A DNA stretch of 64,000 nucleotides from positions 1 to 64,000 of the forward strand of contig OZ244852.1 in NCBI GenBank assembly GCA_965220965.1, written 5' to 3'. The notes under the pieces were generated by a model. It worked only from the letters and a program-made list of their open reading frames with translations, was not told the DNA's origin and did no database searches. Of the stretch, positions 1 through 64,000 are shown in pieces. Positions within the stretch are counted from its first letter, which is position 1. Every line of letters starts with the position of its first letter. Source of the stretch: Candidatus Marinacidobacterium sp. Lineage in GTDB: Bacteria; Acidobacteriota; Vicinamibacteria; Marinacidobacterales; Marinacidobacteraceae. The position numbers and the translations under genes were made by a program.

Positions 1-2031
1 CTTCGCGAGCGTCGCCAGCCAGAGCGAGAGCTTGGCCAGGTCCACCGCCACCGGGTTCCGGTCCACTCCGTAGAGGCAACGCTCCGCCACCATCCGGCGG
101 GCGACGATCGTCTCGTCCTCTTTCGGTGGGACCCCCGGCGGCTTGCCGTGGAGCTTCCAGGCCTCCTGGAGGGCGTCGCCGAGCTGGCGGCAGGCCTCGA
201 CCAGGAACGCCCCGGAGCCCATCGCCGGGTCGCAGACCCTCAGATCGAGGATCTGTTCCGGCCGGAGCGTGGCTCCACCCGCGCGAAGCCGGGCGAGGAC
301 TGGTTCGAGCGTCCTTTTGACGATCGGCCCGGTCAGCGCCCTCGGCGTGTAGTGCGAACCGGAGCGCCGCCGCTCCTCGGTGGGCTGGAGGATGAGCGAT
401 CCGGGCGCCGCGATGTCCGGGGTCGCCGCGCGGTCCACGACCGGATCCAGCGCGGCGTGGAGCTGCTCCACCCCGGCCGCGGCCGCGACCGCCTTCAGAA
501 CCCGGTCGGTCAGCTTGCGGTCGGTGGCCTGCTGCACCCAGCGGCCCCGCGAGCCCGAGGGGGCGTCGAGCAGCGCCTGGAGGTCCACGATGCTGGGAGC
601 TCCGTGTTTCTTCGGCGACCGGATCGCGAGCGAGGGGCCCGAAGCCCGCTCCAGCCGGAAGCCCATCATCGTCTCGTAGACCGAGCCGATCTGCTCCACA
701 TCGAGCGCCCGGTAGGAAATCCGATCGCCGTCGAGGACGAGGAGTTTGCGCAACAGTTCGAGGACCGTCCCGTCGGAGACGCGCGGAACCTCGATCCGCT
801 CGTGGATCTGGCGGCCGCCGGCGCGCGGCCGGCCCTCGAGGAAGGGATGCCGGTCCGGATCGAAGAGCGCGCCATGTCGCGCCGGCAGCCGCATGTCCTC
901 CGCTTCGGCCCCGTCGTGCACCATGCGGAAGAGCGTCAGGAGCTGCGCCCACGCCCCGTAGCGCTGGTCCATCGTGTCGGGATGGAGCGCGTGGTCCGCG
1001 CGGAGACGCTGGAACAGCCTCGTGAGCGAGTAGTGCCGGACGAAGGTCTCGTCCTGGGGCAGAAGGTCCCGCTGCTCCGCGTAGAGGATGAAGACGAGCC
1101 GGAGGATGACCGCGAGCAGGCCCCGGTAGACCTCTTCCGGGGCGTCCTCCATCGTCTCCCGGAGGAGTTCGCCGCCAAGTTCGGCGTCGGCGGCGTCGAT
1201 CCCGCGCAGCAGCGCGTAGAGCCCTTCGAGAACCTGACCCGCGAGCTTGACGCTCACTTCGTTCTGGTATTTGCGGCTCTCCGCGAGGAGCGCCGGGAGG
1301 CGTTTCGTCGTGGGGAGCGTCAGCAGGCGGTTCTGGCGCAGCAGCAGCCGGAGCGCGGCGAGGAGCGGACGCCCGGCGGTCTCCGCCATCTGGGAGACCA
1401 CGAAATCGAGCTGGCCCGAGCTCTCGCCCCGGGGCGCCGAGATCAGCCGCAGGCGGCCGCCGCCCCAGACGATGCCCGCCGGGGTCCCCGTCTCCCGCAG
1501 CAGGCGCTCCATCCTCCCGCTCGGGCTGTCGCTGAGCCGACCTCTGCCCCTCGCCTCGAATGGCTTGTCGAGGTCCTGCTCCCGGCCGTAGTGGGAGACG
1601 AGGAGTTGCCACCGGGAGGCCTCCGCGTCGCCGCGGGCCGCGTCCGCCTTCGCCGCTTTCCCGGCCGCCGTCGCGCTCGGGGTGCGCCGGACGGCGAGGT
1701 CGGCGCTCAGAACCTCGTCGTACTCGGGCAGCGAGACCGTCGGGAGGCCCGTCGCGCCTCCGTTGCTCTCCACGTAGTCGTCGAGCGAGAAGTCCCAGTC
1801 CAGGACCTGCTCGGCGAACGCCCGGAACGCGGTCGCCGGAGGGACGCGCTGCGCCTTGTCATCGTCGAACTGCCTCCGCCACTCGCGGAGGCGCCGCTGA
1901 CCCTCGATGTCGCGCCGGGGCAGGACCGCCCCCGCCCGGACCAGCGCCGAAGGAGCGACCACCAGTCCGGTCGGCTGGATGAGCGCCAGCCAGTCCCGGT
2001 GGTCTCGCTGCTCCGGCGGGATGCGGGGCAC
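1..2031 (-). CDS. drmMI: N6-adenine DNA methyltransferase, DISARM class 1 DrmMI-like (partial, runs off left edge)
   Basis: Not in the ORF track; hand-translated in segments, all in one frame. GTG at 2031, 3 nt after the helicase stop. N-terminus PRIPPEQRDHRDWLALIQPTGLVVAPSAL, then ISYRALDVEQIGSVYE, RRRSGSHYTP, SAM-binding motif I LRVCDPAMGSGAFL, and CLYGVDRNPVAVDLAKLSLW at the window edge. Confidence 0.88.
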   Translation of the reverse strand, partial: MPRIPPEQRDHRDWLALIQPTGLVVAPSALVRAGAVLPRRDIEGQRRLREWRRQFDDDKAQRVPPATAFRAFAEQVLDWDFSLDDYVESNGGATGLPTVSLPEYDEVLSADLAVRRTPSATAAGKAAKADAARGDAEASRWQLLVSHYGREQDLDKPFEARGRGRLSDSPSGRMERLLRETGTPAGIVWGGGRLRLISAPRGESSGQLDFVVSQMAETAGRPLLAALRLLLRQNRLLTLPTTKRLPALLAESRKYQNEVSVKLAGQVLEGLYALLRGIDAADAELGGELLRETMEDAPEEVYRGLLAVILRLVFILYAEQRDLLPQDETFVRHYSLTRLFQRLRADHALHPDTMDQRYGAWAQLLTLFRMVHDGAEAEDMRLPARHGALFDPDRHPFLEGRPRAGGRQIHERIEVPRVSDGTVLELLRKLLVLDGDRISYRALDVEQIGSVYETMMGFRLERASGPSLAIRSPKKHGAPSIVDLQALLDAPSGSRGRWVQQATDRKLTDRVLKAVAAAAGVEQLHAALDPVVDRAATPDIAAPGSLILQPTEERRRSGSHYTPRALTGPIVKRTLEPVLARLRAGGATLRPEQILDLRVCDPAMGSGAFLVEACRQLGDALQEAWKLHGKPPGVPPKEDETIVARRMVAERCLYGVDRNPVAVDLAKLSLWLATLAK

Positions 2032-2034
2032 GGG

Positions 2035-5000
2035 TCAGTTCGTCTCCGGCCAGAGATAGGCGAGCCCCACCGGCTCGAACCGCCGGGCCTTCACCTGGTA
2101 GAAGCTCCGGACGCGTTCCGGCTCGGTCCCGAGTTCGCGCTCGAACTGGGCGAGGCGGCGCTTCCACGCCCGCACGTCGGCCTCGAACTGACGCTGCTCT
2201 TCCCTGTCCTTGAACAGCTTGCGCTGGCGGCCGCCCGTTTCGTGCTCGCGGAGCGTCTCCGCGACCCGCCCCCGCTGCTGTTCGAGCGCCGCGGAGAGAT
2301 CGCGCGCTTCCCGCTCGCCGCGGTCGGCGAGCCGCGCTTCCGCCCGGTCGGCGCGCCTGTCGGCCTCCTGCTCCAGCGGGACGAGGAGTTCCTCGATGTC
2401 CCGGGGGGCGCTCGCCCGGAAGCGCCGCTTCACCGGCTCCATCGACACCGGTCGGGCGGCGGCCAGCGAGGTCTGGAGAAGCCGCTCCACGTCGCGGGCT
2501 CTTGATCCGCGGTAGGGACGCAGAGCTCCCGGACGGCTGGCGGCCGGCCTCCAGGGCGCCGCCACGAAGACCAGCTCCTCGTGGAGCCGCTCGGCCCGCC
2601 GTCCGAATAGCGCCAACCGGCCGAGGAGGACCACCCGGGGGGTGGCGTCGGCGGTCTGGACCAGGCAGGCGCGCGAGAGGTCGTCGTGGATGAACCCCTG
2701 CGCCCGGAAGCGCGAGAGGAGCCGACGGGCCACGCGCTGCTCGAGGTGAAGCTGGACCTGGTCCTCGGTGAGGCGCCCGGTGTCGCTGAAGACCACCGGT
2801 CGGATCGGGGCCTGCTCGCGCCAGTCTGTGAGCTTCTGCTCGCGCTTCCTTGGCGCCCGCAGCGCATCGAGCGTCGCCTCCCACCCCGGCTTCCCGGCGA
2901 GCGAGGGGAAGCGCCAGACCCGCCCGCCCTGGCCGTTCCCCTCCGCGCGGAGCGGATCGGCGCCGAGCATCTCGAGCGAACACGAGAGCGCGTCCCGGAA
3001 GGCGCCCTCCTCGAACGCGGTCTGCTCCCGCGCCCGCTGGAGGAGCTTCCGGCATTCGGAGATCTCCGCTTCGAGCTTGTTCTGTCGAGTCAGGGCGCTC
3101 TCTTCGAGTTCTCCCTCGACGACCTGCCGCCGCTCCTTCCCCGGGAGCGTCGCGCCCTCCAGGTCGAGCGCCAGCCGGTCCGCGTTCTCGTGGCGGATGC
3201 CGTCGCGCCTCAGCTTCCGTTCGATGTCATCGTCGAGAACCTGGGCGAGGCTGCCGAGCTCGCGGCGGATCGTCCCGGTCTTCCGGACCAGCACCTCGAG
3301 CACGCGGTCTTCCGGACGCTGGGGTAACACGAAGTAGCGGCATCGGACGGCCTTTTCGGGCTGCAGCTTGCGGTCGATCCGGCCGTTCCGCTGCTCGATC
3401 CGGCCCGGGTTCCAGGGGAGGTCGAAGTGGAAGAGGTCGGCGCAGTGCGCCTGGAAGTTGAGCCCCTCGCGGGCGGCGTCGGTCGCCAGCAGGATGCGCA
3501 GCGGATGGCGGTCGGGGGGCGTGTTGAACCAGCGCTGGATCTCGCGCCGCCGGGCTCCGGCCACGAGCCCGTCGATCGTCGCGATCCGCTCCTCGGCCTG
3601 ATCGGTCCCTTCGATCGCGGCTTCGAGGACACGGCGCAGGTAGGCCTTCGTGCCCTCCCGGTTCTCGGTGAAGATCAGGACGCGGCGGTCCTTCCACTCC
3701 GGGGGCGGGTCGGGCGCCGGCTCCCCCCAGCGCGGCATCCGGGGGCAGAGGTTCTCGCGGATCCAGTCGAGGAGGAGCACGGTCTTGGCGTCCGGGCGAC
3801 CCCGGCCTCGCTCCGCGACCTGCGCCATGCGCTCGAGGAGCGCCTGTTCTTCTCGCCGAAGCGCCGTCGCCGCGTCGTCGCGGCCGGCGTGGCTCTCGGC
3901 GGTCCGGTTAAGTTCGGCGAGCTCCGCCTCCTCCGATTCGGCCTCCTCCCGTTCCGCCGTCTCACGCGCCGCCGAGGCGTCCGTGATGTCCTCGAACCCG
4001 GCGTCGTCGCCATCGACCGGGTCGTCATCGGCGCCCGGCGCCCTGACGAAGTCCTCGCCCGGCTTCGGCTCGCTCGGGGTCTCCCCGGAAGCGCGCTCCC
4101 ATTCCCGCGCCACCGTGCGGCGGTGGCGCTTCAGGGAGCGGGCGAACGCCTCGACCGAGGAGAGGAGGCGCTGCTGGAGTCCCACGACCAGCAGCCCGGC
4201 CGCCGCCTGCTGACGCTTGGTCGCCGCCCGGAAGCGGCGCTCGCGGAGACCCCGGTACTCGTTGAGCAGCCGGGGGAGCAGGAGCTCGGGGGCGTCCTCG
4301 GGAAGGCGGTCCACGACGACCGGCTCCACGATCCGCTCCGGGAAGCCGCCCCGGACCTCGCGGATGTCGTTCTTGAGACGCCGCACCATGACGTCGCGCA
4401 GCGCCTTCTGCGCCGACTGGCTGCGCACCTTGACGCCTCGGGTGAACCGGTGCGGATCCAGCAGCTCCATGAGCGTGGAGAAGCTGTTCGAGTGGCCGTT
4501 GTGGGGAGTCGCCGACAGGAAGAGCCGGTGCTCGAAGCGCGCCGCGATCTCCCGGATCGCGCGGGTGAACTTCGACTCGATCCCGTAGCCGCCGCTCCCG
4601 GCGGGGGCCGCGTGGTGCGCCTCGTCGAGGATCAGCAGGCTGGCGGGAAGCCGGTCCCCCAGCCATTCCCGCATGGGGCCGGAGTAGATGCCGCTCGTCA
4701 GCAGGTTCTGCGAGACGAGGAACCGGCTGTGGGTCCGCCAGGGGTTCACCCCGTAGCCGTGGTCGTGGCGCGCCCGCGCGAAGTAAGCGCGGTCGAGGAT
4801 CTCGAAACGGAGGCCGAAGCGCTCGTCCATTTCGGCGCGCCACTGCTCGAGGACCGATGCCGGCGCGGCGATGACGATGGAGCGCACCTTCTTGCGGAGC
4901 AGGAGCTCGCGGGCGATGAGCCCCGCCTCGATCGTCTTCCCGAGGCCGGTGTCGTCGGCGATGAAGAGCGCCACCCGGGGCATTCCGAGCGCCTTGCGCA

Positions 5001-5409
5001 GCGGCTCCATCTGGTAGGCGTCCAACTGGATGCCCGCCCGGAACGGCGCGTGGAGCAGCTTCGGATCGGTCGCCGTCACCGAGTTCCAGCGAAGCGTGTT
5101 CACATAGGCGGCGAACCGGCGCGGCTCGTCGAAGCCGCGCGCTCCGAGCGAAGACCACGCCTCCCCATCGAGGATCCGCCGGTCCGGCTCGCAGTTCCAG
5201 AAGACGGTCAGTTCCTCGCCCTGCGCGTCGTCGTCGGCGCAGGCGAGCGAGACGCGAGGCGAATGGCCGGCCTCCGTCCCGAGCGCAACGTCCTCGACGA
5301 TCCAGTGGCGCTGGCGCACCTGGACGAGCTGCCCCACGGCGGGGGGCTTGCGAGGCAATGGGTCGGGCACGGTGAAAGCGGGTCGCATCCTATCCGGGGA
5401 ACGGGTCAA
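2035..5409 (-). CDS. drmD: SNF2-family helicase, DISARM DrmD-like
   Basis: Walker A ADDTGLGKT, LILDEAHH, LSATPHNG, ATDAAREGLN, PWNPGRIEQRNGRIDR. N-terminal GQLVQVRQRHW and C-terminal EPVGLAYLWP resemble DrmD. Directly upstream of an N6-MTase. True start may be slightly downstream. Confidence 0.88.
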   Translation of the reverse strand: MTRSPDRMRPAFTVPDPLPRKPPAVGQLVQVRQRHWIVEDVALGTEAGHSPRVSLACADDDAQGEELTVFWNCEPDRRILDGEAWSSLGARGFDEPRRFAAYVNTLRWNSVTATDPKLLHAPFRAGIQLDAYQMEPLRKALGMPRVALFIADDTGLGKTIEAGLIARELLLRKKVRSIVIAAPASVLEQWRAEMDERFGLRFEILDRAYFARARHDHGYGVNPWRTHSRFLVSQNLLTSGIYSGPMREWLGDRLPASLLILDEAHHAAPAGSGGYGIESKFTRAIREIAARFEHRLFLSATPHNGHSNSFSTLMELLDPHRFTRGVKVRSQSAQKALRDVMVRRLKNDIREVRGGFPERIVEPVVVDRLPEDAPELLLPRLLNEYRGLRERRFRAATKRQQAAAGLLVVGLQQRLLSSVEAFARSLKRHRRTVAREWERASGETPSEPKPGEDFVRAPGADDDPVDGDDAGFEDITDASAARETAEREEAESEEAELAELNRTAESHAGRDDAATALRREEQALLERMAQVAERGRGRPDAKTVLLLDWIRENLCPRMPRWGEPAPDPPPEWKDRRVLIFTENREGTKAYLRRVLEAAIEGTDQAEERIATIDGLVAGARRREIQRWFNTPPDRHPLRILLATDAAREGLNFQAHCADLFHFDLPWNPGRIEQRNGRIDRKLQPEKAVRCRYFVLPQRPEDRVLEVLVRKTGTIRRELGSLAQVLDDDIERKLRRDGIRHENADRLALDLEGATLPGKERRQVVEGELEESALTRQNKLEAEISECRKLLQRAREQTAFEEGAFRDALSCSLEMLGADPLRAEGNGQGGRVWRFPSLAGKPGWEATLDALRAPRKREQKLTDWREQAPIRPVVFSDTGRLTEDQVQLHLEQRVARRLLSRFRAQGFIHDDLSRACLVQTADATPRVVLLGRLALFGRRAERLHEELVFVAAPWRPAASRPGALRPYRGSRARDVERLLQTSLAAARPVSMEPVKRRFRASAPRDIEELLVPLEQEADRRADRAEARLADRGEREARDLSAALEQQRGRVAETLREHETGGRQRKLFKDREEQRQFEADVRAWKRRLAQFERELGTEPERVRSFYQVKARRFEPVGLAYLWPETN

Positions 5410-5566
5410 TTCCGGTCATGGCGGTGCGGGCGCGTCGGCCAGGCCGGATCTCTCCCGGGCGCCGTTGGCCGGGCGCGTCGCAGCGTGTTCAATTCCCACA
5501 GTCCGCTTCGGGTGACGGGCCGGTGTTTGCGGCGTCCGTGACCGCATCGGGCGAAGAGGCGAAGGC

Positions 5567-6286
5567 ATGTCCGGACTGACCACGAATCCTGAACTGCTGG
5601 CGCTGGCGACCCTCGTCGTGGGCGTGGTGGCCGCCTTCGCCGCCCGGGCGGTCGTTTCCCGGGTCGCCGCGCGCAGCGCTCCGGGCCTCGGGGTCTTCGT
5701 CCGGATCGTCCGGACGCTGCCGCCCCTGACCTTCTGGGGGGTGCTCGCGCTCGCCGTCGGGCTGTCGCTTCGGGTCCTGGGCGTCGGTCAGGCGACCTGG
5801 CTCGTCGACCAGGCGTGGATCCACCTTCCCCGGGTGGTCGTCGCGGTGTTCGTCGTCTACGCCGGACACCTGGTCGGAGGCGGCCTGCGCGAACTCGTCC
5901 AGCGCCATACGCGCGCGGTCCGCTTTCCGCCGGGCGGCGCCTACTGGCTCGCGACCGCGCCCGCGGTCCTCATCGCCGCCCAGCAACTGGGCATCGATGT
6001 CTCGTTCGTGGCCGACCTGACGCTTGTGACCTTCGGCATCGGCTCGGCGGCGCTCGGCCTCGCGTTCGCGCTGGGCGCGCGCCGGCACGTCGCCAACCTG
6101 ATCGCCCGCCGGGAGCTGAACCGTTACCGCGAAGGCGACCTCCTCCGCATCGACGGCATCGAGGGCAGCGTCGTCGAGATGCGCCGCACCGGGCTCGTGC
6201 TCTCCACGGCGGAGGGCCTCGCGCACATCCCGGCGGCGCGCTTCGCCGAAGTCCCGGTCGTCCGGCTGGCGAAGACCTCCGAATGA
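5567..6286 (+). CDS. small-conductance mechanosensitive channel (MscS-family) protein
   Basis: Several TM helices, then ALGLAFALGAR..VANLIA and the beta-domain motif YREGDLLRIDGIEGSVVEM. Confidence 0.8.
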   Translation: MSGLTTNPELLALATLVVGVVAAFAARAVVSRVAARSAPGLGVFVRIVRTLPPLTFWGVLALAVGLSLRVLGVGQATWLVDQAWIHLPRVVVAVFVVYAGHLVGGGLRELVQRHTRAVRFPPGGAYWLATAPAVLIAAQQLGIDVSFVADLTLVTFGIGSAALGLAFALGARRHVANLIARRELNRYREGDLLRIDGIEGSVVEMRRTGLVLSTAEGLAHIPAARFAEVPVVRLAKTSE

Positions 6287-7101
6287 CGGACGGCGCGATG
6301 CGCTCGAGCCGCCTGCTGACGCGCTACGCGGAGCGCCATCCCGCCGAGCTGGCGATCGCGGTCGCGCGCGGCGGCGCCGCCGGCGTCGGCGCGCTGCTCG
6401 ACAGCCTTCCCGAAGCGGCGCGGCCCGCCGTCGTCGTCCACCTGCCGCCCGACCTGGCGCAGGACCTGATGGACCGCTCCCCGGACGCCCGGCTCGTTCG
6501 GTGGCTCGCCGAGGCCGACCTCGCCACCGCCGTCCGGCTTGCGCGGCGCCTCGCCCCCCTCCGCCGCGCCGGTCTCGCGGCCCAACTGCCTCGGCGCCGC
6601 CAGCGGGATCTCGACCGGAGCTGTTCCTTCCCCGAGGGGAGCGTCGGCGCCCACATGGAGGTGACGTTTGGGTCGGTGAGCGAAGCCGCCTCGGTCGGCG
6701 ACGCCGCGCAGGCGCTCGGTCCGCAGTCGGCGCCGAGCCCCGCGCCGCTCGTTGTGGTCGATGCGGAGGGCCGTCTCCTCGGCTGGCTGGATGCGCAGAA
6801 GGCGCTCCGCCTCGGTCCCGCCGGATCGGTCCGGGACTGCGTGATTCCGGCTCGCCCGGTCCGGGCGGGCGCCGATCTGCGCGACGCCCGGCGCGAGTTC
6901 GCCGCGCGCAGCGAAGCCTGGATCCCGGTCGTGGATGCCGGCTCGCGTCCGATCGGTCTGCTGCGGCGGTCCCGGTTGCCGGACGACCGGGCGGCGCCGG
7001 CCCCCGCCGCGCCGGCGGTTCTGCCCGCGCTGGCGGCGACGATGCTTTCGCTGCTCGGCGAGCTGCCGGCGCTCGTCAGCGGGGAGCGGCGCGAGCCGTG
7101 A
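6283..7101 (+). CDS. MgtE N-terminal-like plus tandem CBS domain protein (no transporter domain)
   Basis: ATG at 6283 overlaps the upstream TGA (ATGA). FPEGSVGAHM linker, CBS motifs LVVVDAEGRLLGWL and WIPVVDAGSRPIGLL. Confidence 0.75.
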   Translation: MTDGAMRSSRLLTRYAERHPAELAIAVARGGAAGVGALLDSLPEAARPAVVVHLPPDLAQDLMDRSPDARLVRWLAEADLATAVRLARRLAPLRRAGLAAQLPRRRQRDLDRSCSFPEGSVGAHMEVTFGSVSEAASVGDAAQALGPQSAPSPAPLVVVDAEGRLLGWLDAQKALRLGPAGSVRDCVIPARPVRAGADLRDARREFAARSEAWIPVVDAGSRPIGLLRRSRLPDDRAAPAPAAPAVLPALAATMLSLLGELPALVSGERREP

Positions 7102-8423
7102 ACCCGGCGCGCGGCGACCGCCCGGTGGACCTCGAGGCGCTATCCGCCGCGGTCCGCGAGGACTTCATCGCCCGGTTCCCGGCGGAGGCGGCCGCCGCGC
7201 TCGAGGATCTGGACGCCTCGACGCTCTCCCGGGAGCTGGCCGGCGTCGGCCTGAAGCAGCGCCTGGTCCTGCTCGACCGGCTGCCGCCGGCGCGGTCCTC
7301 GGAAGCGTTCGAGAGCCTTCCCGTGGAGGAGCAGGCGGAGGTCGTCGCGGCGGCGCCGACGCACCTCGCGCTGGGACTCATGGCGGGCCTTTCGGAGCCG
7401 CGCCGCGAACGCCTCGTCTCCGGGCTCCCGGCGTCGCTCGGCAAGGAACTCGACCGGCTGCTGGACCTGCCGGCCGGCGCCGCCGGGCGCCTCATGGACC
7501 GCTCGGTCTGCACGCTGAACCGGGAGATGACCGTGGACGAAGCGCTCGACCGCATCCGATCTTCGTCCGTCCGCGGGATGCGCTGGCTGTATCTCCTCGA
7601 TCCCGACCGCCGGCTCGACGGAAGGGTCGAAATGCAGGCGCTGGCGCTCGCCGAGCCCTCGGAGCGGGTCGGTTCGCACGCCGGGCCCACGCCGTCGGTC
7701 GATGTGGTCGCCCCCCGCGACGAGGTCGCGGCGCTGCTCGACCGGCATCGGACGGATTCGCTGCCGGTGGTGGACAGCGGCGGCCGGCTCCTCGGCGTCG
7801 TCCGCTACGACCAGCTCATCGACGCCATCGGCGAATCCGCAAGCGCCGACATGCAGACGATGGTGGGCGCGAGCGCCGAGGAACAGGCCACCTCCCCCTT
7901 CGGCTTCGCGGTGCGGCGGCGACTCCCGTGGCTGCAGATCAACCTGCTCACCGCGTTCCTGGCGTCCGCGGTCGTGGCGCTCTTCGAGGGGCTGATCGCC
8001 CAGTTCACCGCGCTCGCGGTACTCCTGCCGGTGGTCGCCGGCCAGAGCGGCAACGCTGGCGCGCAGGCGCTGGCGGTCACCGTGCGCGGGCTCGCGCTCC
8101 GCGAGGTCGGAGGCCGCGACCTGCGCCGTCTGCTGACCAAGGAGCTGGCCGCCGGCATGGTCAACGGTCTGGCGCTGGCGGTGGTGTGCGGCGCCGGGGT
8201 CTACCTCTGGAGCCGCTCCCTCGGCCTCGCGCTGGTGATCGCGCTGGCCACGTTGATCGCCATGCCCACCGCCGGAGTCGCCGGCGCGCTCGTGCCGATG
8301 CTGCTGACGCGCCTCGGCCAGGATCCGGCGACGGCCTCCTCCATCCTCCTCACGACGGTCACCGACGTGGCCGGGTTTGTCTCCTTCCTCGGGATCGCCT
8401 TCCTGCTGTCCGGGTTCCTTTGA
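7098..8423 (+). CDS. mgtE: magnesium transporter MgtE
   Basis: GTG at 7098 overlaps the upstream stop. N-domain, CBS pair, RRRLPWLQINL, VVAGQSGNAGAQ, DPATASSILLTTVTDVAG. Confidence 0.92.
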   Translation: MNPARGDRPVDLEALSAAVREDFIARFPAEAAAALEDLDASTLSRELAGVGLKQRLVLLDRLPPARSSEAFESLPVEEQAEVVAAAPTHLALGLMAGLSEPRRERLVSGLPASLGKELDRLLDLPAGAAGRLMDRSVCTLNREMTVDEALDRIRSSSVRGMRWLYLLDPDRRLDGRVEMQALALAEPSERVGSHAGPTPSVDVVAPRDEVAALLDRHRTDSLPVVDSGGRLLGVVRYDQLIDAIGESASADMQTMVGASAEEQATSPFGFAVRRRLPWLQINLLTAFLASAVVALFEGLIAQFTALAVLLPVVAGQSGNAGAQALAVTVRGLALREVGGRDLRRLLTKELAAGMVNGLALAVVCGAGVYLWSRSLGLALVIALATLIAMPTAGVAGALVPMLLTRLGQDPATASSILLTTVTDVAGFVSFLGIAFLLSGFL

Positions 8424-8477
8424 GCCGCCGCCCTTCCCCGCGAGCCGCCGCCGGCTGGGGCGCTCCGGCTTCCGTCG

Positions 8478-10925
8478 TCACCGGGGACGCTCCTCCGGCA
8501 GGAACGGCCTGACCGTCAGGCGTCCCTCGGCGTCGATCTCCACGGTGATCGCGCCGTGGTGGTCGGTGCGGAGGAGCCGCGCCCCGCTTCCCGCGAGCCG
8601 CTCCATGACGCCGGCGTCGGGCAGCCGGCGCCGGGGGTCCTCGCGGGTCGAGACGATGGCGACCTCCGGGTCGACGGCTTCGAGGAACTCCGGCGTCGTC
8701 GCGGTGCGGCTGCCGTGGTGGCCCACCTTGAGGACATCGGCGCGGAGTCTTCCCGGGTAGCGGGCGAGCAGGACCTCCTCGGCTTCGGCGCCGGCGTCGC
8801 CGGTGAGGAGCAGCCGGCGTCCGGCGTACTCCACCATCAGCACCAGCGAGCGCTCGTTCCCGGCGTGCTCCGGCTCGACGATGGTCTCCCCGGCGAGCAG
8901 CACCTCGAACCGCGCTCCGCCGAACGCGAAGCGCTCGCCTTCGCTGAGCCGCCGGGGCCGTTCGAAGGCCTCCCGCGCCCGGCGGACCGCGGGCCGGTCG
9001 TCCTGGGCGAGCGCCGCGCTCTCCCACAGTTCGCCCGCCTCGATGTCCCTCAGGACGCCGTGGACGCCGCCGACGTGGTCCAGGTCGCCGTGCGTCGGGG
9101 CGACGGCGCGGAGCCGGGTGTGGCCGAGGTGGACCAGGAACGGCGTCACGACCTCCTCGCCGGCGCTCCACCCGGCGAAGGCGGTCCCGGCGTCCACCAG
9201 GACCGCGCCCCCGGCGGGCAGCTCGAGCACCAGCGCATCCCCCATCCCCACGTCCAGCGTCGTCAGTCGCAGGGTCCCGTCGGGCGCTGGCGCCTGTGGG
9301 AGCGCGACGACCGCCAGCAGGACGAGCGGAACCGCGGCCAGGAGGCGCCGCTGGCCGCGCCAGGCGAGCGCAAGGACGCCGACCCCGATCCAGAGCGCGA
9401 GCCAGCCGAGCCCGGGCGGATCCACCGGAACCGCCCCGAGCGGCAGGCCCGCGCCCCAGGCGCTCACTCCGATGAGGGCGCGGGTCACCGCCTCCAGCGG
9501 GAGGAGCTGGACAGTGTCCAGGCCGGGAACCCAGCCGAGCGCCAGCCACGCCAGGCCGAAGCCGAGCACCGGGGTGGCCAGCAGGGTGGCGGGGACCGCG
9601 ACCAGCACGCCGCCGATCACCACGCGCCCGAAATGCCACGCCACGACCGGGAACGTCGCGAGCTGCGCCGCGAGCGTCACCGTGACCGCTGACTCCGTCC
9701 ACCGCCGCCACCCCGGGGCGCGGTCCCAGGGCGTCTGGGCCGGGTCGCGCGGCCGGACGGCGGCCACGATCGCCAGCGTCGCCGCAAAGCTCAACTGGAA
9801 CCCGACATCGAGCGCGTTCCACGGCGACCAGGCGAGGAGCAGGATGGCGGCGAGGCCCAGCCCGTTCAGCGCCTCGCCGAAGAGACCCCGCCGGAGCGCG
9901 AACACCACGAACGCCGCCATCAGGACCGCCCGCACGACCGAGGGACGCCCGCCGCAGAGCGCGGCGTAGAGCGGGAGCGCAACGAGCAGCACCGCGAGCG
10001 CGGTCCGCCGGCGCATGCCGAGGAAGACCAGCGGCCAGTAGATCAGCGAGCCCACGATCCCCACGTGGAGTCCGCTCACCGCCATCACGTGCAGCGTCCC
10101 GGCGTCCCGGAACGCCCGCTCGACCTCGGATGTGACGAGCGTGCGGTCGCCCATGAGGACCGCGGCGAGCACCCCCCGGACATCGGGCTCGAGATCGGCG
10201 GCGCGAAGCCGGGCGCGGACGCGGGCCCGGAGGTCGCGGATCGCCCGCCAGAACCGCGGGGCCGGGCCGAGCTCCTCGACAAGCAGCCCGCTCTTCGTCG
10301 AGCCGAAGAGCGCGAGGGGGCCGCGGAACGCCCGTTCCCCGGGGTTCGAGGGCGGCGAGGGGAGCGAGACGCGGGCCCACACCCCGACCCGCGAGCCCCG
10401 CGCCAGCGTCGTCAGCCCGCTGCGGTCGCCGTCCACGCCCACCCTGGCGAGGCCGGGGGCCGCCCACGCCTCCCGGTTCGCGGCCAGCCGGTCCACCGCG
10501 AGGCGGAGAACCGTCTGGTTCCCGTCGTGCGCCGGTTCGTCGGCGAGGACCCCTTCGAGCCGGACCGGGCGTTCCAGCCGTCCCGGGCCGAGCGCGGCGG
10601 CGGCCGTCGCGAGCGGGGATGTGGAGGCCGGCGGCGGGCTCGCCAGCGCGCCGGCGAGGAACGCCGCGACCAGGACGAACGCGGTCCCTGCGGCGAGCGG
10701 CGACGCTCCGGTGGAGACGCCGCTGGCCGCGTCCCCGAAGCGGGCCGTCCGCCACGCGGCGACCAGCGCCCCGGCCGCGAGCAGCGCGCCGGCGACTCCG
10801 AGGGCCCACCCCGCTCCGGCGAGGGCGTCCCGGCCGGTCGCCGCGACCACGATCCCGAGCCAATGGACCGCCGCCAGCGCGAGCAGCGGAGCGCGGCCGA
10901 GGCCCCGGGAGATCGGGGTGGACAT
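8478..10925 (-). CDS. comEC: DNA internalization competence protein ComEC/Rec2
   Basis: Competence domain GTLHVMAVSGLHV, PSVVRA, GFQLSF. Metallo-beta-lactamase domain DVGMGDA, THGDLDHVGG, KVGHHGS. Confidence 0.93.
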   Translation of the reverse strand: MSTPISRGLGRAPLLALAAVHWLGIVVAATGRDALAGAGWALGVAGALLAAGALVAAWRTARFGDAASGVSTGASPLAAGTAFVLVAAFLAGALASPPPASTSPLATAAAALGPGRLERPVRLEGVLADEPAHDGNQTVLRLAVDRLAANREAWAAPGLARVGVDGDRSGLTTLARGSRVGVWARVSLPSPPSNPGERAFRGPLALFGSTKSGLLVEELGPAPRFWRAIRDLRARVRARLRAADLEPDVRGVLAAVLMGDRTLVTSEVERAFRDAGTLHVMAVSGLHVGIVGSLIYWPLVFLGMRRRTALAVLLVALPLYAALCGGRPSVVRAVLMAAFVVFALRRGLFGEALNGLGLAAILLLAWSPWNALDVGFQLSFAATLAIVAAVRPRDPAQTPWDRAPGWRRWTESAVTVTLAAQLATFPVVAWHFGRVVIGGVLVAVPATLLATPVLGFGLAWLALGWVPGLDTVQLLPLEAVTRALIGVSAWGAGLPLGAVPVDPPGLGWLALWIGVGVLALAWRGQRRLLAAVPLVLLAVVALPQAPAPDGTLRLTTLDVGMGDALVLELPAGGAVLVDAGTAFAGWSAGEEVVTPFLVHLGHTRLRAVAPTHGDLDHVGGVHGVLRDIEAGELWESAALAQDDRPAVRRAREAFERPRRLSEGERFAFGGARFEVLLAGETIVEPEHAGNERSLVLMVEYAGRRLLLTGDAGAEAEEVLLARYPGRLRADVLKVGHHGSRTATTPEFLEAVDPEVAIVSTREDPRRRLPDAGVMERLAGSGARLLRTDHHGAITVEIDAEGRLTVRPFLPEERPR

Positions 10926-10967
10926 GTCCGGTCCGGGCGCGGTCGGAGGGGGTCCCCCGCCGATGGA

Positions 10968-11705
10968 TTACCCGGCGGACACGAACGGCGGCAACCCGAG
11001 CTTCCGGGCGGCGCGCCGTCGGACGGCCTGACGGAAGGAGTGGCGATAGGTGGTGTCCGGCATGCGGCTCCGGTGGTCTTCGAGCGCCTCGGCCGCCTGG
11101 CGGCGGCATGCGTCGAGGACCGAGGGCGGCAGCGCCTTCGTCATGTCGTCGAGGAGATCCGACCAGGCGGCCTCGAGGTCGGGCGCCTTGTCAGTCCCCG
11201 GTTCGGCCGCGAGGGCCTCGAGCCGGGCGGCGGCGGTCTTCGCCGCCGCTTCCAGACGGGACGCGGTCTCCGGGTCCGCCCCAAGAGCCTCCGGCGCCCG
11301 GAAGGCGGCGAGGCGCGCCACCAGCTCGTGGACCGCGTCGCCCGGCCCGGACGCAGACTCCTCCGACGCGGGCGCCGGTCCGGACGTCGGCCCGGATGTC
11401 GGCCCGGTCGCGCCCGAGGGCGGGGCGTCTCCGAACGTTGCGGCGGTCCCGGCGACGCGCGCCTTCGCCGCCCGGAACTCCCGCTCCACCGCCGGGGCGC
11501 AGTGGCGAAGCGGGGTCCGGGGGGAGGGGCGGAGCCGCGCCGCCAGCGCGGTGCGGATCCCGGCGAGCGCGGCCTCGAGCGGCACGCCCTTCACCTCCCA
11601 GCCGTGCGCCAGCTCCCAGTCGGCGGGCGTCAGGAAAGGGTCTCCCCCCCGGTGGCGGGTGAACTCGCGCTCGACCGCGACGAGGTAGTCGCGGCCGTCG
11701 GTCAC
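10968..11705 (-). CDS. conserved hypothetical protein, N-terminal region DnaD/DnaB_2-like
   Basis: GTG at 11705 overlaps the birA stop. N-terminus DYLVAVEREFTRHRGGDPFLTPADWELAHGWEVKGVPLEAALAGI. The ORF-track extension to 12365 overlaps birA and is rejected. Confidence 0.7.
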   Translation of the reverse strand: MTDGRDYLVAVEREFTRHRGGDPFLTPADWELAHGWEVKGVPLEAALAGIRTALAARLRPSPRTPLRHCAPAVEREFRAAKARVAGTAATFGDAPPSGATGPTSGPTSGPAPASEESASGPGDAVHELVARLAAFRAPEALGADPETASRLEAAAKTAAARLEALAAEPGTDKAPDLEAAWSDLLDDMTKALPPSVLDACRRQAAEALEDHRSRMPDTTYRHSFRQAVRRRAARKLGLPPFVSAG

Positions 11706-12592
11706 GGCCCGGCGACCGACGCCGCGACGGCGGCGGGCTGGCGCGCCGGCCCGCGGTGTTCCAGCCGGAGCGCATCCACGGCGTGGACCACCGTCCTTCC
11801 GCCGCCGTCCATCGCCACCGCAATGCCGCCGCTCGGGTCGAGGCCGGCGGTCACGCCGTGGACGTCGCGGCCCTCGGCGAGCCGCGCCCGGCATCTCCAG
11901 CCGCGCGCCGTGGGGCTGAGGGCCTCCCAGCGGGCGCGAAGCCGGGCGGGATCCGCGCCCAGCAGCCGCGAGGTCGCCCGGAAGGCGCGCACCAGCCCGG
12001 CGGCGAGCTCGGCCCGGCCGACGTGGGCCCCGAGCGCCCCGGCCGGCGCCAGCGCCTCTTCTCCCACCGCGACCGGGGCGAGGTTCACCCCGAAGCCCAC
12101 GACCGCGACGCCCGGCCGGCCGGGAGCGAAGCCGGCCTCGGTGAGGATGCCCGCGACCTTCCGGCCGTCGAGGTCGAGGTCGTTGGGCCAGCGCAGGACG
12201 ACCGGGGAGTCCGTCACCTGGCGGATCGCCTCGGCGAGCGCCACCCCGGCGGCGATCGGGAGGAGGCCCAGCCGGGCCGGAACTCCGGACCCGTTCGATC
12301 CGTTGGCGTGGCGGAGCGGCTCGGTGAGCAGGCTCAGGTAGAGCCCGCCCCGCGGGGACATCCACTGGCGCCCGTGGCGGCCCCGGCCCCGCGTCTGCTC
12401 CTCGGCGATGAACACCCCGTCGGCGTCGCAGCGCCCCTCGGCGTCGAGCGCCGCGTTCCGCGCCAGGTCGTTCGTGGACTCGGCGGCGCGCCAGACGCCG
12501 ATGAAGGGCGGGGGGGCCGAGGCGGCCCGGGCGGCTTCGCGCACCGAGGCGGTGACCCGCTCGGCGAAGCCGGGGGCCCTTCCGCTCGGCAA
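11702..12592 (-). CDS. birA: biotin--[acetyl-CoA-carboxylase] ligase
   Basis: STND, AEEQTRGRGRHGRQW, RWPNDL, KVAGILTE, GFGVNL. No N-terminal HTH. Confidence 0.92.
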   Translation of the reverse strand: MPSGRAPGFAERVTASVREAARAASAPPPFIGVWRAAESTNDLARNAALDAEGRCDADGVFIAEEQTRGRGRHGRQWMSPRGGLYLSLLTEPLRHANGSNGSGVPARLGLLPIAAGVALAEAIRQVTDSPVVLRWPNDLDLDGRKVAGILTEAGFAPGRPGVAVVGFGVNLAPVAVGEEALAPAGALGAHVGRAELAAGLVRAFRATSRLLGADPARLRARWEALSPTARGWRCRARLAEGRDVHGVTAGLDPSGGIAVAMDGGGRTVVHAVDALRLEHRGPARQPAAVAASVAGP

Positions 12593-12599
12593 GGAAGCC

Positions 12600-13055
12600 T
12601 CAGGCGTCCGGCGCGGCGCGGCGGGCGGCGAGCCGGGTGGCGAGGGCGCGGGCGGACACCGAGGTCGGCGTATCCGGTCCGAACACCTGGGCGACGCCCA
12701 TCTCGAGCAGCGCCGGGATGTCCCGGTCCGGGATGACGCCCCCGACGAACACCGGGACGTCGGACAGCTCGCGCGCTTCGAGGCCCTCGAGGACGCGCTT
12801 CACGAGCGTGAGGTGCGCTCCGGAGAGCACCGAGATCCCGACCGCCTCCACGTCCTCCTGAAGCGCGGCCTCGGCGATCTCCTCGGGGCTGCGACGGAGC
12901 CCGGTGTAGATCACCTCGAACCCGGCGTCGCGCAGCGCGCGGGCCACCACCAGCGCCCCCCGGTCGTGGCCGTCGAGCCCGGGCTTCGCCATGAGGACCC
13001 GGTACGGCGGGTTCGCAGCGAGGGGAACGGCGTCCGGGCCGGGAGGCGGGGTCAC
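12600..13055 (-). CDS. stand-alone cobalamin-binding domain protein (acyl-CoA mutase small subunit)
   Basis: GTG at 13055 overlaps the icmF stop. [26 protein letters not shown]. Confidence 0.9.
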
Positions 13056-16000
13056 ATCGAGCGGCGGTAGCGGCCGCCGACCTCGTAGAGCGCTTCGGTG
13101 ATCTGGCCGAGGCTCGCCACCCGGACCGTCTCCATGAGTTCGGCGAACACGTTCCCGCCGGAGCGCGCCACCTCCTGGAGCCGCTCGAGAGCGGCGGGGG
13201 CCTTCGCGGCGTGGCGCTCCCGGAAGGCTTCGACCCGCCGGACCTGGTCCTCCTTCTCGTCGCCGCTGGCCCGCGCGAGCGGCACCGCCGCCGGGGTCTC
13301 CCCCCCGTCCTCGGCGAGGAAGGTGTTCACCCCCATGATCGGGATCTCGCCCGAGTGCTTCTTCATCTCGTACTGGAGCGACTCTTCCTGGATGCGGTTC
13401 CGCTGGTACTGACGCTCCATCGCGCCCAGCACCCCGCCGCGGGCGTGGAGGCGGTCGAACTCCTGGAGAACGGCTTCCTCGACGAGGTCGGTCAGCTCGC
13501 GGACGATGAACGACCCGGACAGCGGGTTCTCGTTCCAGGTGTTGCCGAACTCCTGGGTGATGATCTTCTGGATCGCGACCGCGCGCCGCACCGACTCCTC
13601 GGTGGGGGTGGTGATCGCCTCGTCGTAGGCGTTCGTGTGGAGCGAGTTGGCGTTGTCGCTGGTGGCGGTGAGCGCCTGGAGCGTCGTCCGGATGTCGTTG
13701 AACTGGACTTCCTGGGCGTGGAGCGAGCGTCCCGAGGTCTGGATGTGGACCTTGAACTTCTGGGCCCGCTCGGAGGCGCCGTAGCGCAGCTTCATGGCGC
13801 GCGCCCAGATGCGGCGCGCCACCCGGCACAGCACCGAGTACTCGGGGTCCAGCCCGTTCGAGAAGAAGAAGGACAGGTTCGGCGCGAAGTCGTCCACCGG
13901 GAGCCCGCGCGCCAGGTAGTACTCGACGTAGGTGAACCCGTTCGCCAGCGTGAACGCGAGTTGGGTCACCGGCCACGCCCCGGCCTCGGCGATGTGGTAG
14001 CCCGAGATCGACGCCGAATAGAAGTTCCGGACCTTTTCGGCGATGAAGAACTCCTGGACATCGCCCATGAGCCGCAGCGCGAAGGCGGTCGAGAAGATGC
14101 AGGTGTTCTGGGCCTGGTCCTCCTTCAGGATGTCGGCCTGGGTCGTCCCGCGCACCGTCTTCAGCGTCCGCGCGCGGATCGCGGCGGCCTCCTCGGGCGA
14201 CGGGGTCCGGCCCTCTTCTTCCTCGAAGCGCGCCAGTTCCTGGCGGATCGCGGTGTTCAGGAACATCGCGAGGATCGCCGGGGCCGGCCCGTTGATCGTC
14301 ATCGAGACGCTCGTCGAGGGGTCGGCCAGCCGGAACCCGCGGAAGAGCTCCTCCATGTCCTCCACGGTGGCGATCGAGACGCCGCCCTCGCCGATCTTCC
14401 CGAAGATGTCCGGGCGGCGCGCCGGGTCCTCGCCGTAGAGCGTCACCGAGTCGAACGCCACCGAGAGACGGGTCGCGTCCTCGCCCTCTGCGAGCAAATG
14501 GAAGCGGCGGTTCGTCCGGGCGGGGCCGCCCTCGCCGGCGAACTGGCGCCTCGGCGTCTCCTCCGGCCGGCGGAACGCGAACGTTCCGGCGGTGAACGGG
14601 TAGCGGCCGGGGAGGTTCTCGTCGAGGAGGAACCGCAGGGTGTCGGCCTTCCCGGCGAACGCCGGGAGAGCCACCCGCGGCACCGACGTGCCGGAGAGGG
14701 ATGTCCGGTGGGTCTCCACCTCGCGCATCCGCCCGCGCACCGGATACGTCGTCTTGGGCGCCCGGTAGGCGGCGTCCACCGCCTCCCAGTCTTCGAGGAG
14801 CGCCCGGGTCGCCGGGTCGAGCTCGTCGCGGGCCGACTCAGCGCGGACCTCGACGGTCCGGATCGCGTCCGCCGGCGCCTTGGTCCCCCGCAGATCCGAG
14901 GCGGCGGCTTCGAGGTGTTCGGCGCGCGCGGCGCGGCGAACCTCGGCTTCGATCCGCTCGCGCTCGCTCCGGAGCGTCCCGGCGATCTCGGCCAGATAGC
15001 CGGCCCGCGCCGCCGGGATCAGGCGGGTCCCGGAGGCGGCGTCGAAGTCGGCGACCAGCGCGCCGTCCGAAGGAGCGGCGTCGGCCCCCGTCCCGCCGCC
15101 CGCCGAGCCGGCAAGCGCCTTCACCAGCGCGGCGTAGAGCTCGTCGGTTCCCGGGTCGGCGAAGCGGCTCGCCACCGTGGGGAACACCGGGACGGCGGCC
15201 GCGCGCGGGAGTTTGCGGGCGCGGCGGAAGGCCCGCCGCACTGCGAACAGCGCGTCCTCGGCGCCGGCGTGATCCGCCTTGTTCACCGCCACCGCGGCGG
15301 CGAGATCCAGCATGTCGATCTTCTCGAGCTGGCTCTCCGAGCCGTAGTCGGCGGTCATCACGTAGAGCGGGACGGTGCTCACATCGACCACCGAGGAGCC
15401 GCCCTGACCGATGCCGCTGGTCTCGACGATCACCAGCCCGAACCCGGCGGCGCGGAGCACGAGGATGGCGTCCTGGACCGCGGCGGTGAGCTCGGTTCCG
15501 GAGCCCCGGGTGGCGAGGCTGCGGACGAACACCCCGGCTCCGCTCGCGGCGTTCAGGCGGATCCGGTCGCCGAGGAGCGCGCCGCCGGTGCGCCGCCGGG
15601 TGGGGTCGACCGCCAGGACGCCGATGCGGTTCAGCGGGCCGGCGTCCTTGCGGAGGACCGGGCGCCGCGACCGGAAGCGGTGGAGGAGTTCATCGACCAG
15701 CGAGCTCTTTCCAGCGCCGCCGGTTCCGGTCACGCCGAGAACCGGCGCTTCGGTGAGCCCGCGTCCCGGGACAAGGCCGGCGAGCGCCGCGCGCTCCTCC
15801 GGCGTGAACCCGGGCGCTTCGGCCCGCCCGAGGAGCGCGGAGACAGTGGCCGCGGGCGGCGGACCGTCCGCCGCGAGCGCGGCGACGAGCCCTTCGAAGG
15901 AGACCGCTTCCCGGGCCCGGCGGGCGCGGGCGGCGTCCTCGATCATGTCGCGGACGACGCCCTCGATCCCGAGCGCCCCGCCGTCCTCGGGGGAGTAGAT

Positions 16001-16399
16001 GCGCGCGACGCCGTAGTCGTGGAGCGCCGCCGCCTCCTCCGGACGGATCACCCCGCCGCCGCCGCCGAAGACCCGGACATCGCCCCGCCCGGCGTCGCGC
16101 AGGAGGTCCAGCAGGTAGCGGAAGAACTCGTTGTGCCCTCCCTGGTAGGAGGACACCGCCACCGCGTCGGCGTCCTCCTCGACGGCCGCGGCGGCGATCT
16201 CGGCCGCGCCCCGGTTGTGTCCGAGGTGGATGACCTCCGCGCCCTCCGCCTGGAGCACGCGCCGGAAGACGTGGATCGAGGCGTCGTGCCCGTCGAAGAG
16301 CGCGGTCGCGGTGATGAACCGGAGGGGAACCGGTCCCGCGGCGAGCGCGTCCGCGGCGGCCGCTTCGGCCCCGGAGGCGAGCGCGGCGACGCCGTTCAC
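13052..16399 (-). CDS. icmF: fused isobutyryl-CoA mutase/G-protein chaperone IcmF
   Basis: N-terminal B12 domain FDGHDAS, MeaB-like GTPase GTGGAGKSS / [10 protein letters not shown] / ETSGIGQ / NKAD, mutase barrel [30 protein letters not shown]. Confidence 0.93.
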
Positions 16400-16476
16400 C
16401 GGTCCTGTCCTCCCGGAGCGACCCGTCGTCGCCCGCCGCCGAGCTGCGTCATTGGGCTACCCCCGCCCCGTAGTCT

Positions 16477-16923
16477 TCAGGAGTCGGGTTCGTTCCCCAT
16501 GGCCGCGAGCGGCGCGCGGCCGAGGTCGTCCGCGCTGGAGCGAAGGTCTCCTCCCGGCTGCGCCCCCCGGGGGAACATCTCGGTGATCGACGCGCCCCCG
16601 GCGCCGGCGCCGGACTCCCGGCGCCGTTCGGCGTCCTCGTTCAGCCGGGTGCGGAGCAGCTTCCCGGCGCGGAAGAACGCCACCTGCTTCGGGGGCACCT
16701 GGACGCGTTCTCCGGTGCGCGGGTTCCGGGTGGCGCGGGCGTTCCGGCGTCGCAGCCGGAAGCTCCCGAATCCCCGGATCTCGACCTCGTCGCCTTCGCA
16801 GAGCGCCTCGCGGATCGAGTCGAAGACGGTGTCCACGACCATGTCCGCTTCCCGGCGGGTGACGCCGGTGCTGCGCACCACCTCCTCGGCGAGGCGGGCG
16901 CGGGTGACGGTCCTTCCCGTCAC
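16477..16923 (-). CDS. HU/IHF family DNA-binding protein (IHF-beta-like) with C-terminal extension
   Basis: VEIRGFGSF, RNPRTGE, FRAGK. Coupled to rpsA as in rpsA-ihfB operons. Confidence 0.88.
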   Translation of the reverse strand: MTGRTVTRARLAEEVVRSTGVTRREADMVVDTVFDSIREALCEGDEVEIRGFGSFRLRRRNARATRNPRTGERVQVPPKQVAFFRAGKLLRTRLNEDAERRRESGAGAGGASITEMFPRGAQPGGDLRSSADDLGRAPLAAMGNEPDS

Positions 16924-18860
16924 CGCTTCCAGATGTCGCCGATCTTGACCGACGGCGTCGAGTCGGTGCTGACCGTGTAGGGCTCGTCCGCCGCCTTGAG
17001 CGACAGCCCGACCTTCCGGTCGTCACGACTCAGCCGGACGATGCGCAGACGCAGCGGCTGCCCCAGATGGAGGGCGTCCTCGGCCTTCGACGGCGGCGGC
17101 TCGGCGATGTCGTTCAGCCGCAACAGGCCCTCGATGTTCTCCTCGATCTGGACGAAGGCGCCGAAGTCCGCGAACCGCACCACGGTCGCGTCCACCAGGT
17201 CGCCTTCCTGGTGCCGGGTGAAGAACCCCTCCCAGGCGTCGTCGTTGAGCTGCTTGAGGCCGAGGGAGAGCCGGCGGTTCCCGGAGTCCACGTTCAGGAC
17301 GACGGTCTCGACTTCCTGGGCGAGCTTCAGGACCTCGCTCGGATGGTTGATCCGCTTGTTCCAGCTCAGGTCGGAGATGTGGATCAGGCCGTCGATCGCG
17401 CTGTCGACCTCGATGAACGCGCCGAAGTCGGTGAACTTGCGCACCGTGCCGTTCAGCCGCGTCCCGATCGGGTAGCGCTGCTCCAGGTCCTTCCACGGGT
17501 TCGGCTCGACCTGCTTCAGGCCCAGGCTGATCCGCCGGGCCTTGAAGTCCACCCGCAGCACCATCGCCTCCACGAAGTCGCCCTTGTTGAGGATCTTCGA
17601 GGGGTGCTTGGTGCGGCTGCTCCAGCTCATCTCGCTGACGTGGATCAGGCCCTCGATCCCGGGCTCCATCTCGATGAACGCGCCGTAGTCGGTGAGGCTC
17701 ACGACCTTGCCGCGGATCCGCGTGTTCACCTGGTAGCGCTCGCGCGCGGTGGTCCAGGGGTCCACGTTGAGCTGCTTGTAGCCGAGCGAGACGCGCTCGG
17801 CCTCGGCGTCGAACCGGAGGATCACGACCTCGATCTGGTCGCCGACATTCATGATCTCCGACGGGTGCTCGAGGCGCCGGAAGGACATCTCCCGGATGTG
17901 GAGCAGGCCGCAGATGCCGCCGATGTCCACGAACGCGCCGTACTCGGTGAGATCGCGGACCTCCCCGCGGAAGACGCGCCCGACCTCGAGGGCGGCCAGC
18001 GTCTTGGTCTTCTCCTCCTCGAGGACGACCCGCCGGGAGAGCACGATGTTGCCCCGGCGCTTGTTCAGCTTGATGACCCGCAGCTCGAGCTCGCGGCCCT
18101 TGTAGCTGCCGAGGTTGCGCACCGGGCGGAGATCCACCTGCGAGCCGGGGAGGAACCCGCGCACGCCGATCTCGCCGATGTCGACCTCGAGGCCGCCGCG
18201 GATCCGCTCCACGACCCGGCCCCGGACCGGGATCTGCTTCTCGAAGGCGTCCTCGATCTGGCTCCAGACCTTCATCTTCTCGGCCTTGCGGTGCGAGAGG
18301 ATGAGATGGCCGCGGCGGTTGTCGGCGCGCTGCACGAGCACGTCGATGGCGTCGCCGGGCTGCACCCGGACGTTGCCCTCGACATCGCGGAACTCGTCGA
18401 CCGAGAGGATCCCTTCGGACTTGTAGCCGACGTCCACGATGACATCGGACTCCGTCATGTGGAGGATGGTCCCGGTGACGATGTCGCCCTCGGCGAGCTG
18501 CGCGTCGTAGCGGTCGAGGAAGGCCTCGAACTCCGCCCGCGCCTCCTCGGCGTCGTCGGCGCCGTTCGTCGCCTCCGCCGGCGCCTGGCCGTTCGTCTCG
18601 TCGGCGGCGGCCTGGCCGTTGGTCTCGGCGGCGGCCTGGCCGTTCGTCGCGGCTTCGGCCTCCTGGCCGTTCGTCGCAGCTTCGGGCGCTTCGGGGGCGG
18701 CGGCGTCCGCCTCCTCCGCAGCGACCGGCGTCGCCGCCTCCTCGCCTTCGGGAGCCGCTTCGGCTCCGTCCTCGGCCGGCGGCAGCGCCGCCTCGGCCAG
18801 CTCCTCGCCCGCCGCCGGGGTGGCGGCCGCGTCGTCGATTTCGGGCATACCCTCTCTCAT
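16920..18860 (-). CDS. rpsA: 30S ribosomal protein S1 with acidic low-complexity N-terminal extension
   Basis: Six S1 repeats (VDVGYKSEG, FLPGSQVD, YGAFVDIGG..GLLHI, YGAFIE..GLIHVSEMSW and others). Confidence 0.96.
   Translation of the reverse strand: MREGMPEIDDAAATPAAGEELAEAALPPAEDGAEAAPEGEEAATPVAAEEADAAAPEAPEAATNGQEAEAATNGQAAAETNGQAAADETNGQAPAEATNGADDAEEARAEFEAFLDRYDAQLAEGDIVTGTILHMTESDVIVDVGYKSEGILSVDEFRDVEGNVRVQPGDAIDVLVQRADNRRGHLILSHRKAEKMKVWSQIEDAFEKQIPVRGRVVERIRGGLEVDIGEIGVRGFLPGSQVDLRPVRNLGSYKGRELELRVIKLNKRRGNIVLSRRVVLEEEKTKTLAALEVGRVFRGEVRDLTEYGAFVDIGGICGLLHIREMSFRRLEHPSEIMNVGDQIEVVILRFDAEAERVSLGYKQLNVDPWTTARERYQVNTRIRGKVVSLTDYGAFIEMEPGIEGLIHVSEMSWSSRTKHPSKILNKGDFVEAMVLRVDFKARRISLGLKQVEPNPWKDLEQRYPIGTRLNGTVRKFTDFGAFIEVDSAIDGLIHISDLSWNKRINHPSEVLKLAQEVETVVLNVDSGNRRLSLGLKQLNDDAWEGFFTRHQEGDLVDATVVRFADFGAFVQIEENIEGLLRLNDIAEPPPSKAEDALHLGQPLRLRIVRLSRDDRKVGLSLKAADEPYTVSTDSTPSVKIGDIWKR
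18561..18683 (-). repeat. in-frame degenerate tandem repeat encoding five TNG(Q)-centred units in the S1 N-terminus
   Basis: EAATNGQEAEAATNGQAAAETNGQAAADETNGQAPAEATNG, with 24-27-bp units. Confidence 0.85.
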
Positions 18861-19038
18861 GGATTCTCTGGGGAAAACCTCGTGGAAACGGGGGAACGGC
18901 CGCGGAAGCGGTCAGCCGCCGGTCGGCGGCGCCGCGGGGTCCGCGGCCCGGACCCCTCTATCCCCCGGGACGGCTCTCCGGTCGCATCCCGCGACAGGCC
19001 GGGTCGGCCCGTGCCGTCGAACCACAGGGGAACGCGCA

Positions 19039-19047
19039 ATGGTAGCA
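19039..19047 (-). promoter_or_regulatory. extended -10 promoter (TGCTACCAT) upstream of rpsA, giving a ~170-nt leader
   Basis: TGnTAnnnT match on the minus strand in the intergenic region. Confidence 0.55.
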
Positions 19048-19102
19048 GTCCTCCCCGGGAAGGCTGCGCCGGCGAAGCCGACCGGCCCGCCGGGGACGCC
19101 CG

Positions 19103-20299
19103 CTACCGGAGGAAGACGACGCTCTCGCGGACGAACAGGCGCGACGCGAAGACCAGCAGCGCAGCGGCCCCCAGGAACGAGAACAGCGCGCCCACGGCGA
19201 GCTGTCCGGCGGACACCGGGTCGCCTCCCAGCGTCCCGAGGATGGCGAGGTGGTGCCCGACGATCGGGATGTACGCCGCCCACGAGCCCTGCTCCACCCA
19301 GTTCAGCGTGACCGCGAGGAACGGGATCATCGGAAGGAACGCCAGGTAGCCGAAGTAGGTCTGCGCCTCCTTGAAGGACTTCGCGTAGGTCGCGACGACC
19401 ACCTGGAGCGCCGAGCAGAAGAGCGTCAGCGGCAGCGCCACCAGCGCCACCACCCCCCAGTCGGCGAGGCTCGGCTCGACCTGGATCGCCCCCGGCAGGA
19501 ACCGGAACAGCACGATGCAGGTGAGCAGGCCGATGCCGGTCAGGAAGAGCGCGAAGACGCTCGCCGCCGCCCACTTCCCGAGGACCAGCATCGACGCCGG
19601 AACCGCGTTGATGAGCAGCGCCTCGATGGAGCCCCGCTCCCGTTCCCCGGCGACCGAGTCGGAGGCGATCTGCATGCCGCCGAAGAACGCGTTCATCAGC
19701 AGGAACATCGGGATGATGCCGAGCGCCGAGAACGCGGTGCGCCGCCGCTCGCTGAACACCTCGGCGCGCTCCACCTGGACCGGCCGCAGGACGAGCGGAC
19801 TGACGCCCCGGGCGATCAGGCGCAGCGCCGCGACCTCCCGTCCGTAGGCCGCCACGAGTGCGCTGATGCGGCTCGCCTTCGCCCCCGCGGCGGTCCTCGA
19901 GCTGTCGGCGATGACCTCCACCTCGGCCGGCCGGCCCTCCTGGAACCGCTCGGCGTAGTCGTCGGGGATCCGGAGCACCAGATCGACGTCCCGGTTCCGC
20001 ACCGCCGCCTCCGGGTCCTCCGGGGCCGGCTCGAGGCCGATCCCCGGGGCGCGCTCCAGCCACTCGGCGAGCGCGGGGGCGTTCTCCGCCCCCGCCACCG
20101 GGACGGTCATGTTCGCCACTTCGCGCCGGACCTCGCGGCTGAAGCGCCCGATCAGCAGGAACATGACCGGGATGATCGAGATCGAGATCACGACCGCGAT
20201 CAGCGCGCGGCGGTCGCGGACGCCCTCGAGGAGCTCCTTGCCGAAGACGGTCCCCGCGGTCCGCATCCGGCCGGCGGGCCCGCCGCGCTCCGCCGTCAC
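19103..20299 (-). CDS. ABC-2 type permease (NatB-like)
   Basis: KELLEGVRDRR, AGERERGSIEALL, LGKW, AKSFKEAQTY, and multiple TM helices. Confidence 0.88.
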   Translation of the reverse strand: MTAERGGPAGRMRTAGTVFGKELLEGVRDRRALIAVVISISIIPVMFLLIGRFSREVRREVANMTVPVAGAENAPALAEWLERAPGIGLEPAPEDPEAAVRNRDVDLVLRIPDDYAERFQEGRPAEVEVIADSSRTAAGAKASRISALVAAYGREVAALRLIARGVSPLVLRPVQVERAEVFSERRRTAFSALGIIPMFLLMNAFFGGMQIASDSVAGERERGSIEALLINAVPASMLVLGKWAAASVFALFLTGIGLLTCIVLFRFLPGAIQVEPSLADWGVVALVALPLTLFCSALQVVVATYAKSFKEAQTYFGYLAFLPMIPFLAVTLNWVEQGSWAAYIPIVGHHLAILGTLGGDPVSAGQLAVGALFSFLGAAALLVFASRLFVRESVVFLR

Positions 20300-21030
20300 G
20301 CCCCGTCTCCGCCCGCCGGACCGGTGAGCCGGACGAAGGCCTCTTCGAGGTCCTCGCAGCCCGCCGCCGCCCGGATCGCGTCGAGCGGCCCGGAGGCGAC
20401 GACCCGGCCGGCGCTCACGATGACGATCCGGTCACACAGGAGCGACACCTCCTGCATGATGTGGCTCGAGAAGAGCACCGCCCGGCCCTGGCCGCGCAGC
20501 TCGCGGATCATGTCCCGCATCCGGCGCGTGCTCATCACATCGAGCCCGTTCGTGGGTTCGTCGAGGAGCACGTTCTGCGGCTCGTGGACCAGCGCGCGGG
20601 CGAGCAGCACTCGCGACCGCTCGCCGTGCGAGTAGCCCTTGGCGCGCCGGTCGAGGAAGCCGTCCATCTCGAGGAGATCGGCGAACGCCGCGGTCCGGCG
20701 TTCGGCGTCCTCCCGCCGCACCTGGCGCAGCCGGGCGAAGTAGCGGATGTTCTCCCGCCCGCTGAGCCTCGGGTAGAGCGCGTGCATGTCGGGGAGCGCG
20801 CCGAGCCGCTCCTGCGCCGCCATCGGGTCGGAGGCCACCGGGATCCCGTCGACCGCGACCGAGCCGGCGTCGGGCGCCATGAGCCCGTAGAGCATCCGCA
20901 TCGTGGTCGACTTCCCGGCCCCGTTCGGGCCGAGGAGCCCGGTCACCTCGCCGTCCGCCGCCCGGAAGCTGACCTCGTCCACCGCGACGACCTCGCCGAA
21001 GGTCTTGCGGAGGCCGGAGACCTCGATCAC
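20296..21030 (-). CDS. ABC transporter ATP-binding protein (NatA-like)
   Basis: GTG at 21030 overlaps the upstream stop. GPNGAGKST, YSHGE signature, LLDEPTNGLD, SSH. Confidence 0.92.
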   Translation of the reverse strand: MIEVSGLRKTFGEVVAVDEVSFRAADGEVTGLLGPNGAGKSTTMRMLYGLMAPDAGSVAVDGIPVASDPMAAQERLGALPDMHALYPRLSGRENIRYFARLRQVRREDAERRTAAFADLLEMDGFLDRRAKGYSHGERSRVLLARALVHEPQNVLLDEPTNGLDVMSTRRMRDMIRELRGQGRAVLFSSHIMQEVSLLCDRIVIVSAGRVVASGPLDAIRAAAGCEDLEEAFVRLTGPAGGDGA

Positions 21031-22544
21031 TCGTCGTCCTCTTCTTCGGGGACTGCGCCTCCGGGACCGGTCGCCGAGAACCAGAAGCGGGGGCGCGTCA
21101 TGTCGGCGAGGCAGGCGTCGTCGAGCGCCGCCGGGTCCGCGGTATCGAGGAACTGCCCGATGAGGTCGGGGACGCACCCGACCATCAGCGTCCCGTGCGC
21201 GGCGCCGGGAACGACCAGGTGGCGCGCGTTCTCGAGCGTCGCCGCCGCGTGGTCTCCCCAGCGGGGCGGGGTCACCGGGTCGAGCTCGCCCGAAAGGAGC
21301 AGGACGGGCGCCCCGGATCGCACCGGCTCGCGGTAGTCCGGGGGCAGCTCCCCCCGGGGCCAGACGGAGCACGCCTCCATCAACTCCTCGGCCGCCTCGG
21401 TGTCGAAAACCGTGTCCCCGGCGGCTTCCCACGCCGACTCCGCATCCACGAAGGGGATGTCTTCGGCGCACAGCACCGACAGGAACATCCCGAGCGAGAG
21501 GTCGGGCCCGACCGCCGGGTCGGCGAGGCTGATCAGCGGCCCGATGTCGCCGTTCAGCGCGCTCTCCACGATGAGCGGAGCGAGCGAGGAGAACGCCGGG
21601 CTGTAGAGGATCGCGCGCAGGACCGCGGCGGCGGCCGCCCGCGGCAGCGGCGTCTCCTCCCACTCGCCGGTTCGCGGATGCCGCACCCGGAAGCGGCGCG
21701 GCGGGTCGTGGTCGAGGCTGTCGAGCAGCTCGCCGATCCGCTCCCCGAGCTCCGGGAAGCGGGCCGAACAGCCCGGGTCCTCGCGGCAGGATGCGAGCAG
21801 CAGGTCGAGCGCGCGCTGGGCGTCGGCGGCGAAGTGGAGCGGGATCCGCATGTCCACCGGGGCCATCCCGTCGAGGATCGCCGCCCGGACGCTCTCCGGA
21901 TGGCGCCGCAGGTAGACCGAGGCCGCCCGGGTGCCGTAGGAGCCGCCCCACAGGTTGATGCGCTCGTACCCCAGCGCCCGCCGCACCTCGTCGAGGTCGT
22001 CCATCGCGACCGGGGTCGTGTAGTGGCCGGGCGAAGCGTCCATCGCTGCCAGACAGGCGCGCCAGTCGTCCTCGGTCACCTCGATGGGCACCGAGTCCGA
22101 GAAGGCGAGCTGCTCCTCGAGCAGGTCGCAGGTCAGGGGGTTCGAGTCTCCGGTCCCGCGCTGATCCACGAAGACGAAGTCCCGCTGCGAGCGGACCCCG
22201 TCGAGCGCCTGCGCCAGCATCGGCGCCAGCTCGGTGGCGGCCTGTCCGGGTCCGCCGGCGAGGAAGAAGACCGGGTCGGGGGGGCCGCCCGGCTCGGTCG
22301 CCGGGAGGACGACGACCTTGAGCGGGATGACGCGCCCTTCCGGGTTCGCCCGGTCTTCGGGAACCTCGACGACGCCGCACATCCCGCCCGAGACCCGCTC
22401 GGACGCCGGACAGGGGGAGAGGATCTCGACCGGCGCCTCGGGGGCCTCCGGGTCCGCCGCCGGGCCCCCGCAGCCGGCGAGCGCCGGACCGGCGAGCGCG
22501 AGACCAGCGACGAGGGTCCACTGCGCCCGGGAGCGGTCGAACAT
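21027..22544 (-). CDS. alpha/beta hydrolase lipoprotein (TAP-like tripeptidyl/prolyl aminopeptidase family)
   Basis: ATG at 22544. Lipobox LAGC, AGGPG, DQRGTG, nucleophile GGSYG, DPVTP, AHG. Confidence 0.85.
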   Translation of the reverse strand: MFDRSRAQWTLVAGLALAGPALAGCGGPAADPEAPEAPVEILSPCPASERVSGGMCGVVEVPEDRANPEGRVIPLKVVVLPATEPGGPPDPVFFLAGGPGQAATELAPMLAQALDGVRSQRDFVFVDQRGTGDSNPLTCDLLEEQLAFSDSVPIEVTEDDWRACLAAMDASPGHYTTPVAMDDLDEVRRALGYERINLWGGSYGTRAASVYLRRHPESVRAAILDGMAPVDMRIPLHFAADAQRALDLLLASCREDPGCSARFPELGERIGELLDSLDHDPPRRFRVRHPRTGEWEETPLPRAAAAAVLRAILYSPAFSSLAPLIVESALNGDIGPLISLADPAVGPDLSLGMFLSVLCAEDIPFVDAESAWEAAGDTVFDTEAAEELMEACSVWPRGELPPDYREPVRSGAPVLLLSGELDPVTPPRWGDHAAATLENARHLVVPGAAHGTLMVGCVPDLIGQFLDTADPAALDDACLADMTRPRFWFSATGPGGAVPEEEDDE

Positions 22545-22597
22545 GCCCAGGAATCTACGCCGGGTCGGCGTCCGGGGTTCCTTCGGGGCCCGCGCCG

Positions 22598-25069
22598 TCA
22601 GCCGCCGGCGGGCGCCTCGGCGCGAAGCGCGGCCGCCACGTCGAGCCGCGCGGCGCGCGCCGCCGGACCGAGCGCCGCCGCGACCGCGGCCCCGGCGAGG
22701 CCGAGCGTCGCGATCGCCAGGACCGCCGGGTCCAGCGGCGCAACCTCGAACAGGAACGGGCTCAGCTCGCTCCCGAGGAGGCGGGTGAGGACCCAGGCGA
22801 GCAGGAGGCCCGGCGCCAGCCCGATGGCGGCGATCCGGAACGCGTTCGTCAGGACGAGTCGCCGGATGCGTCGCGGCGTCGCCCCGAACGCCATCCGCAC
22901 GCCGTGCGCCGGGAGGCGGACCCGCGTCTCGAAGCCGACGACGCCGAACACGCCCCACAGCGCCAGCAGCGCCGCCGCCGCCGCGAACCCGCCGAGCAGC
23001 AGCGCGTAGAGGCGCGGCCGGGCCACCGACTCGCGGATCCGGTCCTCGAGGGTCGAGACCCCGAGCGCGCGCAGCTCGGGATCCGCCTCCTGGACGCGGG
23101 CGGCGGCCGCCGCCGCGATCTCCGCGCCGGGTGCGTGGCGGAGGACGAAGTTCACCGACGGGAACCCGACCTCCGGGGTCTGACCCCCGCCGTGGAGGAG
23201 ATAGAGGATGGGCTCGACCGGCGTGTCCACGCCCTCTTCGTGCGTGCTCCCGGCGACCCCGATGATCTGGCCCAGCCCGGCGAGCTCCAGCCCGACCGGC
23301 GGATCTTCCAGGTAGCGGTCGACGAGCGCCTCGTTCACCACCACGACCGGCGGCCCGGTGCGGTCGGTCTCCTCGAAGGCGCGCCCTTCGAGCATCGGGA
23401 CGCCCATGGCGCGGAAGAGGCCGGGCGAGACCTGCCGCAGGAGCGCCCGGGGAACCTGGTTCGGGTCGGTCACCGCCGTGTCCCCGATCCGCCGGAACCC
23501 GATGACCGCGCGCTCTCCCGAGAGCGGCAGCGTGTCCACGTGTCCGACCGCCTCGACGCCCGGAACCGCGGCGAGCGATGCGCGGATGCGGTCGAGCGCC
23601 CCGGTCTGCGCCTCGAGGCCGGGGTAGCGGCCTTCGGGGAACGGGACGGAGAAGGTCACGGTGTTCGCCGGCTGGTAGCCGGGGTCCGCCGAGGCCATCT
23701 CGAGGAAGCTCCGGGTGAACAGCCCCGCCCCGACGAGGAGCGGCAGCGAGAGCGCGAGCTGGGCGGAGGCGAACAGGCCCCGGCGGGCGAAACCGCGGTT
23801 CGCCGCGCCGAGCGGCGCGGCGTCGGCGCGGCCGGAGGCGTCGAGCGCCGCCGCCGGATCCCGTCCCGAAGCCTTCAGGGCAGGGACCGCCCCCGAGAGG
23901 AGCGCGGCGAGGCCCGCCGCCAGGAACGTGAAGGCGACCACGCTCCAGTCCACCCGGGCGTTTTCGAGCTGTGGCAGGCCGAGCACCGTGAGCGACCGCA
24001 AGAGACCCGCGCCCTGGAGCGAGAGCGCCACCGCGATCACCCCGGCTGCGCCGGCGAGCGCCAGGCTCTCGGCCAGCACGCCGCGGGCGATCTGCCCCCG
24101 GCCGGCGCCCAGCGCGCTGCGGACCGCGAGCTCGCGTTCCCGCCAGGCGGCGCGGGTGAGGAGCAGGTTCGCCACGTTGCCGCAGGCGATGAGGAGGACG
24201 AAGAGGGTCACGCCGAAGAGCGCGATCAGCGGCCCGCGGACCCGCCGGGTGGCGCGCTCGGCGAACGAGTCGAGGTGGACCGAGACGCCCTGGTTCAGCA
24301 TCGCCTGGACTTCGCTCTCCTCGCTCAGCCGGGCGATGAGCGCCGCCGCTTCGGCCTCCGCCTGCTCGCGGGTGACGCCCTCCTTCAGCCGCCCGACGAC
24401 CTGGACGAGTTCGAGCCGCACCTGACCCGGCTCCAGGTCGGCCGGCGGCTCCTCGGCGTAGGGGACGTAGACCTCGGTCGCCGGCGTCGGGAACCCGAAG
24501 CCCGGCGGCGTGACCCCGACCACCTCGAAGGCGCGGTCGTCGAAGCGGAGCGCGCGCCCGAGGATCTCCGGATCGCCTCCGAACTCGCGGGTCCAGAACG
24601 CGTGGCTCAGGATGGCGACCGCGTCCAGCCCGGGCGTTCCCTCCTCGGGGCGGAAGGCGCGGCCCAGCGCCGGCTCGACGCCGAGGATGGCGAAGATGTC
24701 CGCCGAGACCCGCTCCACCGGGAGCGGACGCGGCTCTCCCGGCGCCTCGGCGAGACCGCGGTAGGCGACGGGGAAGTCGCCGTACATCGCCATCCCGTCG
24801 AACACCGTGTTCGCGTCCCGCCAGGCGCGGAAGTGGTCGGTCGAGAACGCCGCGATCTCGTCCGGCGTCGGGAGGCGGGGCCTCCGCTCCCAGACCTGCA
24901 TGAGCCGCTCCGGCTCGGCGTAGGGAGGCGGCTGGAGCAGTACGCCGTAGACCGCCGAGAACACGGTGGACACCGCGCCGATGCCGAGCGCCAGCGGCAG
25001 GATCACGAGCGCGGCGAAGCCGGGGCGGCGGGCGAGTGCGCGGGCCGCGCGGATGAGATCCTGGATCAT
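22598..25069 (-). CDS. duplicated MacB/FtsX-type permease (ADOP-like)
   Basis: ATG at 25069. QDL..A.R.L.RRPGF, ALGIGA, LLIACGNVANLLL, RERELAVRSALGAGR, and a second MacB-PCD/FtsX repeat. Confidence 0.9.
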   Translation of the reverse strand: MIQDLIRAARALARRPGFAALVILPLALGIGAVSTVFSAVYGVLLQPPPYAEPERLMQVWERRPRLPTPDEIAAFSTDHFRAWRDANTVFDGMAMYGDFPVAYRGLAEAPGEPRPLPVERVSADIFAILGVEPALGRAFRPEEGTPGLDAVAILSHAFWTREFGGDPEILGRALRFDDRAFEVVGVTPPGFGFPTPATEVYVPYAEEPPADLEPGQVRLELVQVVGRLKEGVTREQAEAEAAALIARLSEESEVQAMLNQGVSVHLDSFAERATRRVRGPLIALFGVTLFVLLIACGNVANLLLTRAAWRERELAVRSALGAGRGQIARGVLAESLALAGAAGVIAVALSLQGAGLLRSLTVLGLPQLENARVDWSVVAFTFLAAGLAALLSGAVPALKASGRDPAAALDASGRADAAPLGAANRGFARRGLFASAQLALSLPLLVGAGLFTRSFLEMASADPGYQPANTVTFSVPFPEGRYPGLEAQTGALDRIRASLAAVPGVEAVGHVDTLPLSGERAVIGFRRIGDTAVTDPNQVPRALLRQVSPGLFRAMGVPMLEGRAFEETDRTGPPVVVVNEALVDRYLEDPPVGLELAGLGQIIGVAGSTHEEGVDTPVEPILYLLHGGGQTPEVGFPSVNFVLRHAPGAEIAAAAAARVQEADPELRALGVSTLEDRIRESVARPRLYALLLGGFAAAAALLALWGVFGVVGFETRVRLPAHGVRMAFGATPRRIRRLVLTNAFRIAAIGLAPGLLLAWVLTRLLGSELSPFLFEVAPLDPAVLAIATLGLAGAAVAAALGPAARAARLDVAAALRAEAPAGG

Positions 25070-25211
25070 CGCCGGAGGCGCTCCACGGAGGGGGGAACCC
25101 GGGGGAAGCCGAACCGTTCCCGAGAGGGCCGGGGGGCGCTGGACCGGCTGCGGACTATAGGCGGTTCCGGCGGGCCGGCCCCCCCGCCGGTCGCGGTACT
25201 CTCCCCGCCGC

Positions 25212-26126
25212 ATGTCGAGCGCCGCGGCCGCCGGACCCCAGCCGGGGATCCTGGAAGAGGTCCCGTCGCTCGCCCGCTACCTGACCCTCCAGCGCGGCCC
25301 CGCCGCCGGGGGGCTCCGCGAGGCGCTCGCCGGACTCTTCGAGCCGCCGCCGGAGGGCTCGGGGGTCTCCCGGGTCGTGGGGCTCGGGCCCACCCTGGCG
25401 GCGGAGCTCGGGCTGAGTGTTCCCGGGCTTCGCGAGCTCCGCGCGGTGTCCGGGCCGGGGTTCGCGGTTCCTTCGACGCCAGCGGCGCTGTGGGTATGGC
25501 TGCGCGGAACCGACCGCGGCGACCTCGTCCACGAGACTCGCCGGGTGGAGGCGCTGCTCGCTCCCGCGTTCCGGTTGGAGAGCGTCGTCGACGCCTTCCG
25601 CTACCGCGAAGGGCTCGACCTGACCGGCTACGAGGACGGGACCGAGAACCCGACCGGCGACGCCGCCCGCGAGGCGGCGGTCGTCTCCGGCGCCGGGCCG
25701 GGTCTCGATGGCGGGTCGTTCGCGGCGGTCCAGCAGTGGGTCCACGACCTCGACCGGTTCGAGCGGTTCACCGGGGAGGTCCAGGACCACATCATCGGCC
25801 GGCGCCGCAGCGACAACGAGGAGCTGCGGGACGGGCCGGACGCGGCGCACGTGAAGCGCACGGAACAGGAGGCCTTCGATCCGCCGATCTTCCTGCTCCG
25901 CCGCTCGATGCCGTGGGCCGACGAGCGGCGCGCCGGGCTGGTGTTCGTGGCGTTCGCGAGCCGGCTCGGGGCGTTCGAGCGCCATCTGGACCGGATGACC
26001 GGGAAGGACGACCGGGTGGTGGACCACCTGTTCCGCTTCACCCGGCCGGTGACCGGGGCCGCCTTCTGGTGTCCGCCGGTCCGGGACGGCCGGATCGATC
26101 CCGGCCTGCTCGACGGGGCGTCCTGA
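25212..26126 (+). CDS. Dyp-type peroxidase
   Basis: DLTGYEDGTENP (GxxDG), GGSF..VQQWVHDL, AHVKR, LLRRSMPW. Confidence 0.92.
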   Translation: MSSAAAAGPQPGILEEVPSLARYLTLQRGPAAGGLREALAGLFEPPPEGSGVSRVVGLGPTLAAELGLSVPGLRELRAVSGPGFAVPSTPAALWVWLRGTDRGDLVHETRRVEALLAPAFRLESVVDAFRYREGLDLTGYEDGTENPTGDAAREAAVVSGAGPGLDGGSFAAVQQWVHDLDRFERFTGEVQDHIIGRRRSDNEELRDGPDAAHVKRTEQEAFDPPIFLLRRSMPWADERRAGLVFVAFASRLGAFERHLDRMTGKDDRVVDHLFRFTRPVTGAAFWCPPVRDGRIDPGLLDGAS

Positions 26127-26152
26127 GGGACGGAGCGGGAGCGGAGGACATC

Positions 26153-26821
26153 GTGACCGGTTCCCGGCTTCGCCAGCTCACCGCCGAATTCCTCGGCACG
26201 GCCGGCCTGCTCGCCGTGATCATCGGGTCCGGCATCATGGCGGACACCCTCTCCGGGGGGAACGACGGCGTCGCGCTGATCGGCTGCGTGGCGGCGATCG
26301 CCGCCGGGCTCATCGTCCTGATCTGGATCTTCGGCCCGGTCTCGGGCTGCCACATCAACCCGGCGGTGACGCTCGCGTTCCGGCTTCGCGGCGAGATCTC
26401 GACGGCGGACGCCGGGCTCTACTGGCTGGCGCAGGTCCTCGGCGGCGTCTCGGGGACGGTGGCGGCGCACGCCATGTTCGACCAGCCGCTGCTCCAGGTG
26501 GCGACGACGGTGCGCACCGGCCCCGGTCAGTGGCTCTCCGAGTTCGTGGCGACGTTCGGGCTGCTGCTCGTCATCCTCGCCTGCATCCGGGTGCGGAAGG
26601 AGGCGGTCGCGGTCGCCGTGGGCCTCTACATCTTCGCGGCCTGCTGGTTCACCGCCTCCACCTCGTTCGCGAACCCGGCGGTCACGCTCGCCCGCTCGCT
26701 CTCGGACACCTTCTGCGGCATCCGCCCGGTGGACGCCCCGGCGTTCATCGCGGCCGAGTTCCTCGCCGCGGCGGCGACGACGCCGTTCGCCGCCTGGCTC
26801 TATCGGGACGCGTCGGGGTAG
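26153..26821 (+). CDS. MIP/aquaporin family channel (resembles ars-associated AqpS type)
   Basis: GTG at 26153 after a GGAGG RBS. AEFLGT, HINPAVT, WFTASTSFANPAVT. Confidence 0.88.
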   Translation: MTGSRLRQLTAEFLGTAGLLAVIIGSGIMADTLSGGNDGVALIGCVAAIAAGLIVLIWIFGPVSGCHINPAVTLAFRLRGEISTADAGLYWLAQVLGGVSGTVAAHAMFDQPLLQVATTVRTGPGQWLSEFVATFGLLLVILACIRVRKEAVAVAVGLYIFAACWFTASTSFANPAVTLARSLSDTFCGIRPVDAPAFIAAEFLAAAATTPFAAWLYRDASG

Positions 26822-26953
26822 GGCGGCCGTCGGCCGGGTGTCGGGCGCCTCTCGGATGGGTTCCCGGCGGCGCCGAACCCGCCACCTGCTACGCTGGCGA
26901 TCCGGCGTCACTGGCATCGCCCGATGGGGTCAGCGGCGCGGGAAGGGGCCTCA

Positions 26954-27571
26954 GTGAACGGACCGTCGTGGTGGTGGGTGGTGGCCATTGCGGCGCCGCT
27001 GGTGATCCTCGATGTCGTGGTGATCTGGGCTATCGCGAAGTTCGACGGGTGGCGGGGACCCGTCAACGCGCAACTTGGGTCGGTCGAGGGGAGCCTTGGG
27101 TCGGTCCAGGGGAGCCTTGGATCGGTGGAGAGGAGACTCGGGTCGGTCGAGGGGAGACTTGGGTCGGTCGACGGGAGGCTCGGGTCGCTCGAAACCCTCA
27201 TGGAGGAGATCCGGGCTGACATCAGAAAGATCCTTGAGCGGCTCGGGCCTTCCAGTCTCGTCGCGGGGGGGCCGCGAGCGCTCAGCGACTTCGGGCGGAA
27301 AGTCGCCGAGAAGGTCCGGGCTGAGGACTGGGCGGCGTCCATTGCTCCGTCCTTCTTGTCGGCGGTCCGCGGGAAGCAGCCATATCAGGTCGATCGGTTC
27401 AGCTACGAGTACGCGCACTCGAAAGCGTTCGAAGAGATGGATGCTGATGGGCAGTCGCGCATCGACTCCTGCGCCTACGAGTTGGGCATCGAGCGGGACG
27501 GCGTTCTGGATGTGCTCTACATCGCCCTGCGCGACGCACTCCTGAGGGATGCCGGCGCGGGCGCGGACTGA
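26954..27571 (+). CDS. hypothetical membrane-anchored heptad-repeat protein
   Basis: GTG at 26954 after GGAAGGGG. N-terminal TM helix, LGSV(E/Q/D)G(S/R)-type heptads, globular C-terminal domain. More A/T-ending codons than its neighbours. Confidence 0.75.
   Translation: MNGPSWWWVVAIAAPLVILDVVVIWAIAKFDGWRGPVNAQLGSVEGSLGSVQGSLGSVERRLGSVEGRLGSVDGRLGSLETLMEEIRADIRKILERLGPSSLVAGGPRALSDFGRKVAEKVRAEDWAASIAPSFLSAVRGKQPYQVDRFSYEYAHSKAFEEMDADGQSRIDSCAYELGIERDGVLDVLYIALRDALLRDAGAGAD
27074..27195 (+). repeat. 21-bp in-frame tandem repeat (5 full units plus 1 partial)
   Basis: cttgggtcggtcgaggggagc / cttgggtcggtccaggggagc / cttggatcggtggagaggaga / ctcgggtcggtcgaggggaga / cttgggtcggtcgacgggagg / ctcgggtcgctcgaa. 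Confidence 0.9.
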
Positions 27572-27664
27572 CCGGACCGGATTCCTCTCCGTAGTGTGCG
27601 GGCTGGAGCCGGGTGGCGCGTCGATTGCTTAGTCGGCGGCGATCCCCACCGGAGGCGGACGCCC

Positions 27665-28405
27665 ATGCCCAGTGAGAACGAGAGCCTGCTGACCCGGCGC
27701 CGCGCAATTGCCCTCCTCGGCGGGGCCGGAGCGGGCCTGACCGCCGGCTGCGGAGACAGCTCTCCCGCGACCGCTCCGACCGACCCGCCCGAGCCCCCGA
27801 CCGGCGGCGCGCCGACCGGCGGAACCACCCCCCTGCCGACGGACGATCCGGCGGCCTGCCGGACCGCGCCCGACGAGACGATCGGTCCTTTCCCGTCCCT
27901 GTCGGACTTCGTGCGCCGGGACATCCGCGAGGGACGCCAGGGCGCGTCGCTGGAGCTCACGATCCGCGTCGTGGACACCGGCGACGAGTGCGCCCCGCTT
28001 GAGGGGGCGGCGGTCTCGATCTGGCAGACCGACGCCGCCGGGGACTACTCCCAGTACGGAGCCCAACAAGGCCAGACGTTCCTGCGCGGCGTCCAGTTGA
28101 CCGACGCTGACGGCAACGCCCGGTTCACCACGATCTATCCCGGCTGGTATCAGGGGCGAGCGACCCACATCCACGTCGAGGTCTCCGTCAACGGCCAGTC
28201 CGTCAAGGTGAGCCAGATCGCCTTCCCCGATGACGTGAGCGACCAGGTTCACACCTCCGGGGTCTACGCCTCGCGCGGAACGAACCCGACGAGCAACGAC
28301 AGCGACGGCATCTTCCGCGACGGCTACGACGCCCAGCTCGCGACGGTGACGGGAACCCCCGCGAACGGCTACGAAGGGACGGTGGAGCTGGGCGTCCGCC
28401 TCTGA
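27665..28405 (+). CDS. intradiol ring-cleavage dioxygenase-like protein, Tat-exported lipoprotein
   Basis: ATG at 27665. Tat motif TRRRAI plus lipobox LTAGC. ETIGPF, IWQTDAAGDY, FLRGVQ, YPGWYQGRATHIH. Confidence 0.85.
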   Translation: MPSENESLLTRRRAIALLGGAGAGLTAGCGDSSPATAPTDPPEPPTGGAPTGGTTPLPTDDPAACRTAPDETIGPFPSLSDFVRRDIREGRQGASLELTIRVVDTGDECAPLEGAAVSIWQTDAAGDYSQYGAQQGQTFLRGVQLTDADGNARFTTIYPGWYQGRATHIHVEVSVNGQSVKVSQIAFPDDVSDQVHTSGVYASRGTNPTSNDSDGIFRDGYDAQLATVTGTPANGYEGTVELGVRL

Positions 28406-28424
28406 GGCCGGGGCCGCCCGCCCC

Positions 28425-29843
28425 TCAGCCCGGCGCTTCCGCGGTGGACTCGTCCCCCACCAGGTGGGCGATCGTGTTCGCGTAGTAGTCGAGGAAGGGC
28501 CGCCGGGCTTCGAGGATCCGCAGCTTGCCGTCCCGCGCGGCCACGAACCGCCGCTGGATGAGCAGCCGGATCCCGAGCTCCACCGCCGGCCCCCGGTCGG
28601 CGCCGGGGATGTCGAACGCTCCCCGTCGGGCGCCGAGCCGCTCCAGGATCCTGAGCGCCGCCTCGCGGGCTGCGCCCGGGGAGATGCCCTCCGGCGGTCC
28701 GCGGCGGATGACCGCCGCCATGAGCGGCACCGGCAGGACCGGCATGTTCCCGGCGATCCGGCGCATGAGGTCCTCGGCGAGCGAGCCCGCGCGCGCCAGC
28801 CGGCGCTCCTTGTCGGTCGGGCCGGGCTGGAACCCGTGCTCCTCCAGCCACTCCTTGAGCAGAACCGGATCGCCCACCCGCACCGTCGCGGCGCCGAACG
28901 GACGCCAGCGCCGGCTGAGCCGCAGCCAGACCTGCTGGGCCACCAGCGCGCCGCTCGCGCGCCAGGTCCTGAGCCGCGTCGGGCTCCAGCCCCGGGTCTT
29001 CAGGATCTGGAGATTCGCGTCCTCCGGCACCCGGTCGTAGTTCACCGAGACCGGCACGAACGCGACATCTCGCCCGCCCTCGGCTTCGAGCGCGCGGATG
29101 GCGTAGTCCAGCATCCCGAGCCGTGGTTCGCCGAGGCGCCCGTCCTCGGAGAGCCGCCCCTCGATGAAGAACGCCTGCGCCATCCCGGCGCGGACCGCGG
29201 TCCGGACCTGCCCCGCCAGCACCGCCCGGTAGAGCCGGTTGCCGGACCCCCGACGGACGAAGGATCCCCCCATCGCCCGCACGAAGGGCTCGAGCGGCCA
29301 GTAGCGGGCCCACTCCCCGACGACGCAGGACACGATGACGTGCTCGGAGAGCGAGGTGGCGGCGATCAGGTAGTCGAGGTTGCTGCGGTGGTTCATTACG
29401 AACACCGGCGCGGCTCCTCGCAGCACCTCGCGCAGCGCCGCGTCGTCGCCGTACCGGACGCGGATCCGGAACCAGCGCTCGAGGAACGACTTGATGGGGC
29501 CGCGGACCAGCCGCAGGTAGAGGCCGGCGTTCAGCGCCGGGGAGATCTCGAGCGCGTAGCGGCGCGCCTCGGCGAAGGTCTCCGACTGCGTGCGTCCGCT
29601 CTCCACCGCGGCGCGGAGGACCGCATCGCGGACGCCGGGGTCCGCGACTACCAGATCAGCGGCGGCGGCGCGGCCGAGCCGCTGGAACGCCGGCGGCGGC
29701 GCGGTGAGCTGGGCCTGGCGGAGCACCTCGGCGGTGATCCGGACGCGTCGTCGCCATAGCAGCGGCCGCAGCGCGAGTCCGTAGAGGCATCCGGCGGCGA
29801 GCGCCGCCAGCGCGACGAGCGGGACGGGGACCGGTTCGAGCAT
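28425..29843 (-). CDS. glycerol-3-phosphate/lysophospholipid acyltransferase (PlsB-like)
   Basis: NHRSNLDY (HxxxxD), GGSFVRR, FIEGRLSEDG, FVPVSVNYDRVPED. Confidence 0.85.
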   Translation of the reverse strand: MLEPVPVPLVALAALAAGCLYGLALRPLLWRRRVRITAEVLRQAQLTAPPPAFQRLGRAAAADLVVADPGVRDAVLRAAVESGRTQSETFAEARRYALEISPALNAGLYLRLVRGPIKSFLERWFRIRVRYGDDAALREVLRGAAPVFVMNHRSNLDYLIAATSLSEHVIVSCVVGEWARYWPLEPFVRAMGGSFVRRGSGNRLYRAVLAGQVRTAVRAGMAQAFFIEGRLSEDGRLGEPRLGMLDYAIRALEAEGGRDVAFVPVSVNYDRVPEDANLQILKTRGWSPTRLRTWRASGALVAQQVWLRLSRRWRPFGAATVRVGDPVLLKEWLEEHGFQPGPTDKERRLARAGSLAEDLMRRIAGNMPVLPVPLMAAVIRRGPPEGISPGAAREAALRILERLGARRGAFDIPGADRGPAVELGIRLLIQRRFVAARDGKLRILEARRPFLDYYANTIAHLVGDESTAEAPG

Positions 29844-29893
29844 CGCGCTTTCCGGCCCCGACGCCTCCTCGAACGGATCCGGGTCGTCGGTCC

Positions 29894-31663
29894 CTAACTG
29901 AAATCCGGGATCCGGATCCCCTGGTCGAGTTCCTCGAGGAGCGCGGTCTTCCGGGCGATCAGATCCTCCGCGAGCCGCTCCACCGGAACGACGTCCCCGT
30001 CGCGTTCTCCGCGGAGGCGCACCTCGACGCCCCCCCTCGCCAGCGAGCGCCGGGAGACGACGACCCGCAGCGGGAGACCGATGAGATCGGCATCGGCGAA
30101 CTTCACGCCCGCCCGCTCGTCCCGGTCATCGATGAGGACCTCGAGGCCGGCGTCCTCGAGCGACCGCTTGATGTCCTCGGCGCGGCGCACCGCCTCGTCA
30201 TCCGCGCCCGACTTGCCGCCCAGCGGGATCAGGTGGACATCGAACGGGGCCACGCTCATCGGCCACTTCAGGCCGTCTTCGTCGTGGTGCTCTTCCGCGA
30301 TGCAGGCGAGCAGCCGACCCGAGCCGATCCCGTAGGAGCCCATCCAGATCGGCCGCTCCTCGCCCGACTCGTCGAGGAAGGAGGCGCCCACCGCGTCGCC
30401 GTAGCGCGTCCCCAACTGGAAGATGTTCCCGACCTCGACCCCGCGCGAGGCCCGGAGCGGGACGGGGCCCTGGATGCAGGTCGAGCCCTCTTCCGCCGCC
30501 GCGATGTCGGCGACGATGTCGGGTTGGTAGTCGCGGCCGGCGTTCACGTTGAGGACGTGGAAGCCCTCCTCGTTCGCCCCGGCGACGAGGTTGGGGGAGG
30601 TGGGGACGGCGTCGTCGCAGACGATGGTGACCCCGGTGAGCCCCATCGGGGAGGCGTATCCCGGAACCGCGCCGGCGGCGCGGATCGCCTCCTCTTCCGC
30701 CGGACGAAGCCACGAGGCGCCCACCGCGTTCGCGAGCTTCGTCTCGTTGACCTCCATGTCGCCCCGGATCACCGCGAGCACGAGCGCCTCGCGCGTCCCG
30801 CCGTCGAGCCCGGCGGTCAGGAAGACCGCCTTGGCGGTGCGCGACTCAGGAACGCCGAGGAACGCGCTCAGATCGCGGATCGTCTTCGCGCCGGGTGTAG
30901 CGACCTTCTCGAGGGGCCGCGGCTCTTCCGCCTCGGCCTGAGGCTTGGCGAAGCGGGCGACCTGGCGGTTCGCCGAGTAGCCGCACTCGTCGCAGAGGAC
31001 GAGGGTGTCTTCCCCGATGGGGGTCAGGTACATGAACTCGTGCGCCTGCGAACCGCCCATCATCCCGACGTCGGAGCCCACCGCGATCGTGGGAAGCCCG
31101 CACCGCCAGAAGATGCGGAAGTAAGCCTCGTAGTGGCGGCGGTACTGCTTCGCCAGCCCGTCGGCGTCGCGGTCCAGCGTGTAGGAGTCCTTCATCGTGA
31201 ACTCGCGCACCCGGATCAGCCCGGCGCGCGGACGCGCGTCGTCCCGGAACTTCGTCTGGATGTGGTAGACGAGCTGCGGCAACTGCCGGTGGGAGCGGAT
31301 CTCGGTCCGGCAGAGGTCGGCGACGACCTCCTCGTGGGTCATCGCGAGGACCAGGTCGCTCGACTTCCGGTCCTGGAAGCGGGCCATCTCGGGGCCGACC
31401 GCGTCGTAGCGGCCGGAACGCCGCCAGATCTCGGCGGGGTGGACGACCGGCATCGTCATCTCCTGTCCGCCGATCCGGTTCATCTCCTCCCGGAGGATGT
31501 TCTCGATCTTCGTGATCGCGCGGTGCGCGAGCGGCAGGTAGGAGTAGAGGCCCTGGCCGAGCTGGCGGATGTAGCCGGCGCGGAGCAGGAAGCGGTGGCT
31601 CGCCGCCTCGACCCCCGCCGGGGCCTCGCGCAGCGTGACGCCAAAGGAAGTGGAAAGGCGCAT
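29894..31663 (-). CDS. proS: proline--tRNA ligase (bacterial type with editing insertion)
   Basis: ATG at 31663. SHRFLLRAGYI, MTHEE, KFRDDARPRAGLIRVREFTMKD, EVGNIFQLG, MGSYGIG, GVKFADADLIG. Confidence 0.96.
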   Translation of the reverse strand: MRLSTSFGVTLREAPAGVEAASHRFLLRAGYIRQLGQGLYSYLPLAHRAITKIENILREEMNRIGGQEMTMPVVHPAEIWRRSGRYDAVGPEMARFQDRKSSDLVLAMTHEEVVADLCRTEIRSHRQLPQLVYHIQTKFRDDARPRAGLIRVREFTMKDSYTLDRDADGLAKQYRRHYEAYFRIFWRCGLPTIAVGSDVGMMGGSQAHEFMYLTPIGEDTLVLCDECGYSANRQVARFAKPQAEAEEPRPLEKVATPGAKTIRDLSAFLGVPESRTAKAVFLTAGLDGGTREALVLAVIRGDMEVNETKLANAVGASWLRPAEEEAIRAAGAVPGYASPMGLTGVTIVCDDAVPTSPNLVAGANEEGFHVLNVNAGRDYQPDIVADIAAAEEGSTCIQGPVPLRASRGVEVGNIFQLGTRYGDAVGASFLDESGEERPIWMGSYGIGSGRLLACIAEEHHDEDGLKWPMSVAPFDVHLIPLGGKSGADDEAVRRAEDIKRSLEDAGLEVLIDDRDERAGVKFADADLIGLPLRVVVSRRSLARGGVEVRLRGERDGDVVPVERLAEDLIARKTALLEELDQGIRIPDFS

Positions 31664-31721
31664 CGACGAAACGGCGGGCGAGTGTACCGAGCGGATCGGG
31701 GAGGGTGGTGACCGGCGACGG

Positions 31722-33098
31722 CTAGCGGACGGCGACCGGTTCGGGCGGCGGCGCGGGCAGCTCGACGACCTCGTCGTCGAACCCGGTCGGCTTCGCATCC
31801 CGCAGGAATCGCAGCGCGTCCCCGAGGAGGAAGATGGACCCGGCGACGATCACCTCGCCGTCCGGCCCGGCGACCTCGAAGGCGCGCTCGAGCGCCCGGT
31901 CCACCCCCTCCACCGGCGCCGGACGGGCTCCCTCCCAGCCGAGCTCGGCGACCCCGTTGACGAGGTCCTCGAGGGGCAGCGCGCGGCGGCTCGCCGCCGC
32001 GGTGAGGACCACCCGGTCGCAGTGCGGGAGGAGCGGCGGCAGCATCGCCCCCACCTTCTTGTCCCGGCTCACCCCGAAGACCAGAACCCGCGTTCCGCGG
32101 CGCGGCAGTTCGGCGAGGAAGGCGGCGAGCCCGGCGGCGCCGTTCGGGTTGTGGGCGGCGTCGAACAGCATGGGCGGCCGGTCGCTGCTGCCGGGAAGCC
32201 ACTCGAGGCGTCCCGGCCAGCGGGTGTCGGCGACCCCCTGACGGACCTGCTCGGGAACCGGACCGGGGAGCCCGAGGCGGGCGAAGAGCCGCTCGGCGCC
32301 GCGCACCGCGAGCGCGAGGTTGTCCACCTGGTGGCGGCCGGGAAGCGGCAGCCAGAGCGAGTCGTAGTCCCCCTGCGGCGTCCGGAGCCGGCCCCCCGAG
32401 CCGGTGCGGTGCACCTCGAACTCGGCCGTCGTCTCTTCGGCCACCGAACGGAACCGGGCGCCCCGGGAACGGGCCTCCGCCTCGAGCACGCGGGCGGCCT
32501 CGGGGGTCTGCCGGGCGGCGAGGAGCTCTCCCTCCGGACGGGCGACGCCCGCCTTCTCGGCGGCGATCGCCTCGACCGTGCGTCCCAGATAGCGCTCGTG
32601 GTCGAGCGCGATGCGGGTCACCAGCGAGAGCGGGGCGTCGGTCGCGGTGGTCGCGTCCCAGCGCCCGCCCATCCCCACTTCGAAGACCGCGGCGTCCACC
32701 CCGCGCCGGGCGAACGCGACGAAGGCCGAGGCGGTGATCGTCTCGAAGAAGGACGGCTGGAAGTCGGCGGGCAGCGCCTCGGCGGCGCCGGCGACTTCGC
32801 CCACGAAACCGGCGAACTCGTCCTTCGCCAGCCGGCGCCCGTCCACCGTGATCCGCTCCTCGATGTCGACCAGGTGCGGCGAGGTGAAGCGGCCCACCGA
32901 GAGGCCGTGAGCGCGGAGCACCGAGTCGAGGATCGCGGCGGTCGAACCCTTGCCGTTCGTTCCGGCCACGATGACCGACGGGAACTTCCGTTCGGGATGG
33001 CCGAGTTCGGCGGCCACCCGGCGGATGTTCCGGGTTCCCACCTTGACGTGGAACTGCTCGCGCCCCCGCAGGAAGGCGAGCGCCGACTCGTAGCGCAA
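31722..33098 (-). CDS. folC: folylpolyglutamate synthase/dihydrofolate synthase
   Basis: VAGTNGKGST, FTSPHL, EVGMGGRWDAT, LDH, WPGRLE, DAAHNP, GSIFL. Confidence 0.95.
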   Translation of the reverse strand: MRYESALAFLRGREQFHVKVGTRNIRRVAAELGHPERKFPSVIVAGTNGKGSTAAILDSVLRAHGLSVGRFTSPHLVDIEERITVDGRRLAKDEFAGFVGEVAGAAEALPADFQPSFFETITASAFVAFARRGVDAAVFEVGMGGRWDATTATDAPLSLVTRIALDHERYLGRTVEAIAAEKAGVARPEGELLAARQTPEAARVLEAEARSRGARFRSVAEETTAEFEVHRTGSGGRLRTPQGDYDSLWLPLPGRHQVDNLALAVRGAERLFARLGLPGPVPEQVRQGVADTRWPGRLEWLPGSSDRPPMLFDAAHNPNGAAGLAAFLAELPRRGTRVLVFGVSRDKKVGAMLPPLLPHCDRVVLTAAASRRALPLEDLVNGVAELGWEGARPAPVEGVDRALERAFEVAGPDGEVIVAGSIFLLGDALRFLRDAKPTGFDDEVVELPAPPPEPVAVR

Positions 33099-33132
33099 CG
33101 GCTGGGGTGGAACGCGGGCCGGAGAGGCCGGT

Positions 33133-34062
33133 CTATCGATTCGAGCGGACGAGGACCCGTTCGCCGGCGGTTTCCTTCGCCGGTTCCGCCTTCGCGCTCC
33201 GCGTCGAAGCCTCCTCCGGGTCGTGGAAGAAGCGCAGCATCGCTCCGAGCACGCCGCGGAGGTCGCGTCGGTGGACCACCCGGTCGAGCATCCCGTGGCG
33301 GAGCAGGAATTCGGAGCGCTGGAACCCTTCGGGCAGCTCTCCCCGGATCGTCTGCCGGATCACCCGCGGACCGGCGAAGCCGATCAGGGCGCCCGGCTCG
33401 GCGAGGATGAGATCGCCGAGCATCGCGTAGCTGGCCGTCACCCCCCCGGTGGTCGGGTGGGTGAGCACCGAGAGGAACGGAAGCCCCTCGTCGTCGAGGT
33501 CGGCCAGCGCCGCCGAGATCTTGGCCATCTGCATGAGCGACAGCGCGCCCTCCTGCATCCGGGCGCCGCCCGAGCAGGAAACGATGATCAGCGGGATCCG
33601 TTCGTCGCGCGCCGTCTCGATCGCGCGGGTGATCTGCTCCCCGACCACGACCCCCATGCTGCCGCCGATGAAGGCGTATTCCATGGCGGCGACCACCACC
33701 GGCGTGCGCTCGATCCGGGTGCGCGCCACCAGGATCGCGTCGTCGAGCCCGGTCTTTTCCGCCGCTCGCCGCAGCCGCTCGTAGTAGTCCACCCGGTCCC
33801 GGAACCGGAGCGGGTCATTCGACCGGATCCCCCCGGAGATCTGCTCGAACTCTCCGTCGTCGGCGAGCATCCGGATCCGGTCCCGCGCCGAAATCCCCAT
33901 GTGGTGGTCGCACCGCGGGCAGACATCCAGGTTGGCGCGGAGCGCCCGTCCGTACACGATCTCGGTGCAGCCGTTGCAGCGGATGAACAGCCCGCGCGGG
34001 ACCTGGGGTCCCGGGCGTTCCGCGGAGGACGGGGCCGAAGCGGCGGACGGCGATGACGGCAT
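33133..34062 (-). CDS. accD: acetyl-CoA carboxylase carboxyltransferase beta subunit
   Basis: Zn finger CNGC...CPRC, FIGGSMG, SGGARMQEG, PTTGGVTAS, FAGPRVI. Confidence 0.96.
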   Translation of the reverse strand: MPSSPSAASAPSSAERPGPQVPRGLFIRCNGCTEIVYGRALRANLDVCPRCDHHMGISARDRIRMLADDGEFEQISGGIRSNDPLRFRDRVDYYERLRRAAEKTGLDDAILVARTRIERTPVVVAAMEYAFIGGSMGVVVGEQITRAIETARDERIPLIIVSCSGGARMQEGALSLMQMAKISAALADLDDEGLPFLSVLTHPTTGGVTASYAMLGDLILAEPGALIGFAGPRVIRQTIRGELPEGFQRSEFLLRHGMLDRVVHRRDLRGVLGAMLRFFHDPEEASTRSAKAEPAKETAGERVLVRSNR

Positions 34063-34250
34063 GAAGGTCAGGCATCGTAACAGAGCGCGGGGCTCCCGGA
34101 GCGGGGGCGTTCCTGTCGCCCGCAGCCCGCCGATGGGGGCTACCAGCGGTGGCCTTCGACCTGAGGCGCCCGGACTGGCCGGGCCCCCGGTTTCGCGGCG
34201 TCCCTCGGGCTCTCGGCCATAAGATGGCGCCCCGAGGAGGCCCTGGACCC

Positions 34251-36038
34251 ATGGAAGCCCAGACCCTGAACCAGCTTCTCGCCGCGGCGTGCGCCCGGCA
34301 CGACAAGCCGGATGCGCTGATGCACAAGGCCGACGGCGAGTGGAAGAACGTCTCTTCCGCCGAGTGGCTCGACGCCGCCCGCGACGTGGCGATGGGGCTC
34401 GCTTCCTTCGGCGTGAAGAAGGGAGACCGGGTCGTCCTGCTCTCCGAGAACCGTCTCGAGTGGTTCTTCGTGGAGGCCGGGCTCCAGATCCTCGGCGCGG
34501 TGACCGTGCCGATCTACCCGAGCCTCACCGCCTCCCAGGCGGCCTACATCATCTCGAACTCGGGGGCGCGGGTCGTCGTGGTCTCGACGGAGGAGCAGCA
34601 GGCCAAGATCGCCGAAGTCCGCGGCGACCTGAAGGACGTCGAGGCCGTCTACGCGCTCGACGCTCCGGTTGCGGAGCACGGCGCCGAGTCCTGGTCGGCG
34701 GTGACGGACGCCGGCAAGCGGGCCCGGGAGGCCGATCCGGGCGGGGCGGAGAAGCTCGCGGCGGCGGTCGAGGGCGACGACCTGGCCACGATCATCTACA
34801 CCTCGGGGACGACCGGGGACCCCAAAGGGGTGATGCTCACCCAGTCGAACCTGGTCCAGAACACGCTGGTCTCCAGCCGGATGATCGCGCTCAACGCCGA
34901 CGACCGCGCGATCTCGGTGCTGCCCTACGCGCACGTGTTCGCGCGGATGGTGGCCCAGTATCTGTATCCGCACATCGGGGTCACGATTGCGATCGCCGAG
35001 AGCATGGACAACCTGGTGGCCAACATCGGGGAGGTCCAGCCCACGGTCATGGCCTGCGTGCCGCGCTTCTACGAGAAGATGCGGGACCGGGTCATGGAGT
35101 CGGCGGCCGCCGGCAGCCCGATCAAGCAGAAGATCTTCAACTGGGCCTTCCGGGTGGGCGGCGAGATGGGCCGCCACCGCCAGGAGGGGACCGAGCCCCC
35201 GGGCGGGCTGAAGTTCCGTTACCGGCTGGCCACCAAGCTGGTCTTCAGCAAGCTCCACGCGCGCCTCGGAGGGCGCATGCGGCTGTTCGTTTCCGGGGGG
35301 GCGGCGCTCCCCCGCGACGTGGCCGAGTTCTTCCTCGCCGCCGGCTGGCTGGTGATCGAGGGCTACGGCCTCACCGAAACCTCGCCGGTCATTTCCGTGA
35401 ACCGGCTGGACCGCTTCCGCTTCGGCACCGTGGGTCCGGTCATCGACGGAGTCGAGGTGCGGATCGCCGAGGACGGCGAGATCCTCTGCCGCGGCCACAA
35501 CGTGATGAAGGGCTACTACAACAACGACGCCGCCACCGCCGAGGCGATCCGGGACGGCTGGTTCCACACCGGCGACATCGGGGAGTTCGACGCGGACGGC
35601 TTCCTGCGGATCACCGACCGGAAGAAGGACCTGCTGGTGACCGCCGGCGGCAAGAACGTGGCCCCGCAGCCGATCGAAGGCCGGCTCAAGTCCAGCCCGG
35701 TGATCGCCGAAATCGTCATGGTCGGCGACGCGAAGCCCTACCTCTCCGCGCTGGTGATCCCGGACTTCGAGACCCTGAAGCCCTGGTGCGAGGCGAACGG
35801 CCTGGCGGCCGACAGCCACGAGACGATGACGGGCCACGACCAGGTGCGCGAGCACATGATGGCCGAGATCAATCGGCTCAGCGAGGGGCTCGCCTCGTTC
35901 GAGCAGATCAAGAAGATCGCGGTCGTCGCCGCCGTCTTCTCCATCGAGGGGGGTGAGCTGACGCCAACGCTCAAGGTGAAGCGCCAGGTCATCGCGAAGC
36001 GCTACGCGGACCTGATCGAGTCGCTCTACGCCGCCTGA
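34251..36038 (+). CDS. long-chain fatty acid--CoA ligase
   Basis: ATG at 34251 after GAGGAGG. IIYTSGTTGDPKG, EGYGLTET, GWFHTGD, ITDRKKDL, ELTPTLKVKR. Confidence 0.92.
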   Translation: MEAQTLNQLLAAACARHDKPDALMHKADGEWKNVSSAEWLDAARDVAMGLASFGVKKGDRVVLLSENRLEWFFVEAGLQILGAVTVPIYPSLTASQAAYIISNSGARVVVVSTEEQQAKIAEVRGDLKDVEAVYALDAPVAEHGAESWSAVTDAGKRAREADPGGAEKLAAAVEGDDLATIIYTSGTTGDPKGVMLTQSNLVQNTLVSSRMIALNADDRAISVLPYAHVFARMVAQYLYPHIGVTIAIAESMDNLVANIGEVQPTVMACVPRFYEKMRDRVMESAAAGSPIKQKIFNWAFRVGGEMGRHRQEGTEPPGGLKFRYRLATKLVFSKLHARLGGRMRLFVSGGAALPRDVAEFFLAAGWLVIEGYGLTETSPVISVNRLDRFRFGTVGPVIDGVEVRIAEDGEILCRGHNVMKGYYNNDAATAEAIRDGWFHTGDIGEFDADGFLRITDRKKDLLVTAGGKNVAPQPIEGRLKSSPVIAEIVMVGDAKPYLSALVIPDFETLKPWCEANGLAADSHETMTGHDQVREHMMAEINRLSEGLASFEQIKKIAVVAAVFSIEGGELTPTLKVKRQVIAKRYADLIESLYAA

Positions 36039-36126
36039 GTCGCCGGAAGTCGCCCGGGTCGCATCCCGGAGCCGTTGAGCGGCTCCGGGGGCTGCGGCGC
36101 GCCAAGCTTCCCCGTCGTTCCTCGCC

Positions 36127-37593
36127 ATGACGGACTTCGAGACAGTCATCGGGCTCGAGGTCCACGTGCAGCTCGCCACCCGGACGAAGCTCTTCTGCCC
36201 CTGCCCGAACGAGTTCGGGGCGCTCCCGAACACCCACGTCTGTCCGGTCTGCTACGCCCTCCCCGGCGCGCTGCCGGTTCCGAACCTCCGCGCCGTCGAG
36301 CTCGCGGTCGTCGCCTCGCTCACGCTCGGGTGCGAGGTTCAGCCCGAGTCGGTCTTCGAGCGGAAGAACTACTTCTACCCCGACCTCCCCAAGGGCTACC
36401 AGATCACCCAGTACGAGCGGCCCCTCGCCCGCGCCGGCGCCGTCACGATCCAGGTGGGGGACGGCCCCTCGCGGACGGTGCGCATCCACCGCATCCAGCT
36501 CGAGGAGGACGCGGGGAAGCTGGTCCACGACGGCTTCCGCGGCGACGAACGGGGCAGCGGGGTGGACTTCAACCGCGCCGGCGTCCCGCTCATCGAGATC
36601 GTGAGCGAACCCGACATGCGCTCGGCCGCCGAGGCGGCGGAGTACGCCCGCACCCTGCGGCGGCGGATCGTGGATGCCGGGGTCTCCGACGCCGACATGG
36701 AGAAGGGGAACCTGCGCATGGACGGGAACATCTCGGTGCGGCCCCGCGGTGACGACGCCCTCGGCGTGAAGGTCGAGCTGAAGAACCTGAACTCGTTCCG
36801 CTTTCTGGAGCGCGCGCTCGCCTACGAGGAGACCCGCCAGCGGGAAGTGCTCCGCTCCGGGGGCGAGCTCGTCCAGGAGACCCGGCTCTTCGACGAGAGC
36901 CAGGGCGTCAGCTTCCCGATGCGCAGCAAGGAAGAGGCGGCGGACTATCGCTACTTCCCGGACCCCGATCTGCCCCCGCTGCGACTCCCGCCCGGGATGG
37001 TGGAGGCGGCCCGCGCCGCGCTCCCGGAGTTCGCCGAGGACCGCGCCGCGCGCTTCCGGAGCGAGCTGGGGCTGCCCGCGGCCCAGGCGGAGACGATCGC
37101 CGCCCGCCGCGACCTCGCCGACTACTTCGAGGCGGTGGTTGCGGCCGCGTCGGCCGAGACCGGCGGCGGGGACGTCGCGCCGGTTGCGGCCGCGTTCCTC
37201 ACGACCGACGTCCTGTCCCGGGAGAAACAGGACGGCTCGCTCCGGGCGCCGGCCCGTCTGCTGGGCGCGCTCGTGGGGCGTCTGGCGGACGGACGCCTTC
37301 CCAGGAACGCCGCCCGCGAGGTGTTCGGCGCGCTCGCCGACCGCGGCGAGGAGGCCCCTGGGCTCGACGAGCTGATCGCCGAACTGGGTTTCGGCGACCT
37401 GGCGTCGGAGGATCGGCTCGCCGAGGCCGCCGCGCGCGTCGTCGCCGCGCATCCCGAAGAAGCCGAGGCGTACCGGGGCGGCAAGACGAAGGTCATCGGG
37501 TTCTTCGTGGGTCGGCTCCTTCGCGATCTCGGGGGGAAGGCCGACGCCCGGGCCGCCCGCGCCGCGCTCGAGCGCGCGCTGGGGAACCGCTGA
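36127..37593 (+). CDS. gatB: Asp/Glu-tRNA amidotransferase subunit B
   Basis: IGLEVHVQL, RKNYFYPDLPKGYQITQ, LEEDAGK, DFNRAGVPLIEIVSEPD, ELKNLNSF, YRYFPDPDL. Confidence 0.97.
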   Translation: MTDFETVIGLEVHVQLATRTKLFCPCPNEFGALPNTHVCPVCYALPGALPVPNLRAVELAVVASLTLGCEVQPESVFERKNYFYPDLPKGYQITQYERPLARAGAVTIQVGDGPSRTVRIHRIQLEEDAGKLVHDGFRGDERGSGVDFNRAGVPLIEIVSEPDMRSAAEAAEYARTLRRRIVDAGVSDADMEKGNLRMDGNISVRPRGDDALGVKVELKNLNSFRFLERALAYEETRQREVLRSGGELVQETRLFDESQGVSFPMRSKEEAADYRYFPDPDLPPLRLPPGMVEAARAALPEFAEDRAARFRSELGLPAAQAETIAARRDLADYFEAVVAAASAETGGGDVAPVAAAFLTTDVLSREKQDGSLRAPARLLGALVGRLADGRLPRNAAREVFGALADRGEEAPGLDELIAELGFGDLASEDRLAEAAARVVAAHPEEAEAYRGGKTKVIGFFVGRLLRDLGGKADARAARAALERALGNR

Positions 37594-38291
37594 GCAGGCC
37601 GCCGGGCGGGCCCGCGCTCCTCGTCGCCATCGCCGGCGCGAGCTGCGCCGGCAAGACGCGCTTCGCTGAGAGCCTCGCCCGGAGGCTTCGGCCGAAGCGG
37701 GCGGTCGTGCTGTCGCTCGACGACCACTACCGGGACACCTCGCACCTGTCGCGCTCCGAGCGCGCGGTGGTGAACTACGACGAGCCGGCGGCGTTCCAGT
37801 TGGACGCCTTCGTCGATCGGCTCGCGGCGCTTCGCCGGGGTGAGGCGATTGCCCGGTTCCACTACGACTTCTCGACCGGCGCGGTGCGGACCGAGGGGAC
37901 GCTCGGTCCGGCGGAGGTGGTGATCGCCGAGGGTCTCTTCGCGCTCTGGGACCCGAGGATCGGCGCGGCCGCGGATCTGCGCATCCTCCTCGAGGGGGAC
38001 GCCGAGCGGCTGCTCGAGCGGCGGATCCGGCGCGACGGCGCCGAGCGCGCCTACACCGCAGAGGAGGTCCGGGTTCGCTTCGAGACTGCGGTGCTTCCCT
38101 CGCAGCGGCGCTACCTAGACGGGGCCGCCCGGAGCGCCGATCTGGTGCTTCCGATGGACTGGGACGCGGACTACGTGGCGCTCGCCGCCCGCGCTCTCTC
38201 GAGGCGCGGCCCGGGAAGGGATACTTCCGGCGCCATCGCGCCCCCTCCCGGCGCGGATCTTCCGGCCGGCCCCGGAAAGGAACTTTCGTGA
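37590..38291 (+). CDS. udk: uridine kinase family protein (probable CTG start)
   Basis: In frame and upstream of the track start (37707) lies LLVAIAGASCAGKT (P-loop). Then SLDDHY, NYDEP.AF, EGLF, RRIRRD. CTG at 37590 overlaps the gatB TGA. Confidence 0.78.
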   Translation: MSRPPGGPALLVAIAGASCAGKTRFAESLARRLRPKRAVVLSLDDHYRDTSHLSRSERAVVNYDEPAAFQLDAFVDRLAALRRGEAIARFHYDFSTGAVRTEGTLGPAEVVIAEGLFALWDPRIGAAADLRILLEGDAERLLERRIRRDGAERAYTAEEVRVRFETAVLPSQRRYLDGAARSADLVLPMDWDADYVALAARALSRRGPGRDTSGAIAPPPGADLPAGPGKELS

Positions 38292-39124
38292 GCGCCCCCC
38301 TCCTCCGCATCGGGCACAGCCCCGACCCCGACGACGCCTTCATGTTCTGCGCCCTCGCCCACGGCGCGGTGCGGATCCGCGACTACCAGGTCGAGCACGT
38401 GCTCGAGGACATCGAGAGCCTGAACCAGCGGGCGATGCGGGGCGAGCTCCCGGTCACCGCGATCTCCGCCCACGCCTACCTCTCGGTGGCCGACCGCTAC
38501 TGGATCATGGCCTCGGGAGCGAGCATGGGCGAGAACTACGGCCCGGTGGTCGTGAGCCGGAGCCCGGGAACCCTCGAGGATCTCCGCGGTCGGCGGGTCG
38601 CGATCCCCGGCCCGCGAACGACGGCGGCGCTGCTGGCGCGCTGTTACATCGGCGACTTCGAGCCGGTGCTCGTTCCCTTCGACCAGATCTTCGACGCGGT
38701 GGACGAGGGGAGCGCCGACGCCGGCGTCGTGATCCACGAGGGGCAGCTCACCTACGGCCAGCGGGGCTACCACCTGCTGTCCGACTTCGGAGTGCGCTGG
38801 GAGCAGGAGTGCGGGCTGCCGCTGCCGCTCGGGCTCGATGTGGTGCGGAAGGACCTCGGGATGGAGCTCGCGCTCGAAATGAACCGCGCCATGCGCGACA
38901 GCATCGACTGGGCCTACGCCAACGAGGACGAAGCGCTCGACTACGCCCTCCAGTTCGGGCGCGGGCTCGAGCGCGAACTTGGCCGGCGCTTCGTGAAGAT
39001 GTACGTCTCGGCGCTCACCCGCGACATGGGCGACTCGGGGGAGGCCGCGCTGCGGCGTCTCTTCTCGATGGCGGCGGAAGCGGGCGTCGTGGACGAGGCC
39101 CCCGACTTCACGCTGATCCGGTAG
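38288..39124 (+). CDS. mqnD: 1,4-dihydroxy-6-naphthoate synthase (futalosine pathway)
   Basis: GHSPDPDDAFMF, DIESLN, GASMG..YGP, IHEGQLTY, LPLPLG, FVKMYV. Confidence 0.9.
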   Translation: MSAPLLRIGHSPDPDDAFMFCALAHGAVRIRDYQVEHVLEDIESLNQRAMRGELPVTAISAHAYLSVADRYWIMASGASMGENYGPVVVSRSPGTLEDLRGRRVAIPGPRTTAALLARCYIGDFEPVLVPFDQIFDAVDEGSADAGVVIHEGQLTYGQRGYHLLSDFGVRWEQECGLPLPLGLDVVRKDLGMELALEMNRAMRDSIDWAYANEDEALDYALQFGRGLERELGRRFVKMYVSALTRDMGDSGEAALRRLFSMAAEAGVVDEAPDFTLIR

Positions 39125-39175
39125 CCCCGCGAGGGGGTCCCCGCTGCGGCGCCGCGGGTAGGATTCGGGGAGGCC

Positions 39176-39982
39176 ATGCTCCTCGTCTTCGATGTAGGGA
39201 ATACGAAGACGGCCCTGGGCCTGCACGACGGGGAGAACTGGGTCCGCGACTGGCGGGTTGCGACCCGTCCGGGCCAGTTGCCGGACGAGCTGGCGGTCCA
39301 GCTCGACGGTCTGCTGCGCTTTGCGGAGATCCCCCGCGAATCGGTCCGCCGGCTGGCGGCGGCCTCTGTCGTCCCGGCGGTCACCGGAACGCTCCGCGCG
39401 CTGGCGGAACGCCATTTCGGGGGGCCCCTCTTCGTCCTGGACCACAAGACGGCGCACGGGATCCGGCTCGCGGTGGACACCCCCGAAGAGACCGGGCCGG
39501 ACCGGATCGCGAACACGATCGCGGTCCATCACCACTACGGGGTCGACGCCATCGTGCTCGACGCCGGGACGGCGCTGACCTTCGACGTGATTTCGGGGGA
39601 CGGCGAGTATCGCGGCGGCGCGATCGCCCCCGGACTCGGGATCTCGGCGGAGGCGCTCGTCCGCCGGACGGCGCGTCTTCCCCGGGTCGAGCTCAAGCTT
39701 CCGCGGAAAGTCGTAGGGACCCACACCGTCGCCGCGCTCCAGTCGGGGCTGGTTCACGGCTGGACCGGGATGGTCCGGGAGATGGTCCGCCTGCTGCGCG
39801 ACGAGATCGGGGGGAACCCGCTCGTGATCGCGACCGGCGGGACCGCCCGTCAGGTGGCGGCCTGGACCGGGGTGGTGGACCGGGTGGACGAGCGGCTCAC
39901 CCTCGAGGGGGTGCGCCTCGCCTGGTCGCGGAGCGCCGCGGGGGAGGTCGTCGCTCCCCCGGCGGCGCGTTCCGTCAACTGA
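39176..39982 (+). CDS. coaX: type III pantothenate kinase
   Basis: DVGNT, SVVP, GPDR, DAGTALTFD, GGAIAPG, ATGG. Confidence 0.95.
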   Translation: MLLVFDVGNTKTALGLHDGENWVRDWRVATRPGQLPDELAVQLDGLLRFAEIPRESVRRLAAASVVPAVTGTLRALAERHFGGPLFVLDHKTAHGIRLAVDTPEETGPDRIANTIAVHHHYGVDAIVLDAGTALTFDVISGDGEYRGGAIAPGLGISAEALVRRTARLPRVELKLPRKVVGTHTVAALQSGLVHGWTGMVREMVRLLRDEIGGNPLVIATGGTARQVAAWTGVVDRVDERLTLEGVRLAWSRSAAGEVVAPPAARSVN

Positions 39983-40790
39983 CCCGCACTCCGGCCAGCT
40001 TCCCGGCGTGGCCGATCGCGCTTCCGAAGGTCGCGAACTGCCAGAACATGCCGGGCAGGATGCCGATCACACAGAGGACGAGCGAGAACTCGGCGACGAT
40101 CGAGACGAAGATCAGGGTGAGCAGCAGCAGGACGTAGTTCCCGACGTGCTGCCGGATCCGGCCGAGGCTGTCCCCGAAGGCGAACCCCGACGCCAGCGAC
40201 CCGGTCGCAGCCAGGTTCGTCAGGCTGGCGGGCAGGACGGCCTTCACCAGCAGCGCCAGCAGGATGAGGAGCAGGATCGCGGAGAGCGCGATCAAGCCGC
40301 CGATCATCATGAGGCCCGGCGCGTCGTCGTGCTCGCCGATCCCGATCAGGAAGCCGCCGAAGAGGAACGGGATGAGCCCCGCCATGACCGCGACCGCGCC
40401 GTGGACCAGCACGATGACGGTGGCCTTCAGGCCGTCGACCAGGAGTCCGCCGAAGTCGCCCGCCCAGTCGGGCATCGGGTGCTCGTCGCCGCGCAGGACG
40501 CCGCGGGCGGTGTGGATCCCGTAGCCCATGAGGGCGAACAGCCCCAGTCCGAAGAACGGGATGAACAGGACCGCGATGGACCCGAGCACGAACTTGTTCA
40601 GGGCCTGCGGATCCCGGAACGGGAGCGCGAGCACGCCCGAGAAGTCGAAGCGCCCGGGGTCCGGTCCGGATCCGGCCGGGGGTGGAGGTGGAGGGGGCGG
40701 CGCGCCGCCTGCGCCGGCAGCGTCGCCGCCGGTCAGGGCGGGGGTCGAACCGGCGTCGGCCGCGCGCTCGGAAGCGTTCGATTCATCCAT
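39975..40790 (-). CDS. DUF4013-like membrane protein
   Basis: Pro-rich N-terminus, PFRD...K, GY....R, MPDW..DFG.LL.DGLK, several TM helices. Confidence 0.75.
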   Translation of the reverse strand: MDESNASERAADAGSTPALTGGDAAGAGGAPPPPPPPPAGSGPDPGRFDFSGVLALPFRDPQALNKFVLGSIAVLFIPFFGLGLFALMGYGIHTARGVLRGDEHPMPDWAGDFGGLLVDGLKATVIVLVHGAVAVMAGLIPFLFGGFLIGIGEHDDAPGLMMIGGLIALSAILLLILLALLVKAVLPASLTNLAATGSLASGFAFGDSLGRIRQHVGNYVLLLLTLIFVSIVAEFSLVLCVIGILPGMFWQFATFGSAIGHAGKLAGVRVS

Positions 40791-40845
40791 GTCTTGAGGT
40801 CCTTCCGGGGTCTCCGCCCCGCTATTCTTGCTACCACTAACGCAA

Positions 40846-43539
<2,694 letters not shown>

Positions 43540-43554
43540 ACCACGGGGGCGGTT

Positions 43555-44100
43555 TTGTCCACCGGCGCGCACTTTCGCCCCTGGATCGGGGAGCGATATC
43601 GCGTGGCGTCGGGGTTTGGGGTTCGTGTCCTCGTGGTGGGGGAGTCGCACTACGGCACGAAGGGGCAGGGAACAGACCGCGATTTCACTCACAGTTTGGT
43701 GTCAGGAATCGTCGACGGCGCCAAGCCGCCTGTCTTCTTCACGAAGGCGTCCAAGGTGCTGACGCTGGATGACGTTGGGAGCGCCCAGGTTTGGCGCGAC
43801 GTCGCGTTCTGCAACTACTTGCAGGTCTTTAAGGAGGCAAACCCACGGGGTACAGCGCCCCAGGAGGCTTGGGCCGCCAGCCGGTCGGCTCTGGACTGGA
43901 CCGTCGCGCAGCTAGATCCTCAGGTCATTCTGGTGCTGAGCAACCGAGTCGGCCACTACCTAGGGTTCAAGCCACTTCGAGGCCAGCCAACGGCCTTCTG
44001 CCACCATCCGAGCTCCAGCGGGCAGACTCGAGCGGCAAGGCAGGAGGAATTCCGCGTCGCGCTTGGGGATGCGGGCGGCGCCCCGTGGTCGCGTCCGTGA
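43555..44100 (+). CDS. uracil-DNA glycosylase superfamily-like protein
   Basis: FRPWIG..Y, RVLVVGESHY (motif A-like), AFCNY, LDPQVILVL, HHPSS (motif B-like). Visibly more A/T-rich than its flanks. Confidence 0.65.
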   Translation: MSTGAHFRPWIGERYRVASGFGVRVLVVGESHYGTKGQGTDRDFTHSLVSGIVDGAKPPVFFTKASKVLTLDDVGSAQVWRDVAFCNYLQVFKEANPRGTAPQEAWAASRSALDWTVAQLDPQVILVLSNRVGHYLGFKPLRGQPTAFCHHPSSSGQTRAARQEEFRVALGDAGGAPWSRP

Positions 44101-44120
44101 GGCGCGGCCCCTCGGCATTG

Positions 44121-44181
44121 CCGGTTGTCGTCGGATAGCGACAACGGCGGCCGGATTCGGCGAGGGAAAGGACTCGCCCGG
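44121..44181. other. two adjacent hairpins between convergent genes (possible terminator or processing site)
   Basis: GTTGTCG(44124-30)/CGACAAC(44139-45) and GGCGAG(44159-64)/CTCGCC(44173-78). No U-tract. Confidence 0.35.
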
Positions 44182-44246
44182 AGCAGCCTGCGCCCTAACC
44201 GACCAGGACTGGGGACGGGGAGAACAGGGGATTGACCCGCCGGGGC

Positions 44247-46190
44247 TCAGCGGGCCGAGGTCGGGGTCTCGCCGGCGAGGATGCGCTGGAAGACGCCCAT
44301 CTCGATGTTCCCGCCCGAGACCACGCAGACGAGCTTGCGGGGACGGTCCTCCTCTCCGGCGCGGCGCGGAACCCGGTCCTCGAGGACGGCGGCCAGCGGG
44401 CAGGCCCCGGCGCCTTCGGCGATGACCCGGGCGCGGGCGGCGAGGACCCGGACCGCCTCGGCGACCTCCTCCGGGGAGGTCACCAGCGGCTCGGCGAGCA
44501 GCTCGCGGACCAGCGGCCACATCGGGTCGAGAACGGTGTTGCCTCCGATCCCGTCCACGAAACTGGGGCTCGTGTCGATCCAGCGGGGGGCGCCGTCGGC
44601 CACCGCCGCCGAGACCTTGGCTGATGTCGAGACCTCCACCGGGTGGACCCGGGCGCCCGAGCCCGACTGACGCAGCGCGCTCGAGATCCCGCAGCTCAGC
44701 CCGCCGCCGCCGAACGGGACGAGCACCGCGTCCACCTCCGGTAGGTCCTCGAGGATCTCGAGGCCGGCGGTGCCGTTGCCGGCCATGACCGCCACCTCCT
44801 CCACCGGGTGGACGAACCGGGCGTCGAAGCCGGGGTGGCGGTGCGAGACGATGGCCTCCCACCACTCGGCGAACGGGGCCACCACGATCCGGGCGCCGAG
44901 CGCGGCGATCGCCTCGCGCTTGTTCTCCGGGGAGGTCTCGGGCACCACGACGGTGCACTCGACGCCCCGTTGGCGCGCCATGAACGCCACCGCCTGCGCC
45001 CAGTTGCCGGCGCTCGCGGTCATCACCCCGCGCTTCAGGTCGTCCTCGCCAAGCGAGTCGAAGAGCGCCGCCGCGCCGCGGATCTTGAACGAGGCGAACG
45101 GCTGGATGTTCTCCAGCTTGAGCCAGACCTCGTCCGGCCCGTTCCCCGGGAGCCGGACCATGGGCGTCCGCACTGCGAACGGGGCGATCGCCCGGCGAGC
45201 GGCCTGGATCGACTGGATCGGGATCATGCGCGGCGCGGAGTGTACGGGCCGGAGCCGGTCCCGGCGCCGCTCGGCGGCGGCCACCGTTCGCGGCCAGCTC
45301 TTCTTCAGCAGGACCGACATCCCGCGGTCCCGGAGCAGGCGCCCGCCGGTCTGGCACTTCGGGCAGTAGTTGAACTCGTTCTCGGCGCGGCGCACCCGCT
45401 GGACCCTGGTCCCGCAGTCGGGACACGGTTGGCCGAAGCGGCCGTGGACCGCCATCCCCTCGCGGAAGGCGGTGACTCTCGTGGGGAAGCCGTCGCCGCA
45501 CTCCTCGGCGAGCCGGGAGGTCCATTCCGTCAGGACCGAGACGGTGGCCTCGTGAAGCCGGGCGGTCTCCTCCGGGCTGAGGTTCCGGCACGGCTTCATC
45601 GGCGAGAGCCGCGCCGCGTGGAGGATCTCGTCCGACCAGGCGTTGCCGATCCCGGCGAATCGGGCCGGCTCGGTGAGCGCCCGCTTCAGCGTCCGGGTGG
45701 AGCCCGCCAGCCGGGCGGAGAACGCCGCGAGCGTCGAGCCCGGAACCTCGAGGCCACCGCGGTCGAGTTCCTCGAGCGCCGCCTTGCCTCGGCCCAACCG
45801 GATCGAGGCGCGCTTCTTCCGGCTGCGCTCGCGAAGCCGGAGCGCCCCGCCCTCCGGGCCGTCGCGGTCCGCCGGCCCGAACCGCCACTCGGCCAGGATC
45901 CCCCGCGGCGAGAGCCGGGGCTCGTCGCGGCGGCTCCCGGCAGGCGTCCACGAGAATCGGCCGGCGATCGCCAGGTGGATGGCGAAAAAGTGCTCTCCCT
46001 CGAACTCGAGCGCGAGCTGTTTGCCGATGCGGCGGACGTCCGTGGCCACGAGGCCCACGAGGTCCTCCGGCGGCGGGGCGACCGAGGCCAGCAGGTGGGG
46101 GGAGGCCACGCGGAAGCGGGTGAGCCGGGTCCCGAGGATCCGCCGCCGGATCGCTTCGCGGTAGACCTCGAGGTCGGGAAGCTCGGGCAA
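44247..46190 (-). CDS. in-frame fusion: Fpg/Nei DNA glycosylase (46190 to ~45230) plus PLP-dependent threonine/serine dehydratase-family enzyme (ATG 45227 to 44247)
   Basis: Fpg part: MPELPD, RIGK, H2TH GIGNAWSDEIL, Zn finger CPDC..CPKC. Dehydratase part: KLENIQPFASFKIRGA, SAGNWAQ, PFGGGGL, SGGN. No stop between them. Confidence 0.85.
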   Translation of the reverse strand: MPELPDLEVYREAIRRRILGTRLTRFRVASPHLLASVAPPPEDLVGLVATDVRRIGKQLALEFEGEHFFAIHLAIAGRFSWTPAGSRRDEPRLSPRGILAEWRFGPADRDGPEGGALRLRERSRKKRASIRLGRGKAALEELDRGGLEVPGSTLAAFSARLAGSTRTLKRALTEPARFAGIGNAWSDEILHAARLSPMKPCRNLSPEETARLHEATVSVLTEWTSRLAEECGDGFPTRVTAFREGMAVHGRFGQPCPDCGTRVQRVRRAENEFNYCPKCQTGGRLLRDRGMSVLLKKSWPRTVAAAERRRDRLRPVHSAPRMIPIQSIQAARRAIAPFAVRTPMVRLPGNGPDEVWLKLENIQPFASFKIRGAAALFDSLGEDDLKRGVMTASAGNWAQAVAFMARQRGVECTVVVPETSPENKREAIAALGARIVVAPFAEWWEAIVSHRHPGFDARFVHPVEEVAVMAGNGTAGLEILEDLPEVDAVLVPFGGGGLSCGISSALRQSGSGARVHPVEVSTSAKVSAAVADGAPRWIDTSPSFVDGIGGNTVLDPMWPLVRELLAEPLVTSPEEVAEAVRVLAARARVIAEGAGACPLAAVLEDRVPRRAGEEDRPRKLVCVVSGGNIEMGVFQRILAGETPTSAR

Positions 46191-46285
46191 TTTCTGGTGG
46201 ACCGGCGGTAGTCTCCCGCACCGGGATCTCCGCCTTCCACGGGTGCCGCCGCCGGGCGCGCCCCCCTTCTCCAGGGAGCACTTCG

Positions 46286-47068
46286 TTGTCCGAGAGCCAG
46301 TCCAGTTTCGCCGGCCGCGTCGCCATCGTCACCGGAGCCTCCAGCGGGATCGGCCGCGCCACCGCCGCCGCACTGGGCGCCGCCGGAGCCTCGGTCGCGA
46401 TCGCCGCCCGCCGCCCGGAGCGCCTCGAGGCGCTGGCGGGCGAGATCGAAGCCGCCGGCGGCGCCGCCCTTCCGCTGGCCGGGGACGTTACGGACCCGGG
46501 TTTCCGGTCCCGCCTCGTCGGGGAGACGGTGGACCGGTTCGGCGGCCTCGACCACCTGGTGAACTCGGCGGGAGTCATCGCCTTCGGCACGATCGAGGAC
46601 ACGACGCTCGAAGGCTGGCGCGGCATGTTCGCCCTGAACGTGGAGGCGGTCTTCGGGCTGATGAGCCTCGCGGTCCCGCACCTGCTGAAGCGGAGCGGCA
46701 GTGTGGTGAACGTGTCCAGCGTGAACGGGATGCGCTCCTTCCCGGGAGTGCTCGCCTACAACTCGAGCAAGTCGGCGCTGGACCAGCTCACCCGTTGCTC
46801 CGCCCTGGAGCTCGCGGCGAAGGGCGTCCGAGTGAACTCGGTGAACCCGGGCGTCACCCGGACCGAGCTCCACACCGCCGGCGGCCTCGACGCCGAGCGC
46901 TACGCCGCCTTCCTCGAGCGCAGCAAGACGACCCATCCCATCGGACGGGTGGGCACGCCGGAGGAGGTCGCGGGAGTCGCGCTCTTCCTGCTCTCGGACG
47001 CGGCGGCGTTCCTGACCGGAGTCACGATCCCGGTGGACGGCGGACGGCACCTGACCTGCGCCCGGTAG
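46286..47068 (+). CDS. SDR family oxidoreductase
   Basis: TGASSGIG, NSAG, NVSS, YNSSK, VRVNSVNPG, PVDGG. Confidence 0.93.
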   Translation: MSESQSSFAGRVAIVTGASSGIGRATAAALGAAGASVAIAARRPERLEALAGEIEAAGGAALPLAGDVTDPGFRSRLVGETVDRFGGLDHLVNSAGVIAFGTIEDTTLEGWRGMFALNVEAVFGLMSLAVPHLLKRSGSVVNVSSVNGMRSFPGVLAYNSSKSALDQLTRCSALELAAKGVRVNSVNPGVTRTELHTAGGLDAERYAAFLERSKTTHPIGRVGTPEEVAGVALFLLSDAAAFLTGVTIPVDGGRHLTCAR

Positions 47069-47184
47069 GTCGGGGGCGCGGCAGGGTGGCTCAGCCGCTG
47101 CGGCGCCCGATTCGAGCTTCGGATCTGCGGGATGACGCGCCGCTCCGCGACACCTTCCTGAAGTCAGCCGAAGGGTCGGCCCCC

Positions 47185-47718
47185 TCAAGCGTTCGCTTCG
47201 CGCCGCAGGTTCCTTGCGGTGGGGGCGGCGCGACCAGGTCCCGCGTCGCGATGGACCCGATCGTTCATCGCCCCGATCAGATCCTGGGGCGGAAGCGGTC
47301 TCCGCTCGGCCCGGGCGCTCGCATCGAGGGCGCGCCGTGTCGCCGGCCTGCTCACTGCGCCGCGTCCGAGGCGCGCGCCTGCTTCCTGGTATTCCTCCTC
47401 GGCGAGAGGGTCGAAGGGCGACCGGCCGTGGGACACATCGAGGAGACGGGAGCGGTTGCGCTGCGTGTCGCCGGAATCGGCCCGGCGGACGACCTCCAGG
47501 ATCGCCATCAGGCGCCGCTCCAGGGCGGGGTTCATGGGCCTGCCGCTGACCCAGAAGAGCACGCTCTGTCGGGAGACTCCGAAGAGTTGCGCAAGTTGCG
47601 CCCAGGTCAATGCTGACCTGCGGCGCAGTTCGGAGATCGCCCGGCTTGTGCTGAGGCCGGCAGCCCGGGCGACGGCTGCGCCCGGTCGACCTGAGGCGGT
47701 CGGATGGTCGTTCGTCAT
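47185..47718 (-). CDS. XRE-family helix-turn-helix protein
   Basis: ATG at 47718. ISELRRRSALTWAQLAQLFGVSRQSVLFWVSG is a Cro/C1-type HTH. Confidence 0.75.
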   Translation of the reverse strand: MTNDHPTASGRPGAAVARAAGLSTSRAISELRRRSALTWAQLAQLFGVSRQSVLFWVSGRPMNPALERRLMAILEVVRRADSGDTQRNRSRLLDVSHGRSPFDPLAEEEYQEAGARLGRGAVSRPATRRALDASARAERRPLPPQDLIGAMNDRVHRDAGPGRAAPTARNLRREANA

Positions 47719-47719
47719 C

Positions 47720-47950
47720 TCAGTCGCTTCCGGCGGCGTCGCCAGTCGCGGCCTGCGCGCGGAGGCGTTCGAGCGCCTCCTCGGCGTAGCCGATGACCGC
47801 CCCTTCGTATTCGGCGACGACGCGTTCGAGGAGCGGGATGGCGCGGGTCTCCCGGAACTCGGCGAGCTGGAAGAAGAGCGTGATCGCGAGTCCGGGCGCG
47901 GGGAAGTAGCGGTCCTCGAGCGAGCGCTCCGCCAGCCGTTTCCGCCCGGC
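47720..47950 (-). pseudogene. start-less gene fragment with a HEAT/PBS-lyase-like helical repeat
   Basis: Hand-translated AGRKRLAERSLEDRYFPAPGLAITLFFQLAEFRETRAIPLLERVVAEYEGAVIGYAEEALERLRAQAATGDAAGSD*. Host-like G/C third positions. No ATG/GTG/TTG start (only CTG at 47935). Stop lies 1 nt before the HTH ATG. Confidence 0.55.
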
Positions 47951-47980
47951 TGTCCTGTTGCGGTGGGAGCTGCGCGCCCT

Positions 47981-48238
47981 TCAGGCCTCACAGTAGTCCT
48001 GACACACGTTGTAGTGCAGGCCGCAGTACAACAGATCCAGGTCGTAGTCCGCCCAGCACTGATCCCGGTCGGACTGGCTTGTGGCCTGACTCAGGCAACT
48101 CGTGCGCGTGGACTGCGCGTTCCATCTGCACGTCCAGTATTCCGAGACGCAGAGCTGACAGAGTTGCGCCGTGGATCGCGTCGGGAGAGTCAATGCCACG
48201 GCAGCCCCCAGGGCCAGGCCCGCTATGAGCCGGATCAT
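47981..48238 (-). CDS. small secreted cysteine-rich protein (85 aa, 8 Cys)
   Basis: Signal peptide MIRLIAGLALGAAVALTLPTRSTA|Q. Mature part C-x2-C-x6-C-x10-C-x12-C-x10-C-x6-C-x3-C. Confidence 0.8.
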   Translation of the reverse strand: MIRLIAGLALGAAVALTLPTRSTAQLCQLCVSEYWTCRWNAQSTRTSCLSQATSQSDRDQCWADYDLDLLYCGLHYNVCQDYCEA

Positions 48239-48256
48239 TTTCGTGGCGGGTCGCCA

Positions 48257-48694
48257 TCAAGAAGGCGGGCGACCTCTTCGGGGGGGGTAGCCCGCGTCGA
48301 GGAAGATCCGGGCGGCCCTCTCCTCCTTCGCGCGGATCCTTCGCCGGAGCGCGTCCATCGTGAACCACTCGGCCGGCTGCGTCCGGATGTCCGCGATCAT
48401 TCGTTCCAGACCATTCCGGCGCATGTAGGCGATGTAGTCCTCGGACCGGCCGGCTTCCCTCCACGCCTTCGCCCTTCGGTCAAAGTCTGCCCGGGTCCGT
48501 TCCTCAAGCGCCTCCCGATGCGCCAGCGAACCGGGGGCGACGCCTCCGTCGCCTCCGGGGCCGGACGATCGCCGCGTCACATTCGGAGCGGGAAGCGTTG
48601 TGGGCGGCTCCCCCTCCGGAATCGGACCGCACGCCACCACGGTGATTGGCCCCGCAGCCACCGCTGCGAGGACCGCGAGAGCAATTCGGTTCAC
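48257..48694 (-). CDS. hypothetical lipoprotein (C-terminus probably frameshifted at a C8 tract; corrected end 48235)
   Basis: GTG at 48694 after an AGGGAGG RBS. Lipobox-like VVAC, Pro/Gly linker, helical C-terminal domain. Confidence 0.72.
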   Translation of the reverse strand: MNRIALAVLAAVAAGPITVVACGPIPEGEPPTTLPAPNVTRRSSGPGGDGGVAPGSLAHREALEERTRADFDRRAKAWREAGRSEDYIAYMRRNGLERMIADIRTQPAEWFTMDALRRRIRAKEERAARIFLDAGYPPRRGRPPS

Positions 48695-48865
48695 AGACCT
48701 GTACCTCCCTTGGGACGCCCTGGGCGCATTGGTCGGGGCAGGCGACGCCTCCCACGACATCCCGCGCCGGCGCCGTGTGCGCCGGCGGCTTCATGCCCTG
48801 AGACCCTGTTCATGCCATCACCCCTGAAGGCGACACCCGGCCGCTTCCCCCAGCGGCTCACTGTG

Positions 48866-48894
48866 GGTCTAGCGCAGCGCTACACGGTTGTCAA
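48866..48894 (-). promoter_or_regulatory. sigma70-type promoter with palindromic operator for the 48.7-47.2 kb cluster
   Basis: TTGACA(48894-89)-N17-TAGACC(48871-66). Perfect palindrome TAGCGC-A-GCGCTA at 48870-48882. Confidence 0.65.
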
Positions 48895-48955
48895 GTGACC
48901 TGGGCCATCGGCCATCGGGGCATCAGGGAGCCGCCTCCGCGACAGACACCGCCGA

Positions 48956-48985
48956 TTGACAGGTTCCGCGCCCGGCCCGTAGTCT
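48956..48985 (+). promoter_or_regulatory. sigma70-type promoter for the CocE/NonD gene
   Basis: TTGACA(48956-61)-N18-TAGTCT(48980-85). Confidence 0.65.
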
Positions 48986-49052
48986 CGGGCCTTCGCCCGG
49001 AGGCGGTCCGACGAGAGCCGCCTTGCCCTGGGCGACGCGCGGGAGGCGACGG

Positions 49053-50858
49053 ATGGCTTCGAAGAGCACGAGGATCCTGATCGGGCTGGGCTCGTTTGCG
49101 GTCGCGCTGATGGTCAGCGCGAGCGCGGCGGCGCAGCCGGTGAGTTGCGAGGAAGTCATGGTCCCCATGCGGGACGGCGTGCAGCTCGCCACCGATGTCT
49201 ACATGCCGGTGAACCAGGGGGACGGCCCGTTCCCGGTCATCCTCGAGCGCACGCCCTATAACAAGGGCGACTGCGACAACGAGCACGCGCTCTACTTCGC
49301 GTCGCGCGGCTACGTCGCGGTCCGTCAGGACGAGCGCGGCCGCTACGACTCCGAGGGCGTCTACTACTGGCTGCTCGACGAGGGCTGGGGCGAGCGTCAG
49401 GACGGCTACGACACGATCGAGTGGGCCGGAACCCAGCCCTGGTCCACCGGGAAGGTCGGCACGATGGGGCTGTCCTTCACCTGCTTCAACCAGTACCTGA
49501 CCGCGCCGACCCGGCCGCCGCATCTGGCCGCGATGTTCTGCGCTCACTCGGCGTCCAACGCCTACAAGGATCTCTACTGGGCGGGCGGGGCGCTCCACAT
49601 GATCATGCCCACCTGGCTGCTGACCCAGAACGAGATGGTCCAGCCGGTGCGGCTCTACGACCCCGGGCGGAGGGGCGGCTACGTCGGCGGCGAGGCGACC
49701 TGGCTCGAATGGCACCAGCGGCGCCTCGAGACCGGGGCCTCCATGTCCCAGAGCATGATCACCACGATGATGACGGACATGATCGAAAACCCGTACTACA
49801 ACGACTACTGGCGGCAGTACGCGGTGGACGAGCACTGGGACGAGATCGATGTGCCGATCTTCCACTACGCCAGTTGGTACGACCGGTATCCGCACTCGCA
49901 GGTCAAGCACTACAACGGCATCCGGACCCAGGGTCGTCCGGGCGCCCGCGACAGCCAGAAGCTCTATATCGGCCCCTGGATCCACGGGGCCGGGATGGTC
50001 ACGAACCGCGTCATCGGCGACATGGACTTCGGCCCGGAAGCGGCGATCGACTACAACGGCCTCCGCCAGCGGTGGTTCGACTACCACCTGAAGGGCATCG
50101 ACAACGGCGTCATGGACGAGCCGCCGGTCGAGATCTTCGTCATGGGCGCGAACACCTGGCGCCACGAGAACGAGTATCCGCTGGCCCGCCAGGTGCTGAC
50201 CGACTACTACTTCCGGGCGGACGCTTCCGGCTCGGTGGCGTCGCTCAACGACGGGACGCTTTCCACGGAGCCGCCGGGGGACGAACCGTCGGTCACCTAC
50301 GCCTACGACCCCCGCGACCCGGTTCCCTCGATCGGCGCCGATCTGTTCGTCCGGCCGAACGGGGCGCAGGACCACCGCCCGGCCGACGTCCGGAGCCTCA
50401 CCTTCACGACCCCGGTGCTGGACCAGGATGTCGAGGTGACCGGCCTTCCGATGGTCGAGCTCTGGGCCTCATCGAGCGCGGTGGACACCGACTGGACCGT
50501 GGCCCTCACCGATGTCCACCCCGACGGCTACTCGCAGATCCTGCGGCAGAACATCCTGCGCGCCCGCTACCGGGAGGGAGACGAGGCGCCCGTCCTGATG
50601 ACTCCGGGCGAGGTCTACCGCTTCCAGATCTGGATGTACCCGGTCTCCAACCTGTTCAAGGCCGGCCACCGCATCCGGCTTACGGTGTCGAGCAGCGCGT
50701 TCCCCAAGTGGTATCCGAACGGCAACACCGGCCGGGAGATGAACGAGGACCTGCCGGTGATCATCGCCAACAACACCGTCTACCTCGACGCCGACCGCCC
50801 CTCGAAGGTCGTCCTGCCGATCATCCCGGCGGGGAGCGCCGCCGCCGAACCGCAGTGA
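49053..50858 (+). CDS. secreted CocE/NonD family hydrolase (peptidase S15)
   Basis: Signal peptide, VPMRDGVQLATDVY, RTPY, QDERGRYDSEG, QPWSTGKVG..GLSF, SWYD, GPWIH, PepX C-terminal domain. Confidence 0.92.
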   Translation: MASKSTRILIGLGSFAVALMVSASAAAQPVSCEEVMVPMRDGVQLATDVYMPVNQGDGPFPVILERTPYNKGDCDNEHALYFASRGYVAVRQDERGRYDSEGVYYWLLDEGWGERQDGYDTIEWAGTQPWSTGKVGTMGLSFTCFNQYLTAPTRPPHLAAMFCAHSASNAYKDLYWAGGALHMIMPTWLLTQNEMVQPVRLYDPGRRGGYVGGEATWLEWHQRRLETGASMSQSMITTMMTDMIENPYYNDYWRQYAVDEHWDEIDVPIFHYASWYDRYPHSQVKHYNGIRTQGRPGARDSQKLYIGPWIHGAGMVTNRVIGDMDFGPEAAIDYNGLRQRWFDYHLKGIDNGVMDEPPVEIFVMGANTWRHENEYPLARQVLTDYYFRADASGSVASLNDGTLSTEPPGDEPSVTYAYDPRDPVPSIGADLFVRPNGAQDHRPADVRSLTFTTPVLDQDVEVTGLPMVELWASSSAVDTDWTVALTDVHPDGYSQILRQNILRARYREGDEAPVLMTPGEVYRFQIWMYPVSNLFKAGHRIRLTVSSSAFPKWYPNGNTGREMNEDLPVIIANNTVYLDADRPSKVVLPIIPAGSAAAEPQ

Positions 50859-50883
50859 GTCCGGCGGCGACGCCGATCGTCGC

Positions 50884-52710
50884 CTACCAGCCGATCGCGT
50901 AGGCGGCGCGGCGTGGGTCGGCGCCGGCGGCCAGCGTGCCCCTGGCGAGGCTCTTCAGGATCCCGTTGTTGCTCCCGAGCGCCCAGCCGCCGGTGAACTC
51001 CGCCGTGTGGCCGAGCGCGGTGAGCGCGTCCACGCTCCCCGCCGGGGCGCGCCCCTCGATGCGGACCAGGATGTCGGCGCCGGGTGTGTAGAAGTTCGGA
51101 TCGGCGAACAGCGAGAGGCGCGGCGCGGCCACCGCCTCCTGGATCCCCATCCCGAAGTCGAGGATGTTCAGCAGGACCTGGAACTGGGTCTGCCCGATCG
51201 TCTCGCCGCCGGGAGTTCCGAGCGCCAGCACGAACCCGCCGTCCCGCAGCACGATGATCGGCGAGTTGTTCAGGATCGGGATCTGCCCCCCGCGGGCGTA
51301 GTTGGGGTGCTCCGCCCAGGGAGCGGTCGAGCCGATGCGGGTCCCGTTGTTGAAGGTGAGCCCGGTGCCTCCGACGACGACGCCGGTCCCGAACATGCCG
51401 CCGTGGGTCGGGGTGCAGGCCACCGCGTTCCCCTGGGGGTCCACGATCGAGAAGCTCGTCGTGCTGCCACCGAAGGCGCGGACTTCCGGTCCGTCGGCGG
51501 GAGGCAGGAAGGCCTCCGTGGCCTCGGCGCCCGGCGGTTCCCCACCGGCCGGATAAGCGATGGCGGCTTCGCGGGCGATGAGATCCCGGCGTCCCTCGGC
51601 GTAGGCCTTGGAGAGCATGCCCTCCACCGGCACCTCGAAACGCGTGGGGTCAGCGGTGTACCGATACACGTCCGCCTTGGCGACCTTGATCGCCTCCACG
51701 ATCAGATGGAGGGTCTCGGGGGAGTTGTGGCCGAGCGCCGCCAGATCGAAGCCCTCGATCAGGTTGAGCTGCATCAGGACCTCGAGTCCGCCCCGCGAGG
51801 TCGGGGGGCTCGAGTAGACGTCGTAGCCCCGGTAGGTCGTGTGGACCGCGTCGGTCCAGCGGGGCTCGTAGGCGGCGAAGTCCTCGAGCCGGAAGTCGCC
51901 GCCGTTGTCCTCGTAGAACGCCGCCATCTCCTCGGCGATGTCCCCCTTGTAGAAGCGGTCGAACGCGGCCTGGAGCGCCTCGGTCCGGCTCTTCCCGGCG
52001 GCGAGGGCGTCCCGCTCGGCGTCCACCAGCTTCTGGAAGGTGTTCGCGAGATCGGGCATCCGGAAGTTCTCGCCGACCTCGGGAGGTTCGCCGCCCGGGA
52101 GGAAGACCCGGGCGCTCGTCGGGTGGGCCTCGAAGACCTCGCGGGAGGCGTGGATCGACTGGACGACCGAAGCCTCGATCGGGTGGCCGTTCCTCGCGTA
52201 GTCGAGCGCCGGTTCCAGCACCTCGCCGAGCCGCATCGTGCCGAAGTTCTCCAGCAGCGAAATCCAGCCGCCAAACAGGCCCGGCACGACGCCGGCGTGG
52301 ATCCCCTTGTTCAGTTGCCCGGGCGTGAGGGTGTCCGCCTGGAGCGCGCGCGGCGCCGCGCCGGTGGCGCTCAGCGAGCGGACGCTTCCGGTCGAGGCCT
52401 CGAACCAGGTGAGGAACCCGTTCCCGGAAGCTCCCGACATCTGGGGCCGCACCACGTGAAGCGTCGAGAGAACCGCCACCGAGGCGTCGATGGCGTTCCC
52501 GCCGCGCATCAGGATCCGGACTCCGGCCATCGTGGCGAGCGGGTGCCCGGCGGTGACCAGCCCGTGGACGCCGGGCGCCTCCGGTCGGTTCGTGGGCCGC
52601 TGCTCGGCGAAGCGGATCGGATGGGCGGCTTCCTGGCCGGAAGCCGGAGCCGTCGCGAGAAGTCCGGCCGCCGCCAGGACCGCCGTCAGGGGAAAGAGCC
52701 GGTGGATCAC
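50884..52710 (-). CDS. ggt: gamma-glutamyltransferase family protein (secreted)
   Basis: GTG at 52710 after GAGGAGG. Signal peptide, GGNAIDA, VPG, FYKGDIA, autocleavage site STTSFSIVD, GTPGG, GADPRR. Confidence 0.88.
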   Translation of the reverse strand: MIHRLFPLTAVLAAAGLLATAPASGQEAAHPIRFAEQRPTNRPEAPGVHGLVTAGHPLATMAGVRILMRGGNAIDASVAVLSTLHVVRPQMSGASGNGFLTWFEASTGSVRSLSATGAAPRALQADTLTPGQLNKGIHAGVVPGLFGGWISLLENFGTMRLGEVLEPALDYARNGHPIEASVVQSIHASREVFEAHPTSARVFLPGGEPPEVGENFRMPDLANTFQKLVDAERDALAAGKSRTEALQAAFDRFYKGDIAEEMAAFYEDNGGDFRLEDFAAYEPRWTDAVHTTYRGYDVYSSPPTSRGGLEVLMQLNLIEGFDLAALGHNSPETLHLIVEAIKVAKADVYRYTADPTRFEVPVEGMLSKAYAEGRRDLIAREAAIAYPAGGEPPGAEATEAFLPPADGPEVRAFGGSTTSFSIVDPQGNAVACTPTHGGMFGTGVVVGGTGLTFNNGTRIGSTAPWAEHPNYARGGQIPILNNSPIIVLRDGGFVLALGTPGGETIGQTQFQVLLNILDFGMGIQEAVAAPRLSLFADPNFYTPGADILVRIEGRAPAGSVDALTALGHTAEFTGGWALGSNNGILKSLARGTLAAGADPRRAAYAIGW

Positions 52711-52721
52711 GAGCTGCCTCC

Positions 52722-54407
52722 TCAGGAGTCGTCGAACGCCTTCCGGATGCCGGCCATCGCGGCCTCGCGGCCGACGGTGAACCGCAGGATCCCCTCGGCC
52801 ACGACGCCCACCGCGAGAAGCAGGATCGCCCCGCCCACGACGAGCAGCAGCGTGTTGCCCTCCTCCGCGTAGAGACCCAGGTTGTAGATCATCGCGGCGA
52901 TGGTGATGCCCAGCATGAACACCATCGGGGCCATGGCGAAGCCGAAGGGCTTCTTCCGGAAGTAGAGGTAGAGGGTCACGGTGAGCAGCGTGAGCCCGGC
53001 CATGATCTGGTTCGTCGTTCCGAACAGCGCCCACAGGGCGGTCCCGGCCGGGACGCCGCCGACCTCGAGCAGCGCGAAGAACGCGATGATGGCGACCGCG
53101 AGCACGGAGGCCACCAGGCGGTGGCTCAGCACCGGGGCCCGGATGCTCTGGCCGATCTCCTCGATGTTGTAGCGGAGGATCCGCGTCGCCGAATCGAGCG
53201 AGGTCAGCGCGAACGAGACGGTGATGAGCGCCATGAACGCCTTGCCGGCGTCGGTCGGGATCCCGATCGTCACCAGGAAGTTCGCCGAGCCGGTGATGAA
53301 GGCGTCCAGCTTCTGCGCCAGTCCGTTCGCCGCCTCCCAGCTCGCGAAGTGGGTGTGCCAGGCCTCCGAAGAGGCGAACCCGGCGGTCGTCGCGAGGACG
53401 GCGGCGAGGCCCAGGATGCTCTCCCCGATCATCCCGCCGTAGCCGATGAAGGGAGCGTGGCTCTCCCGGTCGAGCTGCTTGGCGGTCGTCCCCGAGGAGA
53501 CCAGTCCGTGGAAGCCGGACACCGCGCCGCAGGCGATCACGATGAAGACGAACGGCAGGATCGGCGGGGCCCCGACGGGCTCCGGATTGAAGGCGGGGGC
53601 GGCGAACTCGGGGTTCTGGAGGACGAAGGAGACGAAGATCCCGATGAGCCCCAGGTAGAGCAGGATCGAGTTCAGGAAGTCGCGAGGCTGGAGCAGCAGC
53701 CACACCGGGAGCACCGACGCGAGGAACGCGTAGCCGAGGAGCAGGTAGCTCCACTGGGTGACGCCGAGGTCGGGCGCGGGAAGCACGGCGCCCAGCGCGA
53801 TCGAGCCGAACATCAGGAGCGCGCCGATGGGCACCAGGATGCGCAGGGAGATCCCCCTCCGGTAGGACAGGTACCCGATGGCCACCGCCAGCAGCATGAG
53901 CGCGGTCGTCGGCGTGACCGTGCCCGGATAGAAGGCCACCGAGAACAGCGCCGCCACCACCTGCACGAAGACCCCCATCGCCAGCCCGATGAGGAAGACG
54001 ATGAGCGCGTGGAAGAGGAACTTGGCGCGCCGTCCGATGATGTCTTCGGCGATGCGGCCGATCGAGCGGCCTTTCGCCCGGATGCTGATGCAGAGCGCGG
54101 AGAAGTCGTGGACCGCGCCCACCAGCAGGGTGCCGACGACGACCCAGATCATCGCCGGGACCCAGCCCCAGATCACCGCGATGGCCGGCCCCAGCATCGG
54201 GGCGAGCCCCGCGATCGAGGCGTAGTGGTGCCCGAACAGGACGATCCGGCGGGTGGGGACGTAGTCCCGGCCGTCGCCCTGGGTGTGCGCCGGGGTCGGC
54301 CGGGAGTCGTCGAGCTCGAACGCCCGTCGCGCGATCCGGCGCGCGTAGAAGCGGTACCCGAGGAAGTAGAGGCCGAAGCAGACCAGGGTGGCCGCGAGAG
54401 GGCTCAT
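52722..54407 (-). CDS. cstA: carbon starvation protein A family transporter (copy 1)
   Basis: DGRDYVPT, FGHHYASIAGLAPMLGP, GAVHDF, LPVWLLLQPRD, IACGAVSGFH, LWALFGTTNQ. Confidence 0.94.
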   Translation of the reverse strand: MSPLAATLVCFGLYFLGYRFYARRIARRAFELDDSRPTPAHTQGDGRDYVPTRRIVLFGHHYASIAGLAPMLGPAIAVIWGWVPAMIWVVVGTLLVGAVHDFSALCISIRAKGRSIGRIAEDIIGRRAKFLFHALIVFLIGLAMGVFVQVVAALFSVAFYPGTVTPTTALMLLAVAIGYLSYRRGISLRILVPIGALLMFGSIALGAVLPAPDLGVTQWSYLLLGYAFLASVLPVWLLLQPRDFLNSILLYLGLIGIFVSFVLQNPEFAAPAFNPEPVGAPPILPFVFIVIACGAVSGFHGLVSSGTTAKQLDRESHAPFIGYGGMIGESILGLAAVLATTAGFASSEAWHTHFASWEAANGLAQKLDAFITGSANFLVTIGIPTDAGKAFMALITVSFALTSLDSATRILRYNIEEIGQSIRAPVLSHRLVASVLAVAIIAFFALLEVGGVPAGTALWALFGTTNQIMAGLTLLTVTLYLYFRKKPFGFAMAPMVFMLGITIAAMIYNLGLYAEEGNTLLLVVGGAILLLAVGVVAEGILRFTVGREAAMAGIRKAFDDS

Positions 54408-54514
54408 CGGCGCGCGTCCTTTCGCTGCCGTCTTGCGGTCAGCCGACCGACACTATCAGACGGGGCGGTCGTTTCCGCCGCTTCCCGACCCCTGTTCGGG
54501 GGCCGGAACAAGGG

Positions 54515-56197
54515 TCAATCCCGGAAGGCGCGCCGGATCCCTTCGATCGCCGCTTCGCGGCCCACCGTGACCCGCAGGATCCCCTCGACGACCAGCCCCA
54601 CTCCGAGGAGGAAGATGATCCCTCCCACCGTCAGCAGCAGAAGGTTCCCCTGCTCGGCGTAGTGGCTCAGGTTGTAGATCATCGCGGCGAGGGTGATCGC
54701 GACCATGAAGACCATCGGGACCACGGCGAAGCCGAAGGGCTTCTTCCGGAAGTACAGATAGAGCGTCACCGACAGCAGGGTGAGCCCGGCCATGATCTGG
54801 TTCGTCGTCCCGAACAGCGCCCACAGCAGGGTTCCGGCGGGGACGCCGCCGACCTTCAGCAGCGCGAAGAAGCCGATGATGCCAACGGCGGCGAGCGCCG
54901 CCACGAACCGGTTGCCCAGGCCCGGGATCTTCAGGCTGTCCGCCACCTCTTCGAGGTTGTAGCGAAGGATGCGCGTCCCCGAATCCAGGGTGGTGAGCGC
55001 GAAGGAGACGGCGACCAGCGCCATGAACGCCTTGCCAGCGTCCTCGGGGATCCCGATCGTGGTGAGGAAGTTCGCCGCCCCGCTGATGTAGGCGTCGAGC
55101 TTCTGCGCCAGGCCGTCCGCGCTCTCCCAGTTGGAGTAGTGCGTGTGCCAGGCCTCGGGAGAGCGGAAACCGGCGGTCGTCGCGAGCACCGCCGACAGAC
55201 CCAGGATGCTCTCCCCGATCATGGCGCCGTACCCGACGAAGGGCGCGTGGCTCTCGCGGTCGAGCTGCTTGGCGGTCGTTCCCGAGGAGACCAGCCCGTG
55301 GAAGCCGGACACCGCTCCGCAGGCGATCACGATGAACACGAACGGGAAGATCGGCGGCGCCCCGGCGGGCTCCGGGTTGAACGCCGGCGCGGCGAACTCG
55401 GGGTTCAGGATCACGAACGAGACGAAGATCCCGATGAGCGCCAGATAGAGCAGGATCGAGTTCAGGAAGTCCCGCGGCTGGAGCAGCAGCCACACCGGGA
55501 GCACCGACGCCAGGAACCCGTAGACCAGGAGCAGCAGGATCCACTGGTCCACCGGAAGGTCGATGGCCGGCAGGACCTGGCCGAGCCAGATCGAGGCGAA
55601 CATCAGCGCCGCCCCGATGGGAACGAGCACCTTGAGCGGGAGGCCCTTGCGATAGGACAGGTATCCGATGGCGATGGCGAGCGCCATCAGCGACGCGGTG
55701 GGCGTCACCGCCTCGGGGTAGAAGACCGCGGAGAATAGTTGCGCCACGACCTGGACGAAGACGCCCAGGGTGAGCCCCACGAGGAAGACGATGAGGGCGT
55801 GGAACAGCAGCTTGGCGCGGCGGCCGATGATGTCCTCGGCGATCCGGCCGATCGACTTGCCGCGGGCGCGGATGCTGAGGACGAGCGCCGAGAAGTCGTG
55901 CACGGCGCCGATGAAGACGGCGCCCAGGACGACCCAGACGAACGCCGGGACCCAGCCCCAGATGACCGCGATCGCCGGTCCCAGCATCGGGGCGAGCCCG
56001 GCGATCGAGGCGTAGTGGTGCCCGAACAGGACCCACCGCCGGGTCGGCACATAGTCCCGGCCATCGCCCATCGCGTGCGCCGGCGTCTGCCGCGCATCGT
56101 CGAGCTGGAACGAGCGGCGGGCGATCCGCCGCGCGTAGAAGCGATACCCCAGGAAGTAAAGAACGAAGGCGGTCAGCGTGGCCGCCAGGGGACTCAT
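54515..56197 (-). CDS. cstA: carbon starvation protein A family transporter (copy 2)
   Basis: Same motifs as copy 1 and colinear with it end to end. Confidence 0.94.
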   Translation of the reverse strand: MSPLAATLTAFVLYFLGYRFYARRIARRSFQLDDARQTPAHAMGDGRDYVPTRRWVLFGHHYASIAGLAPMLGPAIAVIWGWVPAFVWVVLGAVFIGAVHDFSALVLSIRARGKSIGRIAEDIIGRRAKLLFHALIVFLVGLTLGVFVQVVAQLFSAVFYPEAVTPTASLMALAIAIGYLSYRKGLPLKVLVPIGAALMFASIWLGQVLPAIDLPVDQWILLLLVYGFLASVLPVWLLLQPRDFLNSILLYLALIGIFVSFVILNPEFAAPAFNPEPAGAPPIFPFVFIVIACGAVSGFHGLVSSGTTAKQLDRESHAPFVGYGAMIGESILGLSAVLATTAGFRSPEAWHTHYSNWESADGLAQKLDAYISGAANFLTTIGIPEDAGKAFMALVAVSFALTTLDSGTRILRYNLEEVADSLKIPGLGNRFVAALAAVGIIGFFALLKVGGVPAGTLLWALFGTTNQIMAGLTLLSVTLYLYFRKKPFGFAVVPMVFMVAITLAAMIYNLSHYAEQGNLLLLTVGGIIFLLGVGLVVEGILRVTVGREAAIEGIRRAFRD

Positions 56198-56322
56198 CGC
56201 CGGCCGCCTCGCCGACGCCGAAGCGCGTGCATCCGTTCGAATTTACCAGAGGAGTCGGTTGTCCAACTCCGTTTCGACGCCCGTCGGCTGTGTAACATCG
56301 GTCGCCTTCCAGGAGGACTTTC

Positions 56323-56991
56323 ATGCGCGGCGAGATGGTTACGTTCCCGGCCAACAGCGGGGTGACGCGCGGCTACCTGTCGGCTCCGGACACTCCCGGG
56401 CCGGGGGTCCTGGTGATCCAGGAGTGGTGGGGCCTGGTGGGCCACATCCGGGAGGTGGCGGACCGGTTCGCGGCGGCCGGGTTCACTGCGCTCGCGCCGG
56501 ATCTCTTCCACGGGGAGAGCACGACCTCGCCCGACGAGGCGGGCAAGCTCTTCATGGCGCTCGAGATCGACCGCGCCGAGCAGGACCTGCGCGGCGCCGC
56601 CGACCACCTCGCCACCGTGGCGGCGGGAGACGCCGTCGGGGTCGTGGGCTTCTGCATGGGGGGCCAGCTCGCGCTGTTCGCGGCGAGCCGGTCGGAGCGG
56701 ATCGCGGCGTGTGTCGACTTCTACGGCGTCCATCCGAACGTCCAGCCCGACTACGCGGCGATCCGGTGTCCGGTCCTCGGGCTGTTCGCCGAGAAGGACG
56801 GCTTCGTGCCGCCGGCGGCGGTGGCGAAGCTGGACGCGGACCTGCGGGCGGCGGGGGTCACCGCCGAGCTCCACACCTACCCGGGGACGGACCACGCCTT
56901 CTTCAACGATGGGCGCCCCGAGGTCTACGACGCCGAAGCCGCGGCCGACGCCTGGAACCGCACGGTCGGGCATTTCCGCGCCAACCTCTGA
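56323..56991 (+). CDS. dienelactone hydrolase family protein
   Basis: VIQEWWG, APDL, GFCMGG, HAFFND. AGGAGG RBS. Confidence 0.93.
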   Translation: MRGEMVTFPANSGVTRGYLSAPDTPGPGVLVIQEWWGLVGHIREVADRFAAAGFTALAPDLFHGESTTSPDEAGKLFMALEIDRAEQDLRGAADHLATVAAGDAVGVVGFCMGGQLALFAASRSERIAACVDFYGVHPNVQPDYAAIRCPVLGLFAEKDGFVPPAAVAKLDADLRAAGVTAELHTYPGTDHAFFNDGRPEVYDAEAAADAWNRTVGHFRANL

Positions 56992-56992
56992 T

Positions 56993-57712
56993 TCAGTCGT
57001 CTGGGGAGGGCTCCCCGCGCCCCGCGTGGCGGACCCGCCGGGCGAAGGCGAGGAGCAGCCGGGCCTCGCGCTCGGTGACGCCGCGGCGTCCGAAGAGCTC
57101 CCGCCATTCGGCGAAGCGGGCCTCCGGTTTGTCCCGGTTCAGGAAACCCACCGAGAGCATGGCGTCGCGGAGGGCGGCGAGGGCGCGCTCCGCGAGCTCG
57201 CTTTCCGCCCGCGGCGGTTCCGGATCGACCGGATCCCGCCCGCCGAGGAAGATCTCGTAGGCGGCGACCATCGCGGCCTGGGCCAGGTTCAGCGACGGCT
57301 GTTGCGGGGCCGCGGGGATGCGCACCTGCCGCTGGCAGATGGCGCGCTCCTCGAGCGTCAGCCCGCTGGACTCGTTGCCGAACACCACCGCAGCGTCGCT
57401 TTCCGCGGGCAGCGCCGCGATCTCCCGTCCGAGCTCGCGCGGGGTGAGGTGGCGCACCCGGTCGCCGCCCCGGCCGCTCAGCCCGGCGACGTACCGGCAG
57501 TCGGCCACCGCCTCGGGCAGCGAGTCGAACCCGGCCGCCTGCTCCAGCATGTCCTCCGCCTGCCAGGCCATCCGGAACGCCTCCACCGTCCGCCAGTCGC
57601 CGGGCTGGACCAGCCGCACCGAGTCGAGCCCGGTGTTCGCCGCCACCCGGGCCACGGCGCCCACGTTCTCCGGCCGCCGGGGCCGGACGAGGACCAGATG
57701 AACGCGCGCCAC
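56993..57712 (-). CDS. tRNA/rRNA 2'-O-methyltransferase, TrmJ/TrmH (SpoU) family
   Basis: VLVRP..PENVGAVAR, VFGNESSGL, PSLNLAQA. Confidence 0.88.
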   Translation of the reverse strand: MARVHLVLVRPRRPENVGAVARVAANTGLDSVRLVQPGDWRTVEAFRMAWQAEDMLEQAAGFDSLPEAVADCRYVAGLSGRGGDRVRHLTPRELGREIAALPAESDAAVVFGNESSGLTLEERAICQRQVRIPAAPQQPSLNLAQAAMVAAYEIFLGGRDPVDPEPPRAESELAERALAALRDAMLSVGFLNRDKPEARFAEWRELFGRRGVTEREARLLLAFARRVRHAGRGEPSPDD

Positions 57713-57746
57713 GGGACGTCAGGCGCGAGACTGTTCGCGGCGCCCC

Positions 57747-58043
57747 ATGGCTGATGACCGCCCGTTCCACGACCTGCGGAAGGTGGGCCCCGCCGGCGCC
57801 TTCTCGCTCCCGTTCCGGAAGTGGCGCGAGATCCTGTTCGTCGGCGCCATGCGTCGGGGGGAGGACGGCCTTTACCGGCGGGATCCAAACCGGCCGATGC
57901 CGCCGCTGCGCGAGCCGGACCTCTTCCCCGAAGCGGTGGCGTTCCGGGCGGAGGCGCTGCCCGATGCGGGGGCCGGCCGCGCCGATCCGAAGAACCCGCG
58001 CCGGCGGGAACGCGGCCGCATCCTCCTCACTCCGGTGAGGTGA
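57747..58043 (+). CDS. small hypothetical protein
   Basis: 98-aa ORF with host-like codon use filling the gap between the trmJ-like gene and hisS. Confidence 0.55.
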   Translation: MADDRPFHDLRKVGPAGAFSLPFRKWREILFVGAMRRGEDGLYRRDPNRPMPPLREPDLFPEAVAFRAEALPDAGAGRADPKNPRRRERGRILLTPVR

Positions 58044-59397
58044 CGAGCGCCGGCGCGCGGGCGAGCGGAACGGTCTGCTGCTGGCCGGTCGTCAGGTCGC
58101 GGACGGTGCACGCGCCGGCGGCCGCTTCGTCCGGGCCCAGGATGATCCCGAACCGGGTGTTCGCGGCGACCGCGCGGGCCAGTTGCTTGCCGAGGCGCAG
58201 CGGGTCCACCTGGACCTCCAGCCGGACCCCGGCGGCCCGGAGCGTCCGCGCGGCGGCGAGCGTGTCGCCGGGATCCACCCCCGGCAGCGGACACAGCACC
58301 GCCTCGGGAGCGGTTCCGCCGTCGAATTCGCCCCGTTCGCCGAGCAGCATGAGGATCCGCTCCATCCCCAGCGAAAAGCCCACCGCCGGCGTCTCGCGGC
58401 CGCTGAACATGCCGATCAGGCCGTCGTAGCGGCCGCCTCCGGCGAGCGACCCGGCGCCCCCGGCCGCCACCACCTCGAAGATCGGGCCGGTGTAGTAGCT
58501 GAGGCCCCGCGCGAGGCCGGGAGAGAAGCGCACGCTCGCCGCGTCCTCCCCGAGCGCTCCTTCCAGCGCGTCGAGCAGCGAGCCGAGGTCCCGGGCGGCC
58601 GCCCGGCCCGGTCCCTCGGGGAGCGCCCGCCCCACCGCTTCGAGGCGGTCCCGCGCCGGGGCGTCGGTGTCCTCGTCCTCCGGAATGAGCGCGAGGAGCC
58701 GCCGGGCCCGATCGGGGCCGACTTCGGGACGATCCGCCAGTTCGGCCTCGACCGCCTCGCGGCCCGCCTTCTCCAGCTTGTCGAGCGTGACCAGGGTCTC
58801 GTGCTCGTCTTCGGATTCGATCCCGGCGGCGCCGATGAGCCCCCGCAGCACCTCGCGGTGGTTCAGCAGCACGGTGAAGTCCTCGAAGCCGAGCGCCCGG
58901 AGCGTGTGGTGGAGGACGACCAGCGTCTCCGCGTCCGCCAGCAGCGAGGCGCTGCCCACGATGTCGGCGTCGCACTGGGTGAACTCCCGGAACCGGCCCC
59001 GCTGGGCGCGGTCGGCCCGCCAGACCGGCTGGATCTGATAGCGGCGAAACACAGGCGGCAGCTCCCCCCGGTACTCCGCCGCCACCCGGGCGAGCGGCAC
59101 CGTCAGGTCGTAGCGCAGCCCGAGTTCGGCGAGGTCGGACGGCTCGACCGGCGACCGGTCGAGCGCCTTCTCGAGGCGGCGGCCCCGGTGGAGGACCCGG
59201 TAGATCAGCTTGTCGCCTTCCTCGCCGTACTTGCCGAGCAGGGTCTGGAGCCGCTCCATCGCCGGCGTCTCGAGCGGCTGGAAGCCGTGGGCGGCGAAGG
59301 AGGCCTCGATCCGCCGCACCGCTTCGCGGCGGATCCCCGCCGCCGGCGGCAGGTGGTCGCGCATGCCGCTGACTGGTCTTGTGGAGACGGAGGGCAT
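58027..59397 (-). CDS. hisS: histidine--tRNA ligase
   Basis: ATG at 59397. GMRD, ETPAME, LRYDLTVPLAR, VWRADRAQRGRFREFTQCDAD, ARGLSYYTG, GGGRYDGL. Confidence 0.96.
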   Translation of the reverse strand: MPSVSTRPVSGMRDHLPPAAGIRREAVRRIEASFAAHGFQPLETPAMERLQTLLGKYGEEGDKLIYRVLHRGRRLEKALDRSPVEPSDLAELGLRYDLTVPLARVAAEYRGELPPVFRRYQIQPVWRADRAQRGRFREFTQCDADIVGSASLLADAETLVVLHHTLRALGFEDFTVLLNHREVLRGLIGAAGIESEDEHETLVTLDKLEKAGREAVEAELADRPEVGPDRARRLLALIPEDEDTDAPARDRLEAVGRALPEGPGRAAARDLGSLLDALEGALGEDAASVRFSPGLARGLSYYTGPIFEVVAAGGAGSLAGGGRYDGLIGMFSGRETPAVGFSLGMERILMLLGERGEFDGGTAPEAVLCPLPGVDPGDTLAAARTLRAAGVRLEVQVDPLRLGKQLARAVAANTRFGIILGPDEAAAGACTVRDLTTGQQQTVPLARAPALVTSPE

Positions 59398-59533
59398 GGC
59401 GGAAGCGGGCGGCGCGGAGCGTAGCCGAGGCGCCCGGAACCGATCCTCGAACCGGAACAGGGTGGCGGATGCGGTCTCCGCGGCGATGCGCCACAATGGG
59501 GTTTCCGGCGCGCGCCGGCGGGAGGTTTCTGAC

Positions 59534-59878
59534 ATGCGGAGCATCCATCGCGCCCTCTTGGGGTCCGCCCTGATCCTTGGCGTCTTCGCCGCCGCCCTTC
59601 TGGCGGCGGGCGCCCAGGAGCGCACCTGGGACGGCCACATCACCGACACCATGTGCGGAAAGAGCCACATGATGGACGGCATGAGCCATCCCGAGTGCGC
59701 CATCGCCTGCCAGGAGATGGGCGCGTCGCTCGCGCTCTACGTGGCCTCCGAGGACAAGGTTTACGCCATCGCCAACCAGGAAGACGCGCAGCCGCACGCC
59801 GGGACCGACGTCGTCGTCACCGGAACCCTCGGCGACGATGGGGAGACGGTGACGATCCTGCGGATCGAGCCGCGCTGA
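59534..59878 (+). CDS. small secreted His/Met/Cys-rich protein
   Basis: ATG at 59534 after GGAGG. Signal peptide, GHITDTMCGKSHMMDGMSHPECAIAC, beta-rich C-terminus. Confidence 0.75.
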   Translation: MRSIHRALLGSALILGVFAAALLAAGAQERTWDGHITDTMCGKSHMMDGMSHPECAIACQEMGASLALYVASEDKVYAIANQEDAQPHAGTDVVVTGTLGDDGETVTILRIEPR

Positions 59879-59926
59879 CGGGGACCTCGTCCGCCGTCGC
59901 GGCGAACCGGAGGCCGCTGACCCTCG

Positions 59927-59935
59927 TGCTAGACT
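59927..59935 (+). promoter_or_regulatory. extended -10 promoter (TGCTAGACT) for the rho leader
   Basis: TGnTAnnnT match 7 nt before the structured element. Confidence 0.6.
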
Positions 59936-59942
59936 GAAATCC

Positions 59943-60092
59943 GGACTTCGCAGGGGGACGAGACGGCTGTTCGAACGGCCGGATCGCGAGGGCCGGCGCA
60001 GAACCGGTCTCGCCGCGTGGGTCCGGGCGTCCGCCTGGACAGGCCGGATCGCCAGGCCCGAACTGGTCCCGCGGATGTTCTCCATGAAGTCC
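59943..60092 (+). ncRNA. candidate ~150-nt rod-like structured RNA or rho 5' leader
   Basis: Nested pairings found by hand: GGACTTC/GAAGTCC, GGGGGAC/GTTCTCC, GTTC/GAAC, GGGCCGGCG/CGCCAGGCCC, CCGGTCT/AGGCCGG, GTCCGGGC/GCCTGGAC. Confidence 0.45.
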
Positions 60093-60303
60093 TGACCGCG
60101 AGGTTCTCCGCGGCGCGGCGGCGCTTCGATGCGTCCCGCGGCGCCCCGGGCTGAACTCTGGCGCTCGCGCCTTCCGGCCGTATCTGCCGGCCCGCGTTGC
60201 CCCGGCCCCGCCCCCTTCGCTTTTTTCGACGGCGCGCCTCTGGCGCTCCGTCGCTCCCCCACTCTTCTCTGGTCGGCGTACGCCGGCCCTGGCGAAAGCC
60301 CTG

Positions 60304-61647
60304 ATGCCGAGCACGAGACACCATTCCTCCCGGCGGCGGCGGTTCTTCCCCGGACGCCGTCGCCCGTCGCCTCCCGGAGAAGACCGGCCTCGGCGGGGGC
60401 CCCGCGAAGCCCCGAAGACCGAAGACGGCGAAGGCCCGGGGAACGAACCCGAGAGCCAGGAGACGGAGGCGGCGGAAGCCGGAGCCGAGGGGACGGCCCC
60501 CGAGGTCGAGCTGGCCCGGAACGAAGTGACCGGCCTGCTGGACATCGGGCCAAGGGACCGGGGCCACCTGCGCCTCCAGGAGAACAACTTCCTGCCGCGC
60601 GCCACCGATGTCCAGGTCGCCTTCGGGGTGATCGACCGCTATCGCCTCCGCGAGGGGCACATGGTCTATGGCTACCACGCGCCTGGCCGGCGACGGGGCC
60701 GCCGGGGCGGGGCCCCGAGGCCGGAGCTCCACACCGTGCTCGAGGTCAACGGATACCCGGTGGAGGGGCTGCCTCCGCGCCGGAACTACGCCGACCTGGT
60801 GAGCGAACACCCCGCGCCCCGGATCGAGATGGCGCTCGACGAGGACGCCCCGATGTCCCTCCGCGTCGTCGACATGATCGCGCCCGTCGGGCGCGGTCAG
60901 CGCGGCCTCATCGTGGCCGCTCCCAAGACCGGCAAGACGATCCTCCTCGAGCAGATCGGAACCGCCATCGCGAAGCACTACTCCGGGATCCACCTGATCA
61001 TCCTGCTGATCGACGAGCGCCCGGAGGAAGTGACGCACATGAGGCGGTCGGTGCCCCACGCCCAGGTGGTGGCCTCCACCGCCGATAGCGGGAGCGCGGA
61101 CCACGTGCGCGTCGCCCGGATCGTGCTGGAGCAGGCCCGGCGGCTGGTGGAGATGAAGGAGGATGTGGTCATCCTGCTCGACTCGATCACCCGGCTGGGG
61201 CGGGCCGCCAACCGCGAGATGCGCGGCAAGGGCCGCACCATGAGCGGCGGCATCGACTCCCGGGCCCTCGAGTTCCCGCGCCAGTTCTTCGGCGCCGCGC
61301 GCAAGATCGAGGACGGGGGCAGCCTCACGATCCTGGGAACCGCGCTGGTGGACACCGGCAGCCAGATGGACGAGGTCATCTTCCAGGAGTTCAAGGGGAC
61401 CGGGAACATGGAGCTGGTGCTCGACCGCAAGCTGGCGGAGTCGCGGATCTTTCCGGCGATCGACATCCACCAGTCGGGCACCCGGCGGGAGGAGCTGCTG
61501 CTTCCGCCGGAGGAGCTTCCGAAGACCCACCTCCTCCGTCGCGCGCTGGGCGGCCTCAAGCCCCTCGAGGCGATGTCGCTTCTCCTCGGGCGGATGCAGC
61601 GCACGAAGAACAACCGCGAGCTCCTCGAGCGCATCCGGGTTTCCTGA
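60304..61647 (+). CDS. rho: transcription termination factor Rho
   Basis: APVGRGQRGLIVAAPKTGKT, LLIDERPEEVT, LLDSITRL, SGGID, FFGAARKIE.GGSLTI, EFKGTGNME. Confidence 0.96.
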   Translation: MPSTRHHSSRRRRFFPGRRRPSPPGEDRPRRGPREAPKTEDGEGPGNEPESQETEAAEAGAEGTAPEVELARNEVTGLLDIGPRDRGHLRLQENNFLPRATDVQVAFGVIDRYRLREGHMVYGYHAPGRRRGRRGGAPRPELHTVLEVNGYPVEGLPPRRNYADLVSEHPAPRIEMALDEDAPMSLRVVDMIAPVGRGQRGLIVAAPKTGKTILLEQIGTAIAKHYSGIHLIILLIDERPEEVTHMRRSVPHAQVVASTADSGSADHVRVARIVLEQARRLVEMKEDVVILLDSITRLGRAANREMRGKGRTMSGGIDSRALEFPRQFFGAARKIEDGGSLTILGTALVDTGSQMDEVIFQEFKGTGNMELVLDRKLAESRIFPAIDIHQSGTRREELLLPPEELPKTHLLRRALGGLKPLEAMSLLLGRMQRTKNNRELLERIRVS

Positions 61648-61685
61648 CCGCCCCGGGTGGGCGGCGCGCGGGAGTTGCGTGCGGG

Positions 61686-61717
61686 TTCCATGATTCGATA
61701 TACTTCGAAACATGGAA
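61686..61717 (+). promoter_or_regulatory. ArsR operator inverted repeat enclosing a -10 box (leaderless arsR)
   Basis: TTCCATGATTCGA-TATACT-TCGAAACATGGAA (12/13 match). TATACT is 7 nt before the ATG at 61712. Confidence 0.8.
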
Positions 61718-62029
61718 AGGACAGCCGCCCGCGACGCGCTGGCGGCGCTGGCGCACGAGACCCGGCTGGACATCTTCCGCCTTCTCGTCCGCGCCGGGCC
61801 CGGCGGGCTCCCCGCCGGTCAGGTCGCCGGAACGCTCGGCGTCCCGTCGCCCACGCTCTCCTTCCACCTCAAGGAGATGCGCTTCGCCGGGGTGATCCGT
61901 TCCCGGAGGGAGGGCCGGTCCCTCATCTACAGCCCCGATTTCGCCGCCATGGACGCCCTGGTGGCTTTCCTCACCGAAAACTGTTGCCGGGACGCGAGTC
62001 CCGATTGCGCGGAGGATCCGACCCCATGA
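61712..62029 (+). CDS. arsR: ArsR/SmtB metalloregulator (C-terminal vicinal CC type)
   Basis: ALAHETRL.IFRLL, TLSFHLKE, RREGRS, FLTENCC. Confidence 0.9.
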   Translation: MERTAARDALAALAHETRLDIFRLLVRAGPGGLPAGQVAGTLGVPSPTLSFHLKEMRFAGVIRSRREGRSLIYSPDFAAMDALVAFLTENCCRDASPDCAEDPTP

Positions 62030-62466
62030 GACTGCAGCTTGCCCTGAACGTGCGCGATCTGGAGGAGGCGGTGGGCTTCTACACGAAGCTCTTCGGCGTC
62101 GCCCCGAAGAAGCGGAAGCCCGGCTACGCCAACTTCGCGATCGCCGAGCCGCCGCTGAAGCTGGTCCTCTTCGAGAACCCCGATTCCGCCGAGCGGATCA
62201 ATCACCTGGGCGTCGAGGTCATGGAGGACGCCGAGGTGGACACCGCCATGGCCCGGATCCAGGAGGCCGGCCTGTCCCACGAGATCGAATCGGAGGTCAC
62301 CTGCTGCCACGCCCGGCAGAACAAGGTGTGGGCCTACGAGCCCGAGGGCCTCCGCTGGGAGTGGTACCGGGTGATCGAGGACGTGGAGGAAGAGTCCGCC
62401 TGCGCGACGCCCGCGCCCGCTTCCGGGCCGGTTGCGATCGCGCCGCCCCCGGCGTCCGGAGCGTGA
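62026..62466 (+). CDS. ArsI/CadI family VOC metalloenzyme
   Basis: ATGA overlap with arsR. RLQLALNV.DL, GYANF, NHLG, TCCHARQNKVW, WEWY. Confidence 0.88.
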   Translation: MRLQLALNVRDLEEAVGFYTKLFGVAPKKRKPGYANFAIAEPPLKLVLFENPDSAERINHLGVEVMEDAEVDTAMARIQEAGLSHEIESEVTCCHARQNKVWAYEPEGLRWEWYRVIEDVEEESACATPAPASGPVAIAPPPASGA

Positions 62467-62491
62467 CCTGAGGAAACCGGGGCGCCCCACT

Positions 62492-62500
62492 TGCTAGAAT
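62492..62500 (+). promoter_or_regulatory. extended -10 promoter (TGCTAGAAT) for rplU-rpmA-obgE
   Basis: TGnTAGAAT 23 nt upstream of the rplU ATG. Confidence 0.65.
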
Positions 62501-62523
62501 CCGCGCCCTTTCCGGGCCCCGAT

Positions 62524-62850
62524 ATGTACGCAATCTTCGAGAGCGGCGGCAAGCAGCACCGGGCGGAGCCCGGGCAGCGCGTCGCGCTGGAGCGCCTTCA
62601 CGCCGCCGAGGGCGACGAGGTCTCGTTCGACCGGGTGTTGCTGGTGCGCGACCCCGGGACCGGCGAGATGAAGGTGGGGACGCCGTACGTGGAAGGGGCG
62701 ACGGTCTCCGCGACCGTCCTGAGTCACTACCGCGACCCCAAGATCCGGGTCTTCAAGCGGAAGCGCCGCAAGGGCTACCGGAAGCTGCAGGGGCACCGGC
62801 AGGACCGCGTCCAGGTGCGCATCGAAGCGATCCACCCGGCGGCCGGATAG
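62524..62850 (+). CDS. rplU: 50S ribosomal protein L21
   Basis: [34 protein letters not shown]. Confidence 0.96.
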
Positions 62851-62914
62851 CCGTCAGCCAGAGCAGGACACTCCGGAACGAACCCCGACCCCAACCCCAC
62901 AAGAGGACAGCGCC

Positions 62915-63187
62915 GTGGCTCACAAGAAGGGACAGGGAAGCTCCCGCAACGGACGGGACAGCCATTCCAAGCGGCTTGGCGTGAAGCGGTTCGCCGGCGA
63001 GCGCGTGCTCGGCGGGACGATCCTCGTCCGGCAGCGCGGAACCCGGTTCAAGCCGGGGCCGGGCGTCGGCCGGGGCGGGGACGACACCCTGTTCGCCCGC
63101 ATCTCCGGCGTCGTGTCCTTCCGCAATCGGGGACGGCTGGGACGGTTCATTTCCGTTTCCGCCGAGACCCCGGCGGCGTCGTCGTAA
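62915..63187 (+). CDS. rpmA: 50S ribosomal protein L27
   Basis: [36 protein letters not shown]. Confidence 0.97.
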
Positions 63188-63271
63188 GTCCGTCCGCCCG
63201 CCCCGCGGGCGCGCCCGGAAGACCCGTCGCTCGGGACCGGCCCGGCGAGGCCCGTTTCCGCGTCGTCGCCC

Positions 63272-64000
63272 ATGCTCGTTGACGAAGTCGTCCTGCGCGT
63301 GGCCGGAGGACGCGGCGGGAACGGCGCGCTGAGCTTTCGCCGGGAGAAGTTCGTCCCCCGGGGCGGCCCCGACGGCGGCAACGGGGGGCGGGGCGGCCAC
63401 GTGATCCTGGTCGCCCGGCGCGGCCGCAACACGCTGGCCGCCTTCCGCTACCGGCCCAACTACCGGGGCGGGGCCGGGGGTCACGGCGGCGGCGGGCGAC
63501 GCCAGGGACGTTCGGGCGAGGACGTTCTCCTCCGCGTGCCGCAGGGGACCGGCGCCTGGGACCACGAGAGCGGCGTCCTGCTCGGCGACCTGGTGGACGA
63601 GGGCCAGACGCTGACGGTGGCCGAGGGCGGCCGCGGCGGACGCGGAAACGCCGTCTTCCGCACCGCGACGAACCAGGCGCCGCGCCGGTCGGAACCCGGC
63701 GGGGCGGGGGAGGAGCGCGACATCCGGCTCGAGCTCCGCCTGCTCGCCGATGTGGGGCTCGTCGGGTTCCCGAACGCCGGCAAGTCTTCCTTCATCGCCC
63801 GGGTCAGCGCAGCCCGCCCGCGGATCGCCGACTACCCCTTCACCACCCTGGCGCCCAACCTCGGGCTCGTGCGGATCGGGGACGACGCCGAGATCGTGGT
63901 GGCGGACCTTCCCGGGATCGTCCCGGGGGCCAGCCAGGGAGCGGGACTCGGCCTCCGGTTCCTGAAACACCTCTCCCGCACCGCGTTCCTCGTCTACTTC
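63272..64000 (+). CDS. obgE: GTPase ObgE/CgtA (partial, runs off right edge)
   Basis: Hand-translated MLVDEVVLRVAGGRGGNGALSFRREKFVPRGGPDGG ... ADVGLVGFPNAGKSS ... IADYPFTTL ... ADLPG. Conserved rplU-rpmA-obgE order. Confidence 0.95.
   Translation, partial: MLVDEVVLRVAGGRGGNGALSFRREKFVPRGGPDGGNGGRGGHVILVARRGRNTLAAFRYRPNYRGGAGGHGGGGRRQGRSGEDVLLRVPQGTGAWDHESGVLLGDLVDEGQTLTVAEGGRGGRGNAVFRTATNQAPRRSEPGGAGEERDIRLELRLLADVGLVGFPNAGKSSFIARVSAARPRIADYPFTTLAPNLGLVRIGDDAEIVVADLPGIVPGASQGAGLGLRFLKHLSRTAFLVYF

What the first reader, a model, noticed from the sequence alone, without database searches (positions are those of the whole stretch)
47185..48894. Compact accessory operon: operator-controlled promoter, lipoprotein, secreted disulfide mini-protein, HEAT-like fragment, XRE-HTH
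Seen: four co-directional, tightly packed units under one near-consensus sigma70 promoter, inserted between an SDR gene and a CocE gene. None except the HTH matches a family I recognise. Inference: an undescribed secreted-peptide module, with the peptide as toxin, signal or host effector, the lipoprotein as immunity, receptor or chaperone, and the HTH as regulator. It may be a variable cassette locus remodelled by replacement.
Basis: partly seen in the sequence, partly recalled or inferred. Interest (0 to 1): 0.7.

Follow-up and report, generated by a model that had tools for sequence, protein, structure and literature searches.

The report
Lipoprotein and disulfide-hairpin pair in hotspot
A variable spot in a marine-type Acidobacteria genome carries a very rare two-gene pair, a membrane-anchored lipoprotein predicted to grip a small exported disulfide-stapled helical hairpin, next to leftovers of two unrelated gene cassettes.

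Summary
The four co-directional units exist at the stated coordinates, but they are a mosaic, not one conserved operon. The interval between the SDR and the S15-peptidase (CocE-type) genes (47070-49118) is a genus-level hotspot. Two same-genus genomes keep both flanks but carry an ABC-3C system or two AAA/STAND-TPR ATPases there.

The real module is the first two genes:
- LP: a lipoprotein, 48694-48257, 145 aa.
- MP: a Sec-type 85-aa precursor, 48238-47981. Its 61-aa acidic mature part models as a two-helix hairpin with 8 cysteines in mirror spacing.

LP and MP are adjacent again in one genome of another genus. MP shows purifying selection (dN/dS 0.15). The pair scores 0.87 in the complex test (best control 0.01). 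Both families are tiny: 3 MP sequences, and about 10 LP sequences in 1.84 billion representatives. Neither has a Pfam or PDB relative.

The HEAT-like unit is a start-less 3' remnant of a ~190-aa gene. The HTH is an orphan of a TIGR04255-HTH-307-aa module. The promoter is half-consensus, and the operator is unsupported by comparison.

Function is unknown. My best guess (about 0.35) is an exported hairpin effector plus a binding, immunity-like lipoprotein.

The parts
47070..49118 (.). Variable interval (hotspot cargo) between the conserved SDR and the S15-peptidase genes
   Evidence: blastn to same-genus G002 and G001 stops at 47069/47073 and resumes at 49152/49119. Their intervals (4.3 and 3.7 kb) hold other genes.
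48866..48894 (-). Candidate promoter: -35 TTGACA (48894..48889), 17-nt spacer, -10 TAGACC (48871..48866)
   Evidence: Read. The consensus scan reported 0 sites because the -10 matches only 3 of 6 positions.
48870..48882 (.). 13-nt perfect palindrome TAGCGCAGCGCTA overlapping the spacer and -10; candidate operator, unproven
   Evidence: 1 match in the window; 11 of 100 shuffles give at least 1. It is absent from the HTH homologue's locus L014 at up to 2 mismatches. Among 47 loci it occurs only in the 8 that are copies of the window.
48257..48694 (-). LP: lipoprotein gene (145 aa; GTG start 9 nt after GGGAGG at 48709..48704; a longer ATG start at 48760 is possible). Signal peptide + lipobox VVAC, ~35-aa disordered linker, basic three-helix domain
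   Evidence: P0003, 145 aa; family alignment; model: helices 55-78, 83-103, 106-131; domain pI 10.9; profile search.
47981..48238 (-). MP: 85-aa precursor of a 61-aa acidic mature protein. Two-helix hairpin with Cys 27, 30, 37, 48 | 61, 72, 79, 83
   Evidence: 7 of the 8 Cys columns invariant in 3 sequences; 8 of 8 in two; pLDDT 95-98 over residues 31-80; pI 4.2; dN/dS 0.15; complex with LP.
47720..47980 (-). HEAT-like 3' remnant: 86 codons with no start codon, in the MP frame right after its TGA. Residues 16-75 (47756-47935) align to the C-terminal end of longer proteins
   Evidence: (no ATG/GTG/TTG; GC3 0.885). (aligns to 131-187 of a 188-aa protein, E 2e-9). (E 2e-13). (that homologue scores HEAT_2 26.4 bits against a cut-off of 27.7).
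47185..47718 (-). HTH gene (177 aa): N-terminal helix-turn-helix plus a conserved ~100-aa C-terminal region. It is an orphan member of a family that normally sits in a three-gene module
   Evidence: weak HTH matches; family alignment A5; neighbours elsewhere; dN/dS 0.41.
47214..47235 (.). Copy 1 of a 22-nt imperfect direct repeat (inside the HTH 3' end)
   Evidence: D1, 86%. 2 of 100 shuffles reach 19 of 22.
47958..47979 (.). Copy 2 of the 22-nt repeat, directly after the MP stop. A possible recombination scar bracketing the remnant+HTH block
   Evidence: MP DNA homology to G012 ends at 47985.

Best explanation
The block is mosaic cargo in a genus-level variable hotspot, not one conserved four-gene operon.

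Its working core is a two-gene module. LP is a lipid-anchored protein with a long flexible tether and a basic three-helix domain. MP is Sec-exported and matures to a 61-residue acidic alpha-helical hairpin. Its eight cysteines sit in mirror-image spacing (3, 7, 11 | 11, 7, 4). They should therefore pair as four rungs (27-83, 30-79, 37-72, 48-61), made outside the cytoplasm by the genome's VKOR/DsbA-like oxidase. The LP helices are predicted to clamp mainly helix 2 of MP into a five-helix bundle.

Most likely mechanism: MP is an exported effector peptide (toxin-like or signal-like), and LP is its cognate binder that holds or neutralises it at the membrane, in an immunity-like role.

Downstream, the HEAT-like frame is a dead 3' remnant. 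The HTH gene is an orphan torn from a TIGR04255-HTH-307-aa module. It may read through from the LP promoter and may have been co-opted as a regulator.

What is shown: the gene anatomy, hotspot replacement, LP-MP adjacency in a second genus, purifying selection, rarity, and the remnant and orphan status.
What is predicted: the folds and the LP-MP complex.
What is inferred: the disulfide pairing, the compartment, and the effector/immunity role.

My odds are about 0.85 for the anatomy, 0.7 for LP binding MP, and 0.35 for the effector/immunity reading.
For: Hotspot.
- Synteny with G001 and G002 breaks at 47069-47073 and 49119-49152.
- Their cargo is DUF2326+CTD10, MC6 and HNH_2 (ABC-3C) in one, and AAA_16/AAA_22 plus an AAA_16-TPR protein in the other.
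- Cargo GC3 is 0.76-0.885, against 0.93-0.94 in the flanks.

The pair.
- In G012, LP (L002 1743..2303) and MP (1450..1746) overlap by 4 nt.
- MP is found with LP in 2 of 2 inspectable loci. LP is found with MP in 2 of 3 (G005 lacks MP).
- MP mature core: dN/dS 0.15. LP: 0.19.
- Complex: ipSAE 0.86, 0.88 and 0.87, best of 3 controls 0.01. Partner pLDDT is at least 88 and the runs agree in at least 91% of contacts. The mark was reached by 116 of 157 solved complexes and 2 of 215 mismatched pairs; these counts hold only roughly, because my own alignments were used.
- No PDB relative by sequence profile at E up to 1 beyond chance-level rows. A pass from memory of a solved complex is therefore unlikely.
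- Charges are complementary: MP pI 4.2-4.6; the MP-partnered LP domains have pI 10.9 and 9.95; the solo G005 LP has pI 6.4.
- MP model: helices 23-51 and 55-84, with pLDDT 95-98 over residues 31-80.
- Oxidase: VKOR and Thioredoxin_4 matches lie in one 434-aa frame.

Immunity-like pattern.
- LP relatives outnumber MP relatives: 7 domain-level LP relatives plus 3 genome copies, against 3 MP sequences.
- One LP stands alone (G005), as orphan immunity genes do. That comparison rests on established knowledge of bacteriocin loci, not on a test here.

Remnant and orphan.
Against: - No function was tested.
- MP is acidic, unlike most membrane-active peptides.
- The gene order (binder first) is not the usual bacteriocin order.
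- No exporter, processing or lysis gene lies in the interval.
- There is no PADLOC hit other than a 15-bit chance-level row.
- The pair evidence rests on one other genome, and the context of the third MP (P0002) could not be fetched.
- Alignments for the folds and the complex are only 2-3 rows deep.
- P0002 lacks Cys30, so the four-rung ladder is not strictly conserved.
- dS is about 1.2-2.7 and near saturation, so the dN/dS values are rough.
- Fold searches gave only generic helical-hairpin matches.
Confidence: 0.5

Rival explanations
1. One reading: one four-unit operon in which the XRE-type HTH is the dedicated repressor. It binds the palindrome in a near-consensus promoter and controls lipoprotein, peptide and a HEAT-like protein together.
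For: All units are co-directional, with gaps of 18, 0 and 1 nt and no terminator-like site. A perfect -35 and a unique palindrome sit in the spacer/-10. The window's HTH is the only one of 13 aligned sequences to differ at three otherwise uniform positions of the second HTH helix (R51Q, H54L, A57V). That could reflect a new DNA target.
Against: The HTH family sits in another module in 5 of 6 other loci, and never beside LP or MP. G012's LP-MP pair has no HTH or HEAT-like gene. The HEAT-like unit has no start codon and lacks about 130 N-terminal residues. The palindrome is absent from all relatives' loci, and 11 of 100 shuffles give such a match. The -10 matches 3 of 6 positions.
Confidence: 0.15
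2. LP-MP is an envelope-located anti-phage (exclusion-type) pair. A lipoprotein and a periplasmic partner block a receptor or DNA entry, and the pair sits in what is a defence hotspot.
For: The same hotspot holds an ABC-3C system in G001 and AAA/STAND-like TPR ATPases in G002. The distribution is sporadic: MP in 2 of 55 and LP in 3 of 55 genomes of the order. Small exclusion lipoproteins of phages are known (recalled, not tested).
Against: No PADLOC family matches. There are no phage or plasmid matches for LP or MP. No prophage genes, integrase or tRNA lie nearby. Hotspots also carry non-defence cargo.
Confidence: 0.15
3. LP-MP is a non-antagonistic accessory envelope complex. It could be a stress or redox buffer, or the cysteines of MP (perhaps as a dimer forming a four-helix bundle) could bind metal, as in cysteine-lined copper storage proteins.
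For: All eight Cys lie on one face of each helix (spacing read). One relative has 7 Cys, which is easier to tolerate for a metal site than for a disulfide ladder. G005 keeps LP alone. MP is acidic.
Against: No Pfam match to any metal-binding or copper-storage family at E up to 1. The mirror spacing fits pairwise cross-hairpin bonds. Export by a Sec signal into an oxidising compartment with a VKOR/DsbA-like oxidase favours disulfides. The rarity and the hotspot location fit accessory conflict genes better than a physiological buffer.
Confidence: 0.25
4. The whole block is decaying junk: none of the four units is functional any more.
For: The HEAT-like unit is a remnant. The HTH lacks the N-terminal ~65 residues that 10 of the 12 aligned relatives have, and it deviates at three near-invariant positions. 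No RNA evidence exists.
Against: LP and MP frames are intact, with all 8 Cys conserved against G012 and dN/dS of 0.15-0.19. A good SD precedes LP. The complex prediction is strong. HTH dN/dS is 0.41 with its invariant columns kept.
Confidence: 0.05

Closest known systems
Plant alpha-hairpinin antimicrobial peptides (e.g. Ec-AMP1)
   Same: Helix-loop-helix with antiparallel helices tied by cross-hairpin disulfides. The family definition was read in passages of PMC4695807, section 2.5; the MP model is.
   Different: Alpha-hairpinins are Lys/Arg-rich, about 33-50 aa, with a CXXXC-(X)n-CXXXC motif and two disulfides. MP is acidic (pI 4.2) and bacterial. It has 8 Cys spaced C-x2-C-x6-C-x10-C ... 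C-x10-C-x6-C-x3-C, helices of about 30 residues, and a dedicated lipoprotein partner. No sequence relation was found.
CHCH / twin-CX9C hairpin proteins of the mitochondrial intermembrane space (recalled, no call)
   Same: A disulfide-stapled helix-turn-helix, oxidised after export into an oxidising compartment. The inner Cys pairs of MP form a twin motif.
   Different: The inner spacing of MP is CX10C rather than CX9C. It has two extra outer pairs, a Sec signal, and a bacterial host. No Pfam CHCH match appeared at E up to 1.
Bacteriocin plus lipoprotein-immunity pairs (e.g. lantibiotic LanI-type lipoproteins; recalled, no call)
   Same: An exported small peptide encoded beside a lipoprotein that is expected to bind it. 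Sporadic, accessory distribution, and solo 'immunity-like' copies (G005).
   Different: There is no homology and no modification, exporter or lysis genes. The peptide uses a Sec signal, the binder gene comes first, and the host is a diderm phylum. Killing activity is untested.
XRE-family HTH regulators / MqsA- and HipB-type antitoxins
   Same: An N-terminal HTH with weak matches to HTH_3, HTH_28 and TIGR03830.
   Different: All matches fall below the curated cut-offs. The conserved ~100-aa C-terminal region has no family. Its usual neighbours are a TIGR04255 protein and a 307-aa protein without Pfam, NCBIfam or PADLOC hits. No toxin partner is present in the window.

Membership tests
Bacterial lipoprotein (LP) | N-terminal signal peptide ending in a lipobox with an invariant Cys | tested here: met
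   Read from the sequence: MNRIALAVLAAVAAGPITVVAC|G. 8 of 10 rows of alignment A3 carry ..[VIFA]AC at the same column; the other 2 (P0005, P0009) lack the N-terminus. No LipoP/SignalP-type predictor was available.
Sec-exported protein (MP) | Positively charged n-region, hydrophobic core, small residues at -3/-1 | tested here: met
   MIRLIAGLALGAAVALTLPTRSTA|QLC. The same layout occurs in 3 of 3 family members. This is rule-based reading only.
Disulfide-stapled alpha-hairpin (structural class) | Two antiparallel helices with Cys pairs facing each other | tested here: inconclusive
   The model gives helices 23-51 and 55-84 with pLDDT 95-98 over residues 31-80. The Cys spacing is mirror-symmetric. 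Coordinates could not be inspected and no chemistry was done. One member lacks Cys30.
Plant alpha-hairpinin | CXXXC-(X)n-CXXXC motif; Lys/Arg-rich | tested here: not met
   Only the C-terminal pair is CX3C (79, 83); the N-terminal pair is CX2C (27, 30). K+R is 3 against D+E 8, with pI 4.19. The definition comes from PMC4695807 passages.
HEAT repeat protein (Pfam HEAT_2, PF13646) | Match over the gathering score; complete gene | tested here: not met
   The window fragment matches 0 families at E up to 1. Its G021 homologue scores 26.4 bits against a cut-off of 27.7. The frame has no start codon and covers only the last ~60 residues of the 188-aa relative.
XRE-type HTH (Pfam HTH_3, PF01381) | Match over the gathering score | tested here: inconclusive
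   HTH_3 scores 21.0 bits against 23; HTH_28 scores 22.9 against 25. The HTH region is invariant across 13 family members.
Type II antitoxin (MqsA TIGR03830 / HipB-like TIGR03070) | Match over the cut-off and an adjacent toxin gene | tested here: not met
   18.0 bits against 61.8 and 14.9 against 71.65. No gene lies between the HTH stop (47185) and the SDR stop (47068).
Known anti-phage defence systems (PADLOC-DB) | Any component model matched | tested here: not met
   Across the 4 proteins the only row is LP against WYL/Csx1, E 0.0031, 15.3 bits. The library dates from 2023.
   Among 41 relatives' genomes, the strong matches were MP in G012, LP in G012 and G005, the HEAT-like unit in G021 and G022, and HTH in G004. 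Only LP and MP share a locus. No LP, MP or HEAT-like match occurs in the 6 HTH loci.
Cysteine-lined copper storage proteins (Csp; recalled) | Pfam family match; four-helix bundle lined with Cys | tested here: inconclusive
   No Pfam match at E up to 1 other than two chance-level rows. The oligomeric state was not modelled.

The most novel reading that the evidence does not exclude
LP-MP is a previously undescribed kind of exported effector/immunity pair. The effector is a four-disulfide alpha-hairpin peptide made by a diderm bacterium through the Sec pathway. It is held or neutralised by a tethered three-helix lipoprotein, and the pair moves as a two-gene cassette between hotspots of marine-type Acidobacteriota. 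The hairpin would be the first bacterial counterpart of the disulfide-stapled helical-hairpin toxins and antimicrobial peptides of plants and animals.
Probability: 0.3. Interest if true: 0.7.

Novelty: new variant of a known kind. Interest (0 to 1): 0.45.

Why it matters
If the pair works as proposed, it adds a new fold class to bacterial exported effectors: a long, four-rung disulfide-stapled alpha-hairpin. It also adds a new type of lipoprotein binder, in a phylum (Acidobacteriota) whose interference and defence biology is almost unknown. The hairpin is small, probably very stable, and comes with a predicted high-confidence partner, so it is a tractable system for structural and binding work.

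Independently of function, the locus is a clear example of a genus-level integration hotspot in Acidobacteriota. It swaps ABC-3C, STAND-type ATPases and this pair, and it leaves datable scars: a truncated gene, an orphan regulator and a 22-nt repeat.

If the pair turns out to be an ordinary envelope accessory, the finding is of modest interest.

Tried and rejected
Family and fold searches.
- Pfam, NCBIfam and PADLOC on the four proteins gave only sub-threshold HTH rows and chance-level rows. These included 12-13-bit rows to Stx2 B-subunit models against cut-offs of 165-204, which I read as chance.
- Foldseek against the PDB gave no match at E up to 0.001 for MP or LP.
- VIA-align wide gave a best Z of 8.7 (MP) and 7.3 (LP), all generic helical hairpins and below the level the tool calls meaningful for helical proteins.
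- PDB profile searches with A3, A4 and A5 found nothing significant.
- ESM Atlas: the best MP score was 0.82, to unnamed clusters. There was no usable hit for the LP domain.

Wider sequence searches.
- Metagenome contigs with the LP profile: 34 pattern matches, 0 relatives.
- Metagenome contigs with the MP profile: 190 pattern matches and 1 'relative' (L034). It lies inside a 241-aa ORF without the Cys pattern, so I rejected it as false.
- Genome contigs with LP: 32 pattern matches and 2 relatives, L032 and L033. Both record titles name Acidobacteria MAGs, and no new locus type appeared.
- Phylum samples of 401 genomes: MP in 1 of 401 and LP in 1 of 401, the window only. In one search only 9 candidates per genome were scored.
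- Weak MP rows in G033 and G029 (E 0.005 and 0.0097, each with an in-frame TAG) and weak LP rows in G014 and G009 were treated as chance.
- Plasmid and phage collections gave no match for MP or LP.
- Contig lengths of cluster members gave no sign that P0002 shares a contig with any LP representative.

Other checks.
- Rfam: 0 matches at E up to 1. No tRNA lies in 40000-56000.
- No RNA holder was listed for the stretch, so expression and co-transcription are untested.
- Earlier findings of this scan: nothing by place or by sequence.
- Literature searches (listings and abstract starts only, except passages of PMC4695807) found no description of such a pair, and 0 papers mention TIGR04255.
- I had recalled the protein downstream of MP in G012 as TldD-like. 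Pfam gave 0 families, so I dropped the label.
Full report
ANATOMY

The window is about 70% G+C. All four units of the finding lie on the minus strand between an adh_short SDR gene (46286-47068, +) and a Peptidase_S15+PepX_C gene of the CocE/NonD type (49023-50858, +).

In the direction of transcription the units are as follows.

1. Candidate promoter.
- It reads TTGACA (48894..48889), a 17-nt spacer, then TAGACC (48871..48866).
- The consensus scan reports 0 promoter-like and 0 terminator-like sites in 46900-49200, because the -10 matches only 3 of 6 positions and lacks the final T.
- A perfect 13-nt palindrome, TAGCGCAGCGCTA (48870-48882), overlaps the spacer and the -10.
- It is unique in the 64-kb window, but 11 of 100 shuffles give at least one match.

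2. LP.
- The ORF can start at ATG 48760, but GTG 48694 lies 9 nt after GGGAGG.
- That start gives the 145-aa protein the public gene call also has (P0003).
- It reads MNRIALAVLAAVAAGPITVVAC|G, a lipoprotein signal with a lipobox. This is read by rule; no predictor was run.

3. MP.
- After an 18-nt gap comes MP (48238..47981), 85 aa.
- It has a Sec-type signal (..PTRSTA|QLC) and a 61-aa mature part with 8 Cys.

4. HEAT-like frame.
- It follows directly after the MP TGA, in the same frame, as an open frame of 86 codons (47980..47720).
- It contains no ATG, GTG or TTG at all, yet has coding-like composition (GC3 0.885, GC2 0.54).

5. HTH.
- One base after the HEAT-like stop comes the ATG of a 177-aa HTH protein (47718..47185).

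Assembly check: one contig from each of two runs of two studies covers 46800-49300 with no difference. One of them may be the assembly's own source.

THE LOCUS IS A HOTSPOT

Two genomes of the same genus (G001, G002) have the SDR (85% aa identity) and the peptidase (82%) in the same order. DNA similarity stops at 47069-47073 and resumes at 49119-49152.

Between those points each genome holds different cargo.
- G001 holds a DUF2326+CTD10 protein, an MC6 protein and an HNH_2 protein, which together form an ABC-3C system.
- G002 holds an AAA_16/AAA_22 ATPase and a 924-aa AAA_16-wHTH-TPR protein.

The window's cargo has lower GC3 (0.76-0.885) than the flanking genes (0.93-0.94). No tRNA lies within 40000-56000, and no Rfam match was found.

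THE FOUR UNITS DO NOT TRAVEL TOGETHER

Among 41 relatives' genomes, counting G000, the results were:
- MP: 4 of 41 at E up to 0.01. Only G012 is convincing (6.9e-34, 72% identity). The G033 and G029 rows (E 0.005 and 0.0097, each with an in-frame TAG) I take as chance.
- LP: 5 of 41, convincing in G012 (4e-33) and G005 (2e-31).
- HEAT-like: 3 of 41 (G021 at 3.9e-9, G022 at 8.2e-7).
- HTH: 7 of 41, convincing only in G004 (8.6e-51).

Only LP and MP share a locus. In G012 the LP homologue (L002 1743..2303) overlaps the MP homologue (1450..1746) by 4 nt. Neither an HTH gene nor a HEAT-like gene is nearby. In G005, LP stands alone, and no Cys-rich ORF of 25 aa or more follows it.

Profile searches give:
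- MP in 2 of 28 genomes of the family, 2 of 55 of the order, and 1 of 401 of a phylum sample.
- LP in 3 of 55 of the order and 1 of 401 of the phylum sample. In one search only 9 candidates per genome were scored.

HEAT-LIKE UNIT

Residues 16-75 align to residues 131-187 of a 188-aa protein of G022 (E 2e-9) and to 140-199 of the G021 homologue (E 2e-13). In that stretch the G021 protein scores HEAT_2 at 26.4 bits, just under the 27.7 cut-off.

The window copy therefore lacks about 130 N-terminal residues and has no start codon. It is a 5'-truncated remnant. Being in frame with MP across the TGA has a one-in-three chance expectation. Read-through is not excluded, but nothing supports it.

HTH UNIT

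The word-indexed search found 25 proteins at E up to 0.001 among 3319 candidates, the window's own included. None of them carries an informative name: one is labelled only 'hypothetical protein' and the rest have none. Pfam matches stay under the cut-offs (HTH_3 21.0 vs 23; HTH_28 22.9 vs 25), and no PDB relative was found.

Ten of the 12 aligned relatives are about 230-245 aa, with an N-terminal ~65 residues that the window copy lacks. Two relatives are as short as the window copy.

A profile search found the family in 6 of 401 genomes of the phylum sample. I inspected 6 loci outside the window (G004, G150, G226, G113, G296, G313).
- In 5 of them the HTH gene lies between a 267-aa protein and a 307-aa protein.
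- In the sixth (G113), only fragments of the 307-aa gene are present.
- None has an LP, MP or HEAT-like match.

The 267-aa protein is a TIGR04255 family protein (162.7 bits against a cut-off of 30). The 307-aa protein has no Pfam, NCBIfam or PADLOC match. The window has neither neighbour, since only 116 bp separate the HTH stop from the SDR stop. The HTH here is therefore an orphan of another module.

The orphan may still work.
- It keeps all invariant columns, and its dN/dS against G004 is 0.41.
- It is the only one of 13 sequences to differ at three otherwise uniform positions of the second HTH helix (R51Q, H54L, A57V).
- That fits either relaxed constraint or a changed target.

The palindrome of the window is absent from L014 at up to 2 mismatches. 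Among 47 fetched loci it occurs only in the 8 that are copies of the window. The 'operator' remains a guess.

A POSSIBLE SCAR

A 22-nt imperfect direct repeat (19 of 22) lies at 47214-47235, inside the HTH 3' end, and at 47958-47979, directly after the MP stop. It brackets the remnant+HTH block. Only 2 of 100 dinucleotide shuffles reach 19 of 22. MP's DNA similarity to G012 ends at 47985, the last sense codon.

THE LP-MP PAIR

MP.
- Three family members are known: the window, G012, and P0002 from the 5.8-billion-protein collection. That search gave 2 proteins at E up to 0.01 among 8 candidates.
- 49 columns are invariant. All 8 Cys are shared by the window and G012; P0002 has Tyr in place of Cys30.
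- The two relatives carry a 16-residue Pro-rich tail after ..CEA that the window copy lacks.
- The AlphaFold model (2-row alignment) has mean pLDDT 83.2, with 95-98 over residues 31-80. It shows two helices, 23-51 and 55-84.
- The Cys positions (27, 30, 37, 48 | 61, 72, 79, 83) are mirror-symmetric about the turn, with spacings of 3, 7, 11 and 11, 7, 4.
- From this I infer four cross-hairpin disulfides: 27-83, 30-79, 37-72 and 48-61. This is an inference; I could not inspect the coordinates.
- The genome has VKOR and Thioredoxin_4 matches in one 434-aa frame (68.9 and 70.2 bits) and no DsbB match. Extracytoplasmic disulfide formation is therefore plausible.
- The mature core is acidic (pI 4.2-4.4).
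- dN/dS against G012 is 0.15, although dS of about 1.2 is near saturation.
- In a crude genome-wide scan, 5 ORFs of 50-140 aa passed a signal-peptide rule with at least 6 Cys. Two of them have coding-like composition, and MP is the only one that is not an evident membrane protein.

LP.
- A 3-sequence profile, read against 1.84 billion representatives, found 11 proteins at E up to 0.001 (8 at up to 1e-10; 5 at up to 1e-30).
- One of the 11 is the window's own protein.
- Two are long repeat proteins with many short stretches (P0010, P0012).
- One matches only the signal and linker (P0011).
- Seven share the domain (P0004-P0009, P0013).
- Eight of the 10 aligned rows have the lipobox Cys; the other two lack the N-terminus.
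- The model shows a disordered residue range 1-47 and helices 55-78, 83-103 and 106-131, with pLDDT 91-97 over residues 51-120.
- The domain is strongly basic in the two MP-partnered copies (pI 10.9 and 9.95) and near neutral in the solo G005 copy (6.4). With n = 3 this is only a hint.
- Record titles of the two loci found in genome contigs name Acidobacteria MAGs.

Complex.
- LP residues 50-143 and MP residues 25-85 (numbering of alignments A1 and A2) scored ipSAE 0.86, 0.88 and 0.87. The best of 3 controls was 0.01.
- The partner pLDDT was at least 88, and the runs agree in at least 91% of contacts.
- The mark was reached by 116 of 157 solved complexes and 2 of 215 mismatched pairs in the tool's calibration. 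That calibration holds only roughly here, because my own shallow alignments were used.
- The model supports binding; it does not show it.
- The contacts involve LP residues 65-72, 85-97 and 111-135, and MP residues 28-38 and 59-78, so mainly MP helix 2.
- No sequence relative of either chain is in the PDB, which makes a pass from memory unlikely.
- Fold searches gave only generic hairpins: no Foldseek match at E up to 0.001, and VIA best Z of 8.7 (MP) and 7.3 (LP).

INTERPRETATION

The anatomy (about 0.85). This is a mobile two-gene LP-MP module, sitting in a hotspot beside a dead gene fragment and an orphan regulator.

The function is unknown. I commit to this reading at about 0.35: MP is an exported effector peptide, and LP is a tethered binder that holds or neutralises it.

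In favour of that reading:
- the predicted tight complex with complementary charges;
- coupled, binder-first expression (a 4-nt overlap in G012);
- the accessory, sporadic distribution in a conflict-gene hotspot;
- more LP relatives than MP relatives, including a solo LP, as with orphan immunity genes;
- the resemblance of a disulfide-stapled helical hairpin to plant alpha-hairpinins, whose definition I read in passages of PMC4695807.

Against it:
- the peptide is acidic;
- no exporter, processing or lysis gene is present;
- there is no route across the outer membrane;
- there is no assay.

Rivals:
- a non-antagonistic envelope, redox or metal complex (0.25);
- an exclusion-type anti-phage pair (0.15);
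- decay (0.05).

NOVELTY

Neither LP nor MP matches any Pfam, NCBIfam, PADLOC or PDB family. Four literature searches found no description of such a pair (listings and abstract starts only). In terms of what it probably works like, it is a new variant of the 'exported peptide plus cognate lipoprotein' theme. Membership of any known family was tested and not met.

Noticed in passing
window 44247-46190 (-): A 647-aa protein fuses Fpg/Nei DNA-glycosylase domains (Fapy_DNA_glyco, H2TH) to a PALP (PLP-dependent, threonine-dehydratase-type) domain. The whole fusion is kept at about 80% identity in the same-genus genomes G001 and G002.
   Followed up: partly
L014 455-2842; L039, L040, L043, L044: A conserved three-gene module: a TIGR04255 family protein, this HTH family, and a 307-aa protein with no family match. 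It occurs in 5 of 6 inspected Acidobacteriota loci across several families. 0 papers mention TIGR04255.
   Followed up: partly
L027 4686-7545 (G001) and L026 3991-8106 (G002): The same SDR/peptidase hotspot holds an ABC-3C system (DUF2326+CTD10, MC6, HNH_2) in one congener. In the other it holds an AAA ATPase plus a 924-aa AAA_16-wHTH-TPR protein.
   Followed up: partly
window 47214-47235 and 47958-47979: A 22-nt imperfect direct repeat (19/22) brackets the HEAT-like remnant plus the HTH gene. In the HTH frame both copies read G-R-A-A-P-T-A. Only 2 of 100 shuffles reach 19/22. It may be a recombination scar.
   Followed up: partly
L012 1111-1677 (G022); L011 730-2313 (G021): Full-length relatives of the HEAT-like remnant share a conserved N-terminal stretch (..FYTYCANHPYRRP.RDP.PIGPILRPG..), and the G022 copy also has a Cys-rich start (..CCGTCWFN..). 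Each lies next to, and convergent with, a gene for a large protein (478 aa in G022) that has no Pfam match in the G022 copy tested.
   Followed up: no
window 47185-47718 (HTH residues 51, 54, 57): The window's HTH is the only one of 13 aligned family members to differ at three otherwise uniform positions of the second HTH helix (R51Q, H54L, A57V).
   Followed up: no
G000 C1:518598-519773 (outside the window): VKOR and DsbA-like Thioredoxin_4 matches lie in one 434-aa open frame, and no DsbB match was found in the 94%-complete genome. This suggests a fused VKOR-type disulfide oxidase.
   Followed up: partly
P0002 (MP relative, context not retrievable): The third MP family member has Tyr in place of the second cysteine while keeping its presumed partner Cys79, which leaves 7 Cys.
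   Followed up: no
window 43555-44100 (+): A 181-aa ORF next to the Fpg-PALP gene has no Pfam match at E up to 1e-5. It was not examined further.
   Followed up: no

Follow-up and report, generated by a model that had tools for sequence, protein, structure and literature searches.

The minus strand of the 64,000-nucleotide stretch of DNA analysed here (the window) carries a gene for a putatively exported mini-protein with eight cysteines and, 18 nt upstream on the same strand, a gene for a lipoprotein that is predicted to bind it. Our preferred reading, to which we give a probability of roughly 0.55, is that the mature peptide is a disulfide-zipped periplasmic hairpin tethered via the lipoprotein, the two forming an accessory envelope module. 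An initial annotation had proposed a secreted 61-residue mini-protein with near-mirror cysteine spacing, and its open reading frame, signal peptide and spacing were all reproduced; the upstream lipoprotein gene was absent from that annotation.

The hairpin gene lies at 47981..48238 on the minus strand and comprises 85 codons and a TGA stop, the protein running from MIRLIAG to CEA. Its first 24 codons (48167..48238, minus strand) specify a Sec-type signal peptide with the charged n-region MIR, the 15-residue hydrophobic core LIAGLALGAAVALTL and the c-region PTRSTA, followed by the codons of the 61-residue mature eight-cysteine peptide (47984..48166, minus strand). Judged by eye, the precursor has the Sec/signal peptidase I layout with small residues at -3 and -1, and the same n/h/c layout, ending in small-x-Ala ahead of the first cysteine, was seen in all 17 aligned hairpins except P0006 and P0005, the two sequences without a complete N-terminus. 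From this signal peptide we infer Sec export of the precursor; Acidobacteria are diderm, so that such export would end in the periplasm. The mature N-terminal glutamine to which the initial annotation drew attention is present here, and is replaced by valine in the clade of P0005, P0015 and P0016. The activities suggested for the peptide (bacteriocin, inhibitor, pheromone or host effector) found no direct support: the hairpin is acidic (pI 4.2, with 8 D+E vs 3 K+R; family range 4.1-5.5), and Sec export in a diderm would take it to the periplasm only.

The hairpin open reading frame is a real gene under purifying selection. When the mature part was compared with its homologue in G012, a genome of the same family (locus L002), dN was 0.19 and dS 1.23 (about 1.2), and the resulting dN/dS of 0.15 indicates purifying selection on the protein. 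The signal peptide gave a dN/dS of 0.71, and the differences between the two genes fell on the three codon positions in the proportions 11/11/23. The G+C content by codon position in the hairpin frame was 0.55/0.52/0.80, highest at the third position (GC3), which is the direction to be expected; the flanking housekeeping genes have a GC3 of 0.93-0.94, above the 0.80 of the hairpin, and the hairpin/lipoprotein region has 62-63% G+C vs 72% in the window. Many long open reading frames in the window are artefacts, two of them overlapping the hairpin frame. Scanning of 46900-49200 returned no sigma-70-like promoter and no intrinsic terminator, a repeat search of the same interval yielded nothing beyond short, low-identity pairs, and Rfam gave 0 matches across the whole window.

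The eight cysteines of the mature peptide are spaced 2-6-10-12-10-6-3. On a helical wheel, those of helix 1 fall at 120-200 degrees and those of helix 2 at 240-280 degrees, each arc spanning at most 80 degrees, which places the cysteines of each half on one helix face, just as the initial annotation had them. It had also suggested a pattern search, and the core pattern C-x6-C-x10-C-x(8,16)-C-x10-C-x6-C occurred once in the organism's own 3.25-Mb genome when all six frames were cut at stop codons, which yielded 35,819 segments of at least 40 aa; the cysteine pattern is beyond chance.

A word-index search found one relative of the hairpin, with 65% identity, and a HMMER profile was run against 1.84 billion cluster representatives, of which 5 reached E<=1e-3 and 4 also passed E<=1e-10. 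After adding cluster members the family comprised 17 sequences including that of the window, 15 of which are complete over the cysteine region. Conservation of the cysteines among homologues, on which the initial annotation had made its reading depend, was observed: all eight are kept in 13/15 complete members, the exact 2-6-10-12-10-6-3 spacing occurring in 11 and 2-6-10-12-10-6-4 in 2. The other two have seven cysteines. P0002 has a tyrosine in place of Cys2 and lacks C2 only; P0008, the weakest member (E 6e-4), has lost both C1 and C8 and has one additional cysteine. C3-C6 are invariant in 17/17 sequences, and the CxxC at the helix N-terminus often takes the form C-Q-H-C in the family. In a set of 61 genomes of relatives the hairpin was present in two at E<1e-30, its own genome and G012, the remaining matches being at chance level (E>0.005); G036, flagged as unpublished, is one of the genomes in this set that gave no significant match. 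Of 401 genomes sampled evenly across the phylum, just one, its own, had the hairpin, and an alignment-based genome scan for related loci recovered only the G012 contig. The hairpin family is therefore rare, small and narrowly distributed. A metagenome locus (L010) considered as a further relative was rejected, being a DNA-methyltransferase-like frame that matches a short word.

AlphaFold2, run with a three-sequence alignment, predicts a helix-loop-helix hairpin with helices at residues 23-51 and 55-84 (mean pLDDT 82.7; 96-98 over residues 31-70), in agreement with the antiparallel helical hairpin initially proposed. The cysteines are in antiparallel register, the residue numbers of 48+61, 37+72 and 30+79 each summing to 109 and those of 27+83 to 110, and such near-constant sums are the contacts expected of an antiparallel hairpin. 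The genome encodes, in one 434-aa frame (G000:C1:518598-519773; L014, L016), a VKOR domain (68.9 bits) and a Thioredoxin_4 domain (70.2 bits), both above the Pfam cut-off, as well as a second Thioredoxin_4 protein; no DsbB was found in the 94%-complete genome. VKOR-thioredoxin fusions substitute for DsbB/DsbA, and the presence of this frame together with the absence of DsbB makes it likely that the fusion serves the organism as its periplasmic disulfide oxidase. Given the predicted hairpin, the antiparallel cysteine register, the joint loss of C1 and C8 in P0008 and this putative oxidase, the four nested disulfides of the initial annotation (C1-C8, C2-C7, C3-C6 and C4-C5) are likely; the register and the joint loss fit them, and the bonds themselves we infer. 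The odd cysteine number in 2/15 complete members (P0002 and P0008) counts against a strict nested-pair rule.

The statement that the hairpin belongs to no nameable bacterial family held up, with no curated match in Pfam or NCBIfam and no significant match to the hairpin family in Pfam, NCBIfam or PADLOC. The only recurrent Pfam match was PF07337, in 5/17 members with a best E of 0.0025, the window's own protein having none at E<=1; COX17 (E 0.88) and COX6B (E 0.96) each appeared in 1/17 members, far below the cut-off. NCBIfam and PADLOC returned matches at chance level only; those to Shiga-toxin B models were dismissed, with E about 0.1, 17-18 residues aligned and scores far below the cut-off. 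The possibility of a known metal-binding domain had also been raised, and no metal-binding family in Pfam or NCBIfam matched. A PDB sequence search with the hairpin gave nothing below E 0.9, and the best ESM Atlas scores, 0.82 and 0.77, are below the useful range. With the predicted structure, Foldseek against the PDB gave a best E of 1.1, and VIA-align reached at most a Z of 9.0, at which designed bundles and ATP-synthase c subunits were level; such generic hairpin matches are typical background for helical models.

The partner lipoprotein gene (48257..48694, minus strand) encodes 145 aa from a GTG start and matches the database copy P0003, also of 145 aa; a Shine-Dalgarno-like GGGAGG (48704..48709, minus strand) lies 9 nt upstream of the start codon. 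The lipobox consensus of bacterial lipoproteins is [LVI][ASTVI][GAS]C; residues 19-22 read V-V-A-C and agree with it, with Cys22 as the lipobox cysteine, and A21 and C22 are nearly invariant among 21 aligned sequences. A Pro/Gly-rich linker of ~35 residues, modelled at low confidence (disordered), is followed by an Arg-rich helical domain (57-133), in which AlphaFold2 predicts helices at 57-80, 85-105 and 113-133 with pLDDT 88-98. A profile search returned 19 clusters at E<=0.01, all with E<=2e-44, and the 21 aligned lipoproteins have a mean identity of 62% per column and share the lipobox and a C-terminal P-x-E-x-V-x-x-L tail. Fold searches with the lipoprotein returned generic helical pieces only (best Z 7.3), and neither the hairpin nor the lipoprotein has a curated family model.

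The hairpin is predicted to bind the lipoprotein. For a complex of lipoprotein residues 50-145 and hairpin residues 25-85, each modelled with its own alignment, the ipSAE was 0.84 (0.84, 0.85 and 0.72 in individual runs), with three controls at 0.01, 0.00 and 0.00. The pLDDT in the complex was 84-89 for the hairpin and at least 83-84 for the partner, and at least 5% of contacts recurred between runs. In a benchmark that is only rough for user-supplied alignments, this mark was reached by 116/157 solved complexes and 2/215 mismatched pairs. The modelled interface involves hairpin residues 28, 31, 34-35, 38 and most of 59-78, which except for C72 belong to the faces without cysteines, and lipoprotein residues 67-136, and it would bring an acidic hairpin against an Arg-rich lipoprotein domain, i.e. 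surfaces of complementary charge. Neither side of the predicted interface is more conserved than the rest of its protein, mean column entropy being 1.25 vs 1.22 elsewhere for the hairpin (p=0.54) and 1.02 vs 0.82 elsewhere for the lipoprotein (p=0.90).

Judging from the sequence, the hairpin and lipoprotein genes are a linked, co-transcribed pair. In G012, a lipoprotein homologue lies immediately upstream of the hairpin gene with an ATGA stop-start overlap; adjacency was read directly from sequence in the window and in G012 (a 58,264-base contig), and is elsewhere indicated indirectly by equal contig size. By this measure, 8/16 non-window hairpins sit on contigs equal in size to lipoprotein-family contigs (5,994; 11,598; 55,063; 58,264; 75,265; 86,134; 658,676; and 3,986,123). 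As for the 8 unmatched hairpins, six are on contigs of at most 3.8 kb and two (12,873 and 5,559) are without a lipoprotein counterpart. Conversely, genome G005 has the lipoprotein but neither a Cys-rich frame following it nor a hairpin match elsewhere in its sequence, and 25 lipoprotein-bearing contigs of at least 15 kb equal no hairpin contig in size. These lone lipoproteins indicate that the lipoprotein is the wider family, the hairpin being an add-on subunit that a minority of lineages possess. In G012, a gene for a 382-aa sigma-70 family protein with regions 2 and 4 (L009 2164..3312) lies ahead of the pair in divergent orientation; no sigma-70 family gene neighbours the pair in the window.

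A homopolymer scan located a run of eight C (48280..48287, minus strand; G8 on the plus strand) at the 3' end of the lipoprotein gene. Three-frame translation showed that after this run the window's lipoprotein ends in PPRRGRPPS and a stop, unlike 20/20 relatives, and that the alternative frame continues as PPEEVARLL...K to a TGA overlapping the hairpin ATG, in agreement with 20/20 relatives. The ATGA coupling is thus lost in the window through a frameshift, and the hairpin ATG has no Shine-Dalgarno motif ahead of it. Over 47700-48900 the window shows 0 differences to contigs of two runs, which come from two studies and either of which may be its source, so that the extra base in the C run is probably real in the strain. 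The frameshift falls beyond the predicted interface, the last lipoprotein contact being residue 136.

Turning to the genomic setting, an SDR gene (46286..47068) and an S15 peptidase gene (49023..50858) flank the pair and are syntenic in two genomes of the same genus (76-83% DNA identity), and the DNA between them is unrelated, its length being about 2.0 kb in the window, 4.4 kb in G002 and 3.7 kb in G001. The slot in G002 (L023) holds an AAA ATPase as well as a STAND NTPase of 924 aa that has a wHTH and TPR repeats, that in G001 (L024) an ABC-three-component (ABC-3C) system consisting of a DUF2326/CTD10 protein, a small open reading frame and an HNH protein, and that of the window (47070..49020) the hairpin and lipoprotein genes, an HTH gene and a start-less open reading frame. 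By its gene content, the slot is a variable hot spot in the genus that houses defence systems in the sister genomes. Its variability, together with the lower G+C content, suggests that the hairpin-lipoprotein pair is an accessory module, probably acquired laterally, in a recombination hot spot.

The start-less frame of 86 codons (47720..47980, minus strand) has no ATG, GTG or TTG and follows in frame right after the hairpin TGA. Longer frames in G021 and G022 resemble it in their C-terminal part (40-41% identity), the G021 counterpart being an intact 536-aa lipoprotein-like protein with a HEAT-like end, and the start-less frame is therefore a 3' gene remnant left by rearrangement; no similarity of it to the STAND-TPR protein of G002 was detected. 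Read-through of the hairpin TGA into this frame was considered and rejected, the downstream frame being an unrelated HEAT-like lipoprotein remnant. Directly downstream of the remnant lies the HTH gene (47185..47715, minus strand; 176 aa, XRE-type, with HTH_3 and HTH_28 just below the Pfam cut-off), which has no counterpart beside the G012 cassette and whose product shows a weak NCBIfam likeness to MqsA- and HipB-type antitoxins (E 0.0035-0.05). The genes within about 4 kb of the hairpin are those for a UDG-like protein, an Fpg-PALP protein, the SDR, the HTH protein, the lipoprotein, the S15 peptidase and a gamma-glutamyltranspeptidase. The Fpg-PALP frame (44247..46190, minus strand; 647 aa) begins with an Fpg/Nei DNA glycosylase part (residues 1-281; Fapy_DNA_glyco, H2TH and zinc finger) and continues with a PALP domain (338-626), and is either an unusual fusion with a PLP-dependent enzyme or a read-through of two genes.

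Taken together, these data lead us to propose the following course of events for the tethered periplasmic hairpin. The Sec machinery would export the precursor and signal peptidase I would cleave it after S-T-A, upon which the 61-residue product would fold in the oxidising periplasm as an antiparallel two-helix hairpin. Its inner helix faces would be zipped by C27-C83, C30-C79, C37-C72 and C48-C61, these disulfides probably being introduced by the VKOR-thioredoxin fusion of the genome. The acidic, aromatic-rich hairpin would then dock on the basic helical domain of the lipoprotein to form a membrane-tethered heterodimer. Such tethering would keep the hairpin at the envelope and prevent it from diffusing away.

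The same pair could also be a toxin-immunity module, in which the hairpin would be a released, disulfide-stabilised bacteriocin-like peptide on a glycocin-like scaffold, the lipoprotein an immunity protein sequestering it at the producer's envelope, and the hairpin-less lipoprotein genes orphan immunity genes. Tight gene linkage and a predicted tight complex would suit such a module, as would a lipoprotein more widespread than the hairpin, the patchy distribution of the latter (2/61 relatives at E<1e-30, 1/401 in the phylum sample), its low G+C (62% vs 72%; GC3 0.80 vs 0.93-0.94 in flanking genes), a slot occupied in G002 by a STAND-NTPase/TPR pair and in G001 by an ABC-3C system, and lipoprotein interface residues that are, if anything, more variable than the rest. 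A putative immunity gene standing first is, however, an unusual order, and no outer-membrane route, PCAT, ABC transporter or lysis gene lies nearby; the peptide is anionic across members (pI 4.1-5.5), and the selection acting on the hairpin is plainly purifying, without signs of diversification. Glycocins do show that hairpin-shaped bacteriocins held by nested disulfides occur in bacteria (PMC12457901). Genomic context and lone lipoproteins thus favour the toxin-immunity interpretation, but acidic charge, the absent export route and plain purifying selection oppose it, and we regard it as unlikely. A bolder version appears to us somewhat more doubtful still: a new envelope system in which a Sec-exported, unglycosylated four-disulfide alpha-hairpin would act as a bacteriocin or an intercellular signal and be captured by a dedicated lipoprotein serving as immunity protein or receptor, hairpin-less lipoproteins then being orphan immunity genes or listeners.

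A role in metal binding would require the cysteines to stay reduced, for instance to form Cu(I) thiolate clusters of the kind known from copper storage proteins; the hairpin could then dimerise to a four-helix bundle and act as a periplasmic metal buffer or chaperone. Eight cysteines on the inward faces of two helices are compatible with this, as is the CxxC at the helix N-terminus, often C-Q-H-C with its histidine, and the absence of both C1 and C8 from P0008 could just as well reflect one lost metal site. Yet the peptide would be exported by Sec into a compartment with a VKOR-thioredoxin oxidase, the exact antiparallel i+j register suits covalent rungs, the adjacent genes include none for metal resistance or metal transport, and no Pfam or NCBIfam metal family matched, COX17 reaching only E 0.88 in 1/17 members; we therefore consider metal binding very unlikely. 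A similarly low likelihood is given to the module being an acquired cassette that is decaying or silent in this genome, with a frameshifted lipoprotein tail, lost translational coupling and little or no product. Decay would explain why the lipoprotein C-terminus after the C8 run differs from 20/20 relatives and has lost the nearly invariant P-x-E-x-V-x-x-L tail, why an 18-nt gap without a Shine-Dalgarno motif precedes the hairpin ATG, and why the adjoining DNA holds a start-less gene remnant. Against it, the hairpin frame is intact with all eight cysteines kept and the frameshift lies past the predicted interface (last contact residue 136); the identical sequence in two runs of two studies supports the base call and is silent on expression.

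Compared with known systems, the tethered hairpin is closest in design to helix-loop-helix peptides held by nested disulfides. The helices of glycocins have a C-x6-C ... C-x6-C spacing, and C30-x6-C37 and C72-x6-C79 are in register here and would form the corresponding disulfides; the connecting loop of the hairpin is moreover Ser/Thr-rich. Glycocins such as sublancin 168, glycocin F and thermoglycocin are described as bacterial helix-loop-helix peptides with two nested disulfides, RiPPs whose leader is removed by a C39-peptidase ABC transporter and whose loop receives S- or O-linked sugars from a glycosyltransferase encoded in the cluster (PMC12457901). In contrast, the hairpin has a Sec-type signal, no glycosyltransferase gene among the genes within about 4 kb and no ABC transporter nearby. 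It also has four rungs vs the two or three of glycocins, helices of about 28 residues, an acidic composition and a lipoprotein partner, and no sequence similarity to them was detected.

The initial annotation had likened the peptide to eukaryotic alpha-hairpinins and twin-CX9C proteins, a likeness that stands for the shared design but not for the spacing, the number of rungs or the Pfam models. Plant alpha-hairpinins are likewise antiparallel helical hairpins held by nested disulfides, with a C-x3-C ... C-x3-C motif; they differ in having two disulfides, plant precursors and a mostly cationic character, and the hairpin here has one C-x3-C, formed by its last pair. In the mitochondrial intermembrane space, an oxidising compartment equivalent to the periplasm, twin CX9C (CHCH) proteins likewise form helix-loop-helix folds with nested disulfides between facing helices, whereas the hairpin has x2/x6/x10 spacing with no x9, four rungs instead of two, and Sec-dependent export. 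[quoted passage not shown] The lack of a glycosyltransferase or transporter, the Sec signal, the different cysteine spacing and the absence of any significant model match thus place the hairpin outside all the families compared, and a literature search on bacterial four-disulfide helical hairpins brought up papers on plants, venoms and methods but no comparable family from bacteria.

What is known, then, is the nested-disulfide two-helix design; what is new is the proposed four-rung, Sec-exported hairpin and its dedicated lipoprotein partner. Plants, mitochondria and the glycocins of Gram-positive bacteria provide established examples of disulfide-zipped helical hairpins, which are hardly described as Sec-exported proteins of diderms. 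If the predicted complex is real, it would constitute a compact, probably very stable two-protein envelope module of uncultured bacteria labelled as Acidobacteria, and a tractable target for structural work and for the study of accessory envelope modules in soil and sediment bacteria, while the 61-residue scaffold may also be of interest to peptide engineers.
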